Shown here piece after piece: positions 1 through 64,000 of a DNA stretch of 64,000 nucleotides. Position 1 is the stretch's first letter. The number at the start of each line of letters is the position of its first letter. This DNA is from Psammoneis japonica. Its lineage: Eukaryota. The position numbers were made by a program, and so were the translations under genes. The stretch spans positions 434,001-498,000 of the forward strand of contig QPGO01000014.1 of NCBI GenBank assembly GCA_008632985.1. Reading direction: 5' to 3'. The notes beneath the pieces were generated by a model. That model had not been told where the DNA came from, searched no databases, and was given only the letters and a program-made list of their open reading frames with translations.

Positions 1-1
1 G

Positions 2-3000
2 ATGAAGAAGCGAAGAAAAGCACCGGAAGGGGTCTCATTTTCCAGGAAATCCAGAGATTTCAAATCCACTCCCGAGCTTCGACAGAGGAAAGAGAAGCCA
101 TCTCATTTGAAGAGGAGGGCCAAGTCTTCTCCGATACTAGAACACATCACCCCTCGCAGGAGAGAAGCTCGACCTGCCAAAGTTTTCGAGGAAGAGACCA
201 GTGCTCCTCCGTTGACCAAAGAGTTGTTGAAAGCGAATGCCAGAGCTGTGTCGAAACAGCTGGATCTGCAAGATGCTGTCGCAACGGTCATTCTCTCGAG
301 GTATCAGAACCATGTAATTGAATCGCAAATAACAGATCGGAAAAGGGCGCAATGGCACTCTTGCTACAGAGGTTACTTTGTGCGCCGAACAAACAAGAAA
401 GAAATTGACGTTTTGAGAATCTCAGACGGTGTCATGCACCAGGTGTGGACCGGATACTTCAAGGACATTGACTTTCACTTGGACTTGATTGATATCATTA
501 CCGTTCAGAGCGTAGTCCGACGACAAAGACCGAGAGCAGACTTTCTGGAAAAGAGAAACGCTGCGATTAGCATACAGAGCTCAGCACGCCGTTGGATTGC
601 TGAAGAGAACTACGATGCGTTGCTTGAGGAACGTAGTAGGCAGCATGAAGAGGATCGTGCGGCAACTCGTATCCAGGCAGTGGCGAGAGCATGGGTTGCA
701 ATTCGGCAGGTTGAAATCTTGAAACAGATTCAGGAGTTTGTTGAAGCCGAACGAGTAGCTAGGGCCAAGGATGACAAGGCCGCAGTAGTAATCCAATCGA
801 GTTGGCGCGGATATTGTGGTCGCGTTGATTTCTTGAGTGCTATTTTGTCCGCAGTGCTTATTCAGACCACAGCGAGGCAGTGGCTTGCGCGTCGTGAAGT
901 CAGACTGCTGAGGATTAAAGAAAGGAGGCAAGTGGAGAAAGAAAAACAACGTGCAGCTCATGAAAGGAACAAGATGATAAAGAAAAGAGAGAGGGCGGCA
1001 ACGTTGATACAGAGCACCTGGAGATCTCACTCTTGCCAGGCCAATTACCTTGCCGCAGTACTGGCAGCCATAATAGTCCAGTCTTGCATCAGGCGTTACT
1101 TGGCTAGCCGTGACTATTCGACAAAGGTCGAGGGCGCTGCGAAGATCCAAGCGCTCTCGCGTGGTATCTCAGGGAAGAAAGAGGCTGAAGAGTTACAGGA
1201 GAGAAATGTTGCATCTCTTCCTTCATCAAGAGCGGCAGAAGACATGCAATCTGAAGGCACGGAATCTCTTTATACTACAACAACAGCTGCAGAAGGCGCT
1301 CAACCTGGAGGAACAGAGCCTTTGTTAGCGGCAGAAGACATGCAATCTGAATGCACAGAGTCTCTATACACTACAACAACAGCTGCAGGCACTCAACCTG
1401 AAGCATCAACAGCGGCAGAAGACATACAATCTGAAGGCACAGAATCTCTATATACTACAACGACAGCAGGAGAAGGCACTCAACCTTACGGAACAGAATA
1501 TCTATATCCTACAGAAGAAGCAGAAGATACGCAATCTGAAGGCATGGAATCTCTATATCCTACAGCAGCGGCACTAGACACGCAATCTGAAGGCACAGAA
1601 TTGCTCTGTACGGCTACAACAGCAGCGGAAGACATGCGATTTGAAGGAGCAGAAGTGGCGCATATTGGCGCTCAACCGCAGCCGTCGACTGCAGCCGTGT
1701 TCGCTGTCGCAAACCTGGCTAATCCCAGAAGTAGCGATTCGCACTTGGTTCAAGGGGCTGCCAGGAGAGTTAACGGAAGGGAGGAGCAAGAGAAAAAATC
1801 CAATTGCGCCACTTCCATCCAGTCTGTTGCAAGGGCCTTCTTGGCTACGCGAAAGTACAGGAAAGTCATTCGTAGTGTCTGTCGGTTGCAAGCTGTGTAT
1901 CGCGCTCAGAAGATCCGCGATGCCGTCAGCCAGCTCCAGCAACGCCAGCGTGCCGCTACCTTGATTCAGTGTAACACGAGGGGATTCTTGACCAGATTCA
2001 ATATTCTCATACACCATTATGCAGCGTATGAAATTCAGCAAGCCTGGAGAGATGCCAAAGATCGACAGACTTTTCGCTCTCAAAACAGGGCGGCGATTAG
2101 GATCCAGAGAGCATGGAGGAGTCGGGAACATCACCAAAAGGTGGTGTCCTTGGACCCTCCAACATGTGCAGTCATTCAAGTTCAACCTCCTGATCCAGAG
2201 ATGATTCTTCCCGCTAAGTCAATCTATGACCGGAAAGGTTCAATGGAGGACGAAGTGTTGAGTGACTTGTCGACGTCAACGGCTTCGCTATCGTCTGATG
2301 ACAAGCCGAAATCAAGAGAGGAATTGTATGCTTCGTTGCTTGCGTTTGAGTCGAAACGCCGTTCGACATACACTCCTGTCTTGAAGGATTCAATGATGAA
2401 ATGGCGCTCCTCTGTGGACGCGCTTCAAGCTAGTGTCGAGGAGATGGTCCATGCAGAACGTTTGATCTTTGGATCCGCTGTCGCTAACCACGTACTCGGT
2501 GAAGCCATGTTTGACACCGACGACAATACGAGCTTTGCTTCAGAGGGTGGGAGCCTCTCGACTGGGGGTGCAAGCCTAAGGCGGAGGAAAAAGCAAGAGA
2601 CGGGACAGCACAGCTCGGGCAACGCCGACGCATACATGGACGTATCTGATGAGATGACTCGCGTCCGTGAAGATCTACAAGCTCAAGTTAGCGCTCTAAG
2701 TGAAATGGGAGGAGTTATCATCGGCGAACTCGAATCGGCAGAAATGAGTGTCATTGAAGCATGGGGTAAGTTTGGCGTTTACGTATGTCCGTTCCAGTGC
2801 CATTTGAAGTATGCTAGTGTCTCATGAGATGTTCTACGCACCGATCTGTTTGTCCGCCAGATTCGTTTGATGCGGTATCAATGGCTTTGTCGGACAGTTG
2901 TCACTCACCAACAGGTTCTGATAGGCCTCTCTCTAGCCAATCCGAACGCGGATCTGATTTGTGGCTGCAAGAAATGCACTACTGTGTTGCTGTTGCTTTC

Positions 3001-3750
3001 CAAGTACTTTCGTGGCAGCGAGCTGTGTCAGATTTATCAAACATTTTTGGGTCGGTGTCTTCGACCGAAAGAAAGCATCGTAGCCGTTTGCGCGAGTTGC
3101 TTCTTGTGTTTGCCTCTCAACGCAGGCAACAGGTATCTGCCTTTAGATCTCTACGGGCAGAGGATCTGCAGGAACTTGTAGATAACCAAGTCGACCAGAT
3201 TCATCCTCAAATCGAAGATCTTATCCGAGAGACCGAAAGCAGACCGTTTGTTGACGTACCAAGTAACTTTCTGAGAATCGAAGCAAGTGATTTCACTACG
3301 CTGGATTCTCCGATGGAAAGCTTGCTATTGCGTGGTGCCGATATTATTGATATGGGTGCAAAGGGGGGCTTTGGTAGAAGAACACAGTGGGAACAAGTCT
3401 TGGCAATACGGACGGCAGACTCTTTTGTGCACTTTTTCGATATGAACTCATCATCCGCCGAGGCAACCGATCCGGTGGAAGTGTTTCATGAACTCATTCT
3501 AATGTCACAGTTCCAGAAGCTTGACGGAGGTGACAAGGGACAGCATGACGGTTTGGATCCAATGGAGTCTTTCTATTTGCCCAACTGTTCGGCAAAGATT
3601 ATTAGCAAGGAGAAACGGAACTGCGAACTAAAAGAAGAGTTTGTGGGAAAGAAGGGGAAGCACCGCACGAACAAGTTGCTACTACGAACGGAATCCCCTG
3701 CCGAGACAGCCGAATGGATTCAAAGCTTGGGGATGCAGCCTGATTCATAA
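2..3750 (+). CDS. Large IQ-motif (calmodulin-binding) repeat protein with probable C-terminal PH-like domain; intron 2766-2860; 5' end may lie outside the window
   Basis: Many IQxxxRGxxxR motifs (IQSSWRGYCGR, IQALSRGISGK, IQCNTRGFLTR). A GTAAGT...CCGCCAG intron (95 nt) joins ORF 2..2827 in frame to ORF 2824..3750. The C-terminal LLLRTESPAETAEWIQSL resembles a PH terminal helix. Confidence 0.8.
1231..1650 (+). repeat. Coding tandem repeats (AAEDMQSEGTESLYTTTT-like units) inside the IQ protein
   Basis: Repeated gcagaagacatgcaatctgaaggcac-like units in the DNA and matching units in the translation. Confidence 0.9.
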
Positions 3751-3776
3751 GGTTGACTAAAGCTCTGTTTTTGATA

Positions 3777-5026
3777 CTACTTTGCACTACGCCTTGTCCT
3801 TTTGGCAGTCTTCTCTCCCTTCACCGCCTTGCGCTTGCCTCTCTTGGTGCTGCCAGCTACAATGTCGCTTTCGGTTTTTGTAACCGGTGTGGCTGCTGTT
3901 GCTCGCGCCCTGGCCTTTCTCGCCTGTCCGGGTGCAAGCTCAGCAATGTGTTCCACTGCCAGACTTTCTCCCGCGATTGCCTTTTCCATTGCGGCATCTT
4001 CGGAAGACACAATGTTTGGCATTCCCTCAAGAGCATCCTCCAAAAGCTTGACGAGCTCCGCCTTCTTCGCTTTGCGAGGAGCCTCTACTCCCATGCGAAC
4101 AAGTTCTGATCGAATCTCGGGTACTGTAAGTCGCGCCGGTCCACTGGCTTTGAGGCGATCCTGGAGTGATTCAGGCGCACAGTGAGAAAGAAACGGCACG
4201 CACTCTTTGGTTGGAGTCACGACGGCAGCCGTCTTGGTACGTTTCCGAGGCTGACAGGTGGGACATGCATAGCATGTTCGACTCGCAATGGTCCAGACAC
4301 GAATGCTTGTCTGGCACCTGGGACAGTGCGACTTGTTGTAAATGTACCGACGACAGTTCAAGCCTTCTTGGGGATCCACCGTAAGAATCGACCCAGTCTC
4401 GTACCCTCGACGCAAAAGCGCGACAGTCTCTGCCCAAATATTGTCAAATTCAAACTTTTCGAGTTCGTTACCTGGAACATCGGGATGTACACCTGCCTTG
4501 AACAAGATTTCAGCTCGATAAATGTTGCCAGGTCCCGTAAAGTAAGATTGATCCATAATGAGAGCACCAATCGACTTTTTGGAAGATGAAACCTTGTTCC
4601 ACAAAAGCTCTGGATCTGCATCGTCACGAAGCGGATCTTGTCCCAGCTTTTGCCGTTTTTCGTTGTATAAATCAATCCCTCCATGCTTTACCGTCATGGC
4701 GCTCAAATCAATTACCATTCCGTGTCCCTCCAATCGCAATCGATTCGTTTTGGATGGCTCCGGCGCATCTTGCGCCCTATCATAAATGGCCCAATTCCCC
4801 GCCATGCCAAAGTGCACATGCACCACAACCGTGTCATGTTCATTATTGTTGCCGAAGAAGGCAAACAAATTCTTGCCCACAGCTTCAATTCTCGTGAACG
4901 GTTTCTTGTGAATGGCTAGGCACCTTGCGTGAATCTGCCATTGGGACTGGACGCCGAAAAGGTTTTGCCAATCAAACGTTGACGGTGTCGTGCAGCAACA
5001 CGATGAACACTGTGTCCTTCCACCAT
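3777..5026 (-). CDS. Fpg/Nei-family DNA glycosylase (Val2, NEIL3-like N-terminus) with H2TH, zinc finger and C-terminal SAP/HeH-like motif; 1-bp deletion near 4918
   Basis: MVEGHSVHR N-terminus, GKNLF, HFGMAG, LIMDQSYFTGPGNIYRAEILF (H2TH), CPRC...CPTCQ zinc finger. Restoring one base at GCC[C]TA joins ORF 4916..5320 to ORF 3777..4880. Confidence 0.9.
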
Positions 5027-5301
5027 GCTCAACAAAGTTGATGATGGACTGAGAAGGTTAGTGTGGTACTGGCAATGGGTAACACGGTACGCGGTACTGT
5101 AAGGCAAAAAGAAGAGAAGAAGCCACATCCAATGTGAAATGATGAGAAAAAAAATGAAGAATGAGGCGAATGATGAGTCATGCATGCATGAGTCAGATCG
5201 GGATTGGTGTCGTGTGCTGTTCCACTGTGAAGGGGGCGCGCCGCGCGCTCGGGGTGATTTCAGAGTTTTGAGTGAGTCCAGACTGTTCATAAAGCTCGAC
5301 C

Positions 5302-7176
5302 ATGGCGTTGGCAAGAGCACTTCTTTTCAAAAAGCTAGGTGCTAGATCTTATGTACACCGATTGCATCGAGATTGTTGTTTGCGCGACAGGCGTTCAGCA
5401 CCGGACCACCTGCTGTCAATGGAACAAAACACCCGCTGCGGCCGCGGCCAAACGGGGAGCAACAGGAGCACCTCGACGCCAATGCCCAACAACCCCGTGT
5501 AAACGCAACGACGTTGAATGAACCACCAACCTATAAGCCATCCTTACGAATCAAAATCTACTCCTCCTCCTCCTCTGAAAGAACAAAAATTCGATGTGCC
5601 ATTTTGGTGGATTCCGAAAACGCACAACGCGACGCCATGGATCTAATCATGCAAGAGGTTCGCGATACACTCGGTGGTCGCGCCACGGTTCGTCGTGTTT
5701 ATGGTGATTTTTCGTCCGAACAAGGCGCCAGTTGGAAAGGATTTTGTCTAGAGCACTCGTTTTTGCCCGTTCATGCCTTTGCATATGTACAAGGCAAGGG
5801 TAGTTCCGATGCGGCGCTCCAGTTGGATACCATGGAATTGCTTTACAATAACGACATTGATGGCTTTTGTATTGTCTCGTCGGATTCGGACTTTACCCGG
5901 TTGGCGCAGAAATTGCGAGAAGCCGGAAAATATGTGGTGGGTTTTGGCCACGAACAGGCAGTATCCAATTCGTTTGTTGCGGCGTGCGAGGACTTTGTCT
6001 TTGTGAATGAGTTGGTTGAGCGAGAGCAAAATCGAATCAAACAAGAACAAGAACGACAAAAAGTGTTGGCAGCAAAACTTCAGCAAGAGAAGCAAGAACA
6101 GGAACGACTGAAAGCTCTTCAGAAGGAGAAGGAGGAGCAGGAACGACTGGAAGCTGAAGAAGCCAAACGGTCCTTTTGGGAACGTTGGAAACTTTACGTG
6201 ACCAGTTTTACCACCCGTGAAGACGATGGAAATGACCAACTCCAGCAAATGACGGGAACAAAATAGCTTCTACAGACAATAATGAAGAAATCGCCAAAGA
6301 GCGGAGAGAATCAGTTCCGCAGCATGTCTTGGACACTCTTCATAACGCGGTTCAAGAGTACTCTGCCAAGAGCGGTTTCTGTCGGCTGCAGATTCTTTCC
6401 AGAGTCAGAATTGATCATTCTTCCTTGGGCTATGAAACGACCCACGAGCTCCTTGCTGATTTCCCCGAGGACTTTGAGCTTGTCTGGGCTAAGAGTGGGC
6501 GGCATTGGAGCGTTAGGAGCCTGAAGAATCCAAGGCCTTCAATTAACATGTGTGAACTTCATGAAGAAATATGAAACACGCCGATACGAGTGGCTGGGCC
6601 CCTTGGGGTAATGTTGCTAAATGCGTTAACATTTTTGATTTTGGTTTCGCCAAGATTACGGATCTAGCTGAGCGGCACCCTGACGAGATTGAAACGCGGA
6701 TGCATGGATCAACTTGTATGGTGAAGAGCCTCAAGCATTTAACGCCATCAAAAGGCATGTTGGATGCACTTCACGCAGAAACAGTTAAACGCGCAGACGA
6801 GAGCGGGTGGGCCAATTGGGCTGTTGTCGCCAAATCCGTTGACGTTTCTGACTTTGGTGTCACAAAAATTTCGGAGCTAGCTGAGCTATACCCCAACGAG
6901 ATTGGAACTTGGATAGACGGATCGACCATGAAGGTGAAGAGCCTCAAGCATTCAATGCCATCAAAAACCAAGATAGAAAGACTCCACGAAGAAATCTTGA
7001 AACACGCCGATAGGAGCGGGTGGGCCGACTGGGCTGTTGTCGCCAGGGCTGTCAAGGTTTCTGACTTTGGTGTCACCAGGATTTCGCAGCTTGCAGAGCT
7101 ATACCCCGACGAGATTGGAACGTGGGTAGATGGATCAGTCCTGAGGATAAAGAGTTTGCGAAACTTGAGGCAATAA
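5302..7176 (+). CDS. NYN (LabA/DUF88, PIN-like) ribonuclease + coiled coil + ~4 OST-HTH/LOTUS-like repeats, probable mitochondrial presequence; 1-bp deletions near 5357, 6239, 6571
   Basis: ILVDSEN, RRVYGDF, KGSSDAAL, IVSSDSDFTRLAQKLREAGKYVVGFG. Repeats of SGWA.W..VAK.V..SDFGVTKISELAELYP. Single-base insertions join the ORF pieces, e.g. ATA[T]TG AAA CAC matches the intact later repeat ATC TTG AAA CAC. Confidence 0.8.
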
Positions 7177-7496
7177 AGCACGTAGTAAAACGAAGGCACA
7201 CCAAGCACCTACAAAGACTTTTTTTCTAGCAGGGCACCGTTGCCATCGTTTCAGTGTAAACGTTTGCGCGAATTATGCTGGTTCACCTATCATGGCGACT
7301 ACTCGAGTTCTAGCTAGAGTAGATATGGGAAAGCAAAGCAATCAAGGGGTTGAAGAAGAAAGTCTCTCTACTAAAGTGTACGCTCGAATCAAGGCCGGAA
7401 GAAACTCGGGCACCTCTTCTAATCGAGAGCACGGTACAAAAGAGTCAATAATGAAACGTGCTGTCATCAACTAAGTGTTAAAACATAAATTAGAAA

Positions 7497-9774
7497 TTAC
7501 AATTCGTCATCGCCAAAGTCTCCCATATCGTCTTCTGCGTCCCCTCCTCCGCCGCCAGCGGCGTAAACCTTACGCATGATTGGGTTGGCAATGTTTTCAA
7601 CCTCCTTTTGCTTCTCATCATAGTCCTCCTTGTCGGCTTCAGGATTCTCGTCCATCCAGTCAAGAGTCTCGTCAATCATGTCTTGCATCTCCTTCTTGTC
7701 CTCGGCCGAGATGGAATCAGCAACACCCTTCTCGTCGTCTTCAAGAGTGTTCTTGAGGTTGTAAAGGTAGGATTCAAGACCGTTGCGAGCATCGATACGT
7801 TCCTTGACCTTCCTGTCCTCTTCGGCAAATTCTTCAGCCTCTTGGACCATGCGCTCAATCTCTTCTTCAGACAAACGTCCCTTCTCGGCAGTAATGGTGA
7901 TCTTTTCGGCCTTTCCAGTTCCCTTATCTTCGGCTGCTACTTGAAGAATACCGTTGGCATCAACTTCAAACGTAACCTCGATTTGTGGGACACCGCGAGG
8001 AGCAGGTGGAATTCCAGTCAATTCGAATTTACCCAACAAGTGGTTGTCCTTGGTCATGGATCGCTCTCCCTCAAAGACCTGGATCAATACAACATTCTGG
8101 TTGTCCTGGTGAGTTGAGAACGTTTCTGCGAGAAACAATTGGGAAGTGAACCATATGTGAGATGCATAAGAAAATTAAGAGAAATTGCAAAACAACAGGG
8201 AACGAATCCATCGTCACTTACGAGACTTCTTGGTGGGAATTGTGGTTCCACGGTTGATCAACTTGGTCATGACACCTCCCACAGTTTCGATACCCTGCGA
8301 CAAGGGAGTCACATCAAGAAGCAAAATCTCACTAGTGTGGTCGCCACCATCGCCGGAAAGGATACCACCCTGAACGGCAGCTCCGTAGGCAACAGCCTCG
8401 TCGGGGTTAATTCCCTTGGATGGCTCCTTACCGCCAAAGTATTCGGAAATCAAAGACTGAACCTTGGGAATACGGGTCGATCCTCCGACAAGGACAATCT
8501 CATCAACTTCACTCTTGGAAACATCGGCATCATCCAAAACACGGCCAACGGGTCCGAGAGTCTTCTTGAACAAATCATTGTTCAACTCCTCGAAACGAGC
8601 ACGAGTCAAAGTCTCGGACAAATCAAATCCATCCGCCAACTCCTCAATCTCCAAACGGGCCTGCTGTTGAGACGAAAGAGCACGCTTGACACGCTCCACC
8701 TCCTTACGAAGCTTCTGCAACGCACGCTTGTCACTCGAAATGTCAACATCACTCTTCTTTTTCATCATCTTGATAAAGTACTGCATCACACGCTGATCAA
8801 AGTCCTCTCCACCGAGATGCGTGTCTCCGTTGGTGGCCAACACCTCAAACACACCGTTATCAATTGTCAGCAACGTCACATCAAAGGTACCTCCACCAAG
8901 GTCAAATACCAACACGTTGGACTCTCCGCCCGTCTTGTCCATACCGTAGGCAATGGCAGCAGCGGTCGGTTCGTTGATGATACGTTCCACCTTCATACCC
9001 GAAATGGTACCGGCATCCTTGGTAGCCTGACGCTGGGCATCGTTGAAATAGGCAGGCACGGTAACAACCGCGTGCTTGATATCCTTCCCCAAAAAGGTCT
9101 CGGCCGTGAGCTTCATTTTCTGCAACACCATGGCGGAGATTTCCTCGGGAGCAAACTTGGAAACCTTGCCTCCGACAGTGACCTCCACGACGGGCTTGTT
9201 TTGATCGGAAACAATCTTGTAAGGCACCAATTTCTTATCTGCTTGAACAGACTTGTCGGAGAAACCGCGACCAATCAATCGCTTCACATCAAAAATCGTG
9301 TTTTCAGGATTAATTGTAGCCTGATTCTTGGCAGCATCTCCAACAAGTCGGTCCCCGTTTTCCATAAAGGCAACATAAGAAGGAGTGATACGGTTACCTT
9401 GATCGTTGGCAATGATTTCAACACGTCCATTCTTGAAGACTCCAACGCAGGAATACGTCGTTCCCAGATCAATTCCAATTGTCGTCCCGATTCCTCCCTC
9501 ATCTTCATCTTGTGCAACTGCAGCATAAGGAAGGGCCAACGCGGCGACTGTGTGTAATCATAGAAATAGAAGAAGTAAAACAGGCACGAATGAGATGCTG
9601 CGCAGCACAAATAATAAAACCGCAATGGCATCACGGGGTTCTCAACAACGTGATCAAAGCATACGCGCTTTTCAAGCCCTGAATTCTCTTCAAACTACTC
9701 CATAATCAAGCTCCATCATCACCACCCTCTATAAATAACTTACATGCCGCAACAGCAATCTTTCGAAAGTACAT
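7497..9774 (-). CDS. BiP: ER luminal Hsp70 (BiP), copy 1; exons 9774-9744, 9547-8222, 8125-7497
   Basis: Signal peptide [42 protein letters not shown]-terminal DDEL. GT-AG introns 9743-9548 and 8221-8126 give a continuous frame. Confidence 0.97.
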
Positions 9775-10404
9775 GGTGGGTGTCGTTGCAGACTCCTCTT
9801 ATGGCTTTGTATGGATGTCGTTTGCTCGTTGCGTTCCACTTGGCCTTTTATTTTTTCGCTTGACGCTTGACGGCCCCCTCGTATTGTCACTCGTAGAATT
9901 CTACGGCATCACAGATTGCGTGGCCTGCGGAGAGCCGCACAAACCAACGGTCATTTCAAAACACGGAATCGTACAATTTGAAATGACTGAAATGACTTAT
10001 CATGACGTCATTAGGGAATGATTTTGAAATTTTGCCATTCGAAGATTCCTGAGAAGTTGAAAGAGACAGCGACGTAGGACAGCGTTCAAACAAGGAATGG
10101 GTTAGTGGTGGAATAGAATACCGGAAATTCTCTTTGGTGATGGGGTCCGTTGGTCTCTGTAACAGTGTTCGTGGCGTCCCACGTCCCACCATCTTGCACC
10201 TCCACTCTCCAGCTAGCTCTGGAAGTTAAGAGCAAGCAGTATCATGAGTCAAACAAGAAAATGTTTCATCTACACCTCTTGAGTTGATCGGTGTCATGAC
10301 ATTGGTAGGACATCAAAGAGGAAAAGAAAGGAGAAATCTATTTTACGGCCGATGGTTGCATGCCATCTAAAGGCTCCGCCTAATTGGTTCGACTTGTCCA
10401 CGCG

Positions 10405-12121
10405 TTAGTACTTGTACGAATAAATACCAGTCCTCCTTGAGAGGCTGTCTGGGGCGGACGACCGCCGCAGGCTAAAATGGAATCTTCGAACTCTTGTTGA
10501 CTCTATGAACGAGTGTCCAGATTTCATCGTGAAAATCTCAGGAGCGGCTTCTCTACTTTTACTTTCAGGGACGTCATTCAAGCTTTCCGATTCGAAATCC
10601 TCGGATTGATTGTCTTGGTTCAAAACGTGATTACAAGCCCCCATTTCTTCTATTACACGTATCATTTGAGCCTCACCGTCATAGTCGCTGACCATCTGAG
10701 AAACTTTGCTTGCCCGTTCAGCCATCGACTCATCCGATAAAGCGCGCATCACTTTTGAATCCAAATCCGGCATACCATGCTGGCACTGCAATGCAGTTCC
10801 GGCTTCCACGGCTCTTTGGGCATTGTAGTACTGGTCAAGACCGGAAGGATACGCCACCATGGGGATTCCAGCAGAGACGCCTTCGGTAAAGTTTCCAAAG
10901 CCAAAGTGATTGATAAATACACGGACTCGACCAGACTTGAGCAGGGCCACTTGAGGAACCCGATCTTGAATACGAAGTGCTCCATCCATATACTCGAGAA
11001 AGCCATCACCTTGACGTGTGGGTCCTGATCCGACGGAAGCATCAATGGCCTTGCGAAGGCGCTCTTGTTCGGTTTTTCGGAGCGCCAAGAGCACCCGACT
11101 CGCTAGCGGCGGATGGTCTTTCTGAAATCTTGCCAAACTCCGGGGCAACTGTCCCGCCACGGCTGCAATCTCTTTCTCAGAGAGTGTAGTTCCTGTTCCA
11201 AAGCAGGCGTATACAATGTCAGCGTCGTTGGTATTGTCCACCCAGCTTTTCAAATCACCAGAAATTTCTGTAATGGAGTCATTGGGTGTATCCAAAACAC
11301 CAATAGGGGTAACGTTGGATGCGATTTGCTGGTTTTCTATACAGAAAGGTTTGATTCCTCCCATGCATATGGTGGGGTACTTTGGTTGTATCCTCTCCAG
11401 TCGGATCTTTCATGGGCTCCAAACCTCGAGCTGCTCTTCGTGCGTTGTGGTGCTCCACTGTCTTGAGCCACGCTCGCCTCATCATGAATGCATCGAGAGC
11501 CATCCAAAAGAGACGAATTCCGAAACGGATAATGTCCATGAATGATACAAGTGGAGGATTATCCTTGTATGCAGCGACATGGGGAATTGCAGTGAGGGAT
11601 CGAGGCATGTGCCAAGCTTGTCTCTCGTCCAAATAGGTTAGTGGATCGTAGGGGAGTGAGCTGAAAATGACGCACGGAACGGCGGCGTTGGACGCCTCCA
11701 CGGCGTCACATACCGTGAGCGAAACGGAATGGATAGGGATTACCACGTTATATCACCAACGATTTTCTTGAGTGGCTCAAACATACCCAATTGAGTATCA
11801 AAGTGCTTCATAAAGTGGTTGGGAATCGCACATCCGTTCTTCAAAGCATTAAGAGTGCACTCCAGCTCGTAGAGTCAACTACTGGTCGAACATTGGCGAA
11901 TGTCTTGGTAGTGACTGGCCCAACCGAGATTACCTTGATGATTGTGTCTCGAACCTCCTTTGCATGTTCTCAAAGGTGGTTCCTTCTGGTGTAGCCAATG
12001 TCACCTCATGACCGCTGGCAGCAAGCATCTTACCCAGTTTGGCTGTCGCATACATGTGAGAAGGAAGGTCGCTTGAAACGACGAGAATCCTGAGCGCGTT
12101 TGCTGAGTTCTTTATACACAT
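10405..12121 (-). CDS. UDP-glycosyltransferase (GT1 / GT-B fold) with about four apparent 1-bp deletions (assembly error or pseudogene)
   Basis: RILVVSSDLPSHM...LAASGHEVTLATP N-terminus, IVYACFGT, and a PSPG-like box RVPQVALLK...FINHFGFGNFTEGVSAGIPMVAYPSGLDQYYNA. Frame breaks near 11970, 11850, 11750 and 11370. Confidence 0.8.
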
Positions 12122-12685
12122 TGTATATTCTTGTTGCGGTGTAGTTCTTTCTGTTGTTGCTGTTCCTTTCTCATGAATTGTTGTTGTGAGCTGAAGAAAG
12201 ATACAGTATGTTTTGCGTTCCATTCCAGTTCACCTCTCTCATTTCCCACGATCCCTATGCGCGAAATAGCCTTCTCAGATTTTCAGTCATGGATGCAACA
12301 CAGCTTCACCCCAAGCAGAATTGAAACTGCGAAACTGCATGGAGCGCAGCCCACTATGAAAATCTTTTGTACGTACGACATTTTATTCTTAGATACTGTG
12401 ATTCAATATAATTCTATGAATATTGGATACATTATGACAATATTAATGTATTTGTAAATGAATTATAAGCATAGTTTCAGTATCGCTACGTTACGACGTA
12501 GAGTGCAGTATCATTGTACATAAGCACGACTGAGTATTCAAAACGCGATTTGATGCAGTCATGGAAGGATTGATTTCATGCTGCAAAGAAGAATCATGCA
12601 TCGAGGAAGGCACAAAATCAACATAACCATGTGATCAGCTAATGTAGAAGAACCTACAAGAAGTAGCTTATTACACCAACAACGA

Positions 12686-13501
12686 ATGAACCGTTTCAGA
12701 AAACCACCGACCAACTCATCCAATGATGATGGCATGTGTGACAGGCGTGGTGTCATCGAGGGGGAGAAGAAAACAGAATCAGGAGAAGCAAAGTCTCCGG
12801 AAAAACAGCAAGAACAAGGGACAATCCAGCAGCCTACGGCTCAAAGGGATGCCTACAATCAGAAACAAAGCTGTGATTCAATTTCAAGACATAGAGAGGA
12901 AGTAGTTGGACAAGAACCGAGTGAAATGCCTGTCATCACAATTGGTGCTATTGCTGTTACTCCAGGAAGTGGGGAGCGACGGCGTTCTCGTGGACATATC
13001 GACGACATTTCGCTAATGCCCGACGAGATGGACTCGTCTTCTTTGGGTCCAATATCCATGCCTGCTTGCGATGACTCCACGGTGCTTGTGGAAGCTGAGC
13101 TTGCACATTCTAGCGAAGAAGTGACGGCAGAAAACACCCGTCTCAGAAAAGAGAACGAACGCCTTCGTTGTAAACTGAATGAGCTTGACAAGGCATCTAG
13201 CAATAAAAAGGTTGAAAAGACAGGATACAGAGACCCTATGAGCTGGGAGGAATTGCTAGTGAATGAGTTGGTTCCTGTCGAGGCCATGAGCTGGGAGGAA
13301 ATGCTTCTGAGTCAGTCGATTCACCATTCTCGAAGTGAATCCGTTCAAGGTCGGAGACGGCATGAACGCCATGAGACTCACCGCCGAGTAGTCGGTAACA
13401 AGGACAAGGGTACCAGCATTATAGAGGATAAGTATGGCTCAAGAACATACAGCTACAGTGGATCCCTTGGTTCGAAGCTCGGGAGCATGTTTCGCAAATG
13501 A
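12686..13501 (+). CDS. Hypothetical protein with short coiled coil
   Basis: 271-aa ATG ORF with normal composition, GAIAV...LVEAEL segments and a duplicated MSWEE motif. Confidence 0.6.
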   Translation: MNRFRKPPTNSSNDDGMCDRRGVIEGEKKTESGEAKSPEKQQEQGTIQQPTAQRDAYNQKQSCDSISRHREEVVGQEPSEMPVITIGAIAVTPGSGERRRSRGHIDDISLMPDEMDSSSLGPISMPACDDSTVLVEAELAHSSEEVTAENTRLRKENERLRCKLNELDKASSNKKVEKTGYRDPMSWEELLVNELVPVEAMSWEEMLLSQSIHHSRSESVQGRRRHERHETHRRVVGNKDKGTSIIEDKYGSRTYSYSGSLGSKLGSMFRK

Positions 13502-13805
13502 GAGAGCAGCAGCAGATTGTTCGGTGTTGTATCTGCGTACGATTGGTGTTACTGTAGCCAACTCTATTGATATTATCCATCTCTATAAAGATTACGACTA
13601 TTCTAGTAGTCTACTTGCTCTGCAGTAGAGAGTGCCAATTCGTCGTTCTTATCTTTCTCACAATGGCACCGACGCACCTTCGCTTCTTCGTGCTGTCTGT
13701 CATGCGATCATAAATGCCGTCACCGTACCACCTCATTTTCTGGCGGCGCTGCTACTGAAGACGTGCAATAAGAAGTCATCCACCTGATTGACATCCCAAT
13801 GAATC

Positions 13806-15182
13806 ATGACAGAACTCACAAGTATCGCTCAGGAGCTTGAGTATTTGCGTAATACTCATACAAAGGTCAAGATACAGTCGGCTACAAATGAATTTGTCAG
13901 CGCATCCTACGAGCGCACCGCAGCTTCTCGAATCAAGGTTACTCTGACTTTTCCAGAGGGATACCCAAACCATGTCCTAATTGTTGACGTATCAAACGTA
14001 CCACCTGGTCTGAAGAAAAAGCTAGAAAAGGAACTGGGTGCGGTCGCGGCTGATTTGAAGGGAACTTTTCAGCAGGTTGATGCGGTTTTTGTGCGTCTCA
14101 TGAATTTTGTCGATACCAACATGTTTGTTCCTTGTTGGAAGGAACTTCGGCAATGTGTCGATCTTGTTCAAAAGAATGGCTCTACGATATCAATCAATGA
14201 TACCAAGGGGCTCATTCAGCTGAAGTTGAATGCAAAGAAATACTTTTACTTATGTGCAATAACGATAGACGAGGGGTATCCATCAACGAAAACGCACCAG
14301 GACTACGGGCAGCCGTGCAAGCTAAAAATGAAATCGACAAATTTCCCAGACAAGATTCAGAGCATGCTAACCTCTCAAGCTAAAGAACTTGTTAGAAGAA
14401 TGCAAGATGGAATGACGGCAGAAAAGGCGTTGCAAATGAGCAACCCAATTCGTGCACCCAAGTCAATGTCGGAAAGCAAGGAGCCACCAAAAGTTCGGCT
14501 TACACAACAAACATTAAAGGGATTGAAAAAGGATACAGAGACTCTCAAGCAGGTAAGAGACTTGAGGGAAGTGAATGCTGCTACTGTGCAAGGAAACGCC
14601 ACAATCAAGGCACATGCTTCAAAGGAGCGCAAAGAAGCTAGACGAACGATTGGCAAAATTACCAAAAAAGAGATTGCGGCGGATCAAGCCATGGAAGCCA
14701 AGGAGCAGCAATGGCAGCAGGAAGAAAAGGCTAGAATGGAAGGATATAATTTCAGTGAATATGATGGCACCAGTCCTCAACCGTGCCTCTTGTCGCTTGT
14801 CACATTTTTCGTCAACAAGATTCAAAGGCTACCAGATGAGACGTGTCCGGTATGTTCCGAACTGGCCTTGCCAGCTGATCCCAATGAGTTGAATGCCATG
14901 TATGCGCCCAGCAGTGAAGCCAATTCGGAATCTGAAAAGAAGGCTCGTCGACTGGCACGACGTAAACGTCCCATGCGAACCTTTTGTGGTTGCTGGTACC
15001 ACTATGAATGCCTCGACAAGCTCATGACGGAACCGCCCTTTGGAGCCTCGTGTCCAGCAGAGAAATGCGGAAGACGTGTCTTCCATCCAGACTGGCCCGG
15101 TGATATGACAGAATTGGAACGTGCGTGGGCGGCAAAGCAGGCAAGGCAACGAGAGATTCAAGATGCGTCACTGTTTTTATAA
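13806..15182 (+). CDS. RWD/UBC-like domain protein with C-terminal RING-like zinc finger (putative E3 ligase)
   Basis: LTFPEGYP and ITIDEGYP (RWD-like YP motifs); CPVC...CGCWYHYEC...CPAEKC. Confidence 0.7.
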   Translation: MTELTSIAQELEYLRNTHTKVKIQSATNEFVSASYERTAASRIKVTLTFPEGYPNHVLIVDVSNVPPGLKKKLEKELGAVAADLKGTFQQVDAVFVRLMNFVDTNMFVPCWKELRQCVDLVQKNGSTISINDTKGLIQLKLNAKKYFYLCAITIDEGYPSTKTHQDYGQPCKLKMKSTNFPDKIQSMLTSQAKELVRRMQDGMTAEKALQMSNPIRAPKSMSESKEPPKVRLTQQTLKGLKKDTETLKQVRDLREVNAATVQGNATIKAHASKERKEARRTIGKITKKEIAADQAMEAKEQQWQQEEKARMEGYNFSEYDGTSPQPCLLSLVTFFVNKIQRLPDETCPVCSELALPADPNELNAMYAPSSEANSESEKKARRLARRKRPMRTFCGCWYHYECLDKLMTEPPFGASCPAEKCGRRVFHPDWPGDMTELERAWAAKQARQREIQDASLFL

Positions 15183-15216
15183 CGTTAATAATAGCTCTTT
15201 CTATGAAACGCGGAAA

Positions 15217-17330
15217 TCACAGCGAGACAGTCTGTTGTGGCTGTGGGGAGAAATGAAATGGTCCGAGCACACTGTGTGTTCTTCTGAACTCCAGAAACTC
15301 CACGTCGTTGCCGTATTTTCGTAGATGCTTCGCTTCCAGAGATGATATGGCTCCTCGTATCACTATGACAATAAAGAGTAGGCCAATAATGCTGGCGATC
15401 CAGTGAATCGGTGAACTGAAACATGAGACTCCTCCGAGAAAGGTTCCAACCCAAAACATGATTTCACCCAAGTAATTTGGATTCGTGCTTAGTTTCCAAA
15501 TGCCAACGTTGCACCATCTGTTTCGATTTCCTGGGATAGCTTTGAATGCGCTCTTTTGAAAGTCCGCCACGGTTTCGACAAGCAAAGACGTTAGCTGCAG
15601 CACAATGGCCGAAATTCCGACGACGCCCCATTTCTTTTGAGTCTTGAGGCGCAACAAGCACGGTGTAATCATACAAACGTAAAAGCCGGAAAAGACCACC
15701 CAGCAAAAGAACTTGGCGTTGAGTCGAGCGGCCCTGTTGACTTCGACCACCTTTTCATGTAGCTCAGGCCAGTTGAAAAACTCTCGATAGAGAAAGAATG
15801 TCGCTGCTCGTACGCCCCAGGCAACGATTAATCCAGCGTACACGTTTGTGAGTCTAGGAATGTCGATGCCTTCATGCCTATTGTAAGCCAATGTTGCGAC
15901 CAAAACAGGCAAAGCAATTCCACAGGCATATCCGACAGTGATAAAATACAAAAATAGATAGAAACCAATAGAGCTCCCCAGAAGCGTCAAGGCAATCACG
16001 GCAGGCATGGTAATCGGTACTTGATCGGGACGATAAAACAGTTCTCCAACCGCCAAAACTGCCGGGGCTATGGCACTGAACACTTTCGACGATCCCTCTT
16101 TGATGTTTCTTGTTGTGGAAATTTCAAGTTTAGATTTGGTTTCTTGATTTCTTTCATTTGCGACTTAATGCTGGAACCGAAAGCCCTCCCTCGCTGCCAT
16201 CCCTTGGTGAGAAATGATGGCACGGCTGAGTCGCCTTGATCTGCTGACTCTCCCACAACAGCGACACTTTCCTCTTGTACAGGCTCACTCTCTACAATTG
16301 GACGAACGTTTGTTTCTTCGGGGGTTGCAGCGGAAGAATCGTCTTGCCCTGTAGACTCTCCCCCAACAGCGACAGTTTCTTGAAGTGGTTCGGTCTCATA
16401 GGCTGGACGAACGTCGGAATCGTTGGGTGCGAAAGCTGAAGAGTCGGCTTGATTTATAGACTCTCCACCAGTAGTGACGGTCTCTTGTTTAGGCTCACTC
16501 TCGTAAGCTGGACGAACGTCAGATTCTCTTTGTGTTGGAGCTGAATCTTCTACCAGAGGATCGCCCTCCTGCATGTTCATCGACACAGACGGCCGAAATG
16601 CCTGGTCTTCAAATGTTGTCGGGGGTGTTGTTGACTCCTCTACAATGGCGACAGTTTCTTGTATCGGTTCGCTCTCGTATGCTGAACGAACGTCTGATTC
16701 TTTGGGTGTTGGAGCCACATCTTCTGGCAATGGCTCGCCCTCCTGCATGTTCATCAGCACAGACGGTCGAAACGCCTTGTCTTTGATTGTTGTTGGAGGC
16801 TCACGATCTGTTACTGACTGAAAAATCTCTGGAATGGCTTCTTGTGTTTGGGTATCGGGAGTTGGTGGTAGTTGCTCACTCATGACGTCTTTGAGAACAA
16901 AAGATCGGTCGTCTTGTGTCGCGCTATCGTCACCAGGGAGAGGTTCGCCTTCCCTCATGTTAACCAACACGGTTGGACGAAATGCTTTTGCCTTTTCCGC
17001 TAGAACACTCTCTTTGCTAAAGGGACGGGTTTCTTGGATGAGTTTCGTCGTTGGGGTCGATTCATGTGAATCTGGGACTTGCTTTGGTGAAGAGAGCCCT
17101 TCTTTGGGGAGAACGGTACGTTTTGCCGGCTCCTCCTCAAATGCGCTCGTTTCTGTTGTAGATTCTGGTTCCTCCAGATCTCCTCCGGAAACATTTAAAC
17201 CAGGAGAAGGAGAGTAGTGGAGCGGATATGCCTTGTCGCCAAACTTGAAATAATACGGCGAAGAAGTACAATAATCCGACAGAAAAACTGTCACGAGAAA
17301 CGTGAGCTGGCCACTACATGCGACCCTCAT
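15217..17330 (-). CDS. DUF1295 / steroid 5-alpha-reductase-like membrane protein with long repetitive acidic N-terminal extension; 1-bp deletion near 16117; 5' end uncertain
   Basis: ETVADFQKSAFK...GIWKLSTNPNYLGEIMFW. AFRPSVLMNMQEG and SDVRPAYESEP repeats in ORF 16068..17330. TTT CC[C] ACA joins the two frames. Confidence 0.75.
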
Positions 17331-17811
17331 TGTTCGATTTTATTTCTATCAAGAAGAACTATCAGAGACCACCGATTTGTTCCCGTTTTACGAAAAAGGA
17401 TGAAGGCGGTTGCCGAAATGGCCAATCGAGTAGTCGATGTTGAATGATGATAGCACAACGCACAACCACAAATAATGTCGAGCTGTCCAGCAGAGATGAT
17501 GAATGATGGGCGCGGCCGGCCCTCGATGTTGTGTGAGATGTGTGATGTCCGAGGTGCGTGAACGAGAACGGCATCACCGCGCGCCATCACGCACCTCGCC
17601 TGCTCCTTCCATGATGCTCGCATTGCCCAATATTGTAAATATAGAAAGTCATTGTAACGTCTAATTTTGTTCACAAACCATCATAGTCGCAGGTAAATAT
17701 TTTTTATTCACGCTTGAAGCACATGTTTTTTGCGGACGGATCTCCCGCCCGCAATCAAACAAACCCAAATTCATGCATTTTTGAAGTCATCTGCGAAGAG
17801 GACAAATCATT

Positions 17812-17957
17812 TTAACATCCACTTTTTGAGCTTGCAGCGAGTCTCACAACTTGACAAACACCGACCAGATGTCCATTATTTGCATTAACATCCACTTTTT
17901 GAGCTTGCAGTGAGTCTCACAACTTGACAAACACCGACCAGATTTCCATCATTTGCA
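17812..17957 (+). repeat. Two tandem copies of a 73-bp unit
   Basis: ttaacatccactttttgagcttgcag... begins at 17812 and 17885; three differences between copies. Confidence 0.95.
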
Positions 17958-20929
17958 TGTGATGAACCCAGGACCCAGGTGGAACTAAAAAAAGCTCACA
18001 AAACACAGCCAAGCAACTGGAGCCATCATGCCCAGCTTGCTTTTGGGGGGCACAACTCAAAACAGCCTGGCAAGCTGGCTGCACAGTGGGGACAATGAGG
18101 GACCTGAAAATGACTTTTAAGGTGGACACAGGCAGCACCTGCAAAGCCAACCCACATCTGTTTCTCTTGTGTTTTGCCCCATTCCCCCCCAAGTGAGCAA
18201 CTCTCTGTGGTCTCACTGTCTCAAGGAGTTCATTCTTTTTGTTCTTTGGGTGTGTTCTTCATTTCTGACACTTGGGTTTGGTGCACACAAGCAACTCTTT
18301 TCTTTTGCAATCATGACAACACAGAAAGCTGGCTGTTCTCAGCATCCACCCTCTGTGTGCTGTGCACATTTCCTTGGAGAAAGTGATGCAAAAAGAAAGC
18401 TGTCTTCCTCAGCTGATGGACGATGCACAAAAGAGCAACACAGGCTGATCAGATCCCCAAACCAAGCTGCTTTGTCCAGAAGAGCTGCAAGGTTTGGACA
18501 AGCAGTTCTTCATCAGAGCCACATTGTTTCTTGTTGGAGAAAACATTCTTCCATGCACCCACCACACCCAGTGCATGGCAAACAATGTGTGCACCACACA
18601 GCAAAGTCTGTTGAACTTTGACCAAATGATCAAACTTTCATCAGTTGAAAACCATGAACACCTGTTTGTGCCAAATTGTGGGACAATTTTTCCCATTGAG
18701 CAGACATGTGTGTTGCAACAATTTGATGTCACACCTCAATCAGCCACCAAGGTGATGTCTGGCTCAAAGGCTCTCACCTTGGCCAGCATTCTGGATGATG
18801 CAGTCCTCAGATGTCATCAACCTCAGTCTGTTTGTTTGTCTTTTGGGAGAGAGCTCCCCCACATGGCATTGGCATGAAATGACCTCCCTGCTTCTCATGT
18901 CAAGTGTGTTTGCAAAGACATCAAAAGGTGACATGTTTGCTGCCTTTTCCTTGCTGCTGTAGCAACAGTTTCACTTGGGAAAGTGCAGGTCTGCAGAAAT
19001 GACTCAAAATGCTTGCTGTGCAATGCACAAGATTGTTGTCAGCCAAAAGTCACCAGGGGGTCAGTCAACAACAAGGAGAGACACAGCCCAGCAGCAAGGC
19101 TGCAACAAGCAACAGGGCAAAATTACTCTAACCTCCACCAGCTCACAGTGAATTCATGCTCAGAAAGGCCTTGTGCAATGCAGTCAGCCGTGTGTGATGC
19201 AGCTGTGGTTTTTTGTGCTGGACAAATTGGTGGAGACAAGAAAGGGGCAGTTGACCCCTGTTTGTGGCAATGTTGTGGGAAGATGCCAATGGCACATGCA
19301 AAAACTTTCAGAGATGAAGCTTGTCACACCCCCACATTGTCAACATGAAATGACTTCTATTCTTCTTCTTCTTCTTGTCATTGCACATTCAATGCAAACT
19401 CTGTTGGCACCAAGACATCAAAAGGTGACGCATTTGGTGTCTTTTCCTTGCCACCACAGTGACAAGTCACAGAGAGGCTAAGACTGCCAAGGTTCACCAC
19501 AGAAGCATGAGTGGGTCAGCAGGAACAATTTGACATGCTCACCATGCAATGCACAAGATTGCAATCTGCCCAAATGTTGTCACCAAGGGGGCAGTGAACA
19601 ACAAAGAGAGATGCAACCCAGCAAGGTTGCAACAGGGAATGAGGCAAACTCACTCTTGCGGGGAAGACCCCCTGTCCCTTTTCACCTTCTGCCAGCTCAC
19701 AACAATTTTTCATTTGGAAGTGCCGCATGAAATGCAGCCAGAGCACACACAGCACTTGCAATGAGTGTGTCAGCTGGCCAATGAAATGCCCCTGCTCATG
19801 TGCAATCACATGTGCTGGTTGACACCAAACCTCAGCAGCAGTGTTCAAGGCATTGCATTGGTGCTTTTCTGTGTGCACCAGGAATGTAGAGAGAACAGCA
19901 GGAACTTGACAGTGCATGTGCCAGAGAGCATGGCATGCAAGTTTGTGCTTGCAAAGGTTGCACTGTGTGGCCTCGTGCTTGTGCACCAGATGAGTGACTT
20001 TCCATTCCCCTCAAAGCAAACAATTCTGCCAGTCTCATTTTGTTCAAAGATGAAAGATGTCCAGAATGGTGCCAATGACACCAGCCTTGCCATTGTCCCT
20101 GTGATGGAAGAGCTGATGGCAAAGCCAACAAGTTGTTGGAAACCATTTCATGCTCCTTCTTGTGAAACAAGCACCTCTTTTGCATGTGGTGGCCCCTCCA
20201 AGATTCCAACCACGGCTGGTGCCATTGCCAAGCCAACCTTGCCCCCTGCTCTGCCATGGGCACAAATCCACATTTGGCGCTGCCACTGACTTGGCACCCA
20301 GCCAGCACCTCATCCAGTGCCATTGCCAACAAGAAAGCCCACTGCTTTTTCTCCAATGCACCAGTGCACACCTGCTCAGAAACCAAATGTTTCCCAACTT
20401 TGCCCTTGGGATCACCATGGCAATCTTGAGAAACTCTCTCAGGCACTTCATGAAATTTAAACTGTTGCAACATGTGCAATGTGGCAATGATTTGTGATGC
20501 TGCAGATGGAGACAATTGGACAAACAACAACAAATGGCTGGAGAGAAATGCAAACAACACCAAGAAGCAACCCGACTGAACTCGGGTGCATGCAAACCTG
20601 TTGGCTCTCACAAGTGCATGTTAAAGCTGGTGTTCTTTCCCCACACATGTTGTGCACAGGAGATTTCAGTGACCTGGGCAGATTTCTTGCTGTGGAGGCT
20701 GGCTTTTTGCCCAGCCCAGTCTTGTTGTGGCACAGATCTTGGTCAGTGTTCTGCATTGCTTTGATCACATCAATGTGTCTCAGATCAGTGCTTCTTATGA
20801 TGCACATTCTTTCTAAAAACAAGTTTGACAAAGCTCATCACTGGCATGTTGCTGACAGAGTGGAGACTCCTTGTGAACCTTTCTGACTTGAATTTAAGAA
20901 AGCACTCTCAGTGTCAGATCATCTCACAT

Positions 20930-22340
20930 TCAATCCTCATCAAAATTTGGGTTCCTTTTCTCTGATGCAAAACAAATGGCATCATTTTCAGGCCATTGTG
21001 TTGGGAACAATTCTGGTGTGCAGGTGGAGTGACTTGCCAGCTTGTCATTTCTGAGTGTTTGTGAGATGTGAGAGCCTGTTGCAGCTCTTCTGTGTTCAGC
21101 AGTGTGTGTTCTCATTTCACTCCATTTGTTTGTGGGAACTGATTTCTGTGTCACCTCCATGCAGATGCAACCAATTTTGCCAGGCCAAAATTCCAACAGA
21201 GTTGGCTCACCAAGAGGACTCATAAACTTGGGGCTGTTTGCAAGCACTTGATGACACAAGTGTGATGGCATGTTGAGCCGGGCAATGTCCAGATCATGTC
21301 TCTCACCAAGCTCAACATTTTCTCAATTCAAACTCATTTTGATCAATCTCCAACTGTTTTTCTGGCAGAATTCCTGCAGAGTTGGGTGTTCTTGCAGATC
21401 TAAAAGATCTGCATCATGGCAGGTGCCTTGCCAAAAAACTCTTGGTTGACTGTTTCGGCTCCTTGGCCAGGCATTCTCAAAAAGGTGACAAGAATGCTGT
21501 CTCTCTCATGCCATCCCCACAGAGATTGAACAGCTGTCAAATCTTGAAGTTTTGACCCTTCACATGAATGACATAACTGGTGACATCCCTGAACTTCCCA
21601 CCTGCATCACTGGTTGTTCCTTGGGCACTTGTGACCAAAATTCTGATGTCAAATTGAGTGAGGCTTGAGCATCTTTCTAACCAGCTGCAGTTGTCTTTAG
21701 AACTCAGTTGTTTTGAGACCTCTGGGAAGGCCATCAAGCTTGGTTGTGATGTTGCAAAAATGTCTGTTGAACCAAAAGGGTGCTTCGTCTGCTCTGCATC
21801 AATGGGTTTTTGCGCGTGGTGCGACATTGTCAGGGAAATGTGCGGCAACACAGATTCTGGACTTGATTCAGACTGGGCAAGAATTGAGAACGCATTTTAT
21901 GACAAAAAAGCTGCAGCTGCTTCAGGGTTGTCAGCAGATGTTGGAGTCCTTTCTCACGAAATCATGGACTGTTGTGCTGCTTCTGAACTTTCTTCAAGCT
22001 GTTGTTCAATGGCCACAGCTGCAGATGGTTCACATTCCTTTTTGTGATGTTTCAGTCACTTCTTTGGCACAACTTGCTGCAGTGCAATGCCTTCTTGCAT
22101 CTCAAGCATTGCATGTTGCAATTGGGCTTTCCACAGTGACAGCAGGCCTGTTTGTCTTGACAGCATTTGGCCCACCAGTTCTTCCATCCACTGCATTTTG
22201 CTTTGACTGGTTGGTGGTGTCGGAACTCATGTGAAATGGCTTCCCATTGTGATTGTGTTGCATCCTTCATTCCAATGGGGATGACCATGAAATGATGCTG
22301 GAAATGTTGACTTTCGAAAGTTGTTGGCTGATTGAACATC
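20930..22340 (-). pseudogene. Decayed MYND zinc-finger gene
   Basis: CCHCGKPNCNMQCLRCKKALHCSKLCQRSD[W]KHHKKEC at ~22030-22160. The downstream extent is approximate. Confidence 0.65.
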
Positions 22341-23177
22341 ACCGTCTGGATGGAGGTTGAGAGCTTTGAGACTCAAGTGCAGGGGAACAGGAAGTGCGTC
22401 GATGACGAGCACATTTTGCAACTTGACAAGTAGCCACCCCTGCATTGCTCCTGCATGGACTGAGACTTTGAGTCTTTTTGGGAGCGTGCCCACAACAGCT
22501 TCGTCTGTTTCTTTCTTGGTTCCCCAAGAAAGGCATGTGCAAGGCGGCGATGGCTCTGTCATGGAATCCAAGCACACCTGACCTTCAGGAAGAGATGCCA
22601 GGTGACTCCTGTCAATGAAATGATGAACCTCAAAGTCAGCAGCCCCCAAATCCTGAGAAGCAAAGACTTCGTCAGCATCCAACACTTTGACTTTGACAGT
22701 GCACACAAGGCTGGGATGGAATGATGCCTTTGCATTTTGCTTCCATCATGTTCGTTGATTGATGGAAACTTTGGGGTGACGAATGAATCCTTCTCTTAGA
22801 TTGTGAGATGCAATGACAAAGGTCCTCGTCGTCGGTGTCAAATGCTCTCTACAAACATGTACGGCATGACAACACAACAGAGAGAGGGATTATGTCACGA
22901 TCGACATTATGACCCAAGCGACCGAAGCTCGCTATCGAAGACGGACGAGTGCGCTGCGAGGAGCCGATGAGAAACAGTACAACCAGATGTGTACCATACA
23001 ACATTACTGGACATTCGGCTCCCGCGCCGATTTGAATAGGATGGACGCGGGGAAAGAAATATTGCAGCCTTCGACTTTCAAAAGAGAGTTATTATTACTG
23101 TACTAGGGCCTAAAGGGCTTCTGTGATGAGGACAATTGTCGTTGAAAAATGCTGTCCAACGGCCAACGGCAGGTCAT

Positions 23178-25343
23178 TCACCAAGCAAATGATTCTACAT
23201 TGAGATTCACGTTGTATTCAACTGAGATACGTTTCAGCTCCTTGGTGACTGATTTTGATCCTCCACAATATAACATGCCCCACGTCGACAAGACCACCTT
23301 CCTGTCTAGCAAGCGCACATACTGTTGAGCTGTGTCATGATCTCCAATGGGATCAAACGCAGAAGTCAGAACGGATGCCTTTGACTTGTCCGACATGTCA
23401 TCGGAGAGATGTCTTTTCAGTCGACGGACTCGCCGCCTTGCGTGTTTGGAAGTGAGACTGTGCGAACTATTAGATCGAGTCAATCCATTCAACCCATTCG
23501 TCCTTCGATGATCTGTCATCTGACCAAAATCTCTTATTCCCTGCAACATGGCGCTTTCCGTTCGTGATACGCCCTGTTTGCCTCCACTGTTGTCTGATGT
23601 CTTTAACCCAAAAGCTTCTTTGGATCTACCATCGGAAACCTGTCGACCGTCTTGAAAGTAGACGGACCTCGATCTGTGTGCTTCCTGCTCCATATCGTTG
23701 ATAAGCTCAGTGAAGAGGAAACCTTGGCGACTCGCAAAGGTTTTGAGCTCAATCAACTTTTCCCTGTTTGTCATGTCCAATTCATCAAGCTCTTCCATTC
23801 TTTCGATGAGTAACCTCTTCACGTTGGCAATTTCACTTGGCGTATAAGTTTCAGGCTTTCCTACCCCACTTTCGATTCCATAGATAATGTTTGGGATAAC
23901 CCGTTTGAAGTCAGGTCGACCTTTGTGCACGCGAACGTTTGTATTCATTTCTTCGAGTGCCGGATTGAGAGGCTTCTTTCCAGTGTAGAAGATGAGGTTC
24001 CATCCATCATGGTCTAGATACATATGCTCCATGAAGAATTCAAGCATTGCAGAATCACGAACTGCCCACACTAAATTAATGCGCCTTGAGTCCTTTTGCG
24101 AACGAATAACCGAAAGCGCAGGAGTGATACCAATTCCAGTGGCGACAAGAATCTGGTTATCATATGCTTCGGCATTGCTGTAAGGACTCGCAAATGGACC
24201 CTGAATCCAGACGGGTCTTGCACAATCTCTTTGCAGCGCGGCGTGGACGGATTTGGTCCAGTTGCCTACATTCAGCATGAAGACCTGTCTCTGGGTCGGC
24301 GCTTGTGGATTCTCAAAGAGTGAGAATGCATGCCACTGGCTTCGGTCTACCCATGGCAAGCACACATAGGCGAAGCCTCCGGATTCGCCTTGCTTTTGGA
24401 ACCTTTCGGATACGTTCATTGTCATTTGAACACCGGTTGGAAGTACATGAAAGGTGGTTGTCTCTATCTTTTCACTCATGAAAAGGAAAACATACGCTGC
24501 ATCCAACGTGTATAGGCATATACAAAAGCCCATGACATAAGCAATGAACCCTCCATTTGGAAGCGCTGATGTAGGCACGTGAAAGCACATTACAATTGCA
24601 AATACGTAGAAAAGGTAGTGAAGGCCCTTGCGAATCTCGAACGGTATGGACTCCTTGGCGTACATCATAGGGAAGCAAATCAACGGAGTGGCTACCACCA
24701 CAATGAGGCCGCTCAGTCCTGTTCGATGTGTACAAAGGAGACATAGATTGTCTTGATCGATCCAACGCAGTATATGGAAGATTGTGTGTATCCAAACGTC
24801 AACGGCGATGTACTTTCCACAGTAACTGTGTAGCTCGTGGCTATCTTGGATCGTATACATGGAAAGCGGGGTTTTGCTGAAGAAGCTCATAGTCGCCTTG
24901 CACTTTGTCAAGAAGACAAGAACCATGACGGGATAGAGGGAGAAGGCTGACGCACGGGATATCGCCAAACACACCAACTGGAATGTACCGTCCGCAACCA
25001 CGGGGCGCTCAGCTCCATTGATCATGATAACGCCGTTCTCGGTGTTTTCTTCACTATTATGGTCAATGATGTTCCCCGTGGATGTGTTTAAGACCCCGAC
25101 CGATGGACTAAAGGTCATGATCAAAATATAAATGGCACAGATGATCTGGGAAACCTTGACTGGCCAAAAAATGGCAAGCTTCTTGAGTCGAATACGGGCC
25201 TTAACACTTAGAATTTCTCTCTTTCGATTGACCATGCTCGTCTTTTCTCTCTGAATTAGAATGCCATCAGAGGTGTCGATTCCAGTCGCCGGTTCATGAC
25301 CGAATTTCATGACGACTCGTCGCTGTTCCGGAAGCATCGACAT
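23178..25343 (-). CDS. Ferric reductase / NADPH oxidase-like transmembrane flavocytochrome
   Basis: TM helices with heme His residues (LHSY, IHTIFH, LHYL, CFHVP), QWHAFS (FAD), IQGPFASP, LVATGIGITP (NADPH), YCGG...ESFAW. Confidence 0.92.
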   Translation of the reverse strand: MSMLPEQRRVVMKFGHEPATGIDTSDGILIQREKTSMVNRKREILSVKARIRLKKLAIFWPVKVSQIICAIYILIMTFSPSVGVLNTSTGNIIDHNSEENTENGVIMINGAERPVVADGTFQLVCLAISRASAFSLYPVMVLVFLTKCKATMSFFSKTPLSMYTIQDSHELHSYCGKYIAVDVWIHTIFHILRWIDQDNLCLLCTHRTGLSGLIVVVATPLICFPMMYAKESIPFEIRKGLHYLFYVFAIVMCFHVPTSALPNGGFIAYVMGFCICLYTLDAAYVFLFMSEKIETTTFHVLPTGVQMTMNVSERFQKQGESGGFAYVCLPWVDRSQWHAFSLFENPQAPTQRQVFMLNVGNWTKSVHAALQRDCARPVWIQGPFASPYSNAEAYDNQILVATGIGITPALSVIRSQKDSRRINLVWAVRDSAMLEFFMEHMYLDHDGWNLIFYTGKKPLNPALEEMNTNVRVHKGRPDFKRVIPNIIYGIESGVGKPETYTPSEIANVKRLLIERMEELDELDMTNREKLIELKTFASRQGFLFTELINDMEQEAHRSRSVYFQDGRQVSDGRSKEAFGLKTSDNSGGKQGVSRTESAMLQGIRDFGQMTDHRRTNGLNGLTRSNSSHSLTSKHARRRVRRLKRHLSDDMSDKSKASVLTSAFDPIGDHDTAQQYVRLLDRKVVLSTWGMLYCGGSKSVTKELKRISVEYNVNLNVESFAW

Positions 25344-25679
25344 GGTGTTCTAATTCCGTTTCCTCACTCTGAACGGTGCTATTAGTGCCGAAACGATCTT
25401 TCTCGCGACAACAAGCTCCCTTTCACGAAAGTGAGAGAAGAAAATCAATCGGAAGAAGACGGGAGTGGCAAGGAAGAGACAGAATGATCGAGATCCGTAC
25501 CATACAGTAAACGTCTCGATAAGTCTTTTCGGATCGAATTATCATCTGCAAGTCATGTGTGACAAACATGCGATATAAAAGAATAAGTCACAACAAAGAC
25601 ATGTTAGATGTCATTTCCTAAGTAAACCATTATTCGCAGCTGTTAAGTGACATGCAGCTTAAAGTTATAGAGGTGTCCG

Positions 25680-27910
25680 TTGAGAAAGTTGAAGTTCAAG
25701 GAACCCATCATTCCAGAAGGCTTCGGCAAAACAGTCAGTGAAATCATGACACTGCAGACACCCATGTGGCATGTGTGGCAGCATCTGTTGCACCGGTGGC
25801 AGTGGTGATTGAGAACATTTTCCTGAAGCGTCAGCCACATCAAGACACTGCAGACATCCATGTGGCATGCGGGGCAGCATCTGTTGCACCAGTGGCAGGA
25901 GGAGTGGTGATTGAGAACATTTTCCTGAAGCATCAGCCAAGTCGGGTTTTCTCCCTTGCCATCGCTGACGAAGCAAAGGGGCACGGCACTGTGGGTGGTC
26001 AAGAATGACATTAAAAGCATTTGGTTTGGCAATCAAAATTGTTCAATTCTTGGCAACTGGCAGCCAGTTCCAAGAGGCACAGTGCCAATGTCCACAGCTC
26101 TTCTGGCTTGTTTTGGCAAAGCTGGCCAGCCTGGTCAGATGCACAAAGTGCTTGGTTGGGTCTGAAACAAAAGTGGTGAAAACAACTGAAGTTGATGAAA
26201 GTGGAGCAAGACAAATCTGGGTGATTGGGGGCTGTGGAGAGGAAAGACAAGAAAGAGAAATCACATTTTCTGGCACCTCAATCAGAAACCCCAAAAAAAG
26301 CTGTTGTTGTTCAAAGCCATTCTGGTCATGTGCAGAGAGTTGCTCCACACAGCAGCAGTGCTGACCTGACTTCTTGTTGTTGCTGCCAGTGCCAGGAGTG
26401 TTGCTGACCATCTTGGCAAGCCCAGGAGTTTTCTTGCCTCCTGCCAGTTTTTGCTGTGCTCTGAACCTCATTGCGATTGCAAGCTCTCCCCCAACGGTCA
26501 TTTAATTTGTTTGTTCCATAAAAAAATGAGAGCCAGAAGCACAGGCTGCTCATTTGCACACATCCTCCATGTTCAGCTCAGATCTGCAAGAGTCAAAATT
26601 GAGCCAGAGAGATGGGAGCAGTTGGAAACAACTTTGGTGTAAGATGAGAAATCAAGTCCACCAAGAACACATTTAAAGCTGAGAGCATGAGCCAGTGGAC
26701 AGAGGGTGACAGTCAAAGAACAAGAGTTTTGTGACAAACTCAACATTCTCCATGACTTTCAGAAAGAGAAATGCTGCAATCCTGCTGCAATCCTGCACAG
26801 TGTTTTGGACAGGGTGGCACTTTGGGGTTGTGAGGGATTTTCAACCACAGAGATTGTTGAAGCCTGTGCAAATGTAGAAGCAGCAAAATGAGCAGCAACA
26901 GGTGGCATGGGGGCTGCAGGAGCAGGGCAGGAACAGCTGGAGATGGGGGAGAGAAGAGGAATCGAGGGATGTGAGTGGCAGAGTGATGGGCAATGTTGCA
27001 TCCAAGAGTTTGTGCAGCCCATTGAGAAGGGGAGGTTGAGTGGCAGGAGCTGCCAAAGTGATTCTCATCAAAGTCATCCATGCAAAAAAGGCAATCAGCA
27101 AAAGGAGCTGGTGGGTGCAATGTCAATGTTGACTGTGAGAGAACCCTGCTGGCTTTCAATCCAGCAGAGCAGCACAGAGGCGGCAACCAGAGCAATTGCA
27201 GATGGCACTGGCATGGTCATGCCCAAGGGAGGAAGCAGACAGGTGGTCATGGGTGAGCAACCTGATGATGGCAGCAGCTGCAAGGGTGTCCATGAGCGGC
27301 ATCAAAGAAGGGCTGAGGAGGGCATGCAAGGGGGCAACAGATGCAGTCACAAAGGCAATTGTGTTGGAAGGCTTGAAAGGGGTCAGGGAAGGAAGAGCAG
27401 CAGGCACGGTCATGGGGGCAGATGTGGCAGAAAGGCTCAAAAGGGTCACGGAAGAAAGAGCAGCAGAGGAAGGGGTGGGAAGTGCTGGGACAGCAATCTT
27501 GTGTGAAGACTCCTGGCCGCACAAAGGGCATGGAACAAAGGTGCAGGAAACAGGGAAGGTGGATGAAGCAACCAAAGGAGGATGGTTGAGAATGGAAGGT
27601 GATGATGATGACAGCAGTGGTGAGGGAAATGAGAGCCACAAAAAGAAAGGAGGCCAAGGCAGAGGGTTGAGAGGCCACTTTGGGAGGTGTGCAGCATGGT
27701 GCCACTGCATCCGCAAGGGGACGCTGCCACTGCAGCAGACACCACCAATTGATTGAAGTTCACATGCATTGACAGTGACAGGGTCTGCTGACAATGGAAT
27801 GACCATCTGACACAATGATGCTCCAATGGAAACACTTTTTGTGGAATGGTCCGGATGCTTCCTCTTCTGGCACAACCAACAAATGTTTGATTTCTGGTCA
27901 CTGAGCAGCA
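25680..27910. other. TpA- and CpG-depleted tract B
   Basis: Same dinucleotide signature as tract A; no identifiable product. Confidence 0.8.
25748..25939 (+). repeat. Two tandem copies of a ~96-bp unit
   Basis: gacactgcagaca...gattgagaacattttcctgaagc at 25748 and 25844. The second copy has CG->CA at two sites. Confidence 0.9.
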
Positions 27911-28476
27911 GTGCTAGAAAGGTCATCTGAGGCAATGTCAGTTAAGAAAACAACTCATTTGATTTGGTTGGGTGCAGTCTAGATTGCTGAGAGTGTCATC
28001 ATTTCCCCATGTGACCAGAGCAGCCTGGAAGTGCACTTTGAGCTGTGCCAGGTGTTTCTTTCTCCAATTTCTCCTTCACAGGAATCTTAGCACTTACAAG
28101 GTTCACGAGGCTTCTCACTCTGGAGGGGTATTATCGACAGATGCAACAGCCCCTCTGCTTCTGATCGGGTTGCCAAGAGAAGCATCGTTACTGTCATTGA
28201 GACTGTGCAAAGGCCTTGGCTGAATAATGGCGAAAAGTCGACACCGACAGCATCTCAACCTACAAGCCCGTTTCATAAGGATTCGTCGTCATGCCAAAAG
28301 TCAACCAAAACACGGCAGGTCGCTAAACGTTGGCGAGTCAATCAACAATGAGAAAGATTTAGTCTACTGTACAGATGCTACGCTACATTACTAGTTCAAT
28401 CTCTGTCTTTCGTATTGCTTCGGACGTTTCAGCGGCTTGATTTTTTGACCTTGTCCTTTTCTAAATTATAGACATT

Positions 28477-30159
28477 TCATTTTTCGTCGTCACTCTCCGC
28501 AGCTGTTGTTGTAGTAGTAAAGGACATTGCGACCGGCTGAAGATTTCCCTGCTGTAGCTGTGGCCACTGGCAGAGCACCAGCACTAGACATGCAAAGTGG
28601 AAAGCTCCAACCAAACCAAAAAGTGCGAGCAAGTTCTCTCCGGCATCACTGCTAATGCCGTAGTACAAGGACACAGTAGCGAATGGTCCAAGGGTTCGAG
28701 CCGCCGATCCTCCCGCAACCATAAAGCTGAGATATTGTCCTTGGTACTGCGGAGAAATCAGCTTGGAGTAGAGCGCAAATGTCACGGGCCGACCGGTCAT
28801 GAATCCGGCATTCATTACCAAAAAAGCAGCAAGGAAGCGATATAAATAGGATGGCAAAATAACCGAAGACGCCCCCGACCGAGGCATCCAATCGAGCTGT
28901 TGCCAATCGATCGCCAGCATAAACCCCGCAAAACAGAGCGTCAGCGCATACAACACCAACCACCGGTCCTGCACCCATTTGGACGCCAATACACAGGCAA
29001 CGTACGCGGCCAAGCTGACGAGACCGCCGCATGTGAATAAAAGGTTGCAGTCTTGCACACTCCAATCAAACTGGTCTTGGACTAACGGCGAAGTGATTGT
29101 CTCCAAAACTGAGAAGCCGCACATGACGGTGAACTGTACAAATATCAAGCTGCTGACAAGACGCAAGGACGGGGGAGCTTCCTTCTCAACTTCGGCGCCG
29201 TCGTCATCCACGCCTTTGTCCAAGTCGCCGTAGAGCCGAGCTGGTACATCATTGTCAGCTTCCTTTTCTAGAGAGCGTTCTTCTCGCTGGAGACCTCCGT
29301 AAGAAGTATCTTGCCGCTCCTTGTTATTTCCTTGCAACAACCTTGCTCTCTCATTGCAGGGCACGGAGGATTGGTCGCCACTACTAGCACTGTCGTACTC
29401 GGTATCGACGTGATCGTCAATGAAAAGGAACCGCACCATGATTAAATCCAACAGAAACATGGCTGCCAGCAGCCAACCGGGTCCCGTGTATTGGTCAATG
29501 ACAACGAGTCCTCCTAGAATTTCCACGTCAAAAATGGCAAGAACTGTTCCCAGGGCCGGTCCCATGATGAATCCAACAACGTTGCAGGCAGTGACGGATG
29601 CCAAATACGTCGTGCGCTGTTTCATGGTTGTGTTGTTGGCGATAAACGTCAGTTCCGTAGTAAACTCCATTCCAGCGGATATCCCCGTAAGCAATCTCGA
29701 GAAAAGGATAAGCTCATAGTAGGGTGCGACAGCATACAACAAACTAGAAATCAATCCCAGCACGGAACTTAGTGTCAGCAGGCTCCTGCTGGATATATTC
29801 ATGTTGCTCAATAACCACCCAGCAATCGGTGATCCAACAAGCTGACCGACACTGTAAAAGCTCACAACCCAACCCAGAAATGTGGGGGGCGCATCCAAGT
29901 ACTCAAGGTAAAAGGGTACCGAAGGCACGACTGCCGTGAAGCAACACCCGTTAAAGAAAATCATGGTGTAAACCACTGCAAACGAAACAACAAGGTGGGA
30001 ATCAAGCTTGGTCTTGTCATTGTGCTTTCGCTCATCAGCGGTCTGATCGGGTGAATGTAAGAGAGCAACCATGTTGGAGTGAACCGAGACACTGTGCATA
30101 CTGGTGTCATCCAGAAAGCTGGAACTGACATGGTGCGTAAGCCTATCCAAGACCGTCAT
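28477..30159 (-). CDS. MFS transporter (MFSD8/CLN7-like)
   Basis: About 12 hydrophobic helices; FLGWVVSFYSVGQLVGSP, SRLLTG, GFIMGPALG, YTGPGW, LYSKLI...QG, ARTLGP. Confidence 0.9.
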   Translation of the reverse strand: MTVLDRLTHHVSSSFLDDTSMHSVSVHSNMVALLHSPDQTADERKHNDKTKLDSHLVVSFAVVYTMIFFNGCCFTAVVPSVPFYLEYLDAPPTFLGWVVSFYSVGQLVGSPIAGWLLSNMNISSRSLLTLSSVLGLISSLLYAVAPYYELILFSRLLTGISAGMEFTTELTFIANNTTMKQRTTYLASVTACNVVGFIMGPALGTVLAIFDVEILGGLVVIDQYTGPGWLLAAMFLLDLIMVRFLFIDDHVDTEYDSASSGDQSSVPCNERARLLQGNNKERQDTSYGGLQREERSLEKEADNDVPARLYGDLDKGVDDDGAEVEKEAPPSLRLVSSLIFVQFTVMCGFSVLETITSPLVQDQFDWSVQDCNLLFTCGGLVSLAAYVACVLASKWVQDRWLVLYALTLCFAGFMLAIDWQQLDWMPRSGASSVILPSYLYRFLAAFLVMNAGFMTGRPVTFALYSKLISPQYQGQYLSFMVAGGSAARTLGPFATVSLYYGISSDAGENLLALFGLVGAFHFACLVLVLCQWPQLQQGNLQPVAMSFTTTTTAAESDDEK

Positions 30160-31106
30160 GATGAAAAACGTGCTTTCGCTTCAAACAACGCATAAGAGAT
30201 AGATGATTGAATCAAGTATTGTTGCAAAACCACCAAGAGGTAGTATATATACAGTAGCAACAAGTTGATGTGATAGAGAAGAGAAAATGTTTCAACACCA
30301 CGAATCATCGACTGGATGACAACGAGTTCGCATATCTGGTTCGCGTTTCTTGTTGCGCCGCCGCACTCGTGGCAGTCGTACAAGTGAACAACAGCACTGC
30401 CAAAGCTCCATGCACAACCGCAATACATCATGGATCATACGGCCGTGACAAAAACGGCAGGTTGAAGTGGTGCTTTGTCATTTTGAATTTTGTTGTTGCA
30501 TCATGCATCATGCTATCTGGAGCGGAGCGCGTTTTCGGAGTTTCAAAGTGAGATGGGGAAGTGGGGAAGCGGAGAGTTGGGGCAGGGGTTCGATGCATGA
30601 AGGGAAAGTTTCCGCCCCCGTAGTTCAAGTGAAAGCATGACGGTTCGTAGCATATGTCGCCAGGAACTCAAGTGTAACCCCCCCCACGTGCCCCGCAAAA
30701 TGTTTCGAGCGTTTTCTTCATCGGACTCAACGGATGTAACGTAAATAAATCTATTCAAGTATGAAGCATTTCATATTCCAAACGCGCTTTGCAAATTGCG
30801 CGGTAGAAATCCTCCACGTGTCATCGATTTCCCTTCCAGCTGGAAGTGTTTCAAAACCGCGACCCAGTCCCGATTCAGGTTTGACTTTCCGTACAACTCT
30901 ACGTAAAGTGCTACGTGGAGACAAACTCGTACACGAATGACGTAGCCTCCACGCTCAGCGTGCCGATGATATTCGCGGATGGATTTCGTTTCGTCTCTCA
31001 TCTTCTCACAAACCACAAAAAGCATTGCTTTTATTTGTGACCCTCTCGTCATTGGAAAAGCGAAACAGTAACTTGTTGACTTGATTCATTAACAATACCA
31101 ATCAAA

Positions 31107-33552
31107 ATGAAATTTATGAGAATAGCACTGGCGGCAGGTGAGTTCTTGTTGTTTTCGTACGATGTGTGTGTTTCTGAGTTGACGAGAAAACGACCGTCGA
31201 CAAAAAGTCATTGTGTGTCTGCAAACGAGAATTGTCAGAATGACAATTGCCAGCTCGACGAAAGAGAACACTGTATCAGACTCAGTGGAACTCGTTCAGA
31301 TCCAGAGCTGGTTGTCTCGAGTCAGTCTTTCTGTTTGATTCGAAATTCAAACTGGTCACTGCTGCATATGACGGTCATTGTTCTCGGTTGAGAGTCTTGA
31401 AAATCCCGTAGGATGCGTTTGGCAGAAAACAACAAGTTCCACGCGACGATTTAAATACCAGAATATCTTCTCATCATTTTCTTTTTTTTTTAACTGCTAT
31501 ACAGTCGCCGCCATGACAATGCCATTTTCCTCCTTGGCTCAAGAAGATGAGGGAGGAATCGGCACGACAATTGGAATTGATCTGGGAACGACGTATTCTT
31601 GCGTTGGTGTCTTCAAGAATGGACGTGTCGAAATCATTGCCAACGATCAAGGTAACCGTATCACTCCTTCGTATGTTGCCTTTATGGAAAACGGTGACCG
31701 ACTCGTTGGAGATGCTGCCAAGAATCAGGCTACAATTAATCCTGAAAACACGGTGTTTGATGTGAAGCGATTGATTGGCCGCGGTTTCTCCGACAAGTCT
31801 GTTCAAGCAGATAAGAAATTGGTGCCTTACAAGATTGTTTCGGATCAAAACAAGCCCGTCGTGGAGGTCACTGTCGGAGGCAAGGTTTCCAAGTTTGCTC
31901 CCGAGGAAATCTCCGCCATGGTGTTGCAGAAAATGAAGCTCACGGCCGAGACCTTTTTGGGGAAGGACATCAAGCACGCGGTTGTTACCGTGCCTGCCTA
32001 TTTCAACGATGCCCAGCGTCAGGCTACCAAGGATGCCGGTACCATTTCGGGTATGAAGGTGGAGCGTATCATCAACGAACCGACCGCGGCTGCCATTGCC
32101 TACGGTATGGACAAGACGGGCGGAGAGTCCAACGTGTTGGTATTTGACCTTGGTGGAGGTACCTTTGATGTGACGTTGCTGACAATTGATAACGGTGTGT
32201 TTGAGGTGTTGGCCACCAACGGAGACACGCATCTCGGTGGAGAGGACTTTGATCAGCGTGTGATGCAGTACTTTATCAAGATGATGAAGAAGAAGAGTGA
32301 TGTTGACATTTCGAACGATAAGCGTGCGTTGCAGAAGCTTCGTAAGGAGGTGGAGCGTGTCAAGCGTGCTCTGTCGTCTCAACAGCAGGCTCGTTTGGAG
32401 ATTGAGGAGTTGGCTGATGGATTTGATTTGTCCGAGACTTTGACTCGTGCTCGTTTCGAGGAGTTGAACACTGATTTGTTCAAGAAGACTCTCGGACCTG
32501 TTGGCCGTGTTTTGGATGATGCTGATGTCTCCAAGAGTGAAGTTGATGAGATTGTTCTTGTCGGAGGATCGACCCGTATTCCCAAGGTTCAGTCTTTGAT
32601 TTCCGAATACTTTGGCGGTAAGGAGCCGTCCAAGGGAATTAACCCCGACGAGGCTGTTGCTTACGGAGCTGCCGTTCAGGGTGGTATCCTTTCCGGCGAT
32701 GGTGGTGACCACACTAGTGAGATTTTGCTTCTTGATGTGACTCCCTTGTCGCAGGGTATTGAAACTGTGGGAGGTGTCATGACCAAGTTGATCAACCGTG
32801 GAACCACAATTCCCACCAAGAAGTCTCGTAAGTGACGATGGATTCGTTCCCTGTTGTTTTGCAATTTCTCTTAATTTTCGGATGCATCTCAAATATGGCT
32901 CGCTCCCCAACTGTTTCTCGCAGAAACCTTCTCGACACACCAGGACAACCAGAGTGCAGTATCGATCCAGGTTTATGAGGGAGAGCGATCCATGACAAAG
33001 GACAACCACTTGTTGGGTAAATTCGAATTGACTGGAATCCCACCTGCTCCTCGCGGTGTCCCACAAATCGAGGTTACGTTTGAAGTGGATGCCAACGGCA
33101 TCCTTCAAGTAGCAGCCGAAGACAAGGGAACCGGAAAGTCCGAAAAGATCACCATTACTGCCGAGAAGGGACGTTTGTCAGAAGAAGAGATTGAGCGCAT
33201 GGTCCAAGAGGCTGAAGAATTTGCCGAAGAGGACAGGAAGGTCAAGGAGCGTATCGATGCTCGCAACGGTCTTGAATCCTACCTTTACAACCTCAAGAAC
33301 ACTCTTGAAGACGACGAGAAGGGTGTTGCTGACTCCATCTCGGCCGAGGACAAGAAGGAGATGCAAGACATGATTGACGAGACTCTTGACTGGATGGACG
33401 AAAACCCTGAAGCCGACAAGGAGGACTATGATGAGAAGCAAAAGGAGGTTGAAAACATTGCCAACCCAATTATGCGTAAGGTTTACGCCGCTGGTGGCGG
33501 AGGAGGGGACGCAGAAGACGATATGGGAGACTTTGGCGATGACGAACTGTAG
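31107..33552 (+). CDS. BiP: ER luminal Hsp70 (BiP), copy 2; exons 31107-31137, 31505-32827, 32924-33552
   Basis: Signal peptide [22 protein letters not shown], Hsp70 motifs, DDEL. Introns 31138-31504 and 32828-32923. Confidence 0.97.
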
Positions 33553-33932
33553 AATGCATTAGTGCGTATTCCTACACAACTTTAATTATCTCTTAATTTC
33601 ATGGAAGCTGATACGCAACCTGTCTCTTTGTAATTTCCGAACGCAGTAACACCTTCCTTTGCATAGGCTTGGAGCCTTCTTTGACCATTCTTCACACATA
33701 TTCGACCTGGTAGTAGACAAAACTCTTGATCGATTTTCACAAGGATCCTGTTTAACTCTCTTTAATTCATATCTATTCTAATTTGCAGCGATGTTCATTC
33801 TAGAGGCTGTCTCTCTAGTGGACCAACGTACTCGATCAGCCTTTTATCAATTCACCGGGTAACGTACCACTGACATTATAGGGACAGCTTTTCAAGACTT
33901 CCCTGCACAAGCAGTATGCACACAGCGAGCCA

Positions 33933-34442
33933 TCATGATTCGAGTGACGTTTCTGATCTCGATTGTTGTTGTTGGTGCTGCTGATTCGCATCGTCGTCAC
34001 GGTACACTGTATTTGGAGGCAAAGTGGATGGTTCGCCTTTTTGAATTGATCCATAGCCCGTCTTACCCAGGACGGATGGAACAGACACATTCTGGTAATA
34101 TCCATTTATGCTTTGCGATGACAACATGTTGGACGACGATTCGCAAGCATCCGAAACACATTGACAGAAGAATCCCACGACACCCAGAATCACTCCACTG
34201 TTGTTGCCTTGGTTTTCGTTATCAGTAAACATTTCCTCTTCTTCTTGTTCTTGTCGTAACATTTGTGCTTTTTGAGGCGTGTCATGATAGGAGTTTAGCG
34301 GTTTCGACTCTTCGCGTAGTGTACTAGGCGGCAGGCTTGGTTCTTCGGGCCACGTTTCGGGATCCTCATCCTTGTCTGGTCCTCCCACTCGCTCCAAGAG
34401 AGCATAAGCCTTTTGACGAATCTCCTCGGGACTATTACTCAT
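33933..34442 (-). CDS. Hypothetical protein with one hydrophobic segment
   Basis: ATG ORF MSNSPEEIRQKAY... with normal composition. Confidence 0.55.
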   Translation of the reverse strand: MSNSPEEIRQKAYALLERVGGPDKDEDPETWPEEPSLPPSTLREESKPLNSYHDTPQKAQMLRQEQEEEEMFTDNENQGNNSGVILGVVGFFCQCVSDACESSSNMLSSQSINGYYQNVSVPSVLGKTGYGSIQKGEPSTLPPNTVYRDDDANQQHQQQQSRSETSLES

Positions 34443-34499
34443 GTCTGGGCGTTTCCATATCAATAAGAGGAGACAATCTCCATGGAAGCTCCTTTTCTC

Positions 34500-36080
34500 C
34501 ACCGCCTTCTCTCTTCAGCCAGCTGCCAGCCACAATGGCCAGCTTGCCACCCTGAACCCTGCCAGAGAATCAACGACCGCACGACGTGGTCAGCAGGCAG
34601 GAGGGGCGGTGGCGGGCACTGGGCGGATTCGCGCGAAGATCCTTCATTTCGCGCGGAGACTTTTGAGTCCAGCTGTTCGACGAGGAAACGTTTGCCGCTT
34701 GTTTGGATCGGTTCAGGAGATGAAAAGCCTGTTGCTGGTGGTGACCCAGTCTAAACGTAAGCTTCTTGGCTGAGTGTGTCTTCTTGAAGTGGGGCAAATG
34801 ATGTGACAATGAAGATGAGGCATTGAGGGCAGCACCAACTGGGGCAAGAAGGCAAGCTTGTTGATGGCAACAAAATGAGGAAGGCATTTTTGCACAAGAG
34901 CTGATGTGCCTGACCTTGACCAGAACTCTGGCTTCATTTAAGGTTGCCACTGACAAGTGCAGCACAAACAATGGCAAGTGCTGGCAGAAAACCAGGCCTG
35001 CTGGCTCCGGACGCACTCCAGCTCCAGGTGGGACCTCGCACTGCTGCGCTGTGACATCAAGAGTTTTTGAGATCACATCACATGTTGCGCGTGCAGATGG
35101 CTGTGTGTGATGTTCTACAAAATTGTTTCATGCTCTCCATTTTGCAAAGCCAAAGGCTTTCCATTTTCAACATTTGTGATGATGAAAATGCGCTGGGTGT
35201 GTTCTCCAATGTCTGAAGAATGTTCCCGGGCAAACTGTTGATGATGTGCTTCAAGTGTGTGGGAGGAGATGCATTTGTAAAATTGCCTCTTTTTCTGTTG
35301 GCGATCATTTGCATTTTCATTGCTTGACAAATTTGCTGCGGAGCTTGCGCGCAGAATTCTATGGGCCCAATGTCACACGGAGTCCCACCCAGGACTGGAA
35401 CCCGTCTCCGACTCTCTCCCACATCAAAGAGAAGACACACACATCATCGTGCATGATGGGGGGCGGGGGGGGGGGGGGGGAAATGCTGCCTTGAGCAGTT
35501 GTGGCTTTCTTGAGCAAGGAGCAGGAGCTGCCAATTGGAAAAGAGCTTCAACAGCTGTTTTGTTCTGTGAGCTGCCACCTTGGATGCTCCTCAGCTGTCT
35601 CTCTCTTGGGCCCTCTCTGTGTGTTTCTGCACAGATTTTCTCTCAAGTCAAAAGGGCGTCTCAAGCCAGTGGGCCGTGGAGGTTGCTCCAGCCCGCGCAT
35701 GACAACAATGGCAAGAAAATGCACTCTGAAAGTGTGGGCACCACACCCCTGCATTTTTTGTTTCTCGTGTCGTGCACAAAAAGCACACCCCAGAATGCGC
35801 TGTGCCACGGAAGAGACCAGGTCACAAATCGAGGGCGCAGGTGTGATGAGGCACCTGGCCCAAACAAGAAGTGTCCTGCAAACCACCACAACCTCAAGTT
35901 CAAACACCCTCTGCCACCCTTCTTCTCCAAGGAGATCAGCCAGCACCTCCGAGCTGAATGGCTCATGAAATTTTGAAAAAATCGACCAGCGCCATTTCTC
36001 ATGGGTGGTTGCATGCGCCAGCGTGCGAAGGGATCGCTGCTGCCGGTCCGTCGATTCTTCCTTTTTTCGTGTTTCTTTCC
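34500..36080. other. TpA-depleted (partly CpG-depleted) tract C, probable TE remnant
   Basis: TA is rare across the tract while CG is retained at the edges. Poly-G run at ~35458-35480. Confidence 0.7.
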
Positions 36081-36411
36081 GTTTCTACCTACAAACACTT
36101 CAAAACATCAAAACATTTGTAAAAATAAGGAACGGTTGTCTTACTTTACTCAAGAATTGGGCTCAATTTCGAAATTTTGGTTGGATGCATTCTCAGTTTT
36201 GCCCAATTGTAAAAGATTCGCCGAGATTCGCTTTTCCTCCACCAGCCACTCAACTGACGATGTTTTGGCGCAAAAACAGCACACGAAGAGTAAAACGGGA
36301 ACACCATTGATGAGTAGATTCAATCGCGTCGGCGAAGTTGTTTGTTGACTGCATTTGTTAGCCTTATACTGCCTAAGCACTGCTGTTGGATTGTTAGAGA
36401 GTCTCAATAAA

Positions 36412-36942
36412 ATGCCGGTCCGTCAGAGAAAAAAGCCATCATCCGTTGAGTCGAAAACCGACGAATCATCATCCTCGTCTGCCTTTACCAAGCACGCTGC
36501 CAAGGATGCTGCTCTCCAAGAACCACAAGAACAAGTTCCAAAAGAAAAACAAAAAGGCTTGACATTTCTAGGAAACATTGCCGTCTTTTTGGGCTTCCCC
36601 ACCGTGGTCGGACTCGCCTCGTTGTATCTGAGCTTTGCACGCAACAAGTACCGAAAAATCAACAAGGAACTCGATTTGGATACGGACTTTGTCTTTCCCT
36701 TCTTGCTTGCGCTCTGTGTGGTGATTGTGATTGGCTTTCAAACGAAAAACTTTACCCGACTGGAAAGCAAACCACTCGTCCAATGGCCCAAGGTGCGAAG
36801 GAAAAAGACAATTGTACACAAACGTGTAATCGTCAATGAAGATGGTACCAAGGAAGAAGAAGAAGTAATTGTGGAGCCACCCACAAAAGTGGATGCTCCA
36901 AAGAAGACAACAAAGAAACAAAAAAGTCGAAAAGAAGAGTAA
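36412..36942 (+). CDS. Small two-TM membrane protein
   Basis: MPVRQRKK start, two hydrophobic helices, Lys-rich tail ending KSRKEE. Confidence 0.7.
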   Translation: MPVRQRKKPSSVESKTDESSSSSAFTKHAAKDAALQEPQEQVPKEKQKGLTFLGNIAVFLGFPTVVGLASLYLSFARNKYRKINKELDLDTDFVFPFLLALCVVIVIGFQTKNFTRLESKPLVQWPKVRRKKTIVHKRVIVNEDGTKEEEEVIVEPPTKVDAPKKTTKKQKSRKEE

Positions 36943-37030
36943 AGAAACCACACCGACAGTCTAACTAAATGTAATAGTGATTTCAGTGTATATGATTATA
37001 GTGACCCTACTATGATTTTTCTTTCTTTTT

Positions 37031-38378
37031 TTAAAAAATCATGCTGTCTCCTTCCTTTTCATGCTTGTGCACAAACTCCGTTACACCACCCGCTTCTTCA
37101 ACTTGTTTTTGATCCCATCCCAACTCTTGACAGACCGTTTCAAGACTATCGGTAATGATGAATTTCTTTCTCGTGTCTTCATTGACAAAGCTAAGCAACG
37201 CCTTGGATGTGGATGCCTGTGGTAAAAGTAGTGAGAGAGAGACGAGAGCAGTCGTTAGTTTTCTTATCCCTTACAACATTACTCAACAATTGCACACAAA
37301 TTTTCGTATTCAACTCACCACCATTTTGGAGACCGGATACATGACCATCTTGGCCAACGTTTCGGGATAGTTGGGTTCAAAGACGGCATAGATTTGTTTC
37401 AAGATATCGACACGAAATCCCGCCGTGACACTGACACCACTCAAATCAATAAATTGACACGTTTTGGGTTGACGACAATTGGCACTCCGTCCCAACATGA
37501 TTTCGGTAAAAATCACAAAGGCCTTGACGACATCGGCCGGATCGTGATTGTCCTCGAGGGTCTGGAGTTTGGCGTAATTGACATAGACACAAGCAGCCTG
37601 CTCGTTGCTGCTGTCGACGTCGACTTCCGAGACGGCCTTGAGTTTTAAAATATCTTGTAGACCCTGTGTCGTCAAATCGATTGGAAAGTACGATGTTTTC
37701 CATGCATCGTGTTGTTGCATCATCATCATGGCATCCGGCACATTGTCGTTGCGTGCCGCCAAGTAACGTGCCCACGAATGCACCTTGGAATCCCAACCGT
37801 GTCGTTCCAACGACAAGACGAGCGGATTTTCCGCATCCGCAGCACTCTTGATGGACTTTATTTGTGCCAATAACTTTTGATAATTGTCTCCGGCTTTTTC
37901 GGAAATGACTCGAGATAATTTCTTTTTCTGGTCATCGTCAAGATTAACTTGTTGTTCCAATTCCTTGGATAAATGTTCGAGTTCATCGGAATCAAAATCG
38001 GGAGCAAACCGACGAAAGCCTTCGCCATTGACGCCAACAATACAGTCACCCACTTGAACTCCCGACGTTTTCGCAACCGTCTCTCCCTCCAGAGCTTGCC
38101 CACCATGGCGTAGCCCGGAACAAACATTTCACTCGTGGCGGCCTATTTTTAATAGGAAAAGAATGGAAATTTTAGTAAAAAACGTGAGCACATTGCGGAT
38201 CGTCTTCAATTTTTGAAATAATTCAACGGACGGACGACGATGCAGCACCGCCTACAAAACGCACCTTGTCAAGGTTCACAAGCTGTGCTCCAAGACTTCC
38301 ACTAGGATCATCCTTGAAAGATACCGTAAGAAGAGACGGTTTTTCAGGCGATGTCGATTCAAACAGTGGGTTCGGCAT
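37031..38378 (-). CDS. PDZ-domain + CRAL-TRIO (Sec14-like) protein; introns 38264-38143 and 37318-37217; 1-bp deletion near 38092
   Basis: GSLGAQL...GVQVGDCIVGVNG (PDZ). RYLAARNDNVPDA, FIDLSG, FEPNYPETL, FVNEDTRKKF (CRAL-TRIO). Confidence 0.85.
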
Positions 38379-38712
38379 AGCGTCAATGCAAAATGATTTA
38401 ACTGCAACAACTAACAACGGCGCCGCAACAGAGTTGTGTCGTGACTTGCGACTTGCGCGTCTCTCCGATCAGCCAACAATGACCAGTCCGATGTACGTAG
38501 ACCTGGTACTGATCTTACGTGGGTTGGGCGAGGACTTTGGATTCCGTCGTCTGCAAGTCGACCGAAAGATCGCATCTCTTGCGCGCTTGATTTCGCGCGG
38601 ACGACGTCGACTGACGACACTCACAAAATCCGACCGCACAATTATTGTGTTGTTGTGTTGCTGTTGCGATTGTTAGACCTGTTTTGAAAAGACAACAAGA
38701 AACGACAACCCC

Positions 38713-39294
38713 ATGAGATGCTTTATGATTATCAGTGTTTTGCTTTGGACGAGTCACGTGACGGCCTTTTCGACAGTTTCCTTTGTCCATAATAAGCTCC
38801 GTACTACCACGCGATATTTGGCGGAAGAAGCACCCGAACCCACTGCCGACGAGGCTAGTCAAGACCCTCCTCCTCCTCCTCCTCCACAACAACCGGTCCG
38901 TTCTCCACCTCAAGTCAAGGCCAAACGTCTCGATCCACTCGTGGCGAGTCTCACTAGAAATGATGCGGACGAACAACAACAAACCAAAACAATACAAACA
39001 CCGCTCTTTGAAGTCCCCGTCGATGGCAGTTTGGTCGTGTTGTTACCCACGGCTGTCATTGCCGTGGTGGGACTCTTGGCGAGTATTTATGTTGGAATGA
39101 ATTCTCAAGATGCCATTGTCAGTGCCTTGAATGATTTGAGTGAAGAACTCACCACGACGGCCGTCCAACGAACCAATGTGGCTGCGCCCGAGGATGGAGC
39201 CTGTCGTGGGATTTGTGCCAATGACAGTGGTGATTTTGTGGGAAAGAAATTTATGGAATCCTTGGCCAAACAACAACAGCAACAAGCAGAGTAA
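38713..39294 (+). CDS. Probable plastid-targeted single-TM protein
   Basis: Signal peptide ending VTA-F (ASAFAP-like), followed by a transit-like segment and one TM helix. Confidence 0.65.
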   Translation: MRCFMIISVLLWTSHVTAFSTVSFVHNKLRTTTRYLAEEAPEPTADEASQDPPPPPPPQQPVRSPPQVKAKRLDPLVASLTRNDADEQQQTKTIQTPLFEVPVDGSLVVLLPTAVIAVVGLLASIYVGMNSQDAIVSALNDLSEELTTTAVQRTNVAAPEDGACRGICANDSGDFVGKKFMESLAKQQQQQAE

Positions 39295-39899
39295 ATAATG
39301 GTGTTTTTGGAGAAGCGTTAACTTGCTAGGCGTTTCATCTCTCGCGAAATAACGAAAAAGAAGACAACGCATATACTGTATTCTCTCAACTATATTTTTG
39401 ACTAGTATTCGGGTGGGAAGATGGCTTCTTGTAGCCATTTCATTCTCATCTGCTTTGTCTTGAGATCCCCCCCAAGGCTCATCTCGTGCAAGGAGCTATA
39501 TATGAAAATCAAGTTGTTGAGATTTAAACAAATAGAGACTCGACCATCCCTCTGGCAAGACTGCAAGGCAGCATCTTGGGCTACTGAACAGCAAAGGGCG
39601 GGTGGTTGCTTGGGAGCTTCTTTTTGCGCTTCTGGACCTGGAAACCCTCATCACTATCGCAATACTGTCTTTAGAACGTCAAAAACCTGTCGCATGGTGT
39701 GAAGAAAGAACCTGATCAAGATACCGTATGAGCCGAGAAAGAATGTACTCTACACAATAGAGGCACGAAAACGGAAAGAAAGAAACGTAGCGAAAAAGCT
39801 TTGTATTTTCAAACACTACGCTACTATTTTTAAAACTCAAAAGATGGTGATTCTTGTCGTACTATCGTCGTCGCAAACACGTTTCTCTAGAGAAAGACT

Positions 39900-41417
39900 C
39901 TAGGAGGAGGTTGGCGTGCTCGAGAATGGTTCAGCGCAAAATTCAAAAGGGTTGCAGACAAAGGAACGCCTCTTGGAATAGGGAAGGTCCTCAATGTCCT
40001 TTCGACAGATCGGGCAACTTGACTGTTCCCCCTTGTATCGGACCGGCATGTTCAATGGAGACTTTTTAACAAGATCAAGCCACCACTTTTTCATGCACTT
40101 GAAGCAAAAGGCGTGCTGACAAATTCGGAATTGAATGTCTTTTTTGTCAACCACCTTGGCGAAACAGAATTCGCATCTGGGCGTAGAGTACTTGGGCGGC
40201 GACGAGCATACATCCAACTTTACGGGCCGAAAGGTTTTCTCGTCGGCTTTGAGTTTGTGAAAGATGCGAATGTTCTCATCCATCTCCCCCGTTTCTTCGT
40301 CAACTTCGTACAGTATGGACTGGCCCATGGTCATGATTGCGGCGGACATGTTTCCTACTTGCTTGAAGCCAAGAGCCAGATACTTGTGGATGCCAGGCGA
40401 GTGCTTGTCAAAACTCATAATTTTCATGCCCGCCTGTATGCAAAGAATCCAGTTGCCGAGTTCGTACCAGCAGCGACAGTTGGCCATGAGTATGCGGAGT
40501 TGGATATCATCCGATGCACAGTCTCTTGAAATCTGTCCAACTTCTCTGAGGGCAGAGTAGTACAGACCAACTCCAATGAGAGATTCCGCATGGATCAACT
40601 TTGCCTTCGTCCAGGTATCGAAAGAAGGGATGGTTAAGCATAAAACTTTTTTCTCCATCGTTTTCTTTGCAAGAGCTGCGTCACCCATTTTATTGCACAT
40701 GGTTGCCTTTGTCATCTGAGCAGCAACGTAGGGTTCGAAATCTTTGTCTTCGTGGCCAACCGTCTGGTCAAAGTCTTCCAGCGCCTTTTCGTAAATAGCC
40801 CTCTTGGCGTTTGGATCTTGCTGAAGGCGTGCTACCGTGATGGACTGCGTCCAGTTTTCAAAGGCGGTGCTCCGTAAATCGAACGGCGAACGGCAAAGTG
40901 GACAATTCGTTTTACCGTGCACCCGATTACAAGTATTGTCCCACTTCTTCAGGCACGGATAACAAAAGGCATGGCTGCATGTCTCCAATAACGTAAGAGG
41001 CCTGGTCATGTTCTCGGCCAAACATATGCCGCATTCCTTGCTCGTGACTTGTCCGGGCTGATACTCGAGAGCTTTAGCCCTCAACGCTGGAAGCTTTACG
41101 GTCAGAAACGCTTTGGTTTTCTTACACAATCCCTTGTGCTGCTTCCAGTCCCGCCTCTGACAGTCTTTGCTGCAATAGTATCGCCTTTTGCACGAGGAGC
41201 ATCGTAACGTCGGGGCCTTGTCGCAGTCTGGACCGTCACAGCCAATCACGTCGTTACTCACAGTGACACACAAACCGTTTGTCGTGGTTACCGTAAAGGA
41301 CTTTGTTGTCGGTAAGGATGATGCCGTTGCGTTGCTCGCCGTTTTCAAACGGAAGCAATGATGCATGGTCGGTGAGGATGAAGTAGTACTACTTGCAGAC
41401 ACAGTGAAGGAGTTCAT
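39900..41417 (-). CDS. MYND zinc finger + RING + TPR-like + RING protein
   Basis: CSSCKRRYYCSKDCQRRDWKQHKGLC (MYND); CGIC...CSHAFCYPC...CPLCR and CEFC...CQHAFCFKC...CPICR (C3HC4 RINGs). Confidence 0.88.
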   Translation of the reverse strand: MNSFTVSASSTTSSSPTMHHCFRLKTASNATASSLPTTKSFTVTTTNGLCVTVSNDVIGCDGPDCDKAPTLRCSSCKRRYYCSKDCQRRDWKQHKGLCKKTKAFLTVKLPALRAKALEYQPGQVTSKECGICLAENMTRPLTLLETCSHAFCYPCLKKWDNTCNRVHGKTNCPLCRSPFDLRSTAFENWTQSITVARLQQDPNAKRAIYEKALEDFDQTVGHEDKDFEPYVAAQMTKATMCNKMGDAALAKKTMEKKVLCLTIPSFDTWTKAKLIHAESLIGVGLYYSALREVGQISRDCASDDIQLRILMANCRCWYELGNWILCIQAGMKIMSFDKHSPGIHKYLALGFKQVGNMSAAIMTMGQSILYEVDEETGEMDENIRIFHKLKADEKTFRPVKLDVCSSPPKYSTPRCEFCFAKVVDKKDIQFRICQHAFCFKCMKKWWLDLVKKSPLNMPVRYKGEQSSCPICRKDIEDLPYSKRRSFVCNPFEFCAEPFSSTPTSS

Positions 41418-43401
41418 GGTATAATAACAAGGATGCAGTTGTAATACACAACACTCAATGGGTTGTGAAGACACTTTGGCGTAATCTGAATCGTAGTGCT
41501 GGTTGTGTTTCGTGAACTCGGCCGACACGACACAAATGCACGAGACGTTTTCATGGCCGTTTTGAAAAAACCTTGCAAACTTGCAAACCCTTTTTTTCGG
41601 CGGGACAGGTTTAATTCTTTTGAATCAAGAAGAAGTCAGAACGACATGATGTTGAGCTCTTGATGATGACAGGTCCCAAGCACTTGCACTTGCTTGCACC
41701 TCTCGGATCAACTTCTCGAGGCGAACGTGGAGCAAAGGCAGCGCTCACGACGAGTCAAGCAAAATAGTCTTTCCCAGTCTGGAGACCAGAAGTACAAAGA
41801 AGCCATCGCCAAATGACGAGTCTCCTTTTTGGAACACCTACGGAAGACATGTGAGCCGGTAGAAGGATCAGAACTCTCGGCATGCTCCTGCAAGAAGCTG
41901 CGACGAGCAGCAACGACGCCATGGCTGATTCTGATGATTATCGATCGAGCGATTCCTGTTTTTCTTGTCGTCTGTCCAGCGCGCGCCAGCGATCCAATTG
42001 TATCCGCCTGTCTGTCCACGCGTGGAAATTCCGTTGAGATTTTCCCGCCACTTTGGACCAAATTTTTAGAGGCTCAACAACAATTATGTGCCACAAATTA
42101 TGTTACAAGGCCATGTTCTGGTCTTTTGAGTGCAAGTTGTTGAGAAGATGGTAACTCGTCCGGCCTAGACAGCCCATGCTTTTGGTCAGTTGTTTTGTGT
42201 GAGAAAGACCGTTTGGCTGAATGCCCACATCACTGCCAGCTGGGGCCCTGCTTGACAGTGCAGAGTCAATGCACGCAGTGTTTGTGTCAGAATCTCCATC
42301 AGGTGCCATTCAACATCTTGGACTAGAACTTGGTCAGGATCCCAGCGGAAGCGATTGTTTTGTGCAACAGAATGGTCGTCGGCGCTGAACTCACTCGGAG
42401 CTGAGTGTGGCATCAGGCTCCCCGATTCAATCAGCAGCAACGGCTTGATCCTCACAAAAAATGGACAAGACCATCTGGTTGCCATTGACCTTGAAGACTG
42501 GTCTGATGTTGAGGAGACTGGACAACTTCTTTTTGGTGTGTCTGCATCAATGTGTTGCACATCTGGCATGTTCGGTCGCACACAAGCACCTGGCCAGTGA
42601 GCCCACGCCACATCCCTCTCGTCCATGATTGCTGGATTGGTTCCTCATCTGCTTCTGAGTCTAGAGTCATGGAGCAATGGGTGAGGCAATCTTTTTGACT
42701 GTGACACTTGCGGATCCTGTGGCCTTGTTTGGCCTGATCTAACCACATTTCTGCTTGCACAGGACCGCCATCTAACTTTCAAGCAAACTTTCTCAACACC
42801 AGACCCCGTTGGCATTCCACCGCACAGTCGCACCCTTGAGACGTCTCCCAACATGTGAGAAATCAGAACAAAGTGAATCCAATGTTTTGGGTTATGTTCA
42901 TGATGCGAGTGCGGTGTTTTCATTGGATCGACGCCTCTCCCACGTCTCTCGCCATGTGTTTTTGTCAACCTCAATTTCAACTCTCCCATGTGGCTGTTAA
43001 AATTGCCCTGACCGCAGGCTTGACACAGCACATTTGCATTTTCTTGTGGATTGCTGCATCCATTCCCAACTGAGGAGTGTCATGCAGTGACAGGAACGTT
43101 TCCGTGAGGGGCAATGGCATTCCATGTTTGCGGTGATTTTCCATCAGGAAAAGCATCTGCCACTTGTAACATTCTTCCTCTTCATCATCTTCCTCGAATG
43201 ACACTGCAGGCACTTGCAAGGAGTTTTGGTGTGATGTCTGGGGTGCTGCATCTTCCGCCAGATTGCCGCAGTCATTGTCCATCTCGTCAATCTCGTCGAC
43301 ACTCTCCAGCCGTGATGATGACCTTTCTTCATTGGTGCCTTCACGCCCAACTTTGCCTTCCTCATCCTCAGAGCTCTCCCAACCACAAAGATTCATGTCT
43401 G

Positions 43402-44448
43402 TCAACCCAATGGAATGGAGATGCAACCAACATAAACTGACAAGTGCTTCTTCCGCCGCATTGACAGATCATGAAATCCAGCACTCTCTCTTAGAGACAT
43501 CATCACAGACAGTGCACACAGGACAAAACAATCGGTCAAAACAGAGAACAATGCCGGTGGGCGCCTCGCCATTGACTCTGCCACAACTTGTGTCAAGGGA
43601 GACTTGTTCTTCTTCTTGGCAAGACATTGCCATTGCTTCATCTTGACATTCACCTTGCACTCCAGGAACATTCTCTGCAAGTGCATCCCAGGTGCAAGCC
43701 CACACTCATTGCATTTCACAGGGCATCCCTTGATCACAATGGCACCCAACTTAATTTTCAAACTTGTTTTCTTTGCCCCCTTGTTGAAACAGGGGATGCC
43801 CTGTTTGTCAGCATTCAAACGCAAATGTTCTGCTGAGACAGCAATGTTGCATGACAGAGCATCCATCCCATTGACATTGATGGCATCCGCTTGTGAAGCA
43901 TGAAATTCTTGGTTCATTTTGGTCATCAAGTCCCAGAGAAATGACACAAAAACCATTTGTGTCAGTGGCTCGTGAGGGCTGCAGCATCCAAACAAGAGGA
44001 ACCTTGCATGTTGCAGGTTGACCAAGGCTTCGGGAAGGAACGTCGTGAGGTTTGCTTTGTGGTCATGGAGGCCAAACGAGTCAATGAGATTCTCCACATC
44101 CGTCAGTTTGTTTGTTTGTTTTCCTCCCATCTCAAACCTCTTGAACTTCTGAAAGGACAGCTCTGATTCATCCTCAAACATGCCATGATGAATCTTGTCA
44201 GCATTGAGACTGCCACTGACAAGGTTTGCACTGCAATCGCTGTCATCACTGACAGCTCTTTCACTTTGGCTGGGAGTCTTTGTCATTTTCACAGGATGGA
44301 AGGCACCACAGAAACAAATGAGATCCAAAGCGCGTGGATCTTGAAGGTTTGTTGGGTCTTCCATGTGCTCTTGAAGATCTGACTTGATGTCCTTGCAGCA
44401 ATTTTCTGGTGTCAATGCCAGGCAGTCAAGCAAAAAATCAATTGTCAC
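43402..44448 (-). pseudogene. Decayed ORF with possible PD-(D/E)XK restriction-endonuclease-like C-terminus
   Basis: FLECK...LTQVVAESMA...SVLTD pattern; essentially no Tyr in the body of the ORF. Confidence 0.35.
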
Positions 44449-46184
44449 ATCCGGATTTTCACAAATGCGATCCCTTTGCGTTTGATCTGTTGCATTCCAA
44501 AGTTTTTTGTGTCAAAATCACTCAAAGTAAAAGTGTCATCTCAGACCACACCATCACCCAATGCATGGTTCTCAAACAACCCTCGATGATCATCCAACAA
44601 TTTTTCCCATTGACCGTCTTTCTCTGGATCATGGTCAAGATGATCTGTGATGTCCAAGATGTGTTGGAGGATCATGGTTTACTCTTGATGAACTGGGGGG
44701 CGGCTCCAGCCAGCTGCTGGCTGAAAAACATCTGCTCGTCAGTGCGTTTGGGGGTTTTGCCATCGCAATTTTTACGTGCGGTGTGCAAAAGAGGGCAAGT
44801 CTGTCCAGTGTTCACCGAAAGAACCCCCCTGATGCACAGATTGACAGACTCTTTCAGTGCAAATTCTGCACAAGATTCTTCAGCCAGCAGCTGGCTGGAG
44901 ACTTCCCCCAGAATGGCAGAAGTTGCTCAACATGTCAGCAGCATGAGTGCACAATGCTGCACATGAAAATGGCAACAAAAATGCTTTTATGCACAAAAAA
45001 CAAGTGAAGACAGTCTTGAGTCTGCCTGTCAGTGTGTCTGGGGGTCCTAAACATCAGAGGGAGAAATGCAAGAGCAAAACAAGATGATGATTGTTCCTTC
45101 TCTCTGCATTCCTCCAGAACAACTCTTTTGTCATTTTCAAGCCAAGGATGCATTTGGGGCCTTTCACAAGCACGAGATGGCCAAATGGTTGTTGTCAAGC
45201 CGCATCACAAGCATGGGTGCCAAAAAAAGCACGGCAACGCTTCTCAAGGCTGAGTGTGGTGCAGGGCGCATGCCCAATGTGGAAGGCATGTTTCAAGATG
45301 TGGAGTGGGGTCAGGAAACCATGAACTGACAAAGGGAACTTTGCAGGATCAAGATTGACTGAGTGCAATTGACATGGAAGTGCAAGTCTTGACAACGGGA
45401 CAGTGTGAGCACTTGTTTGTTGAAAGAGATGAAAGCTGTTGTCAAATTGTCTTGTCACTCATTGCAATCCCTTTTTCTCCCTTGCAACAGTTGGCTGGTT
45501 TATTCACAGCCCACAACAGCTTGGCTCAAGGATTTGCAAGACACTTTAATGAGTGCTGCAAGAAACCTGTCAGGGCCGTCACATGATGTGGCAGTGCACG
45601 CTCAGCAATGTTGTCCTCAAGGCCAATCTCAACAACAAGAGGCACCATTTGGTCATGAGTCCTCTGCAAGCAGAAAAGCACAAGTGGACTCTCCCAAAGG
45701 TTCAAAAAGCCATTGGAGTTGAGGACTGTGGTGATGTGGAGCATTTGCTTTAGTTGCTGTGCACCGGTGAGGACGGCACATGTGTCTTTCACAAACATGA
45801 CCATCAGGAACCAGGCACCAACCCGGCCAACAAAAAGGTTTGTCAAGCTGTCTTTGATCAAGACCACAATGAAAGCTTTGAACACTCCCTCTGGCAAATC
45901 AAAATTAACAGCATTGTCTTCAATGAGACCAAACAAGAGCATGAAAGGGTGGTGCAGGCCATGTCTCATGATCACTTGAAAGCATGCAAAATCCTCTTGC
46001 ACCGTGAGCTCATGGAGCCACAGGAAAGTTCGAAAATTGGTGTCCCTGCAGAAATTGGTGCTGACTCATGTGCATGCTTTGCCATGTTAAAAGGGTTCTT
46101 TTTGAGCAAAACACTTCTCACAATCGACCATCTGCTCCGGCATGGCTGATGCCAATGAGCAAGAGTTTTGGCCACAGTTGAACA

Positions 46185-47800
46185 ATGGGCTTGAGCAGTG
46201 CCAGTGCAGTGTCATGGAAGATGGTGAAGATGCCACTTGATTTGGCCATTCTCATTGTTCAAGAGATTGCAAAGAAGAAGCACAAGCTGAAGCAACAAGA
46301 GTTAAGAGATTGTGGTGGCAGAAGCAACAACAATGGCATGGCGCCAATTGATGTGCCTTGACAGCAACTGATGCTTGCTGTGGATGCAAATCCACTGGCT
46401 TGCAAACATGATGGTGACTGCTCAAGCTTGCATCCTGACAATGCTGTTTTTCACATTGTGAGAATGTTGTCAGAGAATCTTCGCAATTTGGATGTTGTTG
46501 CTGATCATCCAACAAAGCATCACCCATCCAAGCAAGCTTCTTGTGAGCATCAAGCCAATGCCAACAAGGCTGATGTTCAACTCATTGTGGCAAGATCTAA
46601 TCTTCAGAGTCTTTTGGCTGCTGGAGATGGTGGTGGCCCGGATGAGTGTGTGAAACAAGTCAACAAAGCACAGAAACGAATGCAGAGTCTTGAGAAACCA
46701 CTGAAAAGTGGGTTGGATCCAGAGTTTGCTGAGAAGCTTGGTTGCTCAATCAAGGAGTGTGACCCACAAGGAAAGGGTCAGATGTTGTTTTCTGTTGCTC
46801 CAAAACAAGCTGATCCCTGTCTTGCCAAAAAAGTTGCAGATGGTGATGTCGATGCTGTGATTTTTCTGGAGACTCTCTGACTTTTTGATGCACATTGGCC
46901 CCAACTGATGGGACTCATGCTGAAAGAAAGACATTTCCATTGCAAAAACAAAAGAGCCCATCAAATCATGTTGATTGTGCAAGGGCCAAGAGTTGATCAC
47001 AACTTGCATTGAACAAATCTTACAACCTGTTCTTGAGCATTCACCATTTGAGAATGACAAAAGCCAGAAACAAGACAGGAATGTTCCGAAGTGTCCAATC
47101 TTCAGTGGAGTCCAAGACGATGGTTTGAGCTCCATTGGCCATTCTGGTGGGCTGTGATGTGTGTGCCAAAGGAGCACTTGGGAGTGGTCTGCATGCAGTG
47201 AGTGAACTGATTCAGTTGCATTCAAAGGAAAAGACAAGAGCAAGAACTCCACACAATGCTCTTGCAACTGCCATTTGTGAGATGTCTGGTGCAGCTGTTT
47301 TAGAAAAAAAAGCTGTCCTGACATGGGCAAAGTCTGTTCTGTTTGAGAAGATGCATGGCAGTGGACACATTCACGGTCAGCCGCCAATGGTTTTGGGACA
47401 TTGCCTCAAAGATTTTGTGGGAGAAAGTGCAGAAATTGAAGATGGTCCCACATTTGCAGCGTGCAAGGGGTTCAAGAGAACCAATCATGAGTTTCTTGCA
47501 GCAGAGGGAGTCCAAGAGTGTGCCATCTGTTCTTGCAAATTTTGCCACATTGTTGAAAAAGACAAGTTGCCTGGAGGTGAAGACAGAACGCTCTGCCTTG
47601 AATGCTTCTTTGAGGATGCTGCATTGGGTGTGGACAGCCAGGATGAGAAAGATGTGCAAGAACATCTTGCAGGCAAGGGTGTCCAAGCACTGCAATGAAC
47701 AGCATTGCATGTTGAGGTTTTGTCTCTGTGTGAGGATGCTGAAGCCGGTGCCTTCAACCAATTCGATGAAGACATCACAGATGTCAAGCTCCCGCTGCTC
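46185..47800 (+). pseudogene. Decayed XPG/FEN1/Exo1-family nuclease followed by a Cys-rich finger, probably TE-borne
   Basis: MGL start, LAVDAN, DVVADHP.K.HPSK, APKQADPCLA...VDAVI, then GDSDF after a frameshift, AILVGCD (H3TH), CAICSCKFCH...LCLEC. Confidence 0.7.
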
Positions 47801-47859
47801 CCAACATCTTCACTCATCCTTCACAGGAGCCCAACTTTCATCGAATTGGTCATGGGACA

Positions 47860-48350
47860 CAGTTGGCTCCAATGATGAGATCAACATTCATGGTCTCAGA
47901 GGCACCAGCACTGTCACTGTCTTGGTGATCCTGGCAATGGATTGTGTGCTGACTCTCTGTTGTTCTGTGATCACTTGGAACATCAATCAAAGTGATGAGG
48001 CCATCCATGATCTCAGAACCTTGTTTGAATGCACAACCCCAAAGGCATTCATCCAACATTTTGTGGTGGCAAAAACCAAGGCACTTGTCAGGTTGGAGGG
48101 TTTCTCCTGTTGTCACCTCAACTCCTGTTGGAGAGGTGACCATCCCTCTTGCACCTTGCACAATCAGTTGCACTCTTGGGGATGTCAAACTCATCAACCA
48201 TTGCCAGCAGGATTGCCCCACCACAAGGCTTTGCATTTTCAAGTTTCATTTCAAACATCAAAGTCATGACAACTCCTTTCTCCTTTGCAAAAGTTTCTGC
48301 TGCACTTGACCCCACTGGGTTGACACCAAAAATTGCAATCTTGAACTTAG
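47860..48350 (-). pseudogene. chlP: Decayed 5' fragment of geranylgeranyl reductase
   Basis: KIAIFG..PVGSSAAETFA...FEMKLENAKPCGGAI..AMVDEFDIP, then in the next frame SPTGVEV..GETL...MNVDLIIGA. These match the ChlP N-terminal half. Confidence 0.85.
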
Positions 48351-48769
48351 CTTTGCGGCACTTGCACAGAGAAACAGACCAAAAATGGACTGACAGAGCA
48401 GAGACATTGTCAAGAACTTTTCCTTTTTTTGAAAATGATGGGAACCCAAGAGAGAGGGAGCCTGTCATTTGTCCTTTTTTAGTTGGGAAAAGCAGGGATT
48501 TGCTTCGTGCAATTGACGCAGTCATGCAAAGGGAATTGGGGTTTGCGTGTGCAAATCTTTTAGCTTCTTTTGCACAATTTTTGAACAACACCTGGCGCCC
48601 CATCACAAATTTTTTCATCCTTGGTTTTGGCTGTCTTGGGGGCTTGATGCAAATGGTGCAGTGCCAGTCCCATGGTTGCAGCTGCTGATGCCAAGTGTGT
48701 CAATGCATTTGAGCCATCATCCTGAAGGGACCCAGTGCTCACACAGCAGTCTTCCCAACTGGGATGTTT

Positions 48770-49060
48770 GTGGTGTGGTGAGCAGACCTTGCTGTTGTTG
48801 TGCTGGTCCTCACATTGACAAATCCACGTGCTTCAGAATGCAGCTTTTGCTGCTTGTCTGAAAGTCAAGCTGCAATCATTTGCAGGGTTGCTCTGGCTTT
48901 CTTGCCAATCAATCCCATCACAAGACACCACAAAAGGTTGTTTGAAATGATGATGTTCTTGCTCAAGGCACAGCTTGAGACACTTGCACCATTTTTTCTC
49001 TTTGTCATCAGGTGGATCTTGCTCTGGCATCTGGGAAAGGCAGGATTGCACATGAACTTC
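48770..49060 (-). mobile_element. Non-LTR retrotransposon remnant (CRE-like restriction-like endonuclease C-terminus)
   Basis: EKKWCKCLKLCLEQEHHHF..PFVVSCDG and LIGKKARATLQMIAA*LSDKQQKLHSEARGFVN, similar to EKK.KYL..CLEQRRHFTPFVVS.DGL.G.EA...KPYS...GYVN. Confidence 0.7.
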
Positions 49061-50199
49061 AAGCATTTTTTTGTGTTTGGTTGCAGCTCTTGCTGGAGCT
49101 CTTGCTCCCGCACAAGACAGCATTTGCTTTTCTTGCTCTCGACTGCTGGCCACTGACAGGTGCAGCTTGCCGTGTGCCTGGGAGGCAAACAAATCTTTGT
49201 TGCTGCCATGCCTCTGCAGCATCATTGTTGTTTTGTAGATGCAGCCCTGCCATTGTCTTCTCCATTCAATGCCTCTTGCAACTGGTGGGGTTTGTGGTTC
49301 TTGGTGTTTGGGTGTGGTGGCATTGTTGCTGTCACAATGCTGTCTGTGGGTTGCAGCATCAATGTGTTGGAGATGGTTCTGTGGGTTTTGGTGCTGGTGC
49401 TTCAGTTGTCAATGTTGTCATTGGCGCGCATCACAGGTGCGGGTGTTGCAATTGGTGTCAGCATCACAGTGGTTGCAGCAGCACAAAACTGGCATGAGAG
49501 ACACCTTGTTGGGCACAGGGCTGTGGCAGCAGCTGTGTTGGCAAGGTCCAAACTGGCTCAGCCAAGAGGTGCAATGGCTCTGCTTTGCCACTGTTCTGGC
49601 TGCAGTTTGCTGTGGCACTTGTGCGTCAACTGAGGCAGCCAGCATCCAGCTCAATTTTTGTCATCTGCCCTTTGGCACAGGCTTCATGAGCATTTTTTGA
49701 GCAATGTGGTGCACAAGAACAAAGTTCTTCTCTCCAATGGGAAAACACAATTGTTGTTTGGAGGAACACTTGCATTGAAAGCTCCTTGGAGAGAGGCAAG
49801 CAATGGGACAAGAGTGCACCAAGGCTCAACAGTGTGCTGTCTGCATGGCCAGCAATTGTCATGGGCAGCCGTGGCCAGGACTGGTGCATTGCACCCAGCA
49901 GCGCTGGCTGACAATGATGGTGGTGAATTGAGAAAACCAAATCTCCAGCTGAACAACCCAGAAAGTAATTTGTAACCTCGCCTGCTGGGAATGATTGGAG
50001 GAGGATAAAAGTGCTGTTGCAGGTGTGCTGGGGCCAACTCTGAGTTGTCTTCTTGCTCAGAGCATCATTGGTGCACAGCTGAGAGCTGAGCACAACAGAC
50101 AGAGGCACCATTTTGGGGAACTCCAGTCCTTGCTGCCAATTGGCAGCATGGAATGGAAGAGGCGTGCACATTGCTCAGATGGAATCCAGGATCACAAAA

Positions 50200-50560
50200 T
50201 GCCACCTTTGTCACCTGGCTGTCCTGCTGTTCTTGCTTGGTCAGATCATGACAGAGCAGCTCTGTGGTGCAATCTGGAATGGACTGGGAGGGTCAAACAT
50301 GCCTGGATTGGACAAGTTCTTGCACATGAGAGTTGAAACCCCAAGATTGTGGGCTTCTTTGTTGCAAGTCAGCGGCACAGCTGGTTCTCATTCTCTGTGG
50401 GTCTGAGACATTTGTCATTGCAGCATGCACAATGCTTCAGACCTTGCAGAGCTTTCACACTTGCTGGGCAGCCCAGAGCCTTGCTGTTTGTGCAACACTG
50501 CAAAATGCAGATGGGGTTGAAACATTTGAGTGAGGAGTGAGAACACCTGGACATGGCTGT
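50200..50560 (+). mobile_element. Non-LTR retrotransposon (RTE-like) post-RT region remnant
   Basis: DHDRAALWCNL...AWIGQVL...PR and KSAAQLVLILCGSETFVI...MLQTLQSFH, similar to YKAVVQSVLLYGSETWV...ML..LEGFH. Confidence 0.6.
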
Positions 50561-52481
50561 GATGCCAAAAGAGGCTGATGGTCTGTGCCCTTGTTTCCTC
50601 ACAGAGACTCTCTCCTGAAGCCACATGGACAGTGTGCCAGACACTGCCTTGTGCAGGTGCTGCATCTCAGCACAGCTCCAAGGCATGCAGTTTGAATCCA
50701 AGAAAATTTCCAATGATGTCACACAATGATCTGCAGCAGATGCCAAACTGTTTCCATCAAGTTTCTTCCAAATTTCTCCTGATGTCAAATGCAAGGCCAC
50801 AGGAGGGGGGGGGGTGCTGAGAAGCTCTGAAAATGGCGTCTTGGTGTGGGTTGTGGTTGGCATCAGCACAGAAGTTTGCACACATTTTTGGGGCTTGTTG
50901 CTGGGTGCTCGCAGCTGACTTGCTCCTGCTGCAGCCAGTTGAGGCTGCTGCGGCTCTGCTCCTGCAGAGGCAGAGCTGGTTGTTGCAGCACCAGGAGAGC
51001 CCAGGCCCTCTGATGGCATTGTTGGTGTTGGCATTTGACATTTGCCCAAAATCCAACTGGAGATCTTCAACAAACACTCAACATGCGAGCAACAACAGCA
51101 GCAGAAGGCACCTGACATTGAACTGTCAACATTGAAGACTGTGTCAAAAATGGCTTGCTGTCACTGTTCTCTAAAAAATGCTGAGAGAAGTGAGACAAAG
51201 GCAGACAACAGCCATCGTTGCTTCACACCCAAATTCCAGCACTTTTGACAGATCTTAGAATCTCTCTCTGCGTGCACTGGTGCTGCACCCACCAACAATT
51301 TTGATTTTTGCATGAAGTGCAAAAACATGAAAATCTGCCATGGGCTGTTTTGCATGGAAGACAGCCAGATGAAGTGGTGTGCACAAAAGATGTTCCTGCC
51401 AAAGCTGTGCTGAACATTTGGTGACTGCTGCTGCCCTCCCAAAATATTTTAAGGAAGCAGTCACACACACATGTGATGTGCTCTTTGCATGCAAAAGACA
51501 CATTCTCCAAATGCTGGCATGCCGAGACAGTCTGCTTGTTGAGCTGTGCAGGATCCCTTCCTTTCTGCACATTTTTGTCAAATTGGCATTGCCACAAATT
51601 CCCTGCCTTGGGCAACAATGTGCTGGATGTGACCTGCCAAGTGGCAGCCTCAAAAGCTGTCTTCCTGGCCAGGCATTCCATCATGAAGGCTTGTGGGCAT
51701 TGCTCATGACAGCACAAGGTTGGAGCTGATGATGACTGGGTGGGCTGCTGAACTCACCTGGATGAATGAGCCATCAGCACAACAGCACATTTCTCAGCAG
51801 CTCTCATGAAACAATGGTGACACCTGCTTTGTGACGCTTCAAATGAAACTCTGGTGCTGCCATGGCTTGAGAGCCTTGTCAGTGCTGCTGCAACAACTCC
51901 AAAGCCAACAAGGCACAGAAGTGATGCCACCACCTGCTGGAACATTGACAAAATCGGGTGCCAAGTTGCACCTCCATGTCTGGCACCAAAGTGCAGCAGA
52001 TTCAACTGGAGCGGCAGCTGCAGAAGGCAGAAGCCCCGTTCCTGGTCAGACATTCCATGACAAAAGCGTGCGAGTGTCGCCATGCCATGAAAATGTCAAA
52101 GCTTGCATGTTGCAGCAGTGAACCCTCACCTGAAACATCAAGCCAATTGACCATCACTCGAAACTGATCATGGCATCAGGCTCCCCGATTCAATCAGTGG
52201 CAACAGCTTGATCCTAACAAAAAATGGACAAGATCATGTGGCTGCCATTGACCTTGAAGACTGGTCCCACGTTGAGGAGACTAGACAAGTTTATTCTTTA
52301 TTCGGAATGTTTACATCAATTTTGTATATCTGGAGCACAAAGACAAAGCAGAAAGGTATGATGTTGGGTTCTCGATGATGGCAGGGTCCAAGCATCTCCA
52401 CTTGCATGCACCTCGGATCAACTTCTCGAGGGATGCACGTAGAGCAATTATAAAGCATCGCTCACGCACGTTGCTTCAAAG

Positions 52482-53173
52482 TCAAGCAAAAGTCTTTCCC
52501 AGTCTTGCAACTAGAAGCACTACAAATAAGCCACTGTCAAATAGCGAGTGATCTTTTGGGAGACGAACTCGTACAGCAAAACTGAGAGCCGGTAGAAGAA
52601 ACAAATCTCTCGGTATGCTCCTGCAAGCTGGGCACAACAACGCCATGGCTGCAGCACGGCTTTGAGGCTTTACGAGCAGTTCCATGGGATGTTACATTTG
52701 CTCAAGTTCCTGTTTGTAAAGCCTTGCCTTTTCAATTTGCTCACCCGCCATGTCCCCAAGCATAGCTATTGCATTATCGCGTGAAAGTGACTCCGATTCA
52801 TTGATTGAAAATTCCCCACGACTCCCAGCGAGCTTGCCGATCCAGTATAGTGTTTGGGGATTTCCTGAATCATGCAGATAGGCTTGCCGAAAGGCGGTTT
52901 CTTTATCAACTTCGCAAGCATCACCGTCAATGTTTATTCGATTTCATAGGGGACGCCATAGTTTAAGTGGATGCCAAGTTTGCAGTATGCAGCGCCGACG
53001 TTTGCGTTTTTACCGCCATCCGATTGGGTTTCGATGATTCGTGAAAGCAGTTCTATGGCATCATAATCAACGCCGTCGTGCATTAGAAATGTGTCATTGG
53101 AATTTTCCAGCTCATTATAAAGGTCCCAGAGTTTTTCGACGCTTGGTTCAGCTGGTGTGTTTGCCATACCCAT
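52482..53173 (-). pseudogene. Broken gene remnant whose 3' part is paralogous to 41646-41927
   Basis: Short ORFs with stops and frameshifts. DNA at 52358-52651 is similar to 41646-41927. Confidence 0.4.
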
Positions 53174-53527
53174 TGCTTTAGTTAGAGTGGGTAGTTGATG
53201 CGTGCGAGCGGAATGTTATTTCGATAAAGTATGAGGAGTCGTGCTTCCTGAGGGCGCCGCGATAGTCCTTCTCGCTTTGATGGTACGCGTGACCGTACCT
53301 TTTACGAGATACAATTTCCAGACGTGCATCATTTCAATCTGCATAGAGAGTTACTCCATATCAATATCCGTAAAATAGATACACATAAAACAATACCTTA
53401 CAACAACTTGCAAAGAGCTACTCGAAAGATCCATCCAGTAATAAGCACCGAGAGAGGCAATCGCACACGCAGCTCTAACTTCCCTAATTCTTCATCCCCA
53501 ACAAGTATCATCCCCAAGCACATCACT

Positions 53528-54414
53528 TTAGATTTCCACCGTCTCTACATCCTTGGATGCAGCTTCCTCTTCCTTGCCTTCTTCCGTCTTGGTCTCTTCA
53601 GTTTCCGTCTTGGTCTCCTCAGCCGCTTCAGCGGTGCCAGCCTCTTCCGTCTTGGTCTCCTCTGCAGCAGCCTCGCCACCACCGCCCGCGGCCAATTCCT
53701 TCTTCTGCCTCGCAGCCGCGGCACGCTCCCGGCGTTTGCGGTTCTTGGCTTCGAGCTCTTCAGGCGTAAGCTTTTGGTACCGTTCCCGTTCCAACCTGGC
53801 CCGACGAGCATTGCGCTCCTTGGCCGCATCGGCATCGAGCGAATGGTACCTTGCACGCTCCCGCTCTCTCCTCTTGAGGCGAGACTTTTCCGATTGACGG
53901 TGGTACTGCTCACGGCGCTTCTGATTGTAAATCTCACGCTGTTCCGGCGTCATGTTGGCATAACGCTGACGGTCCTTTTGACGACGAGCTGCCAAGAGCG
54001 CTTCGTGAGACGTGTTGGGCTTTTTCGCAGACGGCTGCTTGTCACCTCCTTCGGCACTGCGTTCACGGTATCGCTTGCGGCGTTGCTCATTCTTGCGAGC
54101 ATTCGAGTCGTCAGCTCCGGCACTCAAGCTGCTTCGGTGGCATTCACCACGGCTGCGACATCCACATCGACATCACCCGCTGCGGCGGCGGCAGCCGCCA
54201 CGGCGGCTTCTGTCATGAGCACACTTGGATCGGGCTCGTCTTCATCGTCTGCTTCTTTCGTGGCTACTGCAGCTTCTTCTTCTGCCGGTGCAGCTTCTTC
54301 AGCTGCTTCTACAGCAGCAGCTTCTTCAGTCGCTTCTTCGGTCGTTATTTCTTCTTCCTTTGTTGGCCCGTCCTCCTCAGCAGCGGGGGTTTGTTCTTCG
54401 TCAGGTTTGGTCAT
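53528..54414 (-). CDS. Acidic/Ala-rich + Arg-rich repeat hypothetical protein; 1-bp deletion near 54126
   Basis: MTKPDEEQ... joins SAGADD... via GCT[T]TG. Repeated RxRY....PE motifs. Confidence 0.75.
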
Positions 54415-55994
54415 GATGATTGGGGTGTCTTGCTTGCGTACTTCGTCTTGCGTTCTCCAACACACACCAGCGTCTGTTTTGATGCCGCTGTAGTATCGTC
54501 TGTTGTCGCTGTTTGTTTTGCGGTTTGTTCGTGTTGCGTGTGCTTCGTCTGTCGGTCCCGTGCTTTTTGCATGCGTTGGATCGCTGAAAATAAAGTACAG
54601 TAGTTGATACGTAGCGTCTGGTACAAATTATACACGGGATGAGAGTTCACGTGCGTGAAACCGGGTCTGGTTTGAATCGAAAAACGAGCGAGCCGCGTGT
54701 TTATGACGTCATCTCAGAAAGGACTGCGGCCGGCTTGGATTTTTCGATTTGGATTGCCGATTTTGAATTTTCAAACCACTCAGGGGAACTGGGTGCCGGT
54801 GGCAACAACAACTGACAACAACTACAGAAGTATCTAGGCAAAGGCACGCACAAGTCGCTTCTGACAAGAGAGTGAGATTCCACGTCATAGCACATCAAAA
54901 AGACGAGAGGCACTCGCTAGGATTTTCAAAAGAAAACCCAGTTTTCCGAGACAACTCTCTGCAAAAGTGTGACGCAATACGGTACCGTACCCTCTCCTTT
55001 TATCTCGTTTTATCAACGATAAATCGAGATGAAAATATGAAGGAGTCTTGTCTGTTTTGTTAGTGCCTGGTATGAAGCACGCGTATAAAGGTTGAAGTGT
55101 TTTTTACTTTTGACGAAGATTACCTTATCCAAATATAGTTTTGGATTCAACATCTTTTTGTTTTAAATGCAGGTTATACAGGCAATGGCAATCAAGAAGG
55201 GGGGACGAGGTTCAGTTGTATGGATAGCTTTGTGTGCCCACGCATTTTGGCTGGACGTGCCGTACATCCTCGCCACTATGAGAGAAATCTGAGCTATCGA
55301 ATCTTTGCTCTTTCTCTAGGGGTATTACGTCTAAGAATCTGCGACTGCACTGAGGCAAGACTTGGGGAGACACGCAAAGGCATACGGCTTGGAAAGAAAG
55401 CGAGTTGTTTTGTATGACACATGCAAGCACAATGCATTGTCGTTGGGTGGACCGAAACTGTGTACTAGTGTAGTTGAGATTGGCCAGCTCCGACATGCAT
55501 TTTCGTTTGTGCCATATAAGAGCATGTCGGTGTCATCCTTTTGCAAGTTCCACTTCTTTAATCGTGGCCAACCTTTCTTTCTCAAAACGCCCGAGAATGA
55601 GTGGAACGTGAACGTCCAGACAATTTCTCTTGAACTTCATTCTGATATCCAATTCCTTGATCAAATCAAGGCCCCTGCACATTAAAGCAGGTTTCCGTAT
55701 TTCCTGTTTTTGTTTTGATTTCGAATTGGTTTTGATTTCGAATTGGTTAGACATCGTTAGCTTTCCGTCATTTAAAGCGAAAATAATCGCACCTCATACT
55801 TCGAAGTTCCGGCGTACTGTATCATAGGGTTCCATACTTTGTAAACCACGGTGTGACTGGGCTCCTTTTTCTTCCTTTCTTTCCGTATCATGCATGCAAG
55901 ATCCATTCTCAACCCAGACGACAAGGGTGAACGAGCCACAAACACACATCGCAAGGCCCATGGAAAGCCAGCATAAGTCACCGCCCGGTCTAAA

Positions 55995-57314
55995 TCAATC
56001 TTGCGCGTTGCCATCCCAGCGAGCCGTCGCTTCATACTCAATTCCCATTACGGTTGCAAATGGAAATTGTTCGTCCACTTGATGATTCCAAGTTTCTCTC
56101 GAAGAAATGAGACGCCACGGCGTATCTTGCAAAAAACTTGGTAGTTTCAGCGGATCAATCCCCACTTGAATGGCTCTCCAAACAATTTGACCTTGTACTT
56201 CATGAAGGATCCAACAAGAGGAGAAACCTTTTTCGTGTTGCGATTCATGGGTCGCATACACTCATCGAGATGAAAAAAGTCAAACGCGAGGATGGAGCCG
56301 TCGCATCCCGCCAACTCTCCGAGTTGTTGAATCAAATCTTTGTTTTGTCGTTGCGTCAGATAAAAGGAGAGTCCCTCCATGACTATAGCCGTTGGCGTCT
56401 TGGGCACAAAGCACGGAGGAGAATTGGAGACGCTTGCTTTCCTCAACCCAAAGCAGCCACGTCCGCAACAGGTTTCTCTAGTAGCGCTTTTCGTACAGTT
56501 ACCTCTTCTCCCACCGCTACATGGCAAAAGTTTAATAGAGGTGGTAGTGTTGTACCTGAAAAAGGACAGAATTCGGATTGTATCGGTTTCGTATTGTTCA
56601 CCGTATCCATGTTGTTGGCCCTGCGCTTCTTTAACAAATTTTCAAGTGCTTTCAATTTGGCCTTGCCCGTGGCTGGATGATCTAGCTCTACAAAGTTTAC
56701 ATGGGGATACTCTGTCGCCAACCTCCAGGCCAGAGTGTCGTATCCTGCTGCGACAATGAGGACTTGTGGTCTATCATCATTTTCCTTTTGTGCCTCCAAA
56801 AAGGTTCGCACTTGTCGTTCCATGTACAGTTTGCGATGCCATACTCCGTTAAAGGCCTGCGACTTGCCCAAACACCACATCCAGAACTTCAAAAATAATC
56901 TTGTACATACTTCATGACAGAGAATCATTCGAAGGAGGAGCCACAGCGGCAGTGGCATGTCTCTCCAAGAAATGTTGCGCATAAGTTCCGCTTGCAGCTG
57001 GGAGAGTTTGTTGTTGTTTTCATGCCAATTCAGTGCATTCACCATGCCAACCGTGGCAGCGGTTAAACTAGCTTGTGACTCTCTCATCGTGTCACAGTAG
57101 TGTGGCTCAGTGTCGTCTGCTCACCTTTTCTCGTCTGGATGGACCGGCTGCGGTGCTCTGGGTGCTGGTAGGTAGGTTGTCCAACAGTCTCGTCATAGTG
57201 GCTTCTGTTGCGCGCAGTCCAGTCTGCGCGAGCGGAATGCTTCTGGTTACAGGAGGTCCGTCCGTCACCCGACTCTAACTCCTCCTCCTCAATGGGTTCC
57301 TTTGATACGACCAT
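55995..57314 (-). CDS. Leucine-carboxyl-methyltransferase-like class I SAM methyltransferase; several frame breaks; 5' structure uncertain
   Basis: QVLIVAAGYDTLAWRL...FVELDHPAT, IVMEGLSFYLT, LAFDF, GEPFKWG. Confidence 0.75.
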
Positions 57315-57789
57315 GTTTGACAATCAGTGGGAACGAATGCAATGCGTGTATTTCCTATAATAATAGAAGAAAAGAGAGGATTGATTCTGAAGTGTGCTTT
57401 GCCAAAGAGTTGCAAGACCCGCCTCCGCCGCAGCAACGATCGCGCGACCGCCCTTTAGAGTGTGGATCAGCTCTAGCCTGCTAGTATTTTACATCTGTTT
57501 GGAACACCTCCAATCGAGACAGTCAAAATCAATTGAGAATGATTCACCGGGGGTCATAGAGTGGCCAAGACTCAATGGTGAAGTGCAGAGTAGCATCTTA
57601 TTCTTAGGTTTTTCGGAGTAGAAAAAAGTAATTTTCAAAACATTGTTGGCATGTGTCATCTTCTCTTTTTCATCTCTTTGGACCAACACGCGATGGTATC
57701 GTACAGGATCGATTCATTGGAGACCAAAGAAGAGAGTCGCTTCGGAGCGATTGTGCCCATCGCAAAGGGGTGTGGACGTCTTGTATTTC

Positions 57790-58314
57790 TCAATTCCGCA
57801 CCATGCACACAAGATCATTTCCCAACACGGTTGATAAGAGCGAACCAGCCGCAAACTCAAATCGTAACGGAGGAGGCAAATCCTCGGATTGAACCATTTG
57901 AAATCCGTGTTTTTCATAAAAGGGCATTGTGGGTTTCAGAGTCAAGAGGCACACAACATGCGGATCGTTTTCACTGTCATGTCGCTTTAGCAACTCCTCA
58001 ACAAGCTCGGTTCCTATCCCTTTGTTGCGATATTCCGGAAGCACGTAAAGTGATGCAAGTTCGGCAAAGGTATCGTCTAGAGGGCGAATCTGGCCGAATC
58101 CCAACAATTCATCATTTTCGTCATCATCATCACAAGCCACCAAGAGTGTCCTTTCCGAAATGGATAAGGGGTTCATCTTTTCTTTCAGCAAAGTCTTGCG
58201 CGCCACAGAAACATCACTGAGCGTAGCTTGACGAATTTCCACGGAAAAGGCCGAGACGCATCTTGTTGTCAAGCACACCGCGACAATGAAACACCTGGTG
58301 AGGCTGGAGTTCAT
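57790..58314 (-). CDS. GNAT N-acetyltransferase, probably plastid-targeted
   Basis: Signal peptide ending VSA-F; ELASLYVLPEYRNKGIGTELV; FYEKHGF. Confidence 0.88.
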   Translation of the reverse strand: MNSSLTRCFIVAVCLTTRCVSAFSVEIRQATLSDVSVARKTLLKEKMNPLSISERTLLVACDDDDENDELLGFGQIRPLDDTFAELASLYVLPEYRNKGIGTELVEELLKRHDSENDPHVVCLLTLKPTMPFYEKHGFQMVQSEDLPPPLRFEFAAGSLLSTVLGNDLVCMVRN

Positions 58315-58504
58315 TATTTTGTTGTTCTCGAGAACTCTAACACGCCGCACTTTCTTGCAACTCTGAGTATGATTGCATATACCGTATTTTCACAGCCCTG
58401 GTAAATGCCACTAAGCGAGGATGCAAAATAGCGGCGAAAAACAAACTAGCTAGAGGAAATACTTCTTGACCAACCTGAAACGATGTCAAAAAAAGATTCT
58501 GTCC

Positions 58505-60264
58505 CACTCTCCATCGTGAGTCTATGCGTCGACCGTTCTTCGCGCGCGCGCTCTCACGCACCCGAAGAGGTCTCCTCATAGACTCTCGCGGAAGTAAGAC
58601 GGACGATGTACCAGGGTCGTATGTAGGCCGTTTGTTACGGTGCCGTTTTTCCGGACATGCCGCAAGCGCATCGTCTCATTGCTGTTATCGGCATGAACGA
58701 CTCCCAAGGCTATCTAGCACTGTAGAATGAATCTTTCACAGTGTTGGGACGTTTCGAGCACACCATGACAAAGCCCCACAGTTGCATGACTGCCACATGG
58801 CTCCTCACTCCATCATCCACAATCGGGTGTGTTGACCCTTTTCTCTCGGCTCGATCGTGCTAGCCACACATCGAACCACGACCTGTGAACTATCACGCCA
58901 GGTCATTGAGCTGGCAGTCGTCCACCAGCAGTTGCCACAGGAGGCTGAAAAGAGAAGGGAGGATGCAAGAAGTGAGAACATCCGTGACACAGGATTCAAG
59001 AGAGGCAACAAAGTTGGAAACATCAACGCAAAAAATGGAAATGTTCTCACCGGCAATTAACGCCAAGGAAGAGACACGACAGCACCACTGAGCACCGAGA
59101 GGTGCGCCAAAGAATGCCACTGAATCCCCACCAAGCCCATCAATCAGCCTGTGTTTTCGATCCATGCTGCATCACAAAGCAGGAGATCTTGCCAGAGGCG
59201 AAAACAAAAACTGCAATTGTTGAGTCACAGAAGCAAGTTGTGAGCAAAATCACAACACCAACTTGCCAATTGACCTTTGTGCACATTCTTTTGTGTCTCT
59301 GTGCATGTGCTTGTTGCTGCAACGGCATTTGTCTCACGCCATTGCCAGAGGCATTCACACCATCGTGAACTGATGAAATCCTGCGTGAAGTGCAAGCCCC
59401 ATTGAGTGAGTTTGAATGCCAACAATTAACAACATTGTCACATGAGCTTACCTCCTTGACTCAGTGTCACCAAATGAGCACAGCCAACACACTCAAATCC
59501 ACCCAAGCGGTGAGAAATCGACACAACCGTGCAAAAATCTCCAAAAATGTCACAAAACAGCGACGCCCAACCAAAAATGAGACCCCAGACTGTCTTTGCC
59601 TCGAATCTCAGAACTGTGGTCAAACCACACCTCATGCAGACACCAGTGAACAACACCAAGGCATTGCATGGACTGAGAACCTGCGTGACAACGAGGGAGA
59701 GCCCAGTCCGTGAGCGAGCACATTTCTGGCAAAAAATGCAAAGCCATTTGTTGCGAATGACAGAAACAATGGTTGTGCCCCAAGAAAGACAATGCCATTG
59801 CAAGGCAATGATGAAAATGCGCGTGAGTTTCCATGTCATAACTTGCAGGGCGCAACGGAGCGGAGCATGCGACGACAATCAACAACACATGTCAGCACCC
59901 ACCGAAAAAGTGACGATTTTGCACTTGGTCAGTCTCGGGGATAAATCAATCAAATGTTTGCCAATTTTCTCCATTCTGGCACCATGGTGCGCTTCAACAG
60001 CGAGTGTCTGAACAACCACTGAGCGGTGCAAGGCATGGCGGTCGATGCGCCGATGAAATCAATCATCGTCGGAACGGCACATTTTCTGGTGTGTTTTGTG
60101 CAGAAAGCTCTGCAGAGCGTTTCGCCAAATCCAGGGAGGCATGGCAACAAATTTTGAGCCACTGTCCGTCTTGCTTCCGCGAGAGTCTATGAGGAGACCT
60201 TTTCGGGTGCGTGCGAGCAGCGCCCGCGAAGAACGGTCGACGCATGGACTCATGATGGAGAGTG
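58505..60264. mobile_element. Non-autonomous TIR DNA transposon, Mutator-like (1760 bp)
   Basis: ~105-bp TIRs (CACTCTCCATC...) and a 9-bp TSD ATTCTGTCC at 58496-58504 and 60265-60273. No intact transposase ORF. Confidence 0.9.
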
Positions 60265-60354
60265 ATTCTGTCCATTCATCGCCCTCTTTTGCGGACATTG
60301 AATGTGGTTTGTTGTGCTTCAAAGTCGCCAAATAATTGAATGAAAATGCTGATA

Positions 60355-60863
60355 AGGACTGAGGCGAGCGCGCGGCTACACGAAGTTGTCAGTCCCGCCC
60401 ACTCGTGACTCAGTACATTTCTACGGTGAAAATTGCGTGGGAATCCGAAGATGACAAAAACGGTCAGATAACTTCCGCTAACTACAATATGAACTGCACC
60501 TAATGTACATTCCATGTTCTTTTATACATGAATTAACACCTTTAAGCGTTAGATGCAGTTACTTTGATGAATTTCGCCAAAATAACGCTAAGCACTGCAT
60601 TGCGTGCAAATCCACGGCACTCCGTACGATTCGTGTTTTGTTTCGGATAACTTCCAATTCGTCAAAGTAACTGCATGTAACGCCTAAAATAGTTAATTCA
60701 AGTATTAACGAACAAAGAATGTACATTAGGTGCAGTTCATATTGTAGTTAGCGGAAGTTATCTGACCGTTTTTGTCATCTTCGGATTCCTACGCAAAAAA
60801 TTTACTGAGTCACGAGTGGGCGGGACTGACAACTTCGTGTAGCCGCGCGCTCGCCTCAGTCCT
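60355..60863. mobile_element. Foldback MITE (509 bp) with ~210-bp inverted arms, flanked by TA (Tc1/mariner-type TSD)
   Basis: AGGACTGAGGCGAGCGCGCGGCTACACG... at 60355 with its reverse complement ending at 60863. Arms ~60355-60573 and ~60656-60863. Confidence 0.88.
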
Positions 60864-61094
60864 TAGATGCGATGATCTTATGAATTTCTGTATCGGAATC
60901 AATATTGAATGTATCATATCTACGCTCGCGCGAGACACCAAGAAAAGAGGGCTTATAAAAAAATTGTAATTGTGACCCTGACCTTGTAAAACGTTTCGAG
61001 AGACGATGTCTCTCAATAGTCATTGTTATTCAACCTGCCATCCACAAAATTGCCCGCCGGCATTCTCATTTCAATCGAAGCACATACAAGGACG

Positions 61095-64000
61095 ATGAGC
61101 CCAACGAAAACGCCGTCAAACGGCAGAAGGCTAAAGATGCGATGCCTATCTTGCGCCATCTTCGTTGCAACTTGGACGTTACTGTCGCTTTTGCCATGCG
61201 CCCATGCGGGATGGTCAAAGAGCATGAGCAAAAAGGACAAAATCATGCTTGACCAAGTCATGCAGGGCCGAATCGAGCTGCCAACCGACATGAAGTTTTT
61301 CGTCAAACATTTGAACCGAAAGGGTTTGAGATTTGCCAAAAGGCAAGCTCGAGGAAAAACCCTTGAGCAGCACCTTAAGGAACAAATGGTCGTGGCTTTG
61401 CATCCGCGTACTGGGAAAGCTTTGAAGAGATTGACCAAGAACGAAAACATTGCGTACGTCGAGCCGGTCCATAAAGTACGTGCAATGCCCTTTCGGAGAA
61501 CCAACAGCTCAGAGGTAGGACGAGGAAGGCGACAGCTTGCAGAATCCATTGCCTACGGCGTGAAAATGGTGCAGGCATCTGAGATCTGGAATATTCCACC
61601 AGTAGCAAAGACCAAGACATGCATTGTCGATAGTGGATATGGATTGGGTCACCCTGATTTGCCCGAAAACGTGACTGGAACATCGACAAGGACTGGGCTT
61701 TGGTACGAGGATTCGTACGCACATGGAACCCATATATCAGGAGTCATTGGCGCGAAAGGAGCTAACAATTTAGGCGTCGAGGGTGTCATAAGGACCCAAG
61801 TAGATACGTTGACTTTCATATTGCAAAGTCTCTGGACGGCAACGGAGAAGGAAACGAGGCCGATTTAACGGACGCATTTGAAGGATGCATCAAAGCCGGT
61901 GCCAAAGTCATAGCATGAGTTTGGGTGTTGAGGATCACAGCGAAACCTTCAAGGCGATTCTGAAGGATGCATACGATGATGGTGCTTTAATCATCTCTTC
62001 TGCCGGAAACGGCGGAGACTCGGCCTACTCATATCCTGCATCCTACCCATACGTCATGTCGGCAGCAGCTGTTGACAAGGACATGAACGTGGCTGGGTTC
62101 TCGCAATTTAACGACCAAGTCGAAATTGCAGCTCCAGGTGTTGACATAGTCTCGACTGTAACGCTGAACAGCGGGAGAGCTTTTGGATATGACAGTTGGA
62201 GTGGTACATCAATGGCGGCTCCTTTTGTTTCGGGGATTGCTGCAGTACTATTCTCACACTTTCCGGAATGTTCTAATCATCAAATAAGGGCTGTTCTCAT
62301 TCGAACGGCATTAAACGAGGATCTCGTCGAGTGTAGTGACGAGGTTGGGTTTGGCGTCGTACAAGCCAAGGCAGCCTATGATTTGTTGAAGAATAATGGA
62401 TGCATTGCTGGAGATGTCTCTCCAAGGCCGCTATCTGATGGTGCGTATGGAGGATGTGATCAAGATCCAAACTACGTTCCACCGCCAACAGGCGCACCAA
62501 CCACATTCGCCTGCGGAGACATTATATTTCGTCTCGAGCTCACAACGGACGAATGGGGAGAGGAAACATCCTGGACAGTGAAGAAATCCAACGGCGATGT
62601 TGTTGGCTCAGGGAGCGGTTACCGCAGCTCTACATCCTACACCGAAAATCTATGCCTTGCTCCCGATTCGTACACATTCACTATTCGCGATTCGGAGAGT
62701 GATGGAATTTGTTGTACGTACGGTCAAGGATCCTATTCCGTGACTTGGGATGGCATATTGATTCAATCAGGGGGGGCTTTCATGGACTTGGAAGAGATTC
62801 CATTAGGTAAATCGTTTAGCTTGGGGCCTAAGGTATCTCCAGATGGATTCCCCTCTGTATCAAATACCGGCTGCGAAGACGATGCCAGCTGGCAGTACAA
62901 TACCAAAAGGGGGGGGAAGAAAAAATGCAAGTACCTCAAGGCGAATCCATCTGCTAGATGCAACTTAATGGGACGGAACCAAACGGGGCAGTTGACGTCT
63001 GGCTACGATTCTTGTCCGCTTTCATGTGGTGGGTGTCATGCAAGTCTACCGGATGAGAAATCATCATCAACAAGCCCATCAACACCAGCACCAACGCCTT
63101 CGCCATCCCTTCTTCCTTCAACGTTATCTCCCACCAGACATCCGACGTTTTTACCGACTTTGAGTCCAAGCGGCTATCCAACTCCCACACCTACTTTTTC
63201 ACCTACAGGGCCGCCTACAAACCAACCAACGGAACATACGACGACTACGCCAACAGTGCGACCTTCGCAGAAACCCACATTGAGCCCAACTATTTCACCC
63301 ACCTTTTCACCTTCTCCGCAACCGACAGATACAGATCTGTCGCCGCCCCCTCCGCTACTTACTGTGAGTGTCCTCCAGACTCTTCAAGGGATCGATATGG
63401 GTAGTAGATTTGGTGTATGTGTTGAGTTCTCTGGAGATGGAAGCACAATGGCTGCAGGCGCCATCAACAAAAACACCGTCATTGCATATCGATGGGATGG
63501 CAATCAGTGGAATATTTTTGGACAAGTACTTCGTGGAAGTGGAAGTTTCGGTGGTCGTGTGGGGCTGAACGAGGACGGCACCATCCTGGTTGTCGGTGCG
63601 AGAAGTAACAATGATGGCGGCTACCAAGCTGGACAAGTCCAAACATTTCGGATCAACTCAGATGATAGATGGGTCCCTCATGGACAGCCAATTTTTGGAA
63701 AATCAGATGTTGATCACTTCGGCTGGGATGTGGCCATCTCAGATGACGGACGGACAATCGCCGCTGCTTCCTTTTCCGTGGTGATCTATCGCGACAAAAA
63801 GTGGATGCCGGCTATGTTCGAGTGTTTGCATGGGCTGGCAAATGGGTGCAATTAGGCAAGGATATTGAAGGTGATGTTGCTCATAGTTGGCTTGGTCGAG
63901 CCATCGCATTCGATTCAGCTGGACGTAGAATTGCCGTCGGGTTGCGAAAGGTGGAGATGGTGCAGGAAGTGTAAGGACTTTCGACTACGTAAATGGTGCC
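61095..64000 (+). CDS. Secreted subtilisin-like S8 peptidase with Pro/Thr-rich linker and FG-GAP-like repeats; 3' truncated; 1-bp deletions near 61790, 61911, 63772
   Basis: IVDSG, HGTHISG, SAGNGG, GTSMAAP catalytic motifs; PTxSPT repeats; FG..V.[LI]S.DG.T repeats. Confidence 0.88.

Follow-up and report, generated by a model that had tools for sequence, protein, structure and literature searches.

Tracts poor in TpA and CpG in Psammoneis japonica suggest a local transition hypermutation on both strands

We have studied a window of 64 kb (64,000 nucleotides) from contig QPGO01000014.1 of Psammoneis japonica. It contains five tracts in which TA has almost disappeared, CG is reduced and CA and TG are found instead. 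The explanation which we favour, with moderate confidence, is a local hypermutation of inactive DNA, in which the decay of CpG is combined with a faster process acting on TpA. The two self-complementary pyrimidine-purine steps, TA and CG, would be the sites of transitions, which would occur site by site and symmetrically on both strands. CG would be lost as 5-methylcytosine is deaminated where the DNA is methylated and inactive; TA would be lost by a separate, faster change of A:T to G:C, which would not extend beyond these domains. It seems to be the inactive, presumably silenced state of the DNA, rather than repetition of sequence, that makes it a target. The tracts seem to contain ordinary genomic DNA: a dead gene, fragments of genes, a repeat of high copy number and an element with inverted repeats. 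The analysis covers the five tracts and one pseudogene (Table 1).

Table 1. Tracts read as hypermutated and other features of the window
Feature	Position	Strand	Remarks
Tract 1	17752-22777		TA 23, expected 179; CG 35, expected 282
Tract 2	25681-28079		TA 9, expected 85; CG 19, expected 134
Tract 3	34767-35974		TA 4, expected 43; CG 28, expected 68
Tract 4 (main finding)	42170-52268		10,099 bases; TA 36, expected 360; CG 131, expected 566
Tract 5	58899-59818		Within an element bounded by inverted repeats
Stretch without TA or CG	50401-50836		0 TA and 0 CG in 436 bases
Full-length pseudogene	43073-44675	-	Small family without Pfam match; relatives P0001-P0097
Cullin fragment	45120-45320	+	Pfam profile positions 390-457 only
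Repeat A, left copy	41627-41927	+	Normal composition, just outside tract 4; partner 52340-52651, 73% identity
Direct repeat B, left copy	42391-42566	+	Inside tract 4; 82% identity to 52154-52333; CA/TG swaps
Direct repeat B, right copy	52154-52333	+	Straddles the right border of tract 4
Inverted-repeat arms around tract 5	58505-58604 and 60164-60264		TA and CG retained

The borders were set by a two-state segmentation over pyrimidine-purine steps. They are sharp, the composition changing over tens of bases, and all five tracts lie where a previous reading, made from the sequence alone, had placed sharply bounded TA-poor regions. Between 9 and 13% of the expected TA (about 10%) and between 12 and 48% of the expected CG survive in the five tracts; expectations are taken from the rates in the flanks, which are gene-rich and have tetranucleotide biases of their own, and some of the TA counted as surviving may have arisen anew from CA or TG. 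The gain in CA and TG is as large as this loss. The observed/expected ratios in the tracts are 0.07 for TA, 0.31 for CG, 1.75 for CA and 1.70 for TG; the flanks have 0.53, 0.97, 1.18 and 1.17, with the highest TA ratios (0.78-0.88) in AT-rich spacers. GC content does not differ (about 0.48), and there is no depletion of AA (1.23 in the tracts, 1.17 in the flanks). The longest run without TA is 1166 bases in the tracts and 288 in normal DNA; the stretch previously noticed as devoid of both TA and CG is indeed so. The lack of tyrosine and the predominance of TGA stops, also part of the sequence-only reading, are confirmed: per 1000 six-frame codons the tracts have 0.8 for tyrosine (20.6 in normal DNA), 3.0 TAA and TAG (15.0) and 25.9 TGA (19.4).

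TA and CG have been changed to CA or TG in place: the number of pyrimidine-purine steps per base is conserved (0.234 in normal DNA, 0.240 in tract DNA), also inside each flanking context. CA and TG are equal in number and randomly interspersed (runs z -0.8; chi2/df 80/76), therefore both strands are equally affected. Swaps between CA and TG distinguish repeat copies in 13 of 498 columns inside the tracts, as compared with 5 of 1233 outside (p = 1.6e-4). Together with the pseudogene and the cullin fragment described below, the repeat copies show that the tracts arose by mutation, with a polarity from TA and CG to CA and TG, in line with the transitions on both strands proposed before.

The loss of TA depends on its neighbours. 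Of the 150 pooled TA counts which survive, only 2 are RTAY; in normal DNA it is 986 of 3160. TTAA is largely spared (survival 0.67). By 3' neighbour, survival is 0.04 for TAC, 0.04 for TAT, 0.13 for TAG and 0.27 for TAA; on each strand the loss follows the order C >= T > G >> A for the base after A. An additive model of the two strands is only rough: GTAA and GTAG survive above prediction. The loss of CG is greater where the flanks are A or T and, in tract 4, towards the right end. TA survival is about 0.1 at a CG survival of 0.12 and of 0.48 alike, so that the two losses are not proportional: that of TA has reached the same extent in all the tracts, that of CG proceeds more slowly and depends on the tract. 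The decay of 5-methylcytosine has the same features as the CG loss, namely change to TG or CA, a stronger effect with A/T flanks, dependence on the tract and conserved pyrimidine-purine steps. However it cannot delete TA, which in the tracts is lost faster and more completely than CG.

The pseudogene of tract 4 must be read across three frames, with two frameshifts and in-frame stops. It matches one relative (P0001) by tblastn with E 8e-121 and 47-56% identity; aligned with its relatives it has 39-47% identity, and the relatives among themselves 45-50%. All four conserved in-frame tyrosines have changed, three to His and one to Cys, as compared with 31 of the 173 conserved columns that are neither Tyr nor Arg (Fisher p = 0.0013). 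Three of the eight conserved arginines are now Cys, and WISRSV has become WIS-stop-SV. Among 39 changed in-frame conserved columns (frameshifted columns are excluded), 17 revert by a single transition which restores TA or CG, 8 by another transition and 14 by no single transition. The frameshifts and some further changes are not of the TA/CG kind.

The family of this gene is small and narrowly distributed, with 94 representatives among 1.84 billion proteins. Tyrosine content is ordinary in all 97 relatives, except for four short fragments. A metagenome scan with the family alignment gave 192 pattern matches and a scan of viral contigs 96, none of them confirmed. AlphaFold gave a poor model (mean pLDDT 55), for which Foldseek found no match at E <= 0.001; its best rows, all above this limit, belong to mitoribosomal chains, and lower down come DUF820 and restriction-endonuclease-like proteins. 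An Atlas search gave unnamed fungal clusters only, plus an HSDR_N cluster at 0.88. A nuclease-like core is no more than a lead.

The cullin fragment has conserved arginines changed to Cys and Trp and a conserved tyrosine changed to His; the piece had no match with longer proteins. An acceptor-like sequence, judged by eye, lies ahead of it. The fragment was the sole Pfam match in the read-through six frames of tracts 1, 2 and 4, the three longest. Tract 3 is the core of a high-copy repeat (34.4-36.1 kb): a search for protein relatives of its reading frame 34573-35127 on the minus strand found none, and a degenerate DNA pattern derived from the repeat had no match in a metagenome scan. Searches of flank reading frames against the tracts by tblastn, and of tRNA and Rfam, also gave no match.

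The tracts had been labelled as transposable elements and pseudogenes. The first label is not confirmed: Pfam detected no transposon protein family in 109 tract reading frames of at least 90 amino acids, and only one of the two tracts with a readable copy number is repetitive. The 10-kb tract does not show the marks of a transposable element: in its six read-through frames Pfam detected the cullin fragment but no transposase, reverse transcriptase or integrase, its depth is that of a single copy rather than of many, and in place of terminal repeats there is near its ends only a direct repeat of 180 bases.

Copy number was obtained from a public DNA run, X1. Two of its contigs, 40014-44754 and 44885-52521, span the left and right borders of the 10-kb tract, with a word depth over it of 58-65, the same as in the flanks; it is single-copy in X1 at a likeness of at least 85%. 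Tract 3 has a summed word depth of about 24,000-37,000, where the flanks have about 60.

These values bear on the comparison with fungal RIP, in which a RID/DNMT4-type enzyme acts before meiosis on duplicated sequence only and changes C:G to T:A, mostly CpA to TpA, with an excess of TpA and a lowered GC. The tracts resemble RIP as a hypermutation by transitions at the DNA level, sharply bounded, with genes destroyed and a footprint left in the dinucleotides. On the other hand they lose TpA, gain CA and TG (1.7), keep their GC and have A:T pairs affected; the direction is opposite to that of RIP, as had been claimed. We consider it unlikely that a RIP-like defence is at work, in which an enzyme of the DNMT4/RID type, with a partner acting on TA, would mutate duplicates in bursts after their recognition, which might precede meiosis. 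Such a defence would agree with the high copy number of tract 3, with the sharp borders and with the loss of TA, which is all-or-none in the five tracts and therefore suggests bursts. It would also agree with the RID-related DNMT4 genes widely carried by diatoms, with a function described as unknown (PMC9998398). However the 10-kb tract, single-copy at present-day copy numbers, is mutated, and the nearest relative of its gene does not exceed 47% protein identity, whereas a 2-kb inverted duplicate of HSP70, 96.9% identical, and a palindromic TA-rich element (60353-60865) are unmutated. CA and TG show no strand clustering either. The proposal that the process is targeted to repeats is thus not upheld.

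It is rather improbable that no special system exists and that the tracts are simply old, unconstrained DNA at the equilibrium of an ordinary mutation spectrum, with flanks held by selection. The dead genes of the tracts could be explained in this way, and the flanks are already low in TA and have CA and TG mildly raised (1.18). However the pseudogene is as similar to its relatives as they are among themselves, yet its TA is gone and 142 of the 173 conserved columns besides Tyr and Arg are still intact. Furthermore TA ratios peak in the AT-rich spacers of the flanks, CG is undepleted in the flanks and the borders are sharp.

Enzymes of the ADAR and APOBEC types also leave context-specific transitions in mobile DNA by deamination. 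Their target is a single strand, of RNA or cDNA, and the changes which they produce are clustered by strand; ADAR-type hyperediting prefers a 3' G. Transcripts edited from A to I and from C to U, then reverse transcribed and inserted, are a very improbable source of the tracts. RNA adenosine deaminases do prefer the change of A to G at UA, but the changes in the tracts are symmetric between strands, the order of 3' neighbours is not that of ADAR and AA is undepleted. Reverse transcriptase, poly(A) and long terminal repeats were looked for in the tracts and none was found; the acceptor-like sequence ahead of the cullin piece also argues against a retrocopy.

An artefact of sequencing or assembly, due to modified bases in heterochromatin, is very unlikely as well, and the tracts are to be taken as genuine DNA. 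The sequencing platform is unrecorded for both the assembly and X1, but X1 reproduces the tract in kilobase-long single contigs at full depth and without bubbles; a modified base misread symmetrically would be expected to leave CA/TG bubbles at each site. X1 and the window differ 6 times over 7,637 bases and 27 times over 4,741. At the differing sites the whole depth of X1 carries the other base, therefore X1 is not the same consensus as the window; it comes perhaps from the assembly's own sample, so that it is not fully independent. The frameshifts of the pseudogene and its changes outside the TA/CG kind also argue against an artefact. Four of the five differences listed inside the tract oppose TA or CG to CA or TG, which we read as a change that may be still ongoing. 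A search for RNA runs containing the tract listed none. In another run, X2, the contigs are spliced over the flank genes and give next to no cover of 42-52 kb; it was not counted as evidence.

Foreign DNA, from a virus or by horizontal transfer, natively poor in TA and CG would fit the small, narrow gene family, but it is hardly credible: the relatives have normal tyrosine, the tract copy is broken precisely at conserved Tyr and Arg codons and the search of viral contigs found no relative.

We return to our favoured reading, a local hypermutation of inactive DNA, and to the process which would remove TA. Three mechanisms had been put forward. Deamination of adenine after a 5' T fits best, although a preference for the 3' neighbour must be added. 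TadA/ADAT enzymes act on A after T/U and favour a 3' C, as in the UACG anticodon loop; these enzymes, like the adenine base editors made from them, share with the tracts the T before the A and a favoured 3' C, a likeness of footprint only. We tentatively suggest that an enzyme deaminates adenine in 5'-TA(Y) on either of the two strands, in the context of the tRNA anticodon loop recognised by TadA, and we know of no natural enzyme of this family which acts on chromosomal DNA. An oxidised or otherwise modified mutagenic thymine is our second candidate. A weak argument speaks against a modification like base J: telomeric repeats carry J in TTA, the context spared in the tracts. Error-prone patch repair is the worst fit of the three. 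In antibody somatic hypermutation, polymerase eta mutates WA motifs, both AA and TA, coupled to cytosine deamination. It would give A to G at TA, but in the tracts AA is undepleted and TA loss does not follow CG loss, and we have set it aside.

Searches of the literature found no description of a hypermutation which erases both TpA and CpG, in agreement with the previous reading. To that reading we add the context of TA loss (RTAY erased, TTAA largely spared), its strand symmetry and its equal extent in all tracts. To our knowledge the known mutational defences and forms of decay (RIP, methyl-CpG decay, APOBEC editing) all act on cytosine. It is possible, if still doubtful, that the tracts are due to a dedicated defence which edits A:T pairs, through a nuclear TadA-like TA(Y) deaminase or a thymine-oxidising enzyme of the TET/JBP type, either of which would act on silenced or foreign DNA in both its strands. 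Such editing, together with deamination of 5-methylcytosine, would scramble the DNA irreversibly. If true, it would be the first case in eukaryotes of a natural hypermutation system aimed at A:T pairs, in effect a natural adenine base editor of double-stranded DNA. A process which strips about nine tenths of TpA from chosen domains with a sequence preference would be a new chemistry for genome defence, and might hint at an enzyme of use in A:T-to-G:C editing of double-stranded DNA. Its footprint, with RTAY erased, TTAA spared and CG loss lagging behind, could be tested for simply across a whole genome and would serve as a clock to date the silencing. The process would also account for the way in which unwanted DNA is disabled in a compact algal genome.

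Two states alternate along the window when the observed/expected ratios (o/e) of dinucleotides are computed in windows of 500 bases. In normal DNA the o/e of TA is about 0.3–0.9 and that of CG about 0.6–1.4. In five stretches these values fall to 0–0.15 and 0–0.5, and those of CA/TG are near 1.6–2.1. A two-state model over pyrimidine-purine steps gives the limits listed in the table: they agree with the five tracts of the sequence-only reading, and the state changes within tens of bases. The pooled o/e values of TA, CG, CA and TG are 0.07, 0.31, 1.75 and 1.70 in the tracts vs 0.53, 0.97, 1.18 and 1.17 in the flanks; GC content does not change. From flank rates, 360 TA and 566 CG would be expected in tract 4 (the 10-kb tract), which has 36 and 131. 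The 436 bases at 50401–50836 have neither TA nor CG, as had been claimed, and the longest run without TA is 1166 bases in the tracts vs 288 in normal DNA. Tyrosine is indeed scarce: its codons are 0.8 per 1000 in six-frame counts vs 20.6 in normal DNA, and TAA plus TAG fall from 15.0 to 3.0. A sixth TA-poor stretch, 53547–54310, was rejected as a tract: it is GC-rich (0.59) and has kept its abundant CG. It lies within an ORF of 413 residues with no Pfam family.

Features of the window, with positions in the window
Feature	Position	Strand	Remarks
Tract 1	17752–22777		two-state model
Tract 2	25681–28079		two-state model
Tract 3	34767–35974		two-state model
Tract 4 (10-kb tract)	42170–52268		two-state model
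Tract 5	58899–59818		two-state model
Longest tract ORF	43405–44511	minus	
HSP70 inverted duplication	7498–9506 and 31543–33551		62 differences, 41 transitions
Direct repeats around the 10-kb tract	41627–41927, 42391–42566, 52154–52333, 52340–52651		order A, B ... B, A

The tracts are real DNA, as judged from the public DNA run X1, which may share its sample with the assembly and whose sequencing platform is unrecorded. Of the words sampled from the 10-kb tract, 93% occur in X1. Two of its contigs, spanning 40014–44754 (27 differences from the window) and 44885–52521 (6 differences), run across the left and right borders with a word depth of 58–65, that of the flanking genes. The consensus of X1 is not that of the window, since at the listed differences the entire depth carries the other base. 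If a symmetric modified base had been misread, each site would be called CA in one half of the cases and TG in the other, which should break the graph into short pieces; contrary to this, the contigs are 4.7 and 7.6 kb long. Between them, at 44755–44885, the contigs break and the summed depth reaches about 3,400. This segment codes for a C2H2-like motif, keeps some CG and TA, and partially matches contigs of the RNA-like run X2. The adjoining RING/MYND gene (40294–41385) has at least 18 differences from X1 in about 1.1 kb, far above the 6 in 7.6 kb of the right-hand contig.

On the sequence evidence the tracts are mutational in origin, and the direction is from TA and CG to CA/TG. Transitions in place predict a constant number of pyrimidine-purine steps, as seen: normal DNA has 0.234 per base and the 10-kb tract 0.240, and the number is constant also for each pair of flanking bases. 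Swaps of CA for TG are expected between repeat copies, because an ancestral TA or CG could resolve oppositely in each; they number 13 in 498 aligned columns inside tracts vs 5 in 1233 for repeats in normal DNA (p = 1.6e-4). The 10-kb tract contains a pseudogene and a cullin fragment (45120–45320, Pfam E 3.8e-12). By comparison with human CUL4A, conserved Arg of the latter has become Cys and Trp, and conserved Tyr has become His. Among the differences from X1 listed inside this tract, four of five are TA/CG vs CA/TG, which suggests that the process is recent or still running; the list leaves out four more differences on the contig concerned.

The pseudogene provides a further comparison. The longest tract ORF has six relatives (544–604 residues, 40–46% identity), and tblastn extends it to a complete gene copy, 44675 to 43073 on the minus strand, with three frames, two frameshifts and in-frame stops; one stop replaces the Arg of WISRSV in the relatives. 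We considered as conserved those in-frame columns which are the same in at least five of the six relatives. All four Tyr columns have changed, three to His and one to Cys (Fisher p = 0.0013). Three of eight Arg columns have become Cys (p = 0.17, not significant), and 31 of the remaining 173 have changed. Leaving out frameshifted columns, 39 in-frame columns have changed: in 17 a single transition reverts the change and restores TA or CG, in 8 the reverting transition is of another kind, and in 14 no single transition suffices. Tyr content is ordinary in the 97 retrieved members of the family, with the exception of four short fragments. The family has 94 representatives among 1.84 billion proteins, of about 550–600 residues with no Pfam match; its predicted alpha/beta core weakly resembles restriction-endonuclease-like folds.

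The process is strand-symmetric, in agreement with the sequence-only reading, and acts on one site at a time: CA and TG are equal and interspersed at random (runs z -0.8, chi2/df 80/76). TA loss depends strongly on context, as tetranucleotide counts in tracts vs normal DNA, with both strands pooled, demonstrate: ATAC 0 vs 262, GTAC 0 vs 252, GTAT 0 vs 262, ATAT 2 vs 210 and TTAA 40 vs 134. On the same pooled basis, and relative to normal DNA, survival is 0.67 for TTAA, 0.40 for CTAA/TTAG and 0.135 for CTAG. A rough additive model per strand ranks the 3' neighbour of A as C >= T > G >> A, equivalent to G >= A > C >> T for the 5' neighbour of T. CG loss is stronger with A/T flanks (survival 0.086 in ACGT, 0.38 in CCGG). 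TA survival is uniform in the five tracts (0.09–0.13) and that of CG is variable (0.12–0.48), so TA loss is faster, saturated everywhere and not proportional to CG loss.

Deamination of 5-methylcytosine turns CG into TG/CA with an A/T-flank effect. The CG loss has this pattern, and the tracts are presumably methylated. We know of no cytosine process which removes TA. Our leading guess for this step, a tentative one, would be adenine deamination in 5'-TA(Y); TadA acts on a UACG anticodon loop, a context which, going by the footprint, matches the loss in the tracts. A mutagenic oxidised thymine at TpA may be a second candidate, suggested by the same footprint. Polymerase-eta patch repair, proposed earlier, fits poorly because AA is not depleted and the degree of TA loss does not follow that of CG loss. 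ADAR-type RNA editing also fits poorly: both strands are affected alike, the 3' neighbours rank as above, and the tracts lack retroelement features. A base-excision repair gene is found in the same window (3780–5057, minus strand): it joins a HeH/LEM domain to a DNA glycosylase of the Fpg/Nei type (E 6.7e-21 for the H2TH domain). To our knowledge it has no link with the tracts.

The sequence-only reading had called the tracts transposable elements and the process repeat-targeted; neither label is borne out. Pfam found no transposase, reverse transcriptase or integrase in 109 tract ORFs or in the read-through frames of three tracts. Tract 3 is a high-copy repeat (summed X1 depth about 24,000–37,000; 2294 matching contigs, most of them 90–95% alike), and tract 5 lies inside an element whose inverted termini of roughly 100 bases retain TA and CG. 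However, the 10-kb tract is mutated and single-copy in X1 at 85% likeness or more, except for about 130 bases near 44755–44885, whereas the 2 kb HSP70 duplicate (96.9% identity) has normal composition and the palindromic element 60353–60865, which adjoins tract 5, is unmutated and rich in TA (37 in 513 bases). The common denominator of the tracts looks like inactive DNA. The palindromic element is MITE-like and contains nested inverted repeats, 68 and 141 bases long. In each HSP70 copy two ORFs are separated by the same break, probably an intron. The A copies of the direct repeats are outside the 10-kb tract and normal in composition, the B copies inside or on its border; their order is neither that of a simple tandem duplication nor of long terminal repeats. 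Tract 1 has a 73-base tandem duplication (17812–17957, 96% identical) immediately inside its left border, and units about 500 bases apart recur in it (18907–19129, 19402–19656).

The flanking genes are eukaryotic. In the Atlas cluster nearest to a flank protein Bacillariophyta are commonest (phylum known for 4 members only), which makes a diatom plausible, if unproven. Spliced X2 contigs skip 37216–37317 (102 bases) and 38142–38263 (122 bases), with CT..AC ends: both gaps are GT..AG introns in a gene on the minus strand. Searches of openly available full texts found nothing that describes a loss of TpA from silenced DNA, in diatoms or other eukaryotes; the sequence-only reading, too, knew of no description in diatoms. 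Passages of PMC12344493 are silent on it; according to passages of PMC9998398, DNMT4, which is related to RID, occurs widely in diatoms, and its function is unknown. A categorically new A:T-directed editing system is possible, although we consider it less likely than not. We rate the phenomenon as a form of decay, or of defence, by point mutation in silenced DNA.

Follow-up and report, generated by a model that had tools for sequence, protein, structure and literature searches.

Depleted tracts in the window

The window, i.e. the whole stretch of 64,000 bases of eukaryotic DNA that was analysed, has a flat overall G+C content of ~0.48, but its dinucleotide content is not flat. Five tracts with sharp edges, which together comprise 19,000 of the 64,000 bases, are depleted in TA and CG:

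18001-22500: depleted tract 1
26001-28000: depleted tract 2
34501-36000: depleted tract 3, with 6 TA (TA o/e 0.07, CG o/e 0.49)
42101-52100: depleted tract 4, the largest with 10 kb (the main tract), holding the chlP and cullin relics
59001-60000: depleted tract 5 (TA o/e 0.08, CG o/e 0.61)

In the five tracts pooled, the o/e values were 0.06 for TA, 0.23 for CG, 1.75 for TG and 1.79 for CA, compared to 0.51 for TA and 0.96 for CG in the window outside of them. The G+C content was the same inside and outside (0.483 vs 0.478). The main tract contains 38 TA (o/e 0.06) and 131 CG (0.23), with TG at 1.75, CA at 1.82 and a G+C content of 0.48. On its left side, TA becomes thinner from ~41500, and CG remains at normal density to ~42050 and then declines gradually to ~45000; the sub-segment 42101-45000 has o/e values of 0.09 (TA) and 0.42 (CG). 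The right edge lies between ~52000 and ~52215 according to site lists and 500-base bins. From the values of the tract at 34501-36000 it seems that TA is lost before CG, or at a higher pace.

The main tract contains no intact gene, and all confident Pfam gene matches of the window lie outside the tracts with the exception of the cullin relic. Neither TIRs nor LTRs framing the main tract were found, and most tract DNA has no second copy within the window. As TA is gone, two of the three stop codons are lost, which leads to long false ORFs. Between 42000 and 52000 only TGA stops remain, and long overlapping stop-free frames on both strands carry a risk of miscalling; one example is a frame of 315 aa (47322-48266, plus strand) antisense to the chlP relic.

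A chlP relic in the main tract

The minus strand from 48354 to 47862 is a dead, partial and frameshifted copy of a diatom-type nuclear chlP (geranylgeranyl reductase). It consists of the following parts:

48163-48354, minus strand: chlP piece A, the start of the mature protein (TIGR02028 positions 2-60; P0001 residues 23-88, 57% identity)
48135-48162, minus strand: junction between the pieces, 28 nt vs 9 reference codons, with a net +1 frameshift
47862-48134, minus strand: chlP piece B, with the Tyr to Cys/His and Arg to His/Trp/Cys positions (TIGR02028 positions 66-156; P0001 residues 98-187)

The initial annotation had placed a decayed chlP fragment at 47860-48350, and these coordinates are essentially right. 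Both peptides that it quoted, KCLGFCHHKMLDECLWGCA and HTIHCQDH, are carried by the stop-to-stop ORF 47850-48245 (minus strand), and the NCBIfam profile TIGR02028 (ChlP) matches both frames, at positions 2-60 with an E-value of 3.8e-15 (55.6 bits) and, in the second minus-strand frame, at positions 66-156 of 398 with an E-value of 2e-11 (43.3 bits). While the family match is significant, the scores of 55.6 and 43.3 bits are far under the full-length cutoff of 505.3 bits, and the relic is not a functional, full-length and intact member. Pfam gave no match to it. With P0001 as query, tblastn found homology at 48363-48163 and 48134-47862; nothing else in the window could credibly be assigned to chlP, as the match ranked next had an E-value of 0.34.

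The relic spans the first ~165 codons of mature ChlP, and the C-terminal two thirds (~60% of the protein) are absent. In piece A, the FAD-binding glycine motif is degraded and one codon is extra in comparison to the references. The homology of piece B ends at the conserved Gly-Ala-Asp motif, with the frame stop at 47850-47852. Invariant residues of the catalytic fold are replaced, and 25 out of 68 invariant columns are changed. The junction (48135-48162) was excluded from all counts due to its ambiguous alignment.

The best 40 of 120 retrieved ChlP relatives, ranked by their score against the relic, served as reference set. Six sources were recognisable among these best 40 of 120, namely, Cylindrotheca, Helicotheca, Thalassiosira, Cyclotella and the partial names Aulac- and Minuto-; all are diatoms, and the non-diatoms with a known name all ranked below these 40. 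A homologue search gave no match for piece B and two chlorarachniophyte-like ChlPs for piece A. Chlorarachniophyte-like ChlPs were rejected as closest kin with 34% identity in piece B vs ~50% for diatoms.

A search for the parental chlP at 80% likeness in three DNA runs of a single sample, the one data set containing the locus, matched only the contig of the locus itself. This own-locus contig of the DNA run (word depth 65.5) carries G at position 47871 within the relic, and the window carries A. It is the sole difference over 801 bases, with CG in the run contig vs CA in the window (plus strand), and may be a segregating CpG to CpA change or an assembly difference.

Changes at Tyr and Arg columns

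The ChlP consensus that the initial annotation had given agrees with 16 aligned diatom ChlPs. It had been claimed that all Tyr codons became CAY or TGY and that Arg codons became CAN or TGN. This holds for the quoted peptides, in which the five Tyr columns read Cys, Cys, His, Cys and His (TGC, TGC, CAC, TGC, CAC) and the four Arg columns His, His, Trp and Cys (CAC, CAC, TGG, TGT). Over the whole fragment, the rule is less strict. The seven Tyr columns are Phe, Cys, Cys, Gln, His, Cys and His, so that none retains Tyr and five are His or Cys, and the five invariant Arg columns are Met, His, His, Trp and Cys. The exceptions beyond the quoted peptides are an invariant Tyr replaced by Phe (TTC, 48345), a Tyr by Gln (CAA, 48023) and an invariant Arg by Met (ATG, 48249).

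The best 40 diatom-type ChlPs have Tyr or Arg at all nine invariant columns, and the relic lost nine out of nine, compared to 16 out of 59 other invariant columns (p 4e-5). His and Cys for Tyr as well as His, Cys, Trp and Gln for Arg are what plain transitions at the first two codon positions produce, and it is therefore the loss rates that argue for targeting.

Altogether, 152 codons were aligned with the 40 references; 102 agreed and 50 mismatched. The mismatches were classed by single-base reversions that bring back a reference residue:

Restored only by a TA-type reversion: 6
Restored only by a CG-type reversion: 12
Restored by a TA/CG-type reversion or by another one (ambiguous): 8
Restored only by a change of another kind: 18
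Not restored by fewer than two changes: 6

The numbers of productive reversions per type were:

TA-restoring: 13 of 72
CG-restoring: 15 of 51
Other transitions: 12 of 177
Transversions: 28 of 738

Reversions of the TA and CG type were productive in 28 out of 123 cases (Fisher p 1e-4 vs other transitions and 1.2e-10 vs all other changes). For 26 of the 50 mismatches (52%), one such reversion is sufficient for rescue, while column shuffling rescued 9.8% on average and 17.6% at most, with none of 2000 shuffles matching the observed value. Both strands are affected in an interleaved manner, with three TA to CA, two TA to TG, eight CG to CA and four CG to TG changes on the coding strand. These counts support the direction TA/CG to CA/TG in the chlP copy.

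The reporter is noisy, as 24 of the 50 replacements cannot be explained by one simple change at TA or CG. These include Tyr to Phe and Arg to Met at invariant columns, and therefore the copy is old and has also undergone ordinary decay. The TA targeting inside the fragment depends on only 6-7 sites.

Comparison with chlP DNA of relatives

Eighty diatom-type chlP loci from metagenomes were used for a comparison on nucleotide level. Of these, 57 with the first 170 codons uninterrupted were codon-aligned, and 23 were dropped due to interrupted or incomplete first 170 codons. The best identity of the 57 DNAs to the relic was 63%. This is too distant for a parental stand-in, and they were only used for the definition of conserved sites and for counts; the ancestral codons come from these relatives rather than from a chlP of the same genome. 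A dinucleotide site was regarded as conserved if it was present in at least 60% of the 57 DNAs. The relic retained such sites as follows:

Conserved TA sites: kept 0 of 6; became TG (3), CA (2) and TT (1)
Conserved CG sites: kept 0 of 7; became TG (3), CA (2), AT (1) and AG (1)
Other conserved dinucleotide sites: kept 89 of 153 (58%); became various dinucleotides

The retention of TA and CG sites taken together differs from that of the other sites with a Fisher p of 2.5e-5. In the homologous ~456 nt, the 57 DNAs contain on average 16.7 TA (minimum 7), 28.1 CG (minimum 7) and 67.9 TG+CA (maximum 88), while the relic contains 1 TA, no CG and 104 TG+CA. Its TG+CA excess (~36) is of the same order as its TA+CG deficit (~44). 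The retention of 58% at other conserved sites likewise shows an old relic with ordinary decay.

The direction TA to CA/TG, which had been proposed from the conservation of the protein, is thus borne out by the loss of all nine invariant Tyr/Arg residues and of all six conserved TA sites. A copy of a host photosynthesis gene is hit as well, as had been stated; the relic lies inside a depleted tract.

Neutral decay combined with CpG methylation alone, with TA low through a genome-wide avoidance, would be another explanation. CpG loss by itself requires nothing unusual, half of the chlP replacements are unrelated to TA/CG, and TA is under-represented outside the tracts already (o/e 0.51). Moreover, silent DNA that is methylated should lose CpG, and methylation of diatom TEs is described in PMC9998398. 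However, TA falls by another factor of eight in the sharp-edged tracts (from 0.51 to 0.06), accompanied by TG and CA values of ~1.8. Five of the six lost TA sites became TG or CA in the relic, which kept most of the other conserved sites, and some tracts are without TA and still retain half of their CG. Decay of this kind as sole cause is regarded as very unlikely.

A second host-gene relic

The nearest recognisable neighbour of the chlP relic is another host-gene relic, 1.8 kb away on the opposite strand of the same tract:

45120-46053, plus strand: cullin-4-like host-gene relic in three frames (Pfam Cullin, PDB Cullin-4A, tblastn)

It was mapped by tblastn with 10 representative cullins. The Pfam Cullin match has an E-value of 3.8e-12 (46.2 bits vs a cutoff of 33.2) and the PDB Cullin-4A match an E-value of 1.3e-9. 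Among its 14 conserved Arg columns, 11 are His, Cys, Trp or Gln, two keep CGN and one is Lys; three of the four conserved Tyr columns are now His or Cys. Reversions of the TA/CG type were productive in 36 of 187 cases vs 21 of 238 for other transitions (p 0.0024). The cullin relic is an independent replicate of the chlP pattern. It retains 4 TA and 13 CG in 934 nt. The two CGN Arg codons and 13 CG indicate that CG erasure is incomplete even 2 kb from the chlP relic. These residual sites fit a gradual increase of CG loss between 42 kb and 46 kb, in a stretch from which TA has already disappeared.

The two relics also bear on an origin at RNA level, by which they would be retrocopies of double-stranded transcripts with A-to-I editing. 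This is extremely unlikely. In its favour, the ~500 nt of chlP homology are free of introns, and ADAR usually favours U before the edited A according to a preprint (10.64898/2026.01.13.699255). The depletion, however, is continuous over 10 kb and includes both relics, which lie on opposite strands, as well as the intervening DNA; within one relic both strands are changed, and CG is lost too. Depletion stopping at the relic ends was not seen, nor were poly(A) or target-site duplications on the relics. The same signature arises in place in genomic DNA in Bigelowiella natans, as reported in that preprint.

Transposons and control sequences

The initial annotation had described the chlP copy as lying among TEs. 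This is not borne out for the main tract. Pfam found TE domains in none of the 140 ORFs with a length of 70 aa or more that the depleted tracts contain, and no transposon domain turned up in tracts when 108 ORFs of the whole window (130 aa or longer) were searched. NCBIfam gave no credible match on the longer 90 of the 140 tract ORFs, nor did an Atlas search with the longest tract ORF yield any match. As the mutation itself hides homology, the absence of TE domains is weak negative evidence. Elsewhere in the window, one element was found:

58505-60264: TIR transposon (1,760 bp); its terminal inverted repeats are 100 bp long and 93% identical, and the target-site duplication has 9 bp, ATTCTGTCC

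The 9-bp duplication and the long TIRs suggest a Mutator-like element. A search of the window for additional copies of the 100-bp TIR gave none. Its interior has o/e values of 0.08 for TA and 0.61 for CG, and three differences between its arms are TA or CG in the left vs CA in the right arm. With TA gone from the interior and most CG kept, it indicates that TEs are also affected and that TA is lost first. A palindrome of ~513 bp (60353-60865), which is self-complementary to 81% over 534 and unmutated, adjoins the depleted tract 59001-60000; its region is rich in TA, with 39 TA in 60501-61000.

A ~500 bp repeat flanks the main tract. Its right copy (52154-52651) lies just outside the tract, and the left pieces (41627-41927 and 42391-42566) lie at the left edge in swapped order with 73% and 82% identity. 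The left copies are poorer in TA (11 to 4 and 7 to 0). The repeat was rejected as a clean mutation reporter due to the identity of only 73-82%, with most differences being of other kinds.

An ORF at 3780-5057 (minus strand) has Fpg/Nei-type DNA glycosylase domains (H2TH, E 6.7e-21) and a HeH/LEM domain; its product would be an enzyme of base-excision repair that also carries a motif for tethering to chromatin or the lamina.

Two Hsp70 genes in the window served as controls:

7498-9506, minus strand: Hsp70 gene copy 1 (50 TA, 118 CG)
31543-33551, plus strand: Hsp70 gene copy 2 (51 TA, 114 CG)

They form an inverted pair 22 kb apart with 96.9% identity over 2009 bp. Their TA and CG contents are normal, and their 62 differences show an ordinary spectrum. 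The Pfam 'NAD-GH' matches opposite the Hsp70 strands are presumably antisense artefacts of Hsp70. Since this pair is untouched, sequence duplication as such is not the trigger.

This bears on a RIP-like defence triggered by homology, in which the chlP copy would have been mutated as duplicate of a host gene. The identified targets, chlP and cullin fragments, are in fact extra copies of host genes. The linked inverted Hsp70 duplicate has nevertheless remained unmutated, most tract DNA is single in the window, and if this is a photosynthetic alga, its functional chlP must have been spared. The chemistry is reversed as well, as fungal RIP makes TpA from CpA according to the RIPCAL paper (PMC2621366). 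Such a defence is highly improbable here.

Proposed mechanism

TA and CG were changed in place to TG and CA throughout the tracts on both strands, with intact genes spared, and the relics of two conserved host proteins fix the direction of change. The explanation that we consider likely as a whole comprises a dead chlP copy, transitions of TA and CG in place, and decay of methylated CpG together with a TpA-specific process acting on silent chromatin. Most of the doubt that is left has to do with the enzyme and with how targets are chosen, and not with the direction.

According to this explanation, the partial chlP copy would have arisen first, and tract-wide transitions would then have acted on the DNA in place. 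TpA would be removed by A:T to G:C changes, yielding TpG or CpA depending on the strand affected, and CpG by G:C to A:T changes with the same products. Such opposite changes leave the G+C content flat, while Tyr turns into His or Cys and CGN Arg into His, Cys or Trp.

Deamination of 5-methylcytosine at CpG is the usual fate of silenced methylated DNA, and a methylation-driven process of this kind may account for the CG half. Its feature, CG to TG/CA, is present with 12 CG-only codon changes in chlP and a CG o/e of 0.23 in the tracts. The second process would be TpA-specific and of the type that arises de novo in B. natans. Probably adenine is deaminated by an enzyme, or TpA suffers a lesion of equivalent effect, and this process seems to run further or faster than the CG process. 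Its target would be silent chromatin, and not repeats or foreign DNA as such. Host-derived DNA is also a target, which makes 'silent chromatin' a more likely recognition rule than 'foreign' or 'repeated'. The chlP and cullin relics, together with the untouched Hsp70 pair, indicate that targets need be neither foreign nor repeated, and this narrows the rule to position or chromatin state.

A passive lesion at TpA would require no dedicated enzyme if it stayed unrepaired in untranscribed compact chromatin and transcription-coupled repair protected the genes. A UV photoproduct is an example of a possible TpA-specific lesion. In its favour, all long gene-free stretches of the window are affected and all recognisable genes are spared, the main tract fades in gradually on its left side, and both strands are hit. 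A deaminase accounts better, though, for changes that are nearly confined to transitions and to a single dinucleotide, and the mutations in B. natans appeared as bursts, which affected 11 of 15 laboratory lines and only two of many inserts; this looks regulated (10.64898/2026.01.13.699255). We consider a passive lesion improbable.

For the preferred explanation with its TpA-specific process on silent chromatin, a wider version can be formulated: diatoms may possess a chromatin-directed editing of TpA to TpG/CpA in all silent DNA, operating beside CpG methylation and shared with Bigelowiella as an old SAR mechanism. This is conceivable but rather doubtful at present. If it were true, host-gene relics such as the chlP copy would make the targeting rule 'silent', not 'foreign' or 'repeated'. 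The process would have a role in genome defence or in marking heterochromatin, and its targets would originate from transposons, gene relics and spacers alike.

As a rule, mutations replace G:C by A:T more often than the reverse. The near-complete regional removal of one A:T dinucleotide is rare and was found in print once, in a 2026 preprint on a rhizarian alga. The chlP relic proves the direction independently for a diatom-like genome, with a conserved protein as anchor. In practical terms, depleted tracts mislead gene finders through long false ORFs and conceal the homology of transposons and pseudogenes from profile searches; Pfam missed the chlP relic entirely.

Comparison with known systems

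The relic is homologous to functional ChlP over positions 2-156 of TIGR02028, with plastid-targeted ChlPs of diatoms being the closest. It shares with CpG decay the change of CG to TG/CA at Arg codons and across codon boundaries, which is seen in both relics. CpG decay explains the CG half only, however, as TpA is lost more completely and earlier in the tracts. TEs of diatoms are reported to be cytosine-methylated (PMC9998398). A description of the TA-loss signature in diatoms was not found in the literature covered, most subscription journals being outside this coverage.

RIP, as known from Neurospora and other ascomycetes, consists in C to T changes with duplicated sequence as trigger, and all copies are affected. 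It resembles the present case in local, dinucleotide-specific transitions that destroy reading frames of repeated or non-genic DNA and leave nearby genes intact. It differs in that RIP raises TA and lowers G+C by CpA to TpA changes, while TA is destroyed here at an unaltered G+C content (0.483 vs 0.478), and in its requirement of duplication, as a 97%-identical 2-kb Hsp70 duplicate was spared. The creation of TpA from CpA by fungal RIP is stated in the RIPCAL paper (PMC2621366).

The closest system is that of B. natans. In mutation-accumulation lines of this alga, two silent viral inserts acquired 231 mutations, 230 of them A to G or T to C; all of these 230 were located at TpA and they occurred in only 11 of 15 lines (Mettrop et al., bioRxiv 10.64898/2026.01.13.699255). 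The authors proposed an adenine deaminase, and the targets are silent integrated DNA of giant viruses and virophages. CpG is mentioned zero times and diatoms are not mentioned in the main text of this preprint.

Both cases have in common the change of TpA to TpG/CpA, i.e. A:T to G:C on either strand, the direction of which was established here from five of six conserved TA sites. Both are confined to discrete silent regions and leave clustered windows of low TA and high CA+TG as a long-term signature. They differ in several respects. De novo events were observed in B. natans, while a fossil signature is present here. B. natans is a rhizarian, and the chlP relic is closest to genes of diatoms, which are stramenopiles. 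With an o/e of 0.06, TA loss is near saturation in the tracts, compared to a Rho of 0.45 in the NCLDV insert of the preprint. CpG is erased too (none of seven sites kept) and 24 of the 50 replacements are of other kinds, so that the changes are not exclusive to TpA; the non-TpA changes may be due to separate, slower processes on an old relic. Finally, the identified targets in the main tract are host-gene relics (chlP and cullin) and not of foreign origin; besides these, a TIR transposon was affected in another part of the window. The match to Bigelowiella lies in the chemistry and the regional restriction, and what is new are the lineage, the near-saturated loss of TA, the loss of CpG and the host genes as targets.

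Follow-up and report, generated by a model that had tools for sequence, protein, structure and literature searches.

A 1760-bp non-autonomous element at positions 58505-60264 of the analyzed window (64 kb of contig QPGO01000014.1 of the diatom Psammoneis japonica) has lost most of its TA dinucleotides and a smaller share of its CG dinucleotides. Between 58730 and 60160, only 7 TA were counted versus 51.7 expected at the background rate of the window (Poisson P = 8e-15), and 56 CG were counted versus 79.3 expected (P = 0.004). We consider it probable that this is a copy of a Mutator-like element that was hit by regional TpA hypermutation, with a slower decay of CpG.

RESULTS

Architecture of the element and its family

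The element is flanked by a 9-bp target site duplication (TSD), ATTCTGTCC, whose two copies are identical at 9/9 positions, as an earlier note on this DNA had recorded, and adjoin the inverted ends without a gap (Table 1). Since the TSD contains neither TA nor CG, neither process could be recorded in it, and its identity bounds ordinary divergence only loosely. Terminal inverted repeats (TIRs), described earlier as about 105 bp long, are present and measure 100 and 101 nt; the left arm differs from the reverse complement of the right arm by 6 substitutions and one 1-base indel (93% identity). A 22-nt pattern of the TIR end matched twice in the window, at both element ends, with 0 matches expected from 100 shuffles. 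No further copy of the element was found within the 64-kb window by blastn and the degenerate TIR pattern, and two degenerate TIR patterns gave 0 matches each in metagenome contigs. The eight open reading frames (ORFs) of at least 90 aa in the element had 0 Pfam matches at E < 0.01, and neither the window ORFs nor two metagenome contig scans yielded a MURA-type transposase or an autonomous partner. MULEs have TSDs of 9 to 11 bp and TIRs of about 100 to 200 bp. The element resembles MULEs and their derivatives in its 9-bp TSD, its 100-nt TIRs, its lack of coding capacity, and its short internal-deletion derivatives with the same ends (see below). The earlier label "MULE-like" thus fits the architecture of TSD and TIRs; as a superfamily assignment it is putative, since no transposase was seen.

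Further copies of the family were sampled via Logan contigs of one sample (runs X1 and X2), a kind of contig from which rare variants are dropped. Run X1 yielded 629 contig pieces on the stretch, and the summed depth was 373-3833 over the element versus ~55 in the flanks. At the left end, 13 contigs exited into unlike flanks (5 and 8, at 58503 and 58505), and the left junction of the studied copy was spanned by a contig of single-copy depth. Short deletion derivatives were also recovered, in which 58549 was joined to 60235 and 58628 to 60174. The family is dispersed and multi-copy, with common termini at different sites. A joint skipping the whole element (an empty site) was not among the 15 of 21 joints listed, which come from a single sample that itself carries the insertion.

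Table 1. Positions of the features described in the text, numbered from the first base of the window
Feature	Position	Strand	Remarks
TA-/CG-poor block	17901-22850		TA o/e 0.06, CG 0.13, CA/TG 1.8; no Pfam match
TA-/CG-poor block	25701-28050		TA o/e 0.06, CG 0.13; no Pfam match
TA-poor block, CG intermediate	34501-36100		TA o/e 0.09, CG 0.54; no Pfam match
TA-poor block, 10 kb	42151-52250		TA o/e 0.06, CG 0.23; CG per kb falls from 0.54 to 0.08 along the block
Frameshifted cullin pseudogene fragment	45120-46053	+	Inside the 10-kb block; covers residues ~405-688 in a cullin of 731 aa
Left TSD copy, ATTCTGTCC	58496-58504		Identical to 60265-60273; next to TIR end; 0 TA, 0 CG
Left TIR, 100 nt	58505-58604	+	3 TA and 15 CG present; 93% identity to right TIR
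Left subterminal region, spared by TA erasure	58605-58729	+	8 TA, including RTAY at 58609 and 58620
Hypermutated interior	58730-60163		TA-poor, CA/TG excess, without protein-family match
Right TIR, 101 nt	60164-60264	-	1 TA left; CA versus left-arm TA twice, CA versus left-arm CG once
Right TSD copy	60265-60273		Match to 58496-58504
Foldback repeat, multi-copy, not TA-depleted	60354-60836		Arms 60433-60573 and 60656-60796, 141 nt, 91% complementary

TA loss has a sharp boundary inside the element and exceeds CG loss

Over 58610-60159, TA occurs 14 times (observed/expected ratio [o/e], 0.15) and CG 66 times (o/e 0.70), with CA and TG in excess (o/e 1.54 and 1.77). These counts bear out the earlier observation of an interior with many CGs and few TAs. 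The depletion is not uniform along the element, however: 58505-58723 contains 11 TA, and the left 225 bp are untouched, even at two RTAY sites, which are the most prone to loss (see below). The affected tract thus covers less than the full element, from the interior through the right TIR; the sparing of the left 225 bp is a new observation. Beyond the right end, the TA-free run extends 68 bp into the flank, where ~2.5 TA would be expected.

The TIRs had been cited as carrying three signature mismatches (catCGtg/catCAtg, gtcTAtg/gtcCAtg, and aagTAag/aagCAag). All three are present, but three other substitutions (C/G, T/G, and G/A) and the indel had been left out. Signature changes make up 3 of the 6 substitutions, compared to a random expectation of 16-38% that varies with the transition bias, and the TIR mismatches alone show no significant signature excess over chance.

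A more informative comparison was made with the other copies of the family. Forty of 396 variant places were listed, and 34 of these lie inside the element. At 18 of the 34, other copies have TA where the studied copy has CA or TG, and at 7 they have CG where it has CA or TG. The rest comprised one place with CG in the studied copy versus TG, two that form a linked CA-versus-TG pair, and 6 other changes. Transitions made up 304 of the 382 variant places in X1. The earlier note had allowed for a family consensus already free of TA; because other copies have TA at 18/34 listed variant places, neither the family nor its consensus is TA-free, and its inference is not refuted on this count. Lost versus retained sites in the studied copy numbered 18/7 for TA and 7/56 for CG (odds ratio 20.6, Fisher P = 5e-8; losses taken from the listed places), the per-site loss fractions being relative rather than absolute because 40/396 variant places were listed. 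The element constitutes a natural time point at which TA loss is complete and CG loss has reached ~30%, which gives the order of the two processes and a rate ratio of ~6 (a rough value, from the retained fractions). The copy had previously been described as caught "mid-process"; this applies to CG alone, since TA is already at its floor in the tract.

Five TA-poor blocks share a flank rule for TA but not for CG

Five TA-poor blocks with sharp edges, the element tract and four others, occupy 20.6 of the 64 kb (Table 1). They display TA o/e of 0.06-0.09, CA/TG o/e of 1.5-1.9, and CG o/e of 0.13-0.72, compared to a window background of 0.53 for TA and 0.98 for CG. No region that was CG-poor but TA-normal was found among the blocks or the 1-kb bins of the window. 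The blocks were delimited by low TA count; hence, their low TA is circular. This circularity does not extend to the CA/TG excess, the spread in CG, the flank classes, or the pseudogene codons.

The residual TA in the blocks depends on the neighboring bases. Relative to background, its density was 0.004 for RTAY (1 versus 493), 0.10 for mixed sites (39 versus 832), and 0.40 for YTAR (46 versus 244), so that 99.6% of RTAY but 60% of YTAR had been lost (chi-square 92.9, P = 7e-21). Each of the five blocks retained 0-1 RTAY. This flank dependence is new here. In contrast, the residual CG density was flat across the flank classes (0.32, 0.27, and 0.25). A flank dependence in TA but not in CG loss argues for separate processes, and CG loss is probably a second one, given its other flank behavior. 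A strand-specific "TAY" model, in which the 3' pyrimidine alone counts and the strand of change at mixed sites would be predictable, was rejected: by hand count, ~6 mixed TA sites fitted and 5 did not. In its place we adopted an additive preference, with purine favored at -2 and pyrimidine at +1. TA had changed to CA ~12 times and to TG 6 times (hand count), an asymmetry that is not significant. The lost and retained sites of the element, the block pattern, and the flank rule together support the central claim of the earlier note, that TpA is lost no more slowly than CpG and that its loss is not a late consequence of CpG decay.

The HSP70 duplicates and the other genes of the window have normal composition, and the 62 differences of the HSP70 pair (2009 bp, 97%) include 5 of TA type and 13 of CG type. 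To the right of the element lies a foldback repeat with a summed contig depth of 386-1939 (bins 60294-60928) versus ~55 in the unique flanks; its loose ends lie at 60354 and 60836. The bin that contains it (60001-61000) has a TA o/e of 0.66, and only 1 TA-type and 1 CG-type change were found among the 12 differences of its arms. The escape of both the left 225 bp of the element and this neighboring multi-copy repeat is beyond any simple repeat-sensing model.

A cullin relic polarizes the changes

Protein-coding relics were sought in the blocks. Among 104 ORFs of at least 90 aa from the five blocks, one had a Pfam match below 1e-3, a broken cullin. When 56 more plus-strand ORFs from 42.1-48.5 kb were considered (8 repeated from the 104 and 48 measuring 30-89 aa), only two cullin fragments were found below E = 0.005 in both sets combined. 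The window had no match in Rfam or in a tRNA scan. The cullin relic matched the Pfam Cullin family at E = 3.8e-12 and 1.1e-3 and CUL4A at E = 1.3e-9, and tblastn placed it in three frames. Its relatives were taken from an exhaustive search; a word-based search for full-length ones gave none. Of four conserved Tyr codons, none has been kept; they now read CAC (twice), TGC, and CGC, and all except one are one transition off Tyr. Conserved Arg was kept at 2 of 12 positions, while the other 10 now read TGG, CAG, CAY, or TGY. These codons show which way the changes went: TA became CA/TG, and CG became TG/CA.

Alternative explanations

The first alternative is that the state of the copy was inherited: its interior would have been TA-poor before insertion, the changes having built up along mobile master copies whose ends were kept by selection for mobility. 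Such a history would suit the intact left TIR and left subterminal region (225 bp, with both RTAY sites), the perfect TSD, and the sharp internal boundary, and many of the TA/CA states are indeed common to part of the other copies (fractions 0.06-0.85). However, the places 59141, 59175, 59240, and 59361 are TA in every other contig, and the changes there are therefore private to the studied copy or to a rare lineage. The right TIR, which is required for mobility as well, has CA at 2/3 of the left-arm TA places, and the TA-free stretch reaches 68 bp into the right flank, although this last point is weak with ~2.5 TA expected there. We thus regard inheritance as unlikely. If it were true, the copy would not have been caught in situ and the age of the insertion would be uninformative on rate; the inference that TA is lost faster than CG stands even then.

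An assembly or base-calling artefact, in which a locus of true TA and CG (carrying, e.g., modified bases) was miscalled as CA/TG, is very improbable. It draws on 12 listed places at which the letter of the studied copy was found in no X1 or X2 contig, so that the exact interior of the element lacks independent read confirmation, and on the presence in X1 of only a 0.68 fraction of the words sampled from 57500-61300, near the share outside the interior. Missing letters are also what contigs that drop rare variants would give, and the read-derived contigs themselves are polymorphic for TA/CA/TG and CG/CA/TG, with many places split. The unique flanks agreed with the contigs at 1029/1031 bases, the cullin relic is also frameshifted like a true pseudogene, and the preferential loss of RTAY over YTAR recurs in 5/5 blocks. 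In addition, the main text of a preprint on another alga describes the signature as biological, from Illumina-based mutation accumulation (10.64898/2026.01.13.699255).

The reverse direction, in which the TA-poor state is ancestral and TA arose in the other copies where CpA underwent C-to-T change in the manner of fungal RIP, is scarcely credible. Pairwise comparison of copies is unable to polarize changes, and the minority TA at 59636/59637 and 60029 (fractions 0.06-0.27) can be read as gains; yet the cullin codons point the other way, the TA o/e of 0.06 in the blocks versus 0.53 in the background indicates that the acting process removes TA, several places are TA in all other contigs, and the duplicated 2-kb gene pair is unaffected. 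Equally hard to believe is a selected TA-/CG-free composition (through avoidance of nuclease or binding sites or through DNA structure) in place of mutational debris, for the uniform TA floor over blocks that differ in CG is outweighed by the near absence of recognizable content (one Pfam match, to the broken cullin, among the 104 ORFs; none in Rfam or tRNA scans), by the variation of one family's copies at exactly such sites, and by the hits at conserved residues of the pseudogene.

DISCUSSION

The reading that we favor remains regional TpA hypermutation with slower CpG decay. On this reading, the diatom genome carries a dispersed, non-autonomous DNA transposon of the cut-and-paste type, Mutator-like by architecture, and the element is a single copy of it in which transitions have changed TpA to CpA or TpG from ~58730 through the right TIR. 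This process would act fastest at RTAY, with mixed sites intermediate and YTAR last, and would have reached its floor in the element tract, while CpG, decaying to TpG/CpA at a lower rate and irrespective of its flanks, would have lost ~30% of its sites in the element. Both processes would have marked the four other blocks; the genes, the 2-kb HSP70 pair, and the short foldback repeat are untouched. The composition of tract and blocks, the direction in which sites changed, the flank dependence of TA loss, the limits of the tract, and the multi-copy family were all observed; from them, we infer that TA loss may be enzymatic. The simplest mechanism, suggested earlier for Bigelowiella natans, would be the deamination of DNA adenine within T-A to inosine, which is read as G; a modification of thymine giving T to C would be an alternative route with an equal sequence outcome. 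The loss of CG could represent the usual deamination that methylated cytosines undergo in silenced repeats, and targeting might be exerted by a chromatin or silencing domain, not by copy number.

Several known systems share part of this signature. Fungal RIP changes CpA to TpA, which raises TpA and lowers CpA/TpG, and it senses duplications above a few hundred bp. Similar to RIP, the process described here hypermutates block by block through transitions, inactivates mobile or repeated DNA, and leaves a dinucleotide skew. The skew is opposite, however (TA 0.06, CA/TG 1.8), with the direction given by the cullin relic, and unlike in RIP, the 2009-bp, 97% HSP70 duplicate, the high-copy TIR, and the foldback repeat are spared. 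Methylated transposons decay at CpG through deamination of 5-methylcytosine, and diatom transposons are CpG methylated. The change of CG to TG/CA, which is confined to the blocks (0.13-0.72 versus 0.98 in the background) and visible in the cullin as Arg CGN to TGN/CAN, resembles this decay. TA loss is unexplained by CpG decay, as it is faster, was first to reach its floor, and has its own flank rule.

The closest parallel comes from B. natans, for which the preprint text describes an A/T-to-G/C hypermutation of integrated viral DNA exclusively at TpA in mutation accumulation lines, and low-TpA sequences enriched in transposase and reverse-transcriptase domains (Mettrop et al., 10.64898/2026.01.13.699255). 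In both cases, as far as that text describes its own, TpA is changed to CpA/TpG regionally in foreign or mobile DNA, giving TpA-poor clusters rich in CpA and TpG; genes are spared here. The hosts differ, a diatom (stramenopile) versus a chlorarachniophyte (rhizarian), and erasure is near total here (TA o/e 0.06), compared to the Rho of 0.45 given in the main text for their NCLDV region. Whereas the changes are described there as exclusively A/T to G/C, the same tracts lose CG here (7/34 listed places, Arg at 10/12, o/e 0.13-0.72); the term CpG has 0 occurrences in the main text of the preprint (10.64898/2026.01.13.699255). The preference for RTAY over YTAR and the sharp boundary inside a transposon go beyond that main text, although they were deduced here from sequence and not followed in real time. 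The preprint also discusses ADAR and ADAT, which deaminate adenosine, giving A-to-G changes, with a preferred 5' U/T neighbor (10.64898/2026.01.13.699255). An A-to-G outcome with T on the 5' side of the edited A would agree with the activity discussed there; the usual substrate of these enzymes is RNA, however, while the change here is a heritable one in DNA, in a cut-and-paste element without an RNA stage. Within the searched literature, TpA-directed, GC-ward hypermutation is so far in print for one organism, B. natans (2026 preprint), and the searches returned no paper on TpA loss or transposon hypermutation in diatoms.

Its presence in a diatom as well would extend the process more widely across the SAR lineages. 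The diatom case adds transposons and a pseudogene as targets, near completion, and a four-base context rule, and this flank rule provides a handle on the footprint of the enzyme. Annotation and dating of diatom transposons would be misled, as 20.6 kb of blocks carry no transposon protein domain and divergence ages would come out far too old. We incline, with reservation, to the broader view that diatoms possess a dedicated DNA-editing defence that acts best on RTAY and worst on YTAR. It would convert TpA to CpA/TpG in bounded tracts of mobile or junk DNA, independently of copy number and fast enough to saturate while fewer than one-third of methylated CpGs have decayed, and its natural A:T-to-G:C editor would be shared with, or convergent on, that of Bigelowiella. 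If true, such a defence would explain why a third of the window is repeat-like DNA without a recognizable transposon protein, and the base-editing field would have an interest in a natural enzyme that converts A:T to G:C in genomic double-stranded DNA.

Results

The 1760-bp element is bounded by terminal inverted repeats (TIRs) of 100 and 101 nt, which show 93% identity and are separated by six substitutions and one 1-nt indel. The perfect 9-bp direct repeat ATTCTGTCC reported in the earlier note adjoins both element ends, and a 22-nt degenerate terminus pattern had only two matches in the window, both representing the element ends (0 in 100 shuffles). By architecture, the element is a putative Mutator-like transposon. 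The target site duplication (TSD) lacks both TA and CG; it is blind to either loss process and carries little information on age. The three TIR mismatches quoted previously as signature changes (TA or CG exchanged with CA/TG) are all real; however, the C/G, T/G, and G/A differences and the indel had been left unmentioned, and three signature-type substitutions out of six are not significant, since 16 to 38% are expected at random, depending on the assumed transition bias. A 20-nt inverted repeat (80% complementary) lies inside each TIR, and a single arm could self-fold.

Features of the window (o/e, observed/expected ratio)
Feature	Position	Strand	TA o/e	CG o/e
Element	58505-60264
TIRs	58505-58604; 60164-60264 (reverse complement)
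TSD	58496-58504; 60265-60273
Inverted repeat inside TIR	58515-58534; 58569-58588
TA-poor block	17901-22850		0.06	0.13
TA-poor block	25701-28050		0.06	0.13
TA-poor block	34501-36100		0.09	0.54
TA-poor block (10 kb)	42151-52250		0.06	0.23
TA-poor block (element's tract)	58751-60350		0.09	0.72
Direct repeats A/A′ (73% identity)	41627-41927; 52340-52651
Direct repeats B/B′ (82% identity)	42391-42566; 52154-52333
Frameshifted C-terminal cullin pseudogene (inside 10-kb block)	45120-46053	+
HSP70 inverted duplicate	7498-9506; 33551-31543
Foldback repeat	60354-60836
Ferric-reductase ORF	23178-25349
DNA glycosylase ORF	3777-5057	-

The element interior (58610-60159) contained 14 TA (o/e 0.15) and 66 CG (o/e 0.70), with CA and TG at o/e 1.54 and 1.77. 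The composition described earlier, with many CG kept and few TA, is thus real but patchy, with TA distributed as a mosaic: 11 TA fall in 58505-58723, while the affected tract (58730-60160) has 7 compared to 51.7 expected at the window background rate (P = 8e-15). The right TIR holds a single TA, and the next one rightwards is found only at 60333. CG in the affected tract amounted to 56, whereas 79.3 would be expected (P = 0.004). TA loss has truly bypassed the left 225 bp, in which two sites (gTAc at 58609 and gTAt at 58620) survive from a class that affected DNA has otherwise nearly lost. The proposal that TA loss was caught midway did not hold, as the affected tract is already at the TA floor of the old blocks, with a CG loss of about 30%. 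If both dinucleotides decayed by first-order kinetics from ancestral densities equal to the background, the TA:CG loss rate ratio would be near 6.

Segmentation of the window on TA count yielded five TA-poor blocks, which comprise 20.6 of 64 kb, a third of the window (background o/e, 0.53 for TA and 0.98 for CG). Their low TA is circular, being the selection criterion, but this does not apply to the CA/TG excess (o/e 1.5 to 1.9 in all five) or to the broad spread of CG values. None of the window's 1-kb bins was CG poor with normal TA, and wherever CG has started dropping, TA is already at its floor. Among the 104 block ORFs of at least 90 amino acids, Pfam matches with an E value of <0.005 were confined to a cullin relic; the blocks are not recognizable transposon genes. 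The direct repeats flanking the 10-kb block are ordered A-B ... B′-A′, which fits neither simple LTRs nor tandem duplication.

Remaining TA and CG in the five blocks were scored by the bases on either side (R, purine; Y, pyrimidine).

Retention by flank class (ratio, density in blocks relative to background)
Class	TA in blocks	TA in background	TA ratio	CG ratio
RTAY	1	493	0.004	0.32
Mixed	39	832	0.10	0.27
YTAR	46	244	0.40	0.25

TA retention differed strongly between classes (chi-square, 92.9; P = 7e-21), with 0 or 1 RTAY remaining per block, whereas CG retention was nearly equal across the same classes. The simplest reading is that TA loss and CG loss are two processes with different recognition. 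Some of the residual TA may have been regenerated, but even then the pattern would reflect class-specific loss rates. A pure 3′-pyrimidine (TAY) model predicted the changed strand correctly at only about half of the mixed sites (hand count). The flank classes and the mixed-site strands are both compatible with an additive model that favors a purine at -2 and a pyrimidine at +1.

The cullin relic (Pfam E = 3.8e-12 and 1.1e-3; CUL4A E = 1.3e-9) is spread over three reading frames, as determined by tblastn with seven cullins from an exhaustive search, and retains the residue at 67 of 115 columns conserved among these. All four conserved Tyr codons were changed (CAC twice, TGC, and CGC), as were 10 of 12 conserved Arg codons (to TGG, CAG, CAY [five], and TGY [three]), which sets the direction as TA to CA/TG and CG to TG/CA. 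The Tyr and Arg codons were rewritten via single transitions. The relic may have originated as a transposon-captured fragment or as a dead duplicate.

Contigs of one public sample (run X1) were aligned to 57500-61300 at 80% likeness, giving 629 contig pieces. Summed depth was 373 to 3833 across the element compared to ~55 in unique flanks, a depth that does not equal copy number. At 58503/58505, 13 contigs diverged into mutually unlike sequence, and joints 58549->60235 and 58628->60174 represent two short deletion derivatives. The sample carries this insertion, since one contig of single-copy depth spans the left flank into the TIR. Transitions accounted for 304 of 382 variant places. Contexts were read for 40 listed of 396 places, 34 of them inside the element: other copies had TA where the window has CA or TG at 18 and CG at 7; one window CG was TG in other copies, a linked pair (window CA, others TG; either origin) accounted for 2, and 6 were other changes. 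The element therefore belongs to a dispersed multicopy family in which TA persists in other copies, and the possibility that the family was already TA free was not borne out. Comparing lost with retained sites (the tract keeps 7 TA and 56 CG) gave an odds ratio of 20.6 for TA versus CG (P = 5e-8). At 12 listed places, no contig had the window's letter, so the window's exact interior was not seen in the reads; as contigs drop rare variants, this does not indicate absence. In the single-copy flanks, contigs differed from the window at 57703 (TA/TG), 58468 (TG/TA), and 60293 (CG/CA), all near the element and all signature type, a number too small to judge; these may be allelic variants or spillover of the process.

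Genes of the window had normal composition. The HSP70 duplicates (2009 bp, 97% identity) showed 62 differences, only 5 being TA type and 13 CG type; their substitution spectrum is ordinary, and 22 kb separate the two. Long ORFs antisense to both match Pfam NAD-GH, a family model derived from the antisense strand of HSP70 genes. TA was also retained in the neighboring multicopy foldback repeat and in the element's high-copy left end. Hence, high copy number does not by itself trigger the loss, in contrast to RIP. The foldback repeat, directly right of the element, has 141-nt arms (91% complementary) and normal TA content; its arm differences are mostly transversions (7 of 12).

Discussion

The earlier observation stands, with corrections. 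The accompanying inference, that TA loss proceeds at least as rapidly as CG loss and is no by-product of it, is supported by stronger evidence than first offered. The ferric-reductase ORF best matches the diatoms Trieres, Odontella, and Thalassiosirales (53 to 58% identity), and the other window ORFs are ordinary eukaryotic genes. One encodes Fpg/Nei-type DNA glycosylase domains (H2TH and Fapy_DNA_glyco) fused to a HeH/LEM domain, a base excision enzyme with no shown link to hypermutation. No description of TpA loss in the repeats of diatoms emerged from full-text literature searches. According to a preprint on Bigelowiella natans mutation accumulation lines (10.64898/2026.01.13.699255), integrated viral DNA is hypermutated from A/T to G/C at TpA only, and transposon domains are overrepresented in clusters that are poor in TpA and rich in CpA+TpG; its authors propose an ADAT2-like deaminase. 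The words "diatom" and "CpG" are both absent from the main text of the preprint, and its supplements may hold flank data.

The main rival holds that mobile ancestors passed on most of the TA loss to this copy. As to mechanism, the leading idea is adenine deamination in DNA in a T-A context, with thymine modification as a possible alternative route. An assembly artifact is unlikely. If the loss was inherited from mobile ancestors, the view of an element caught in situ would be altered, but the ordering of rates, TA before CG, would be unaffected.
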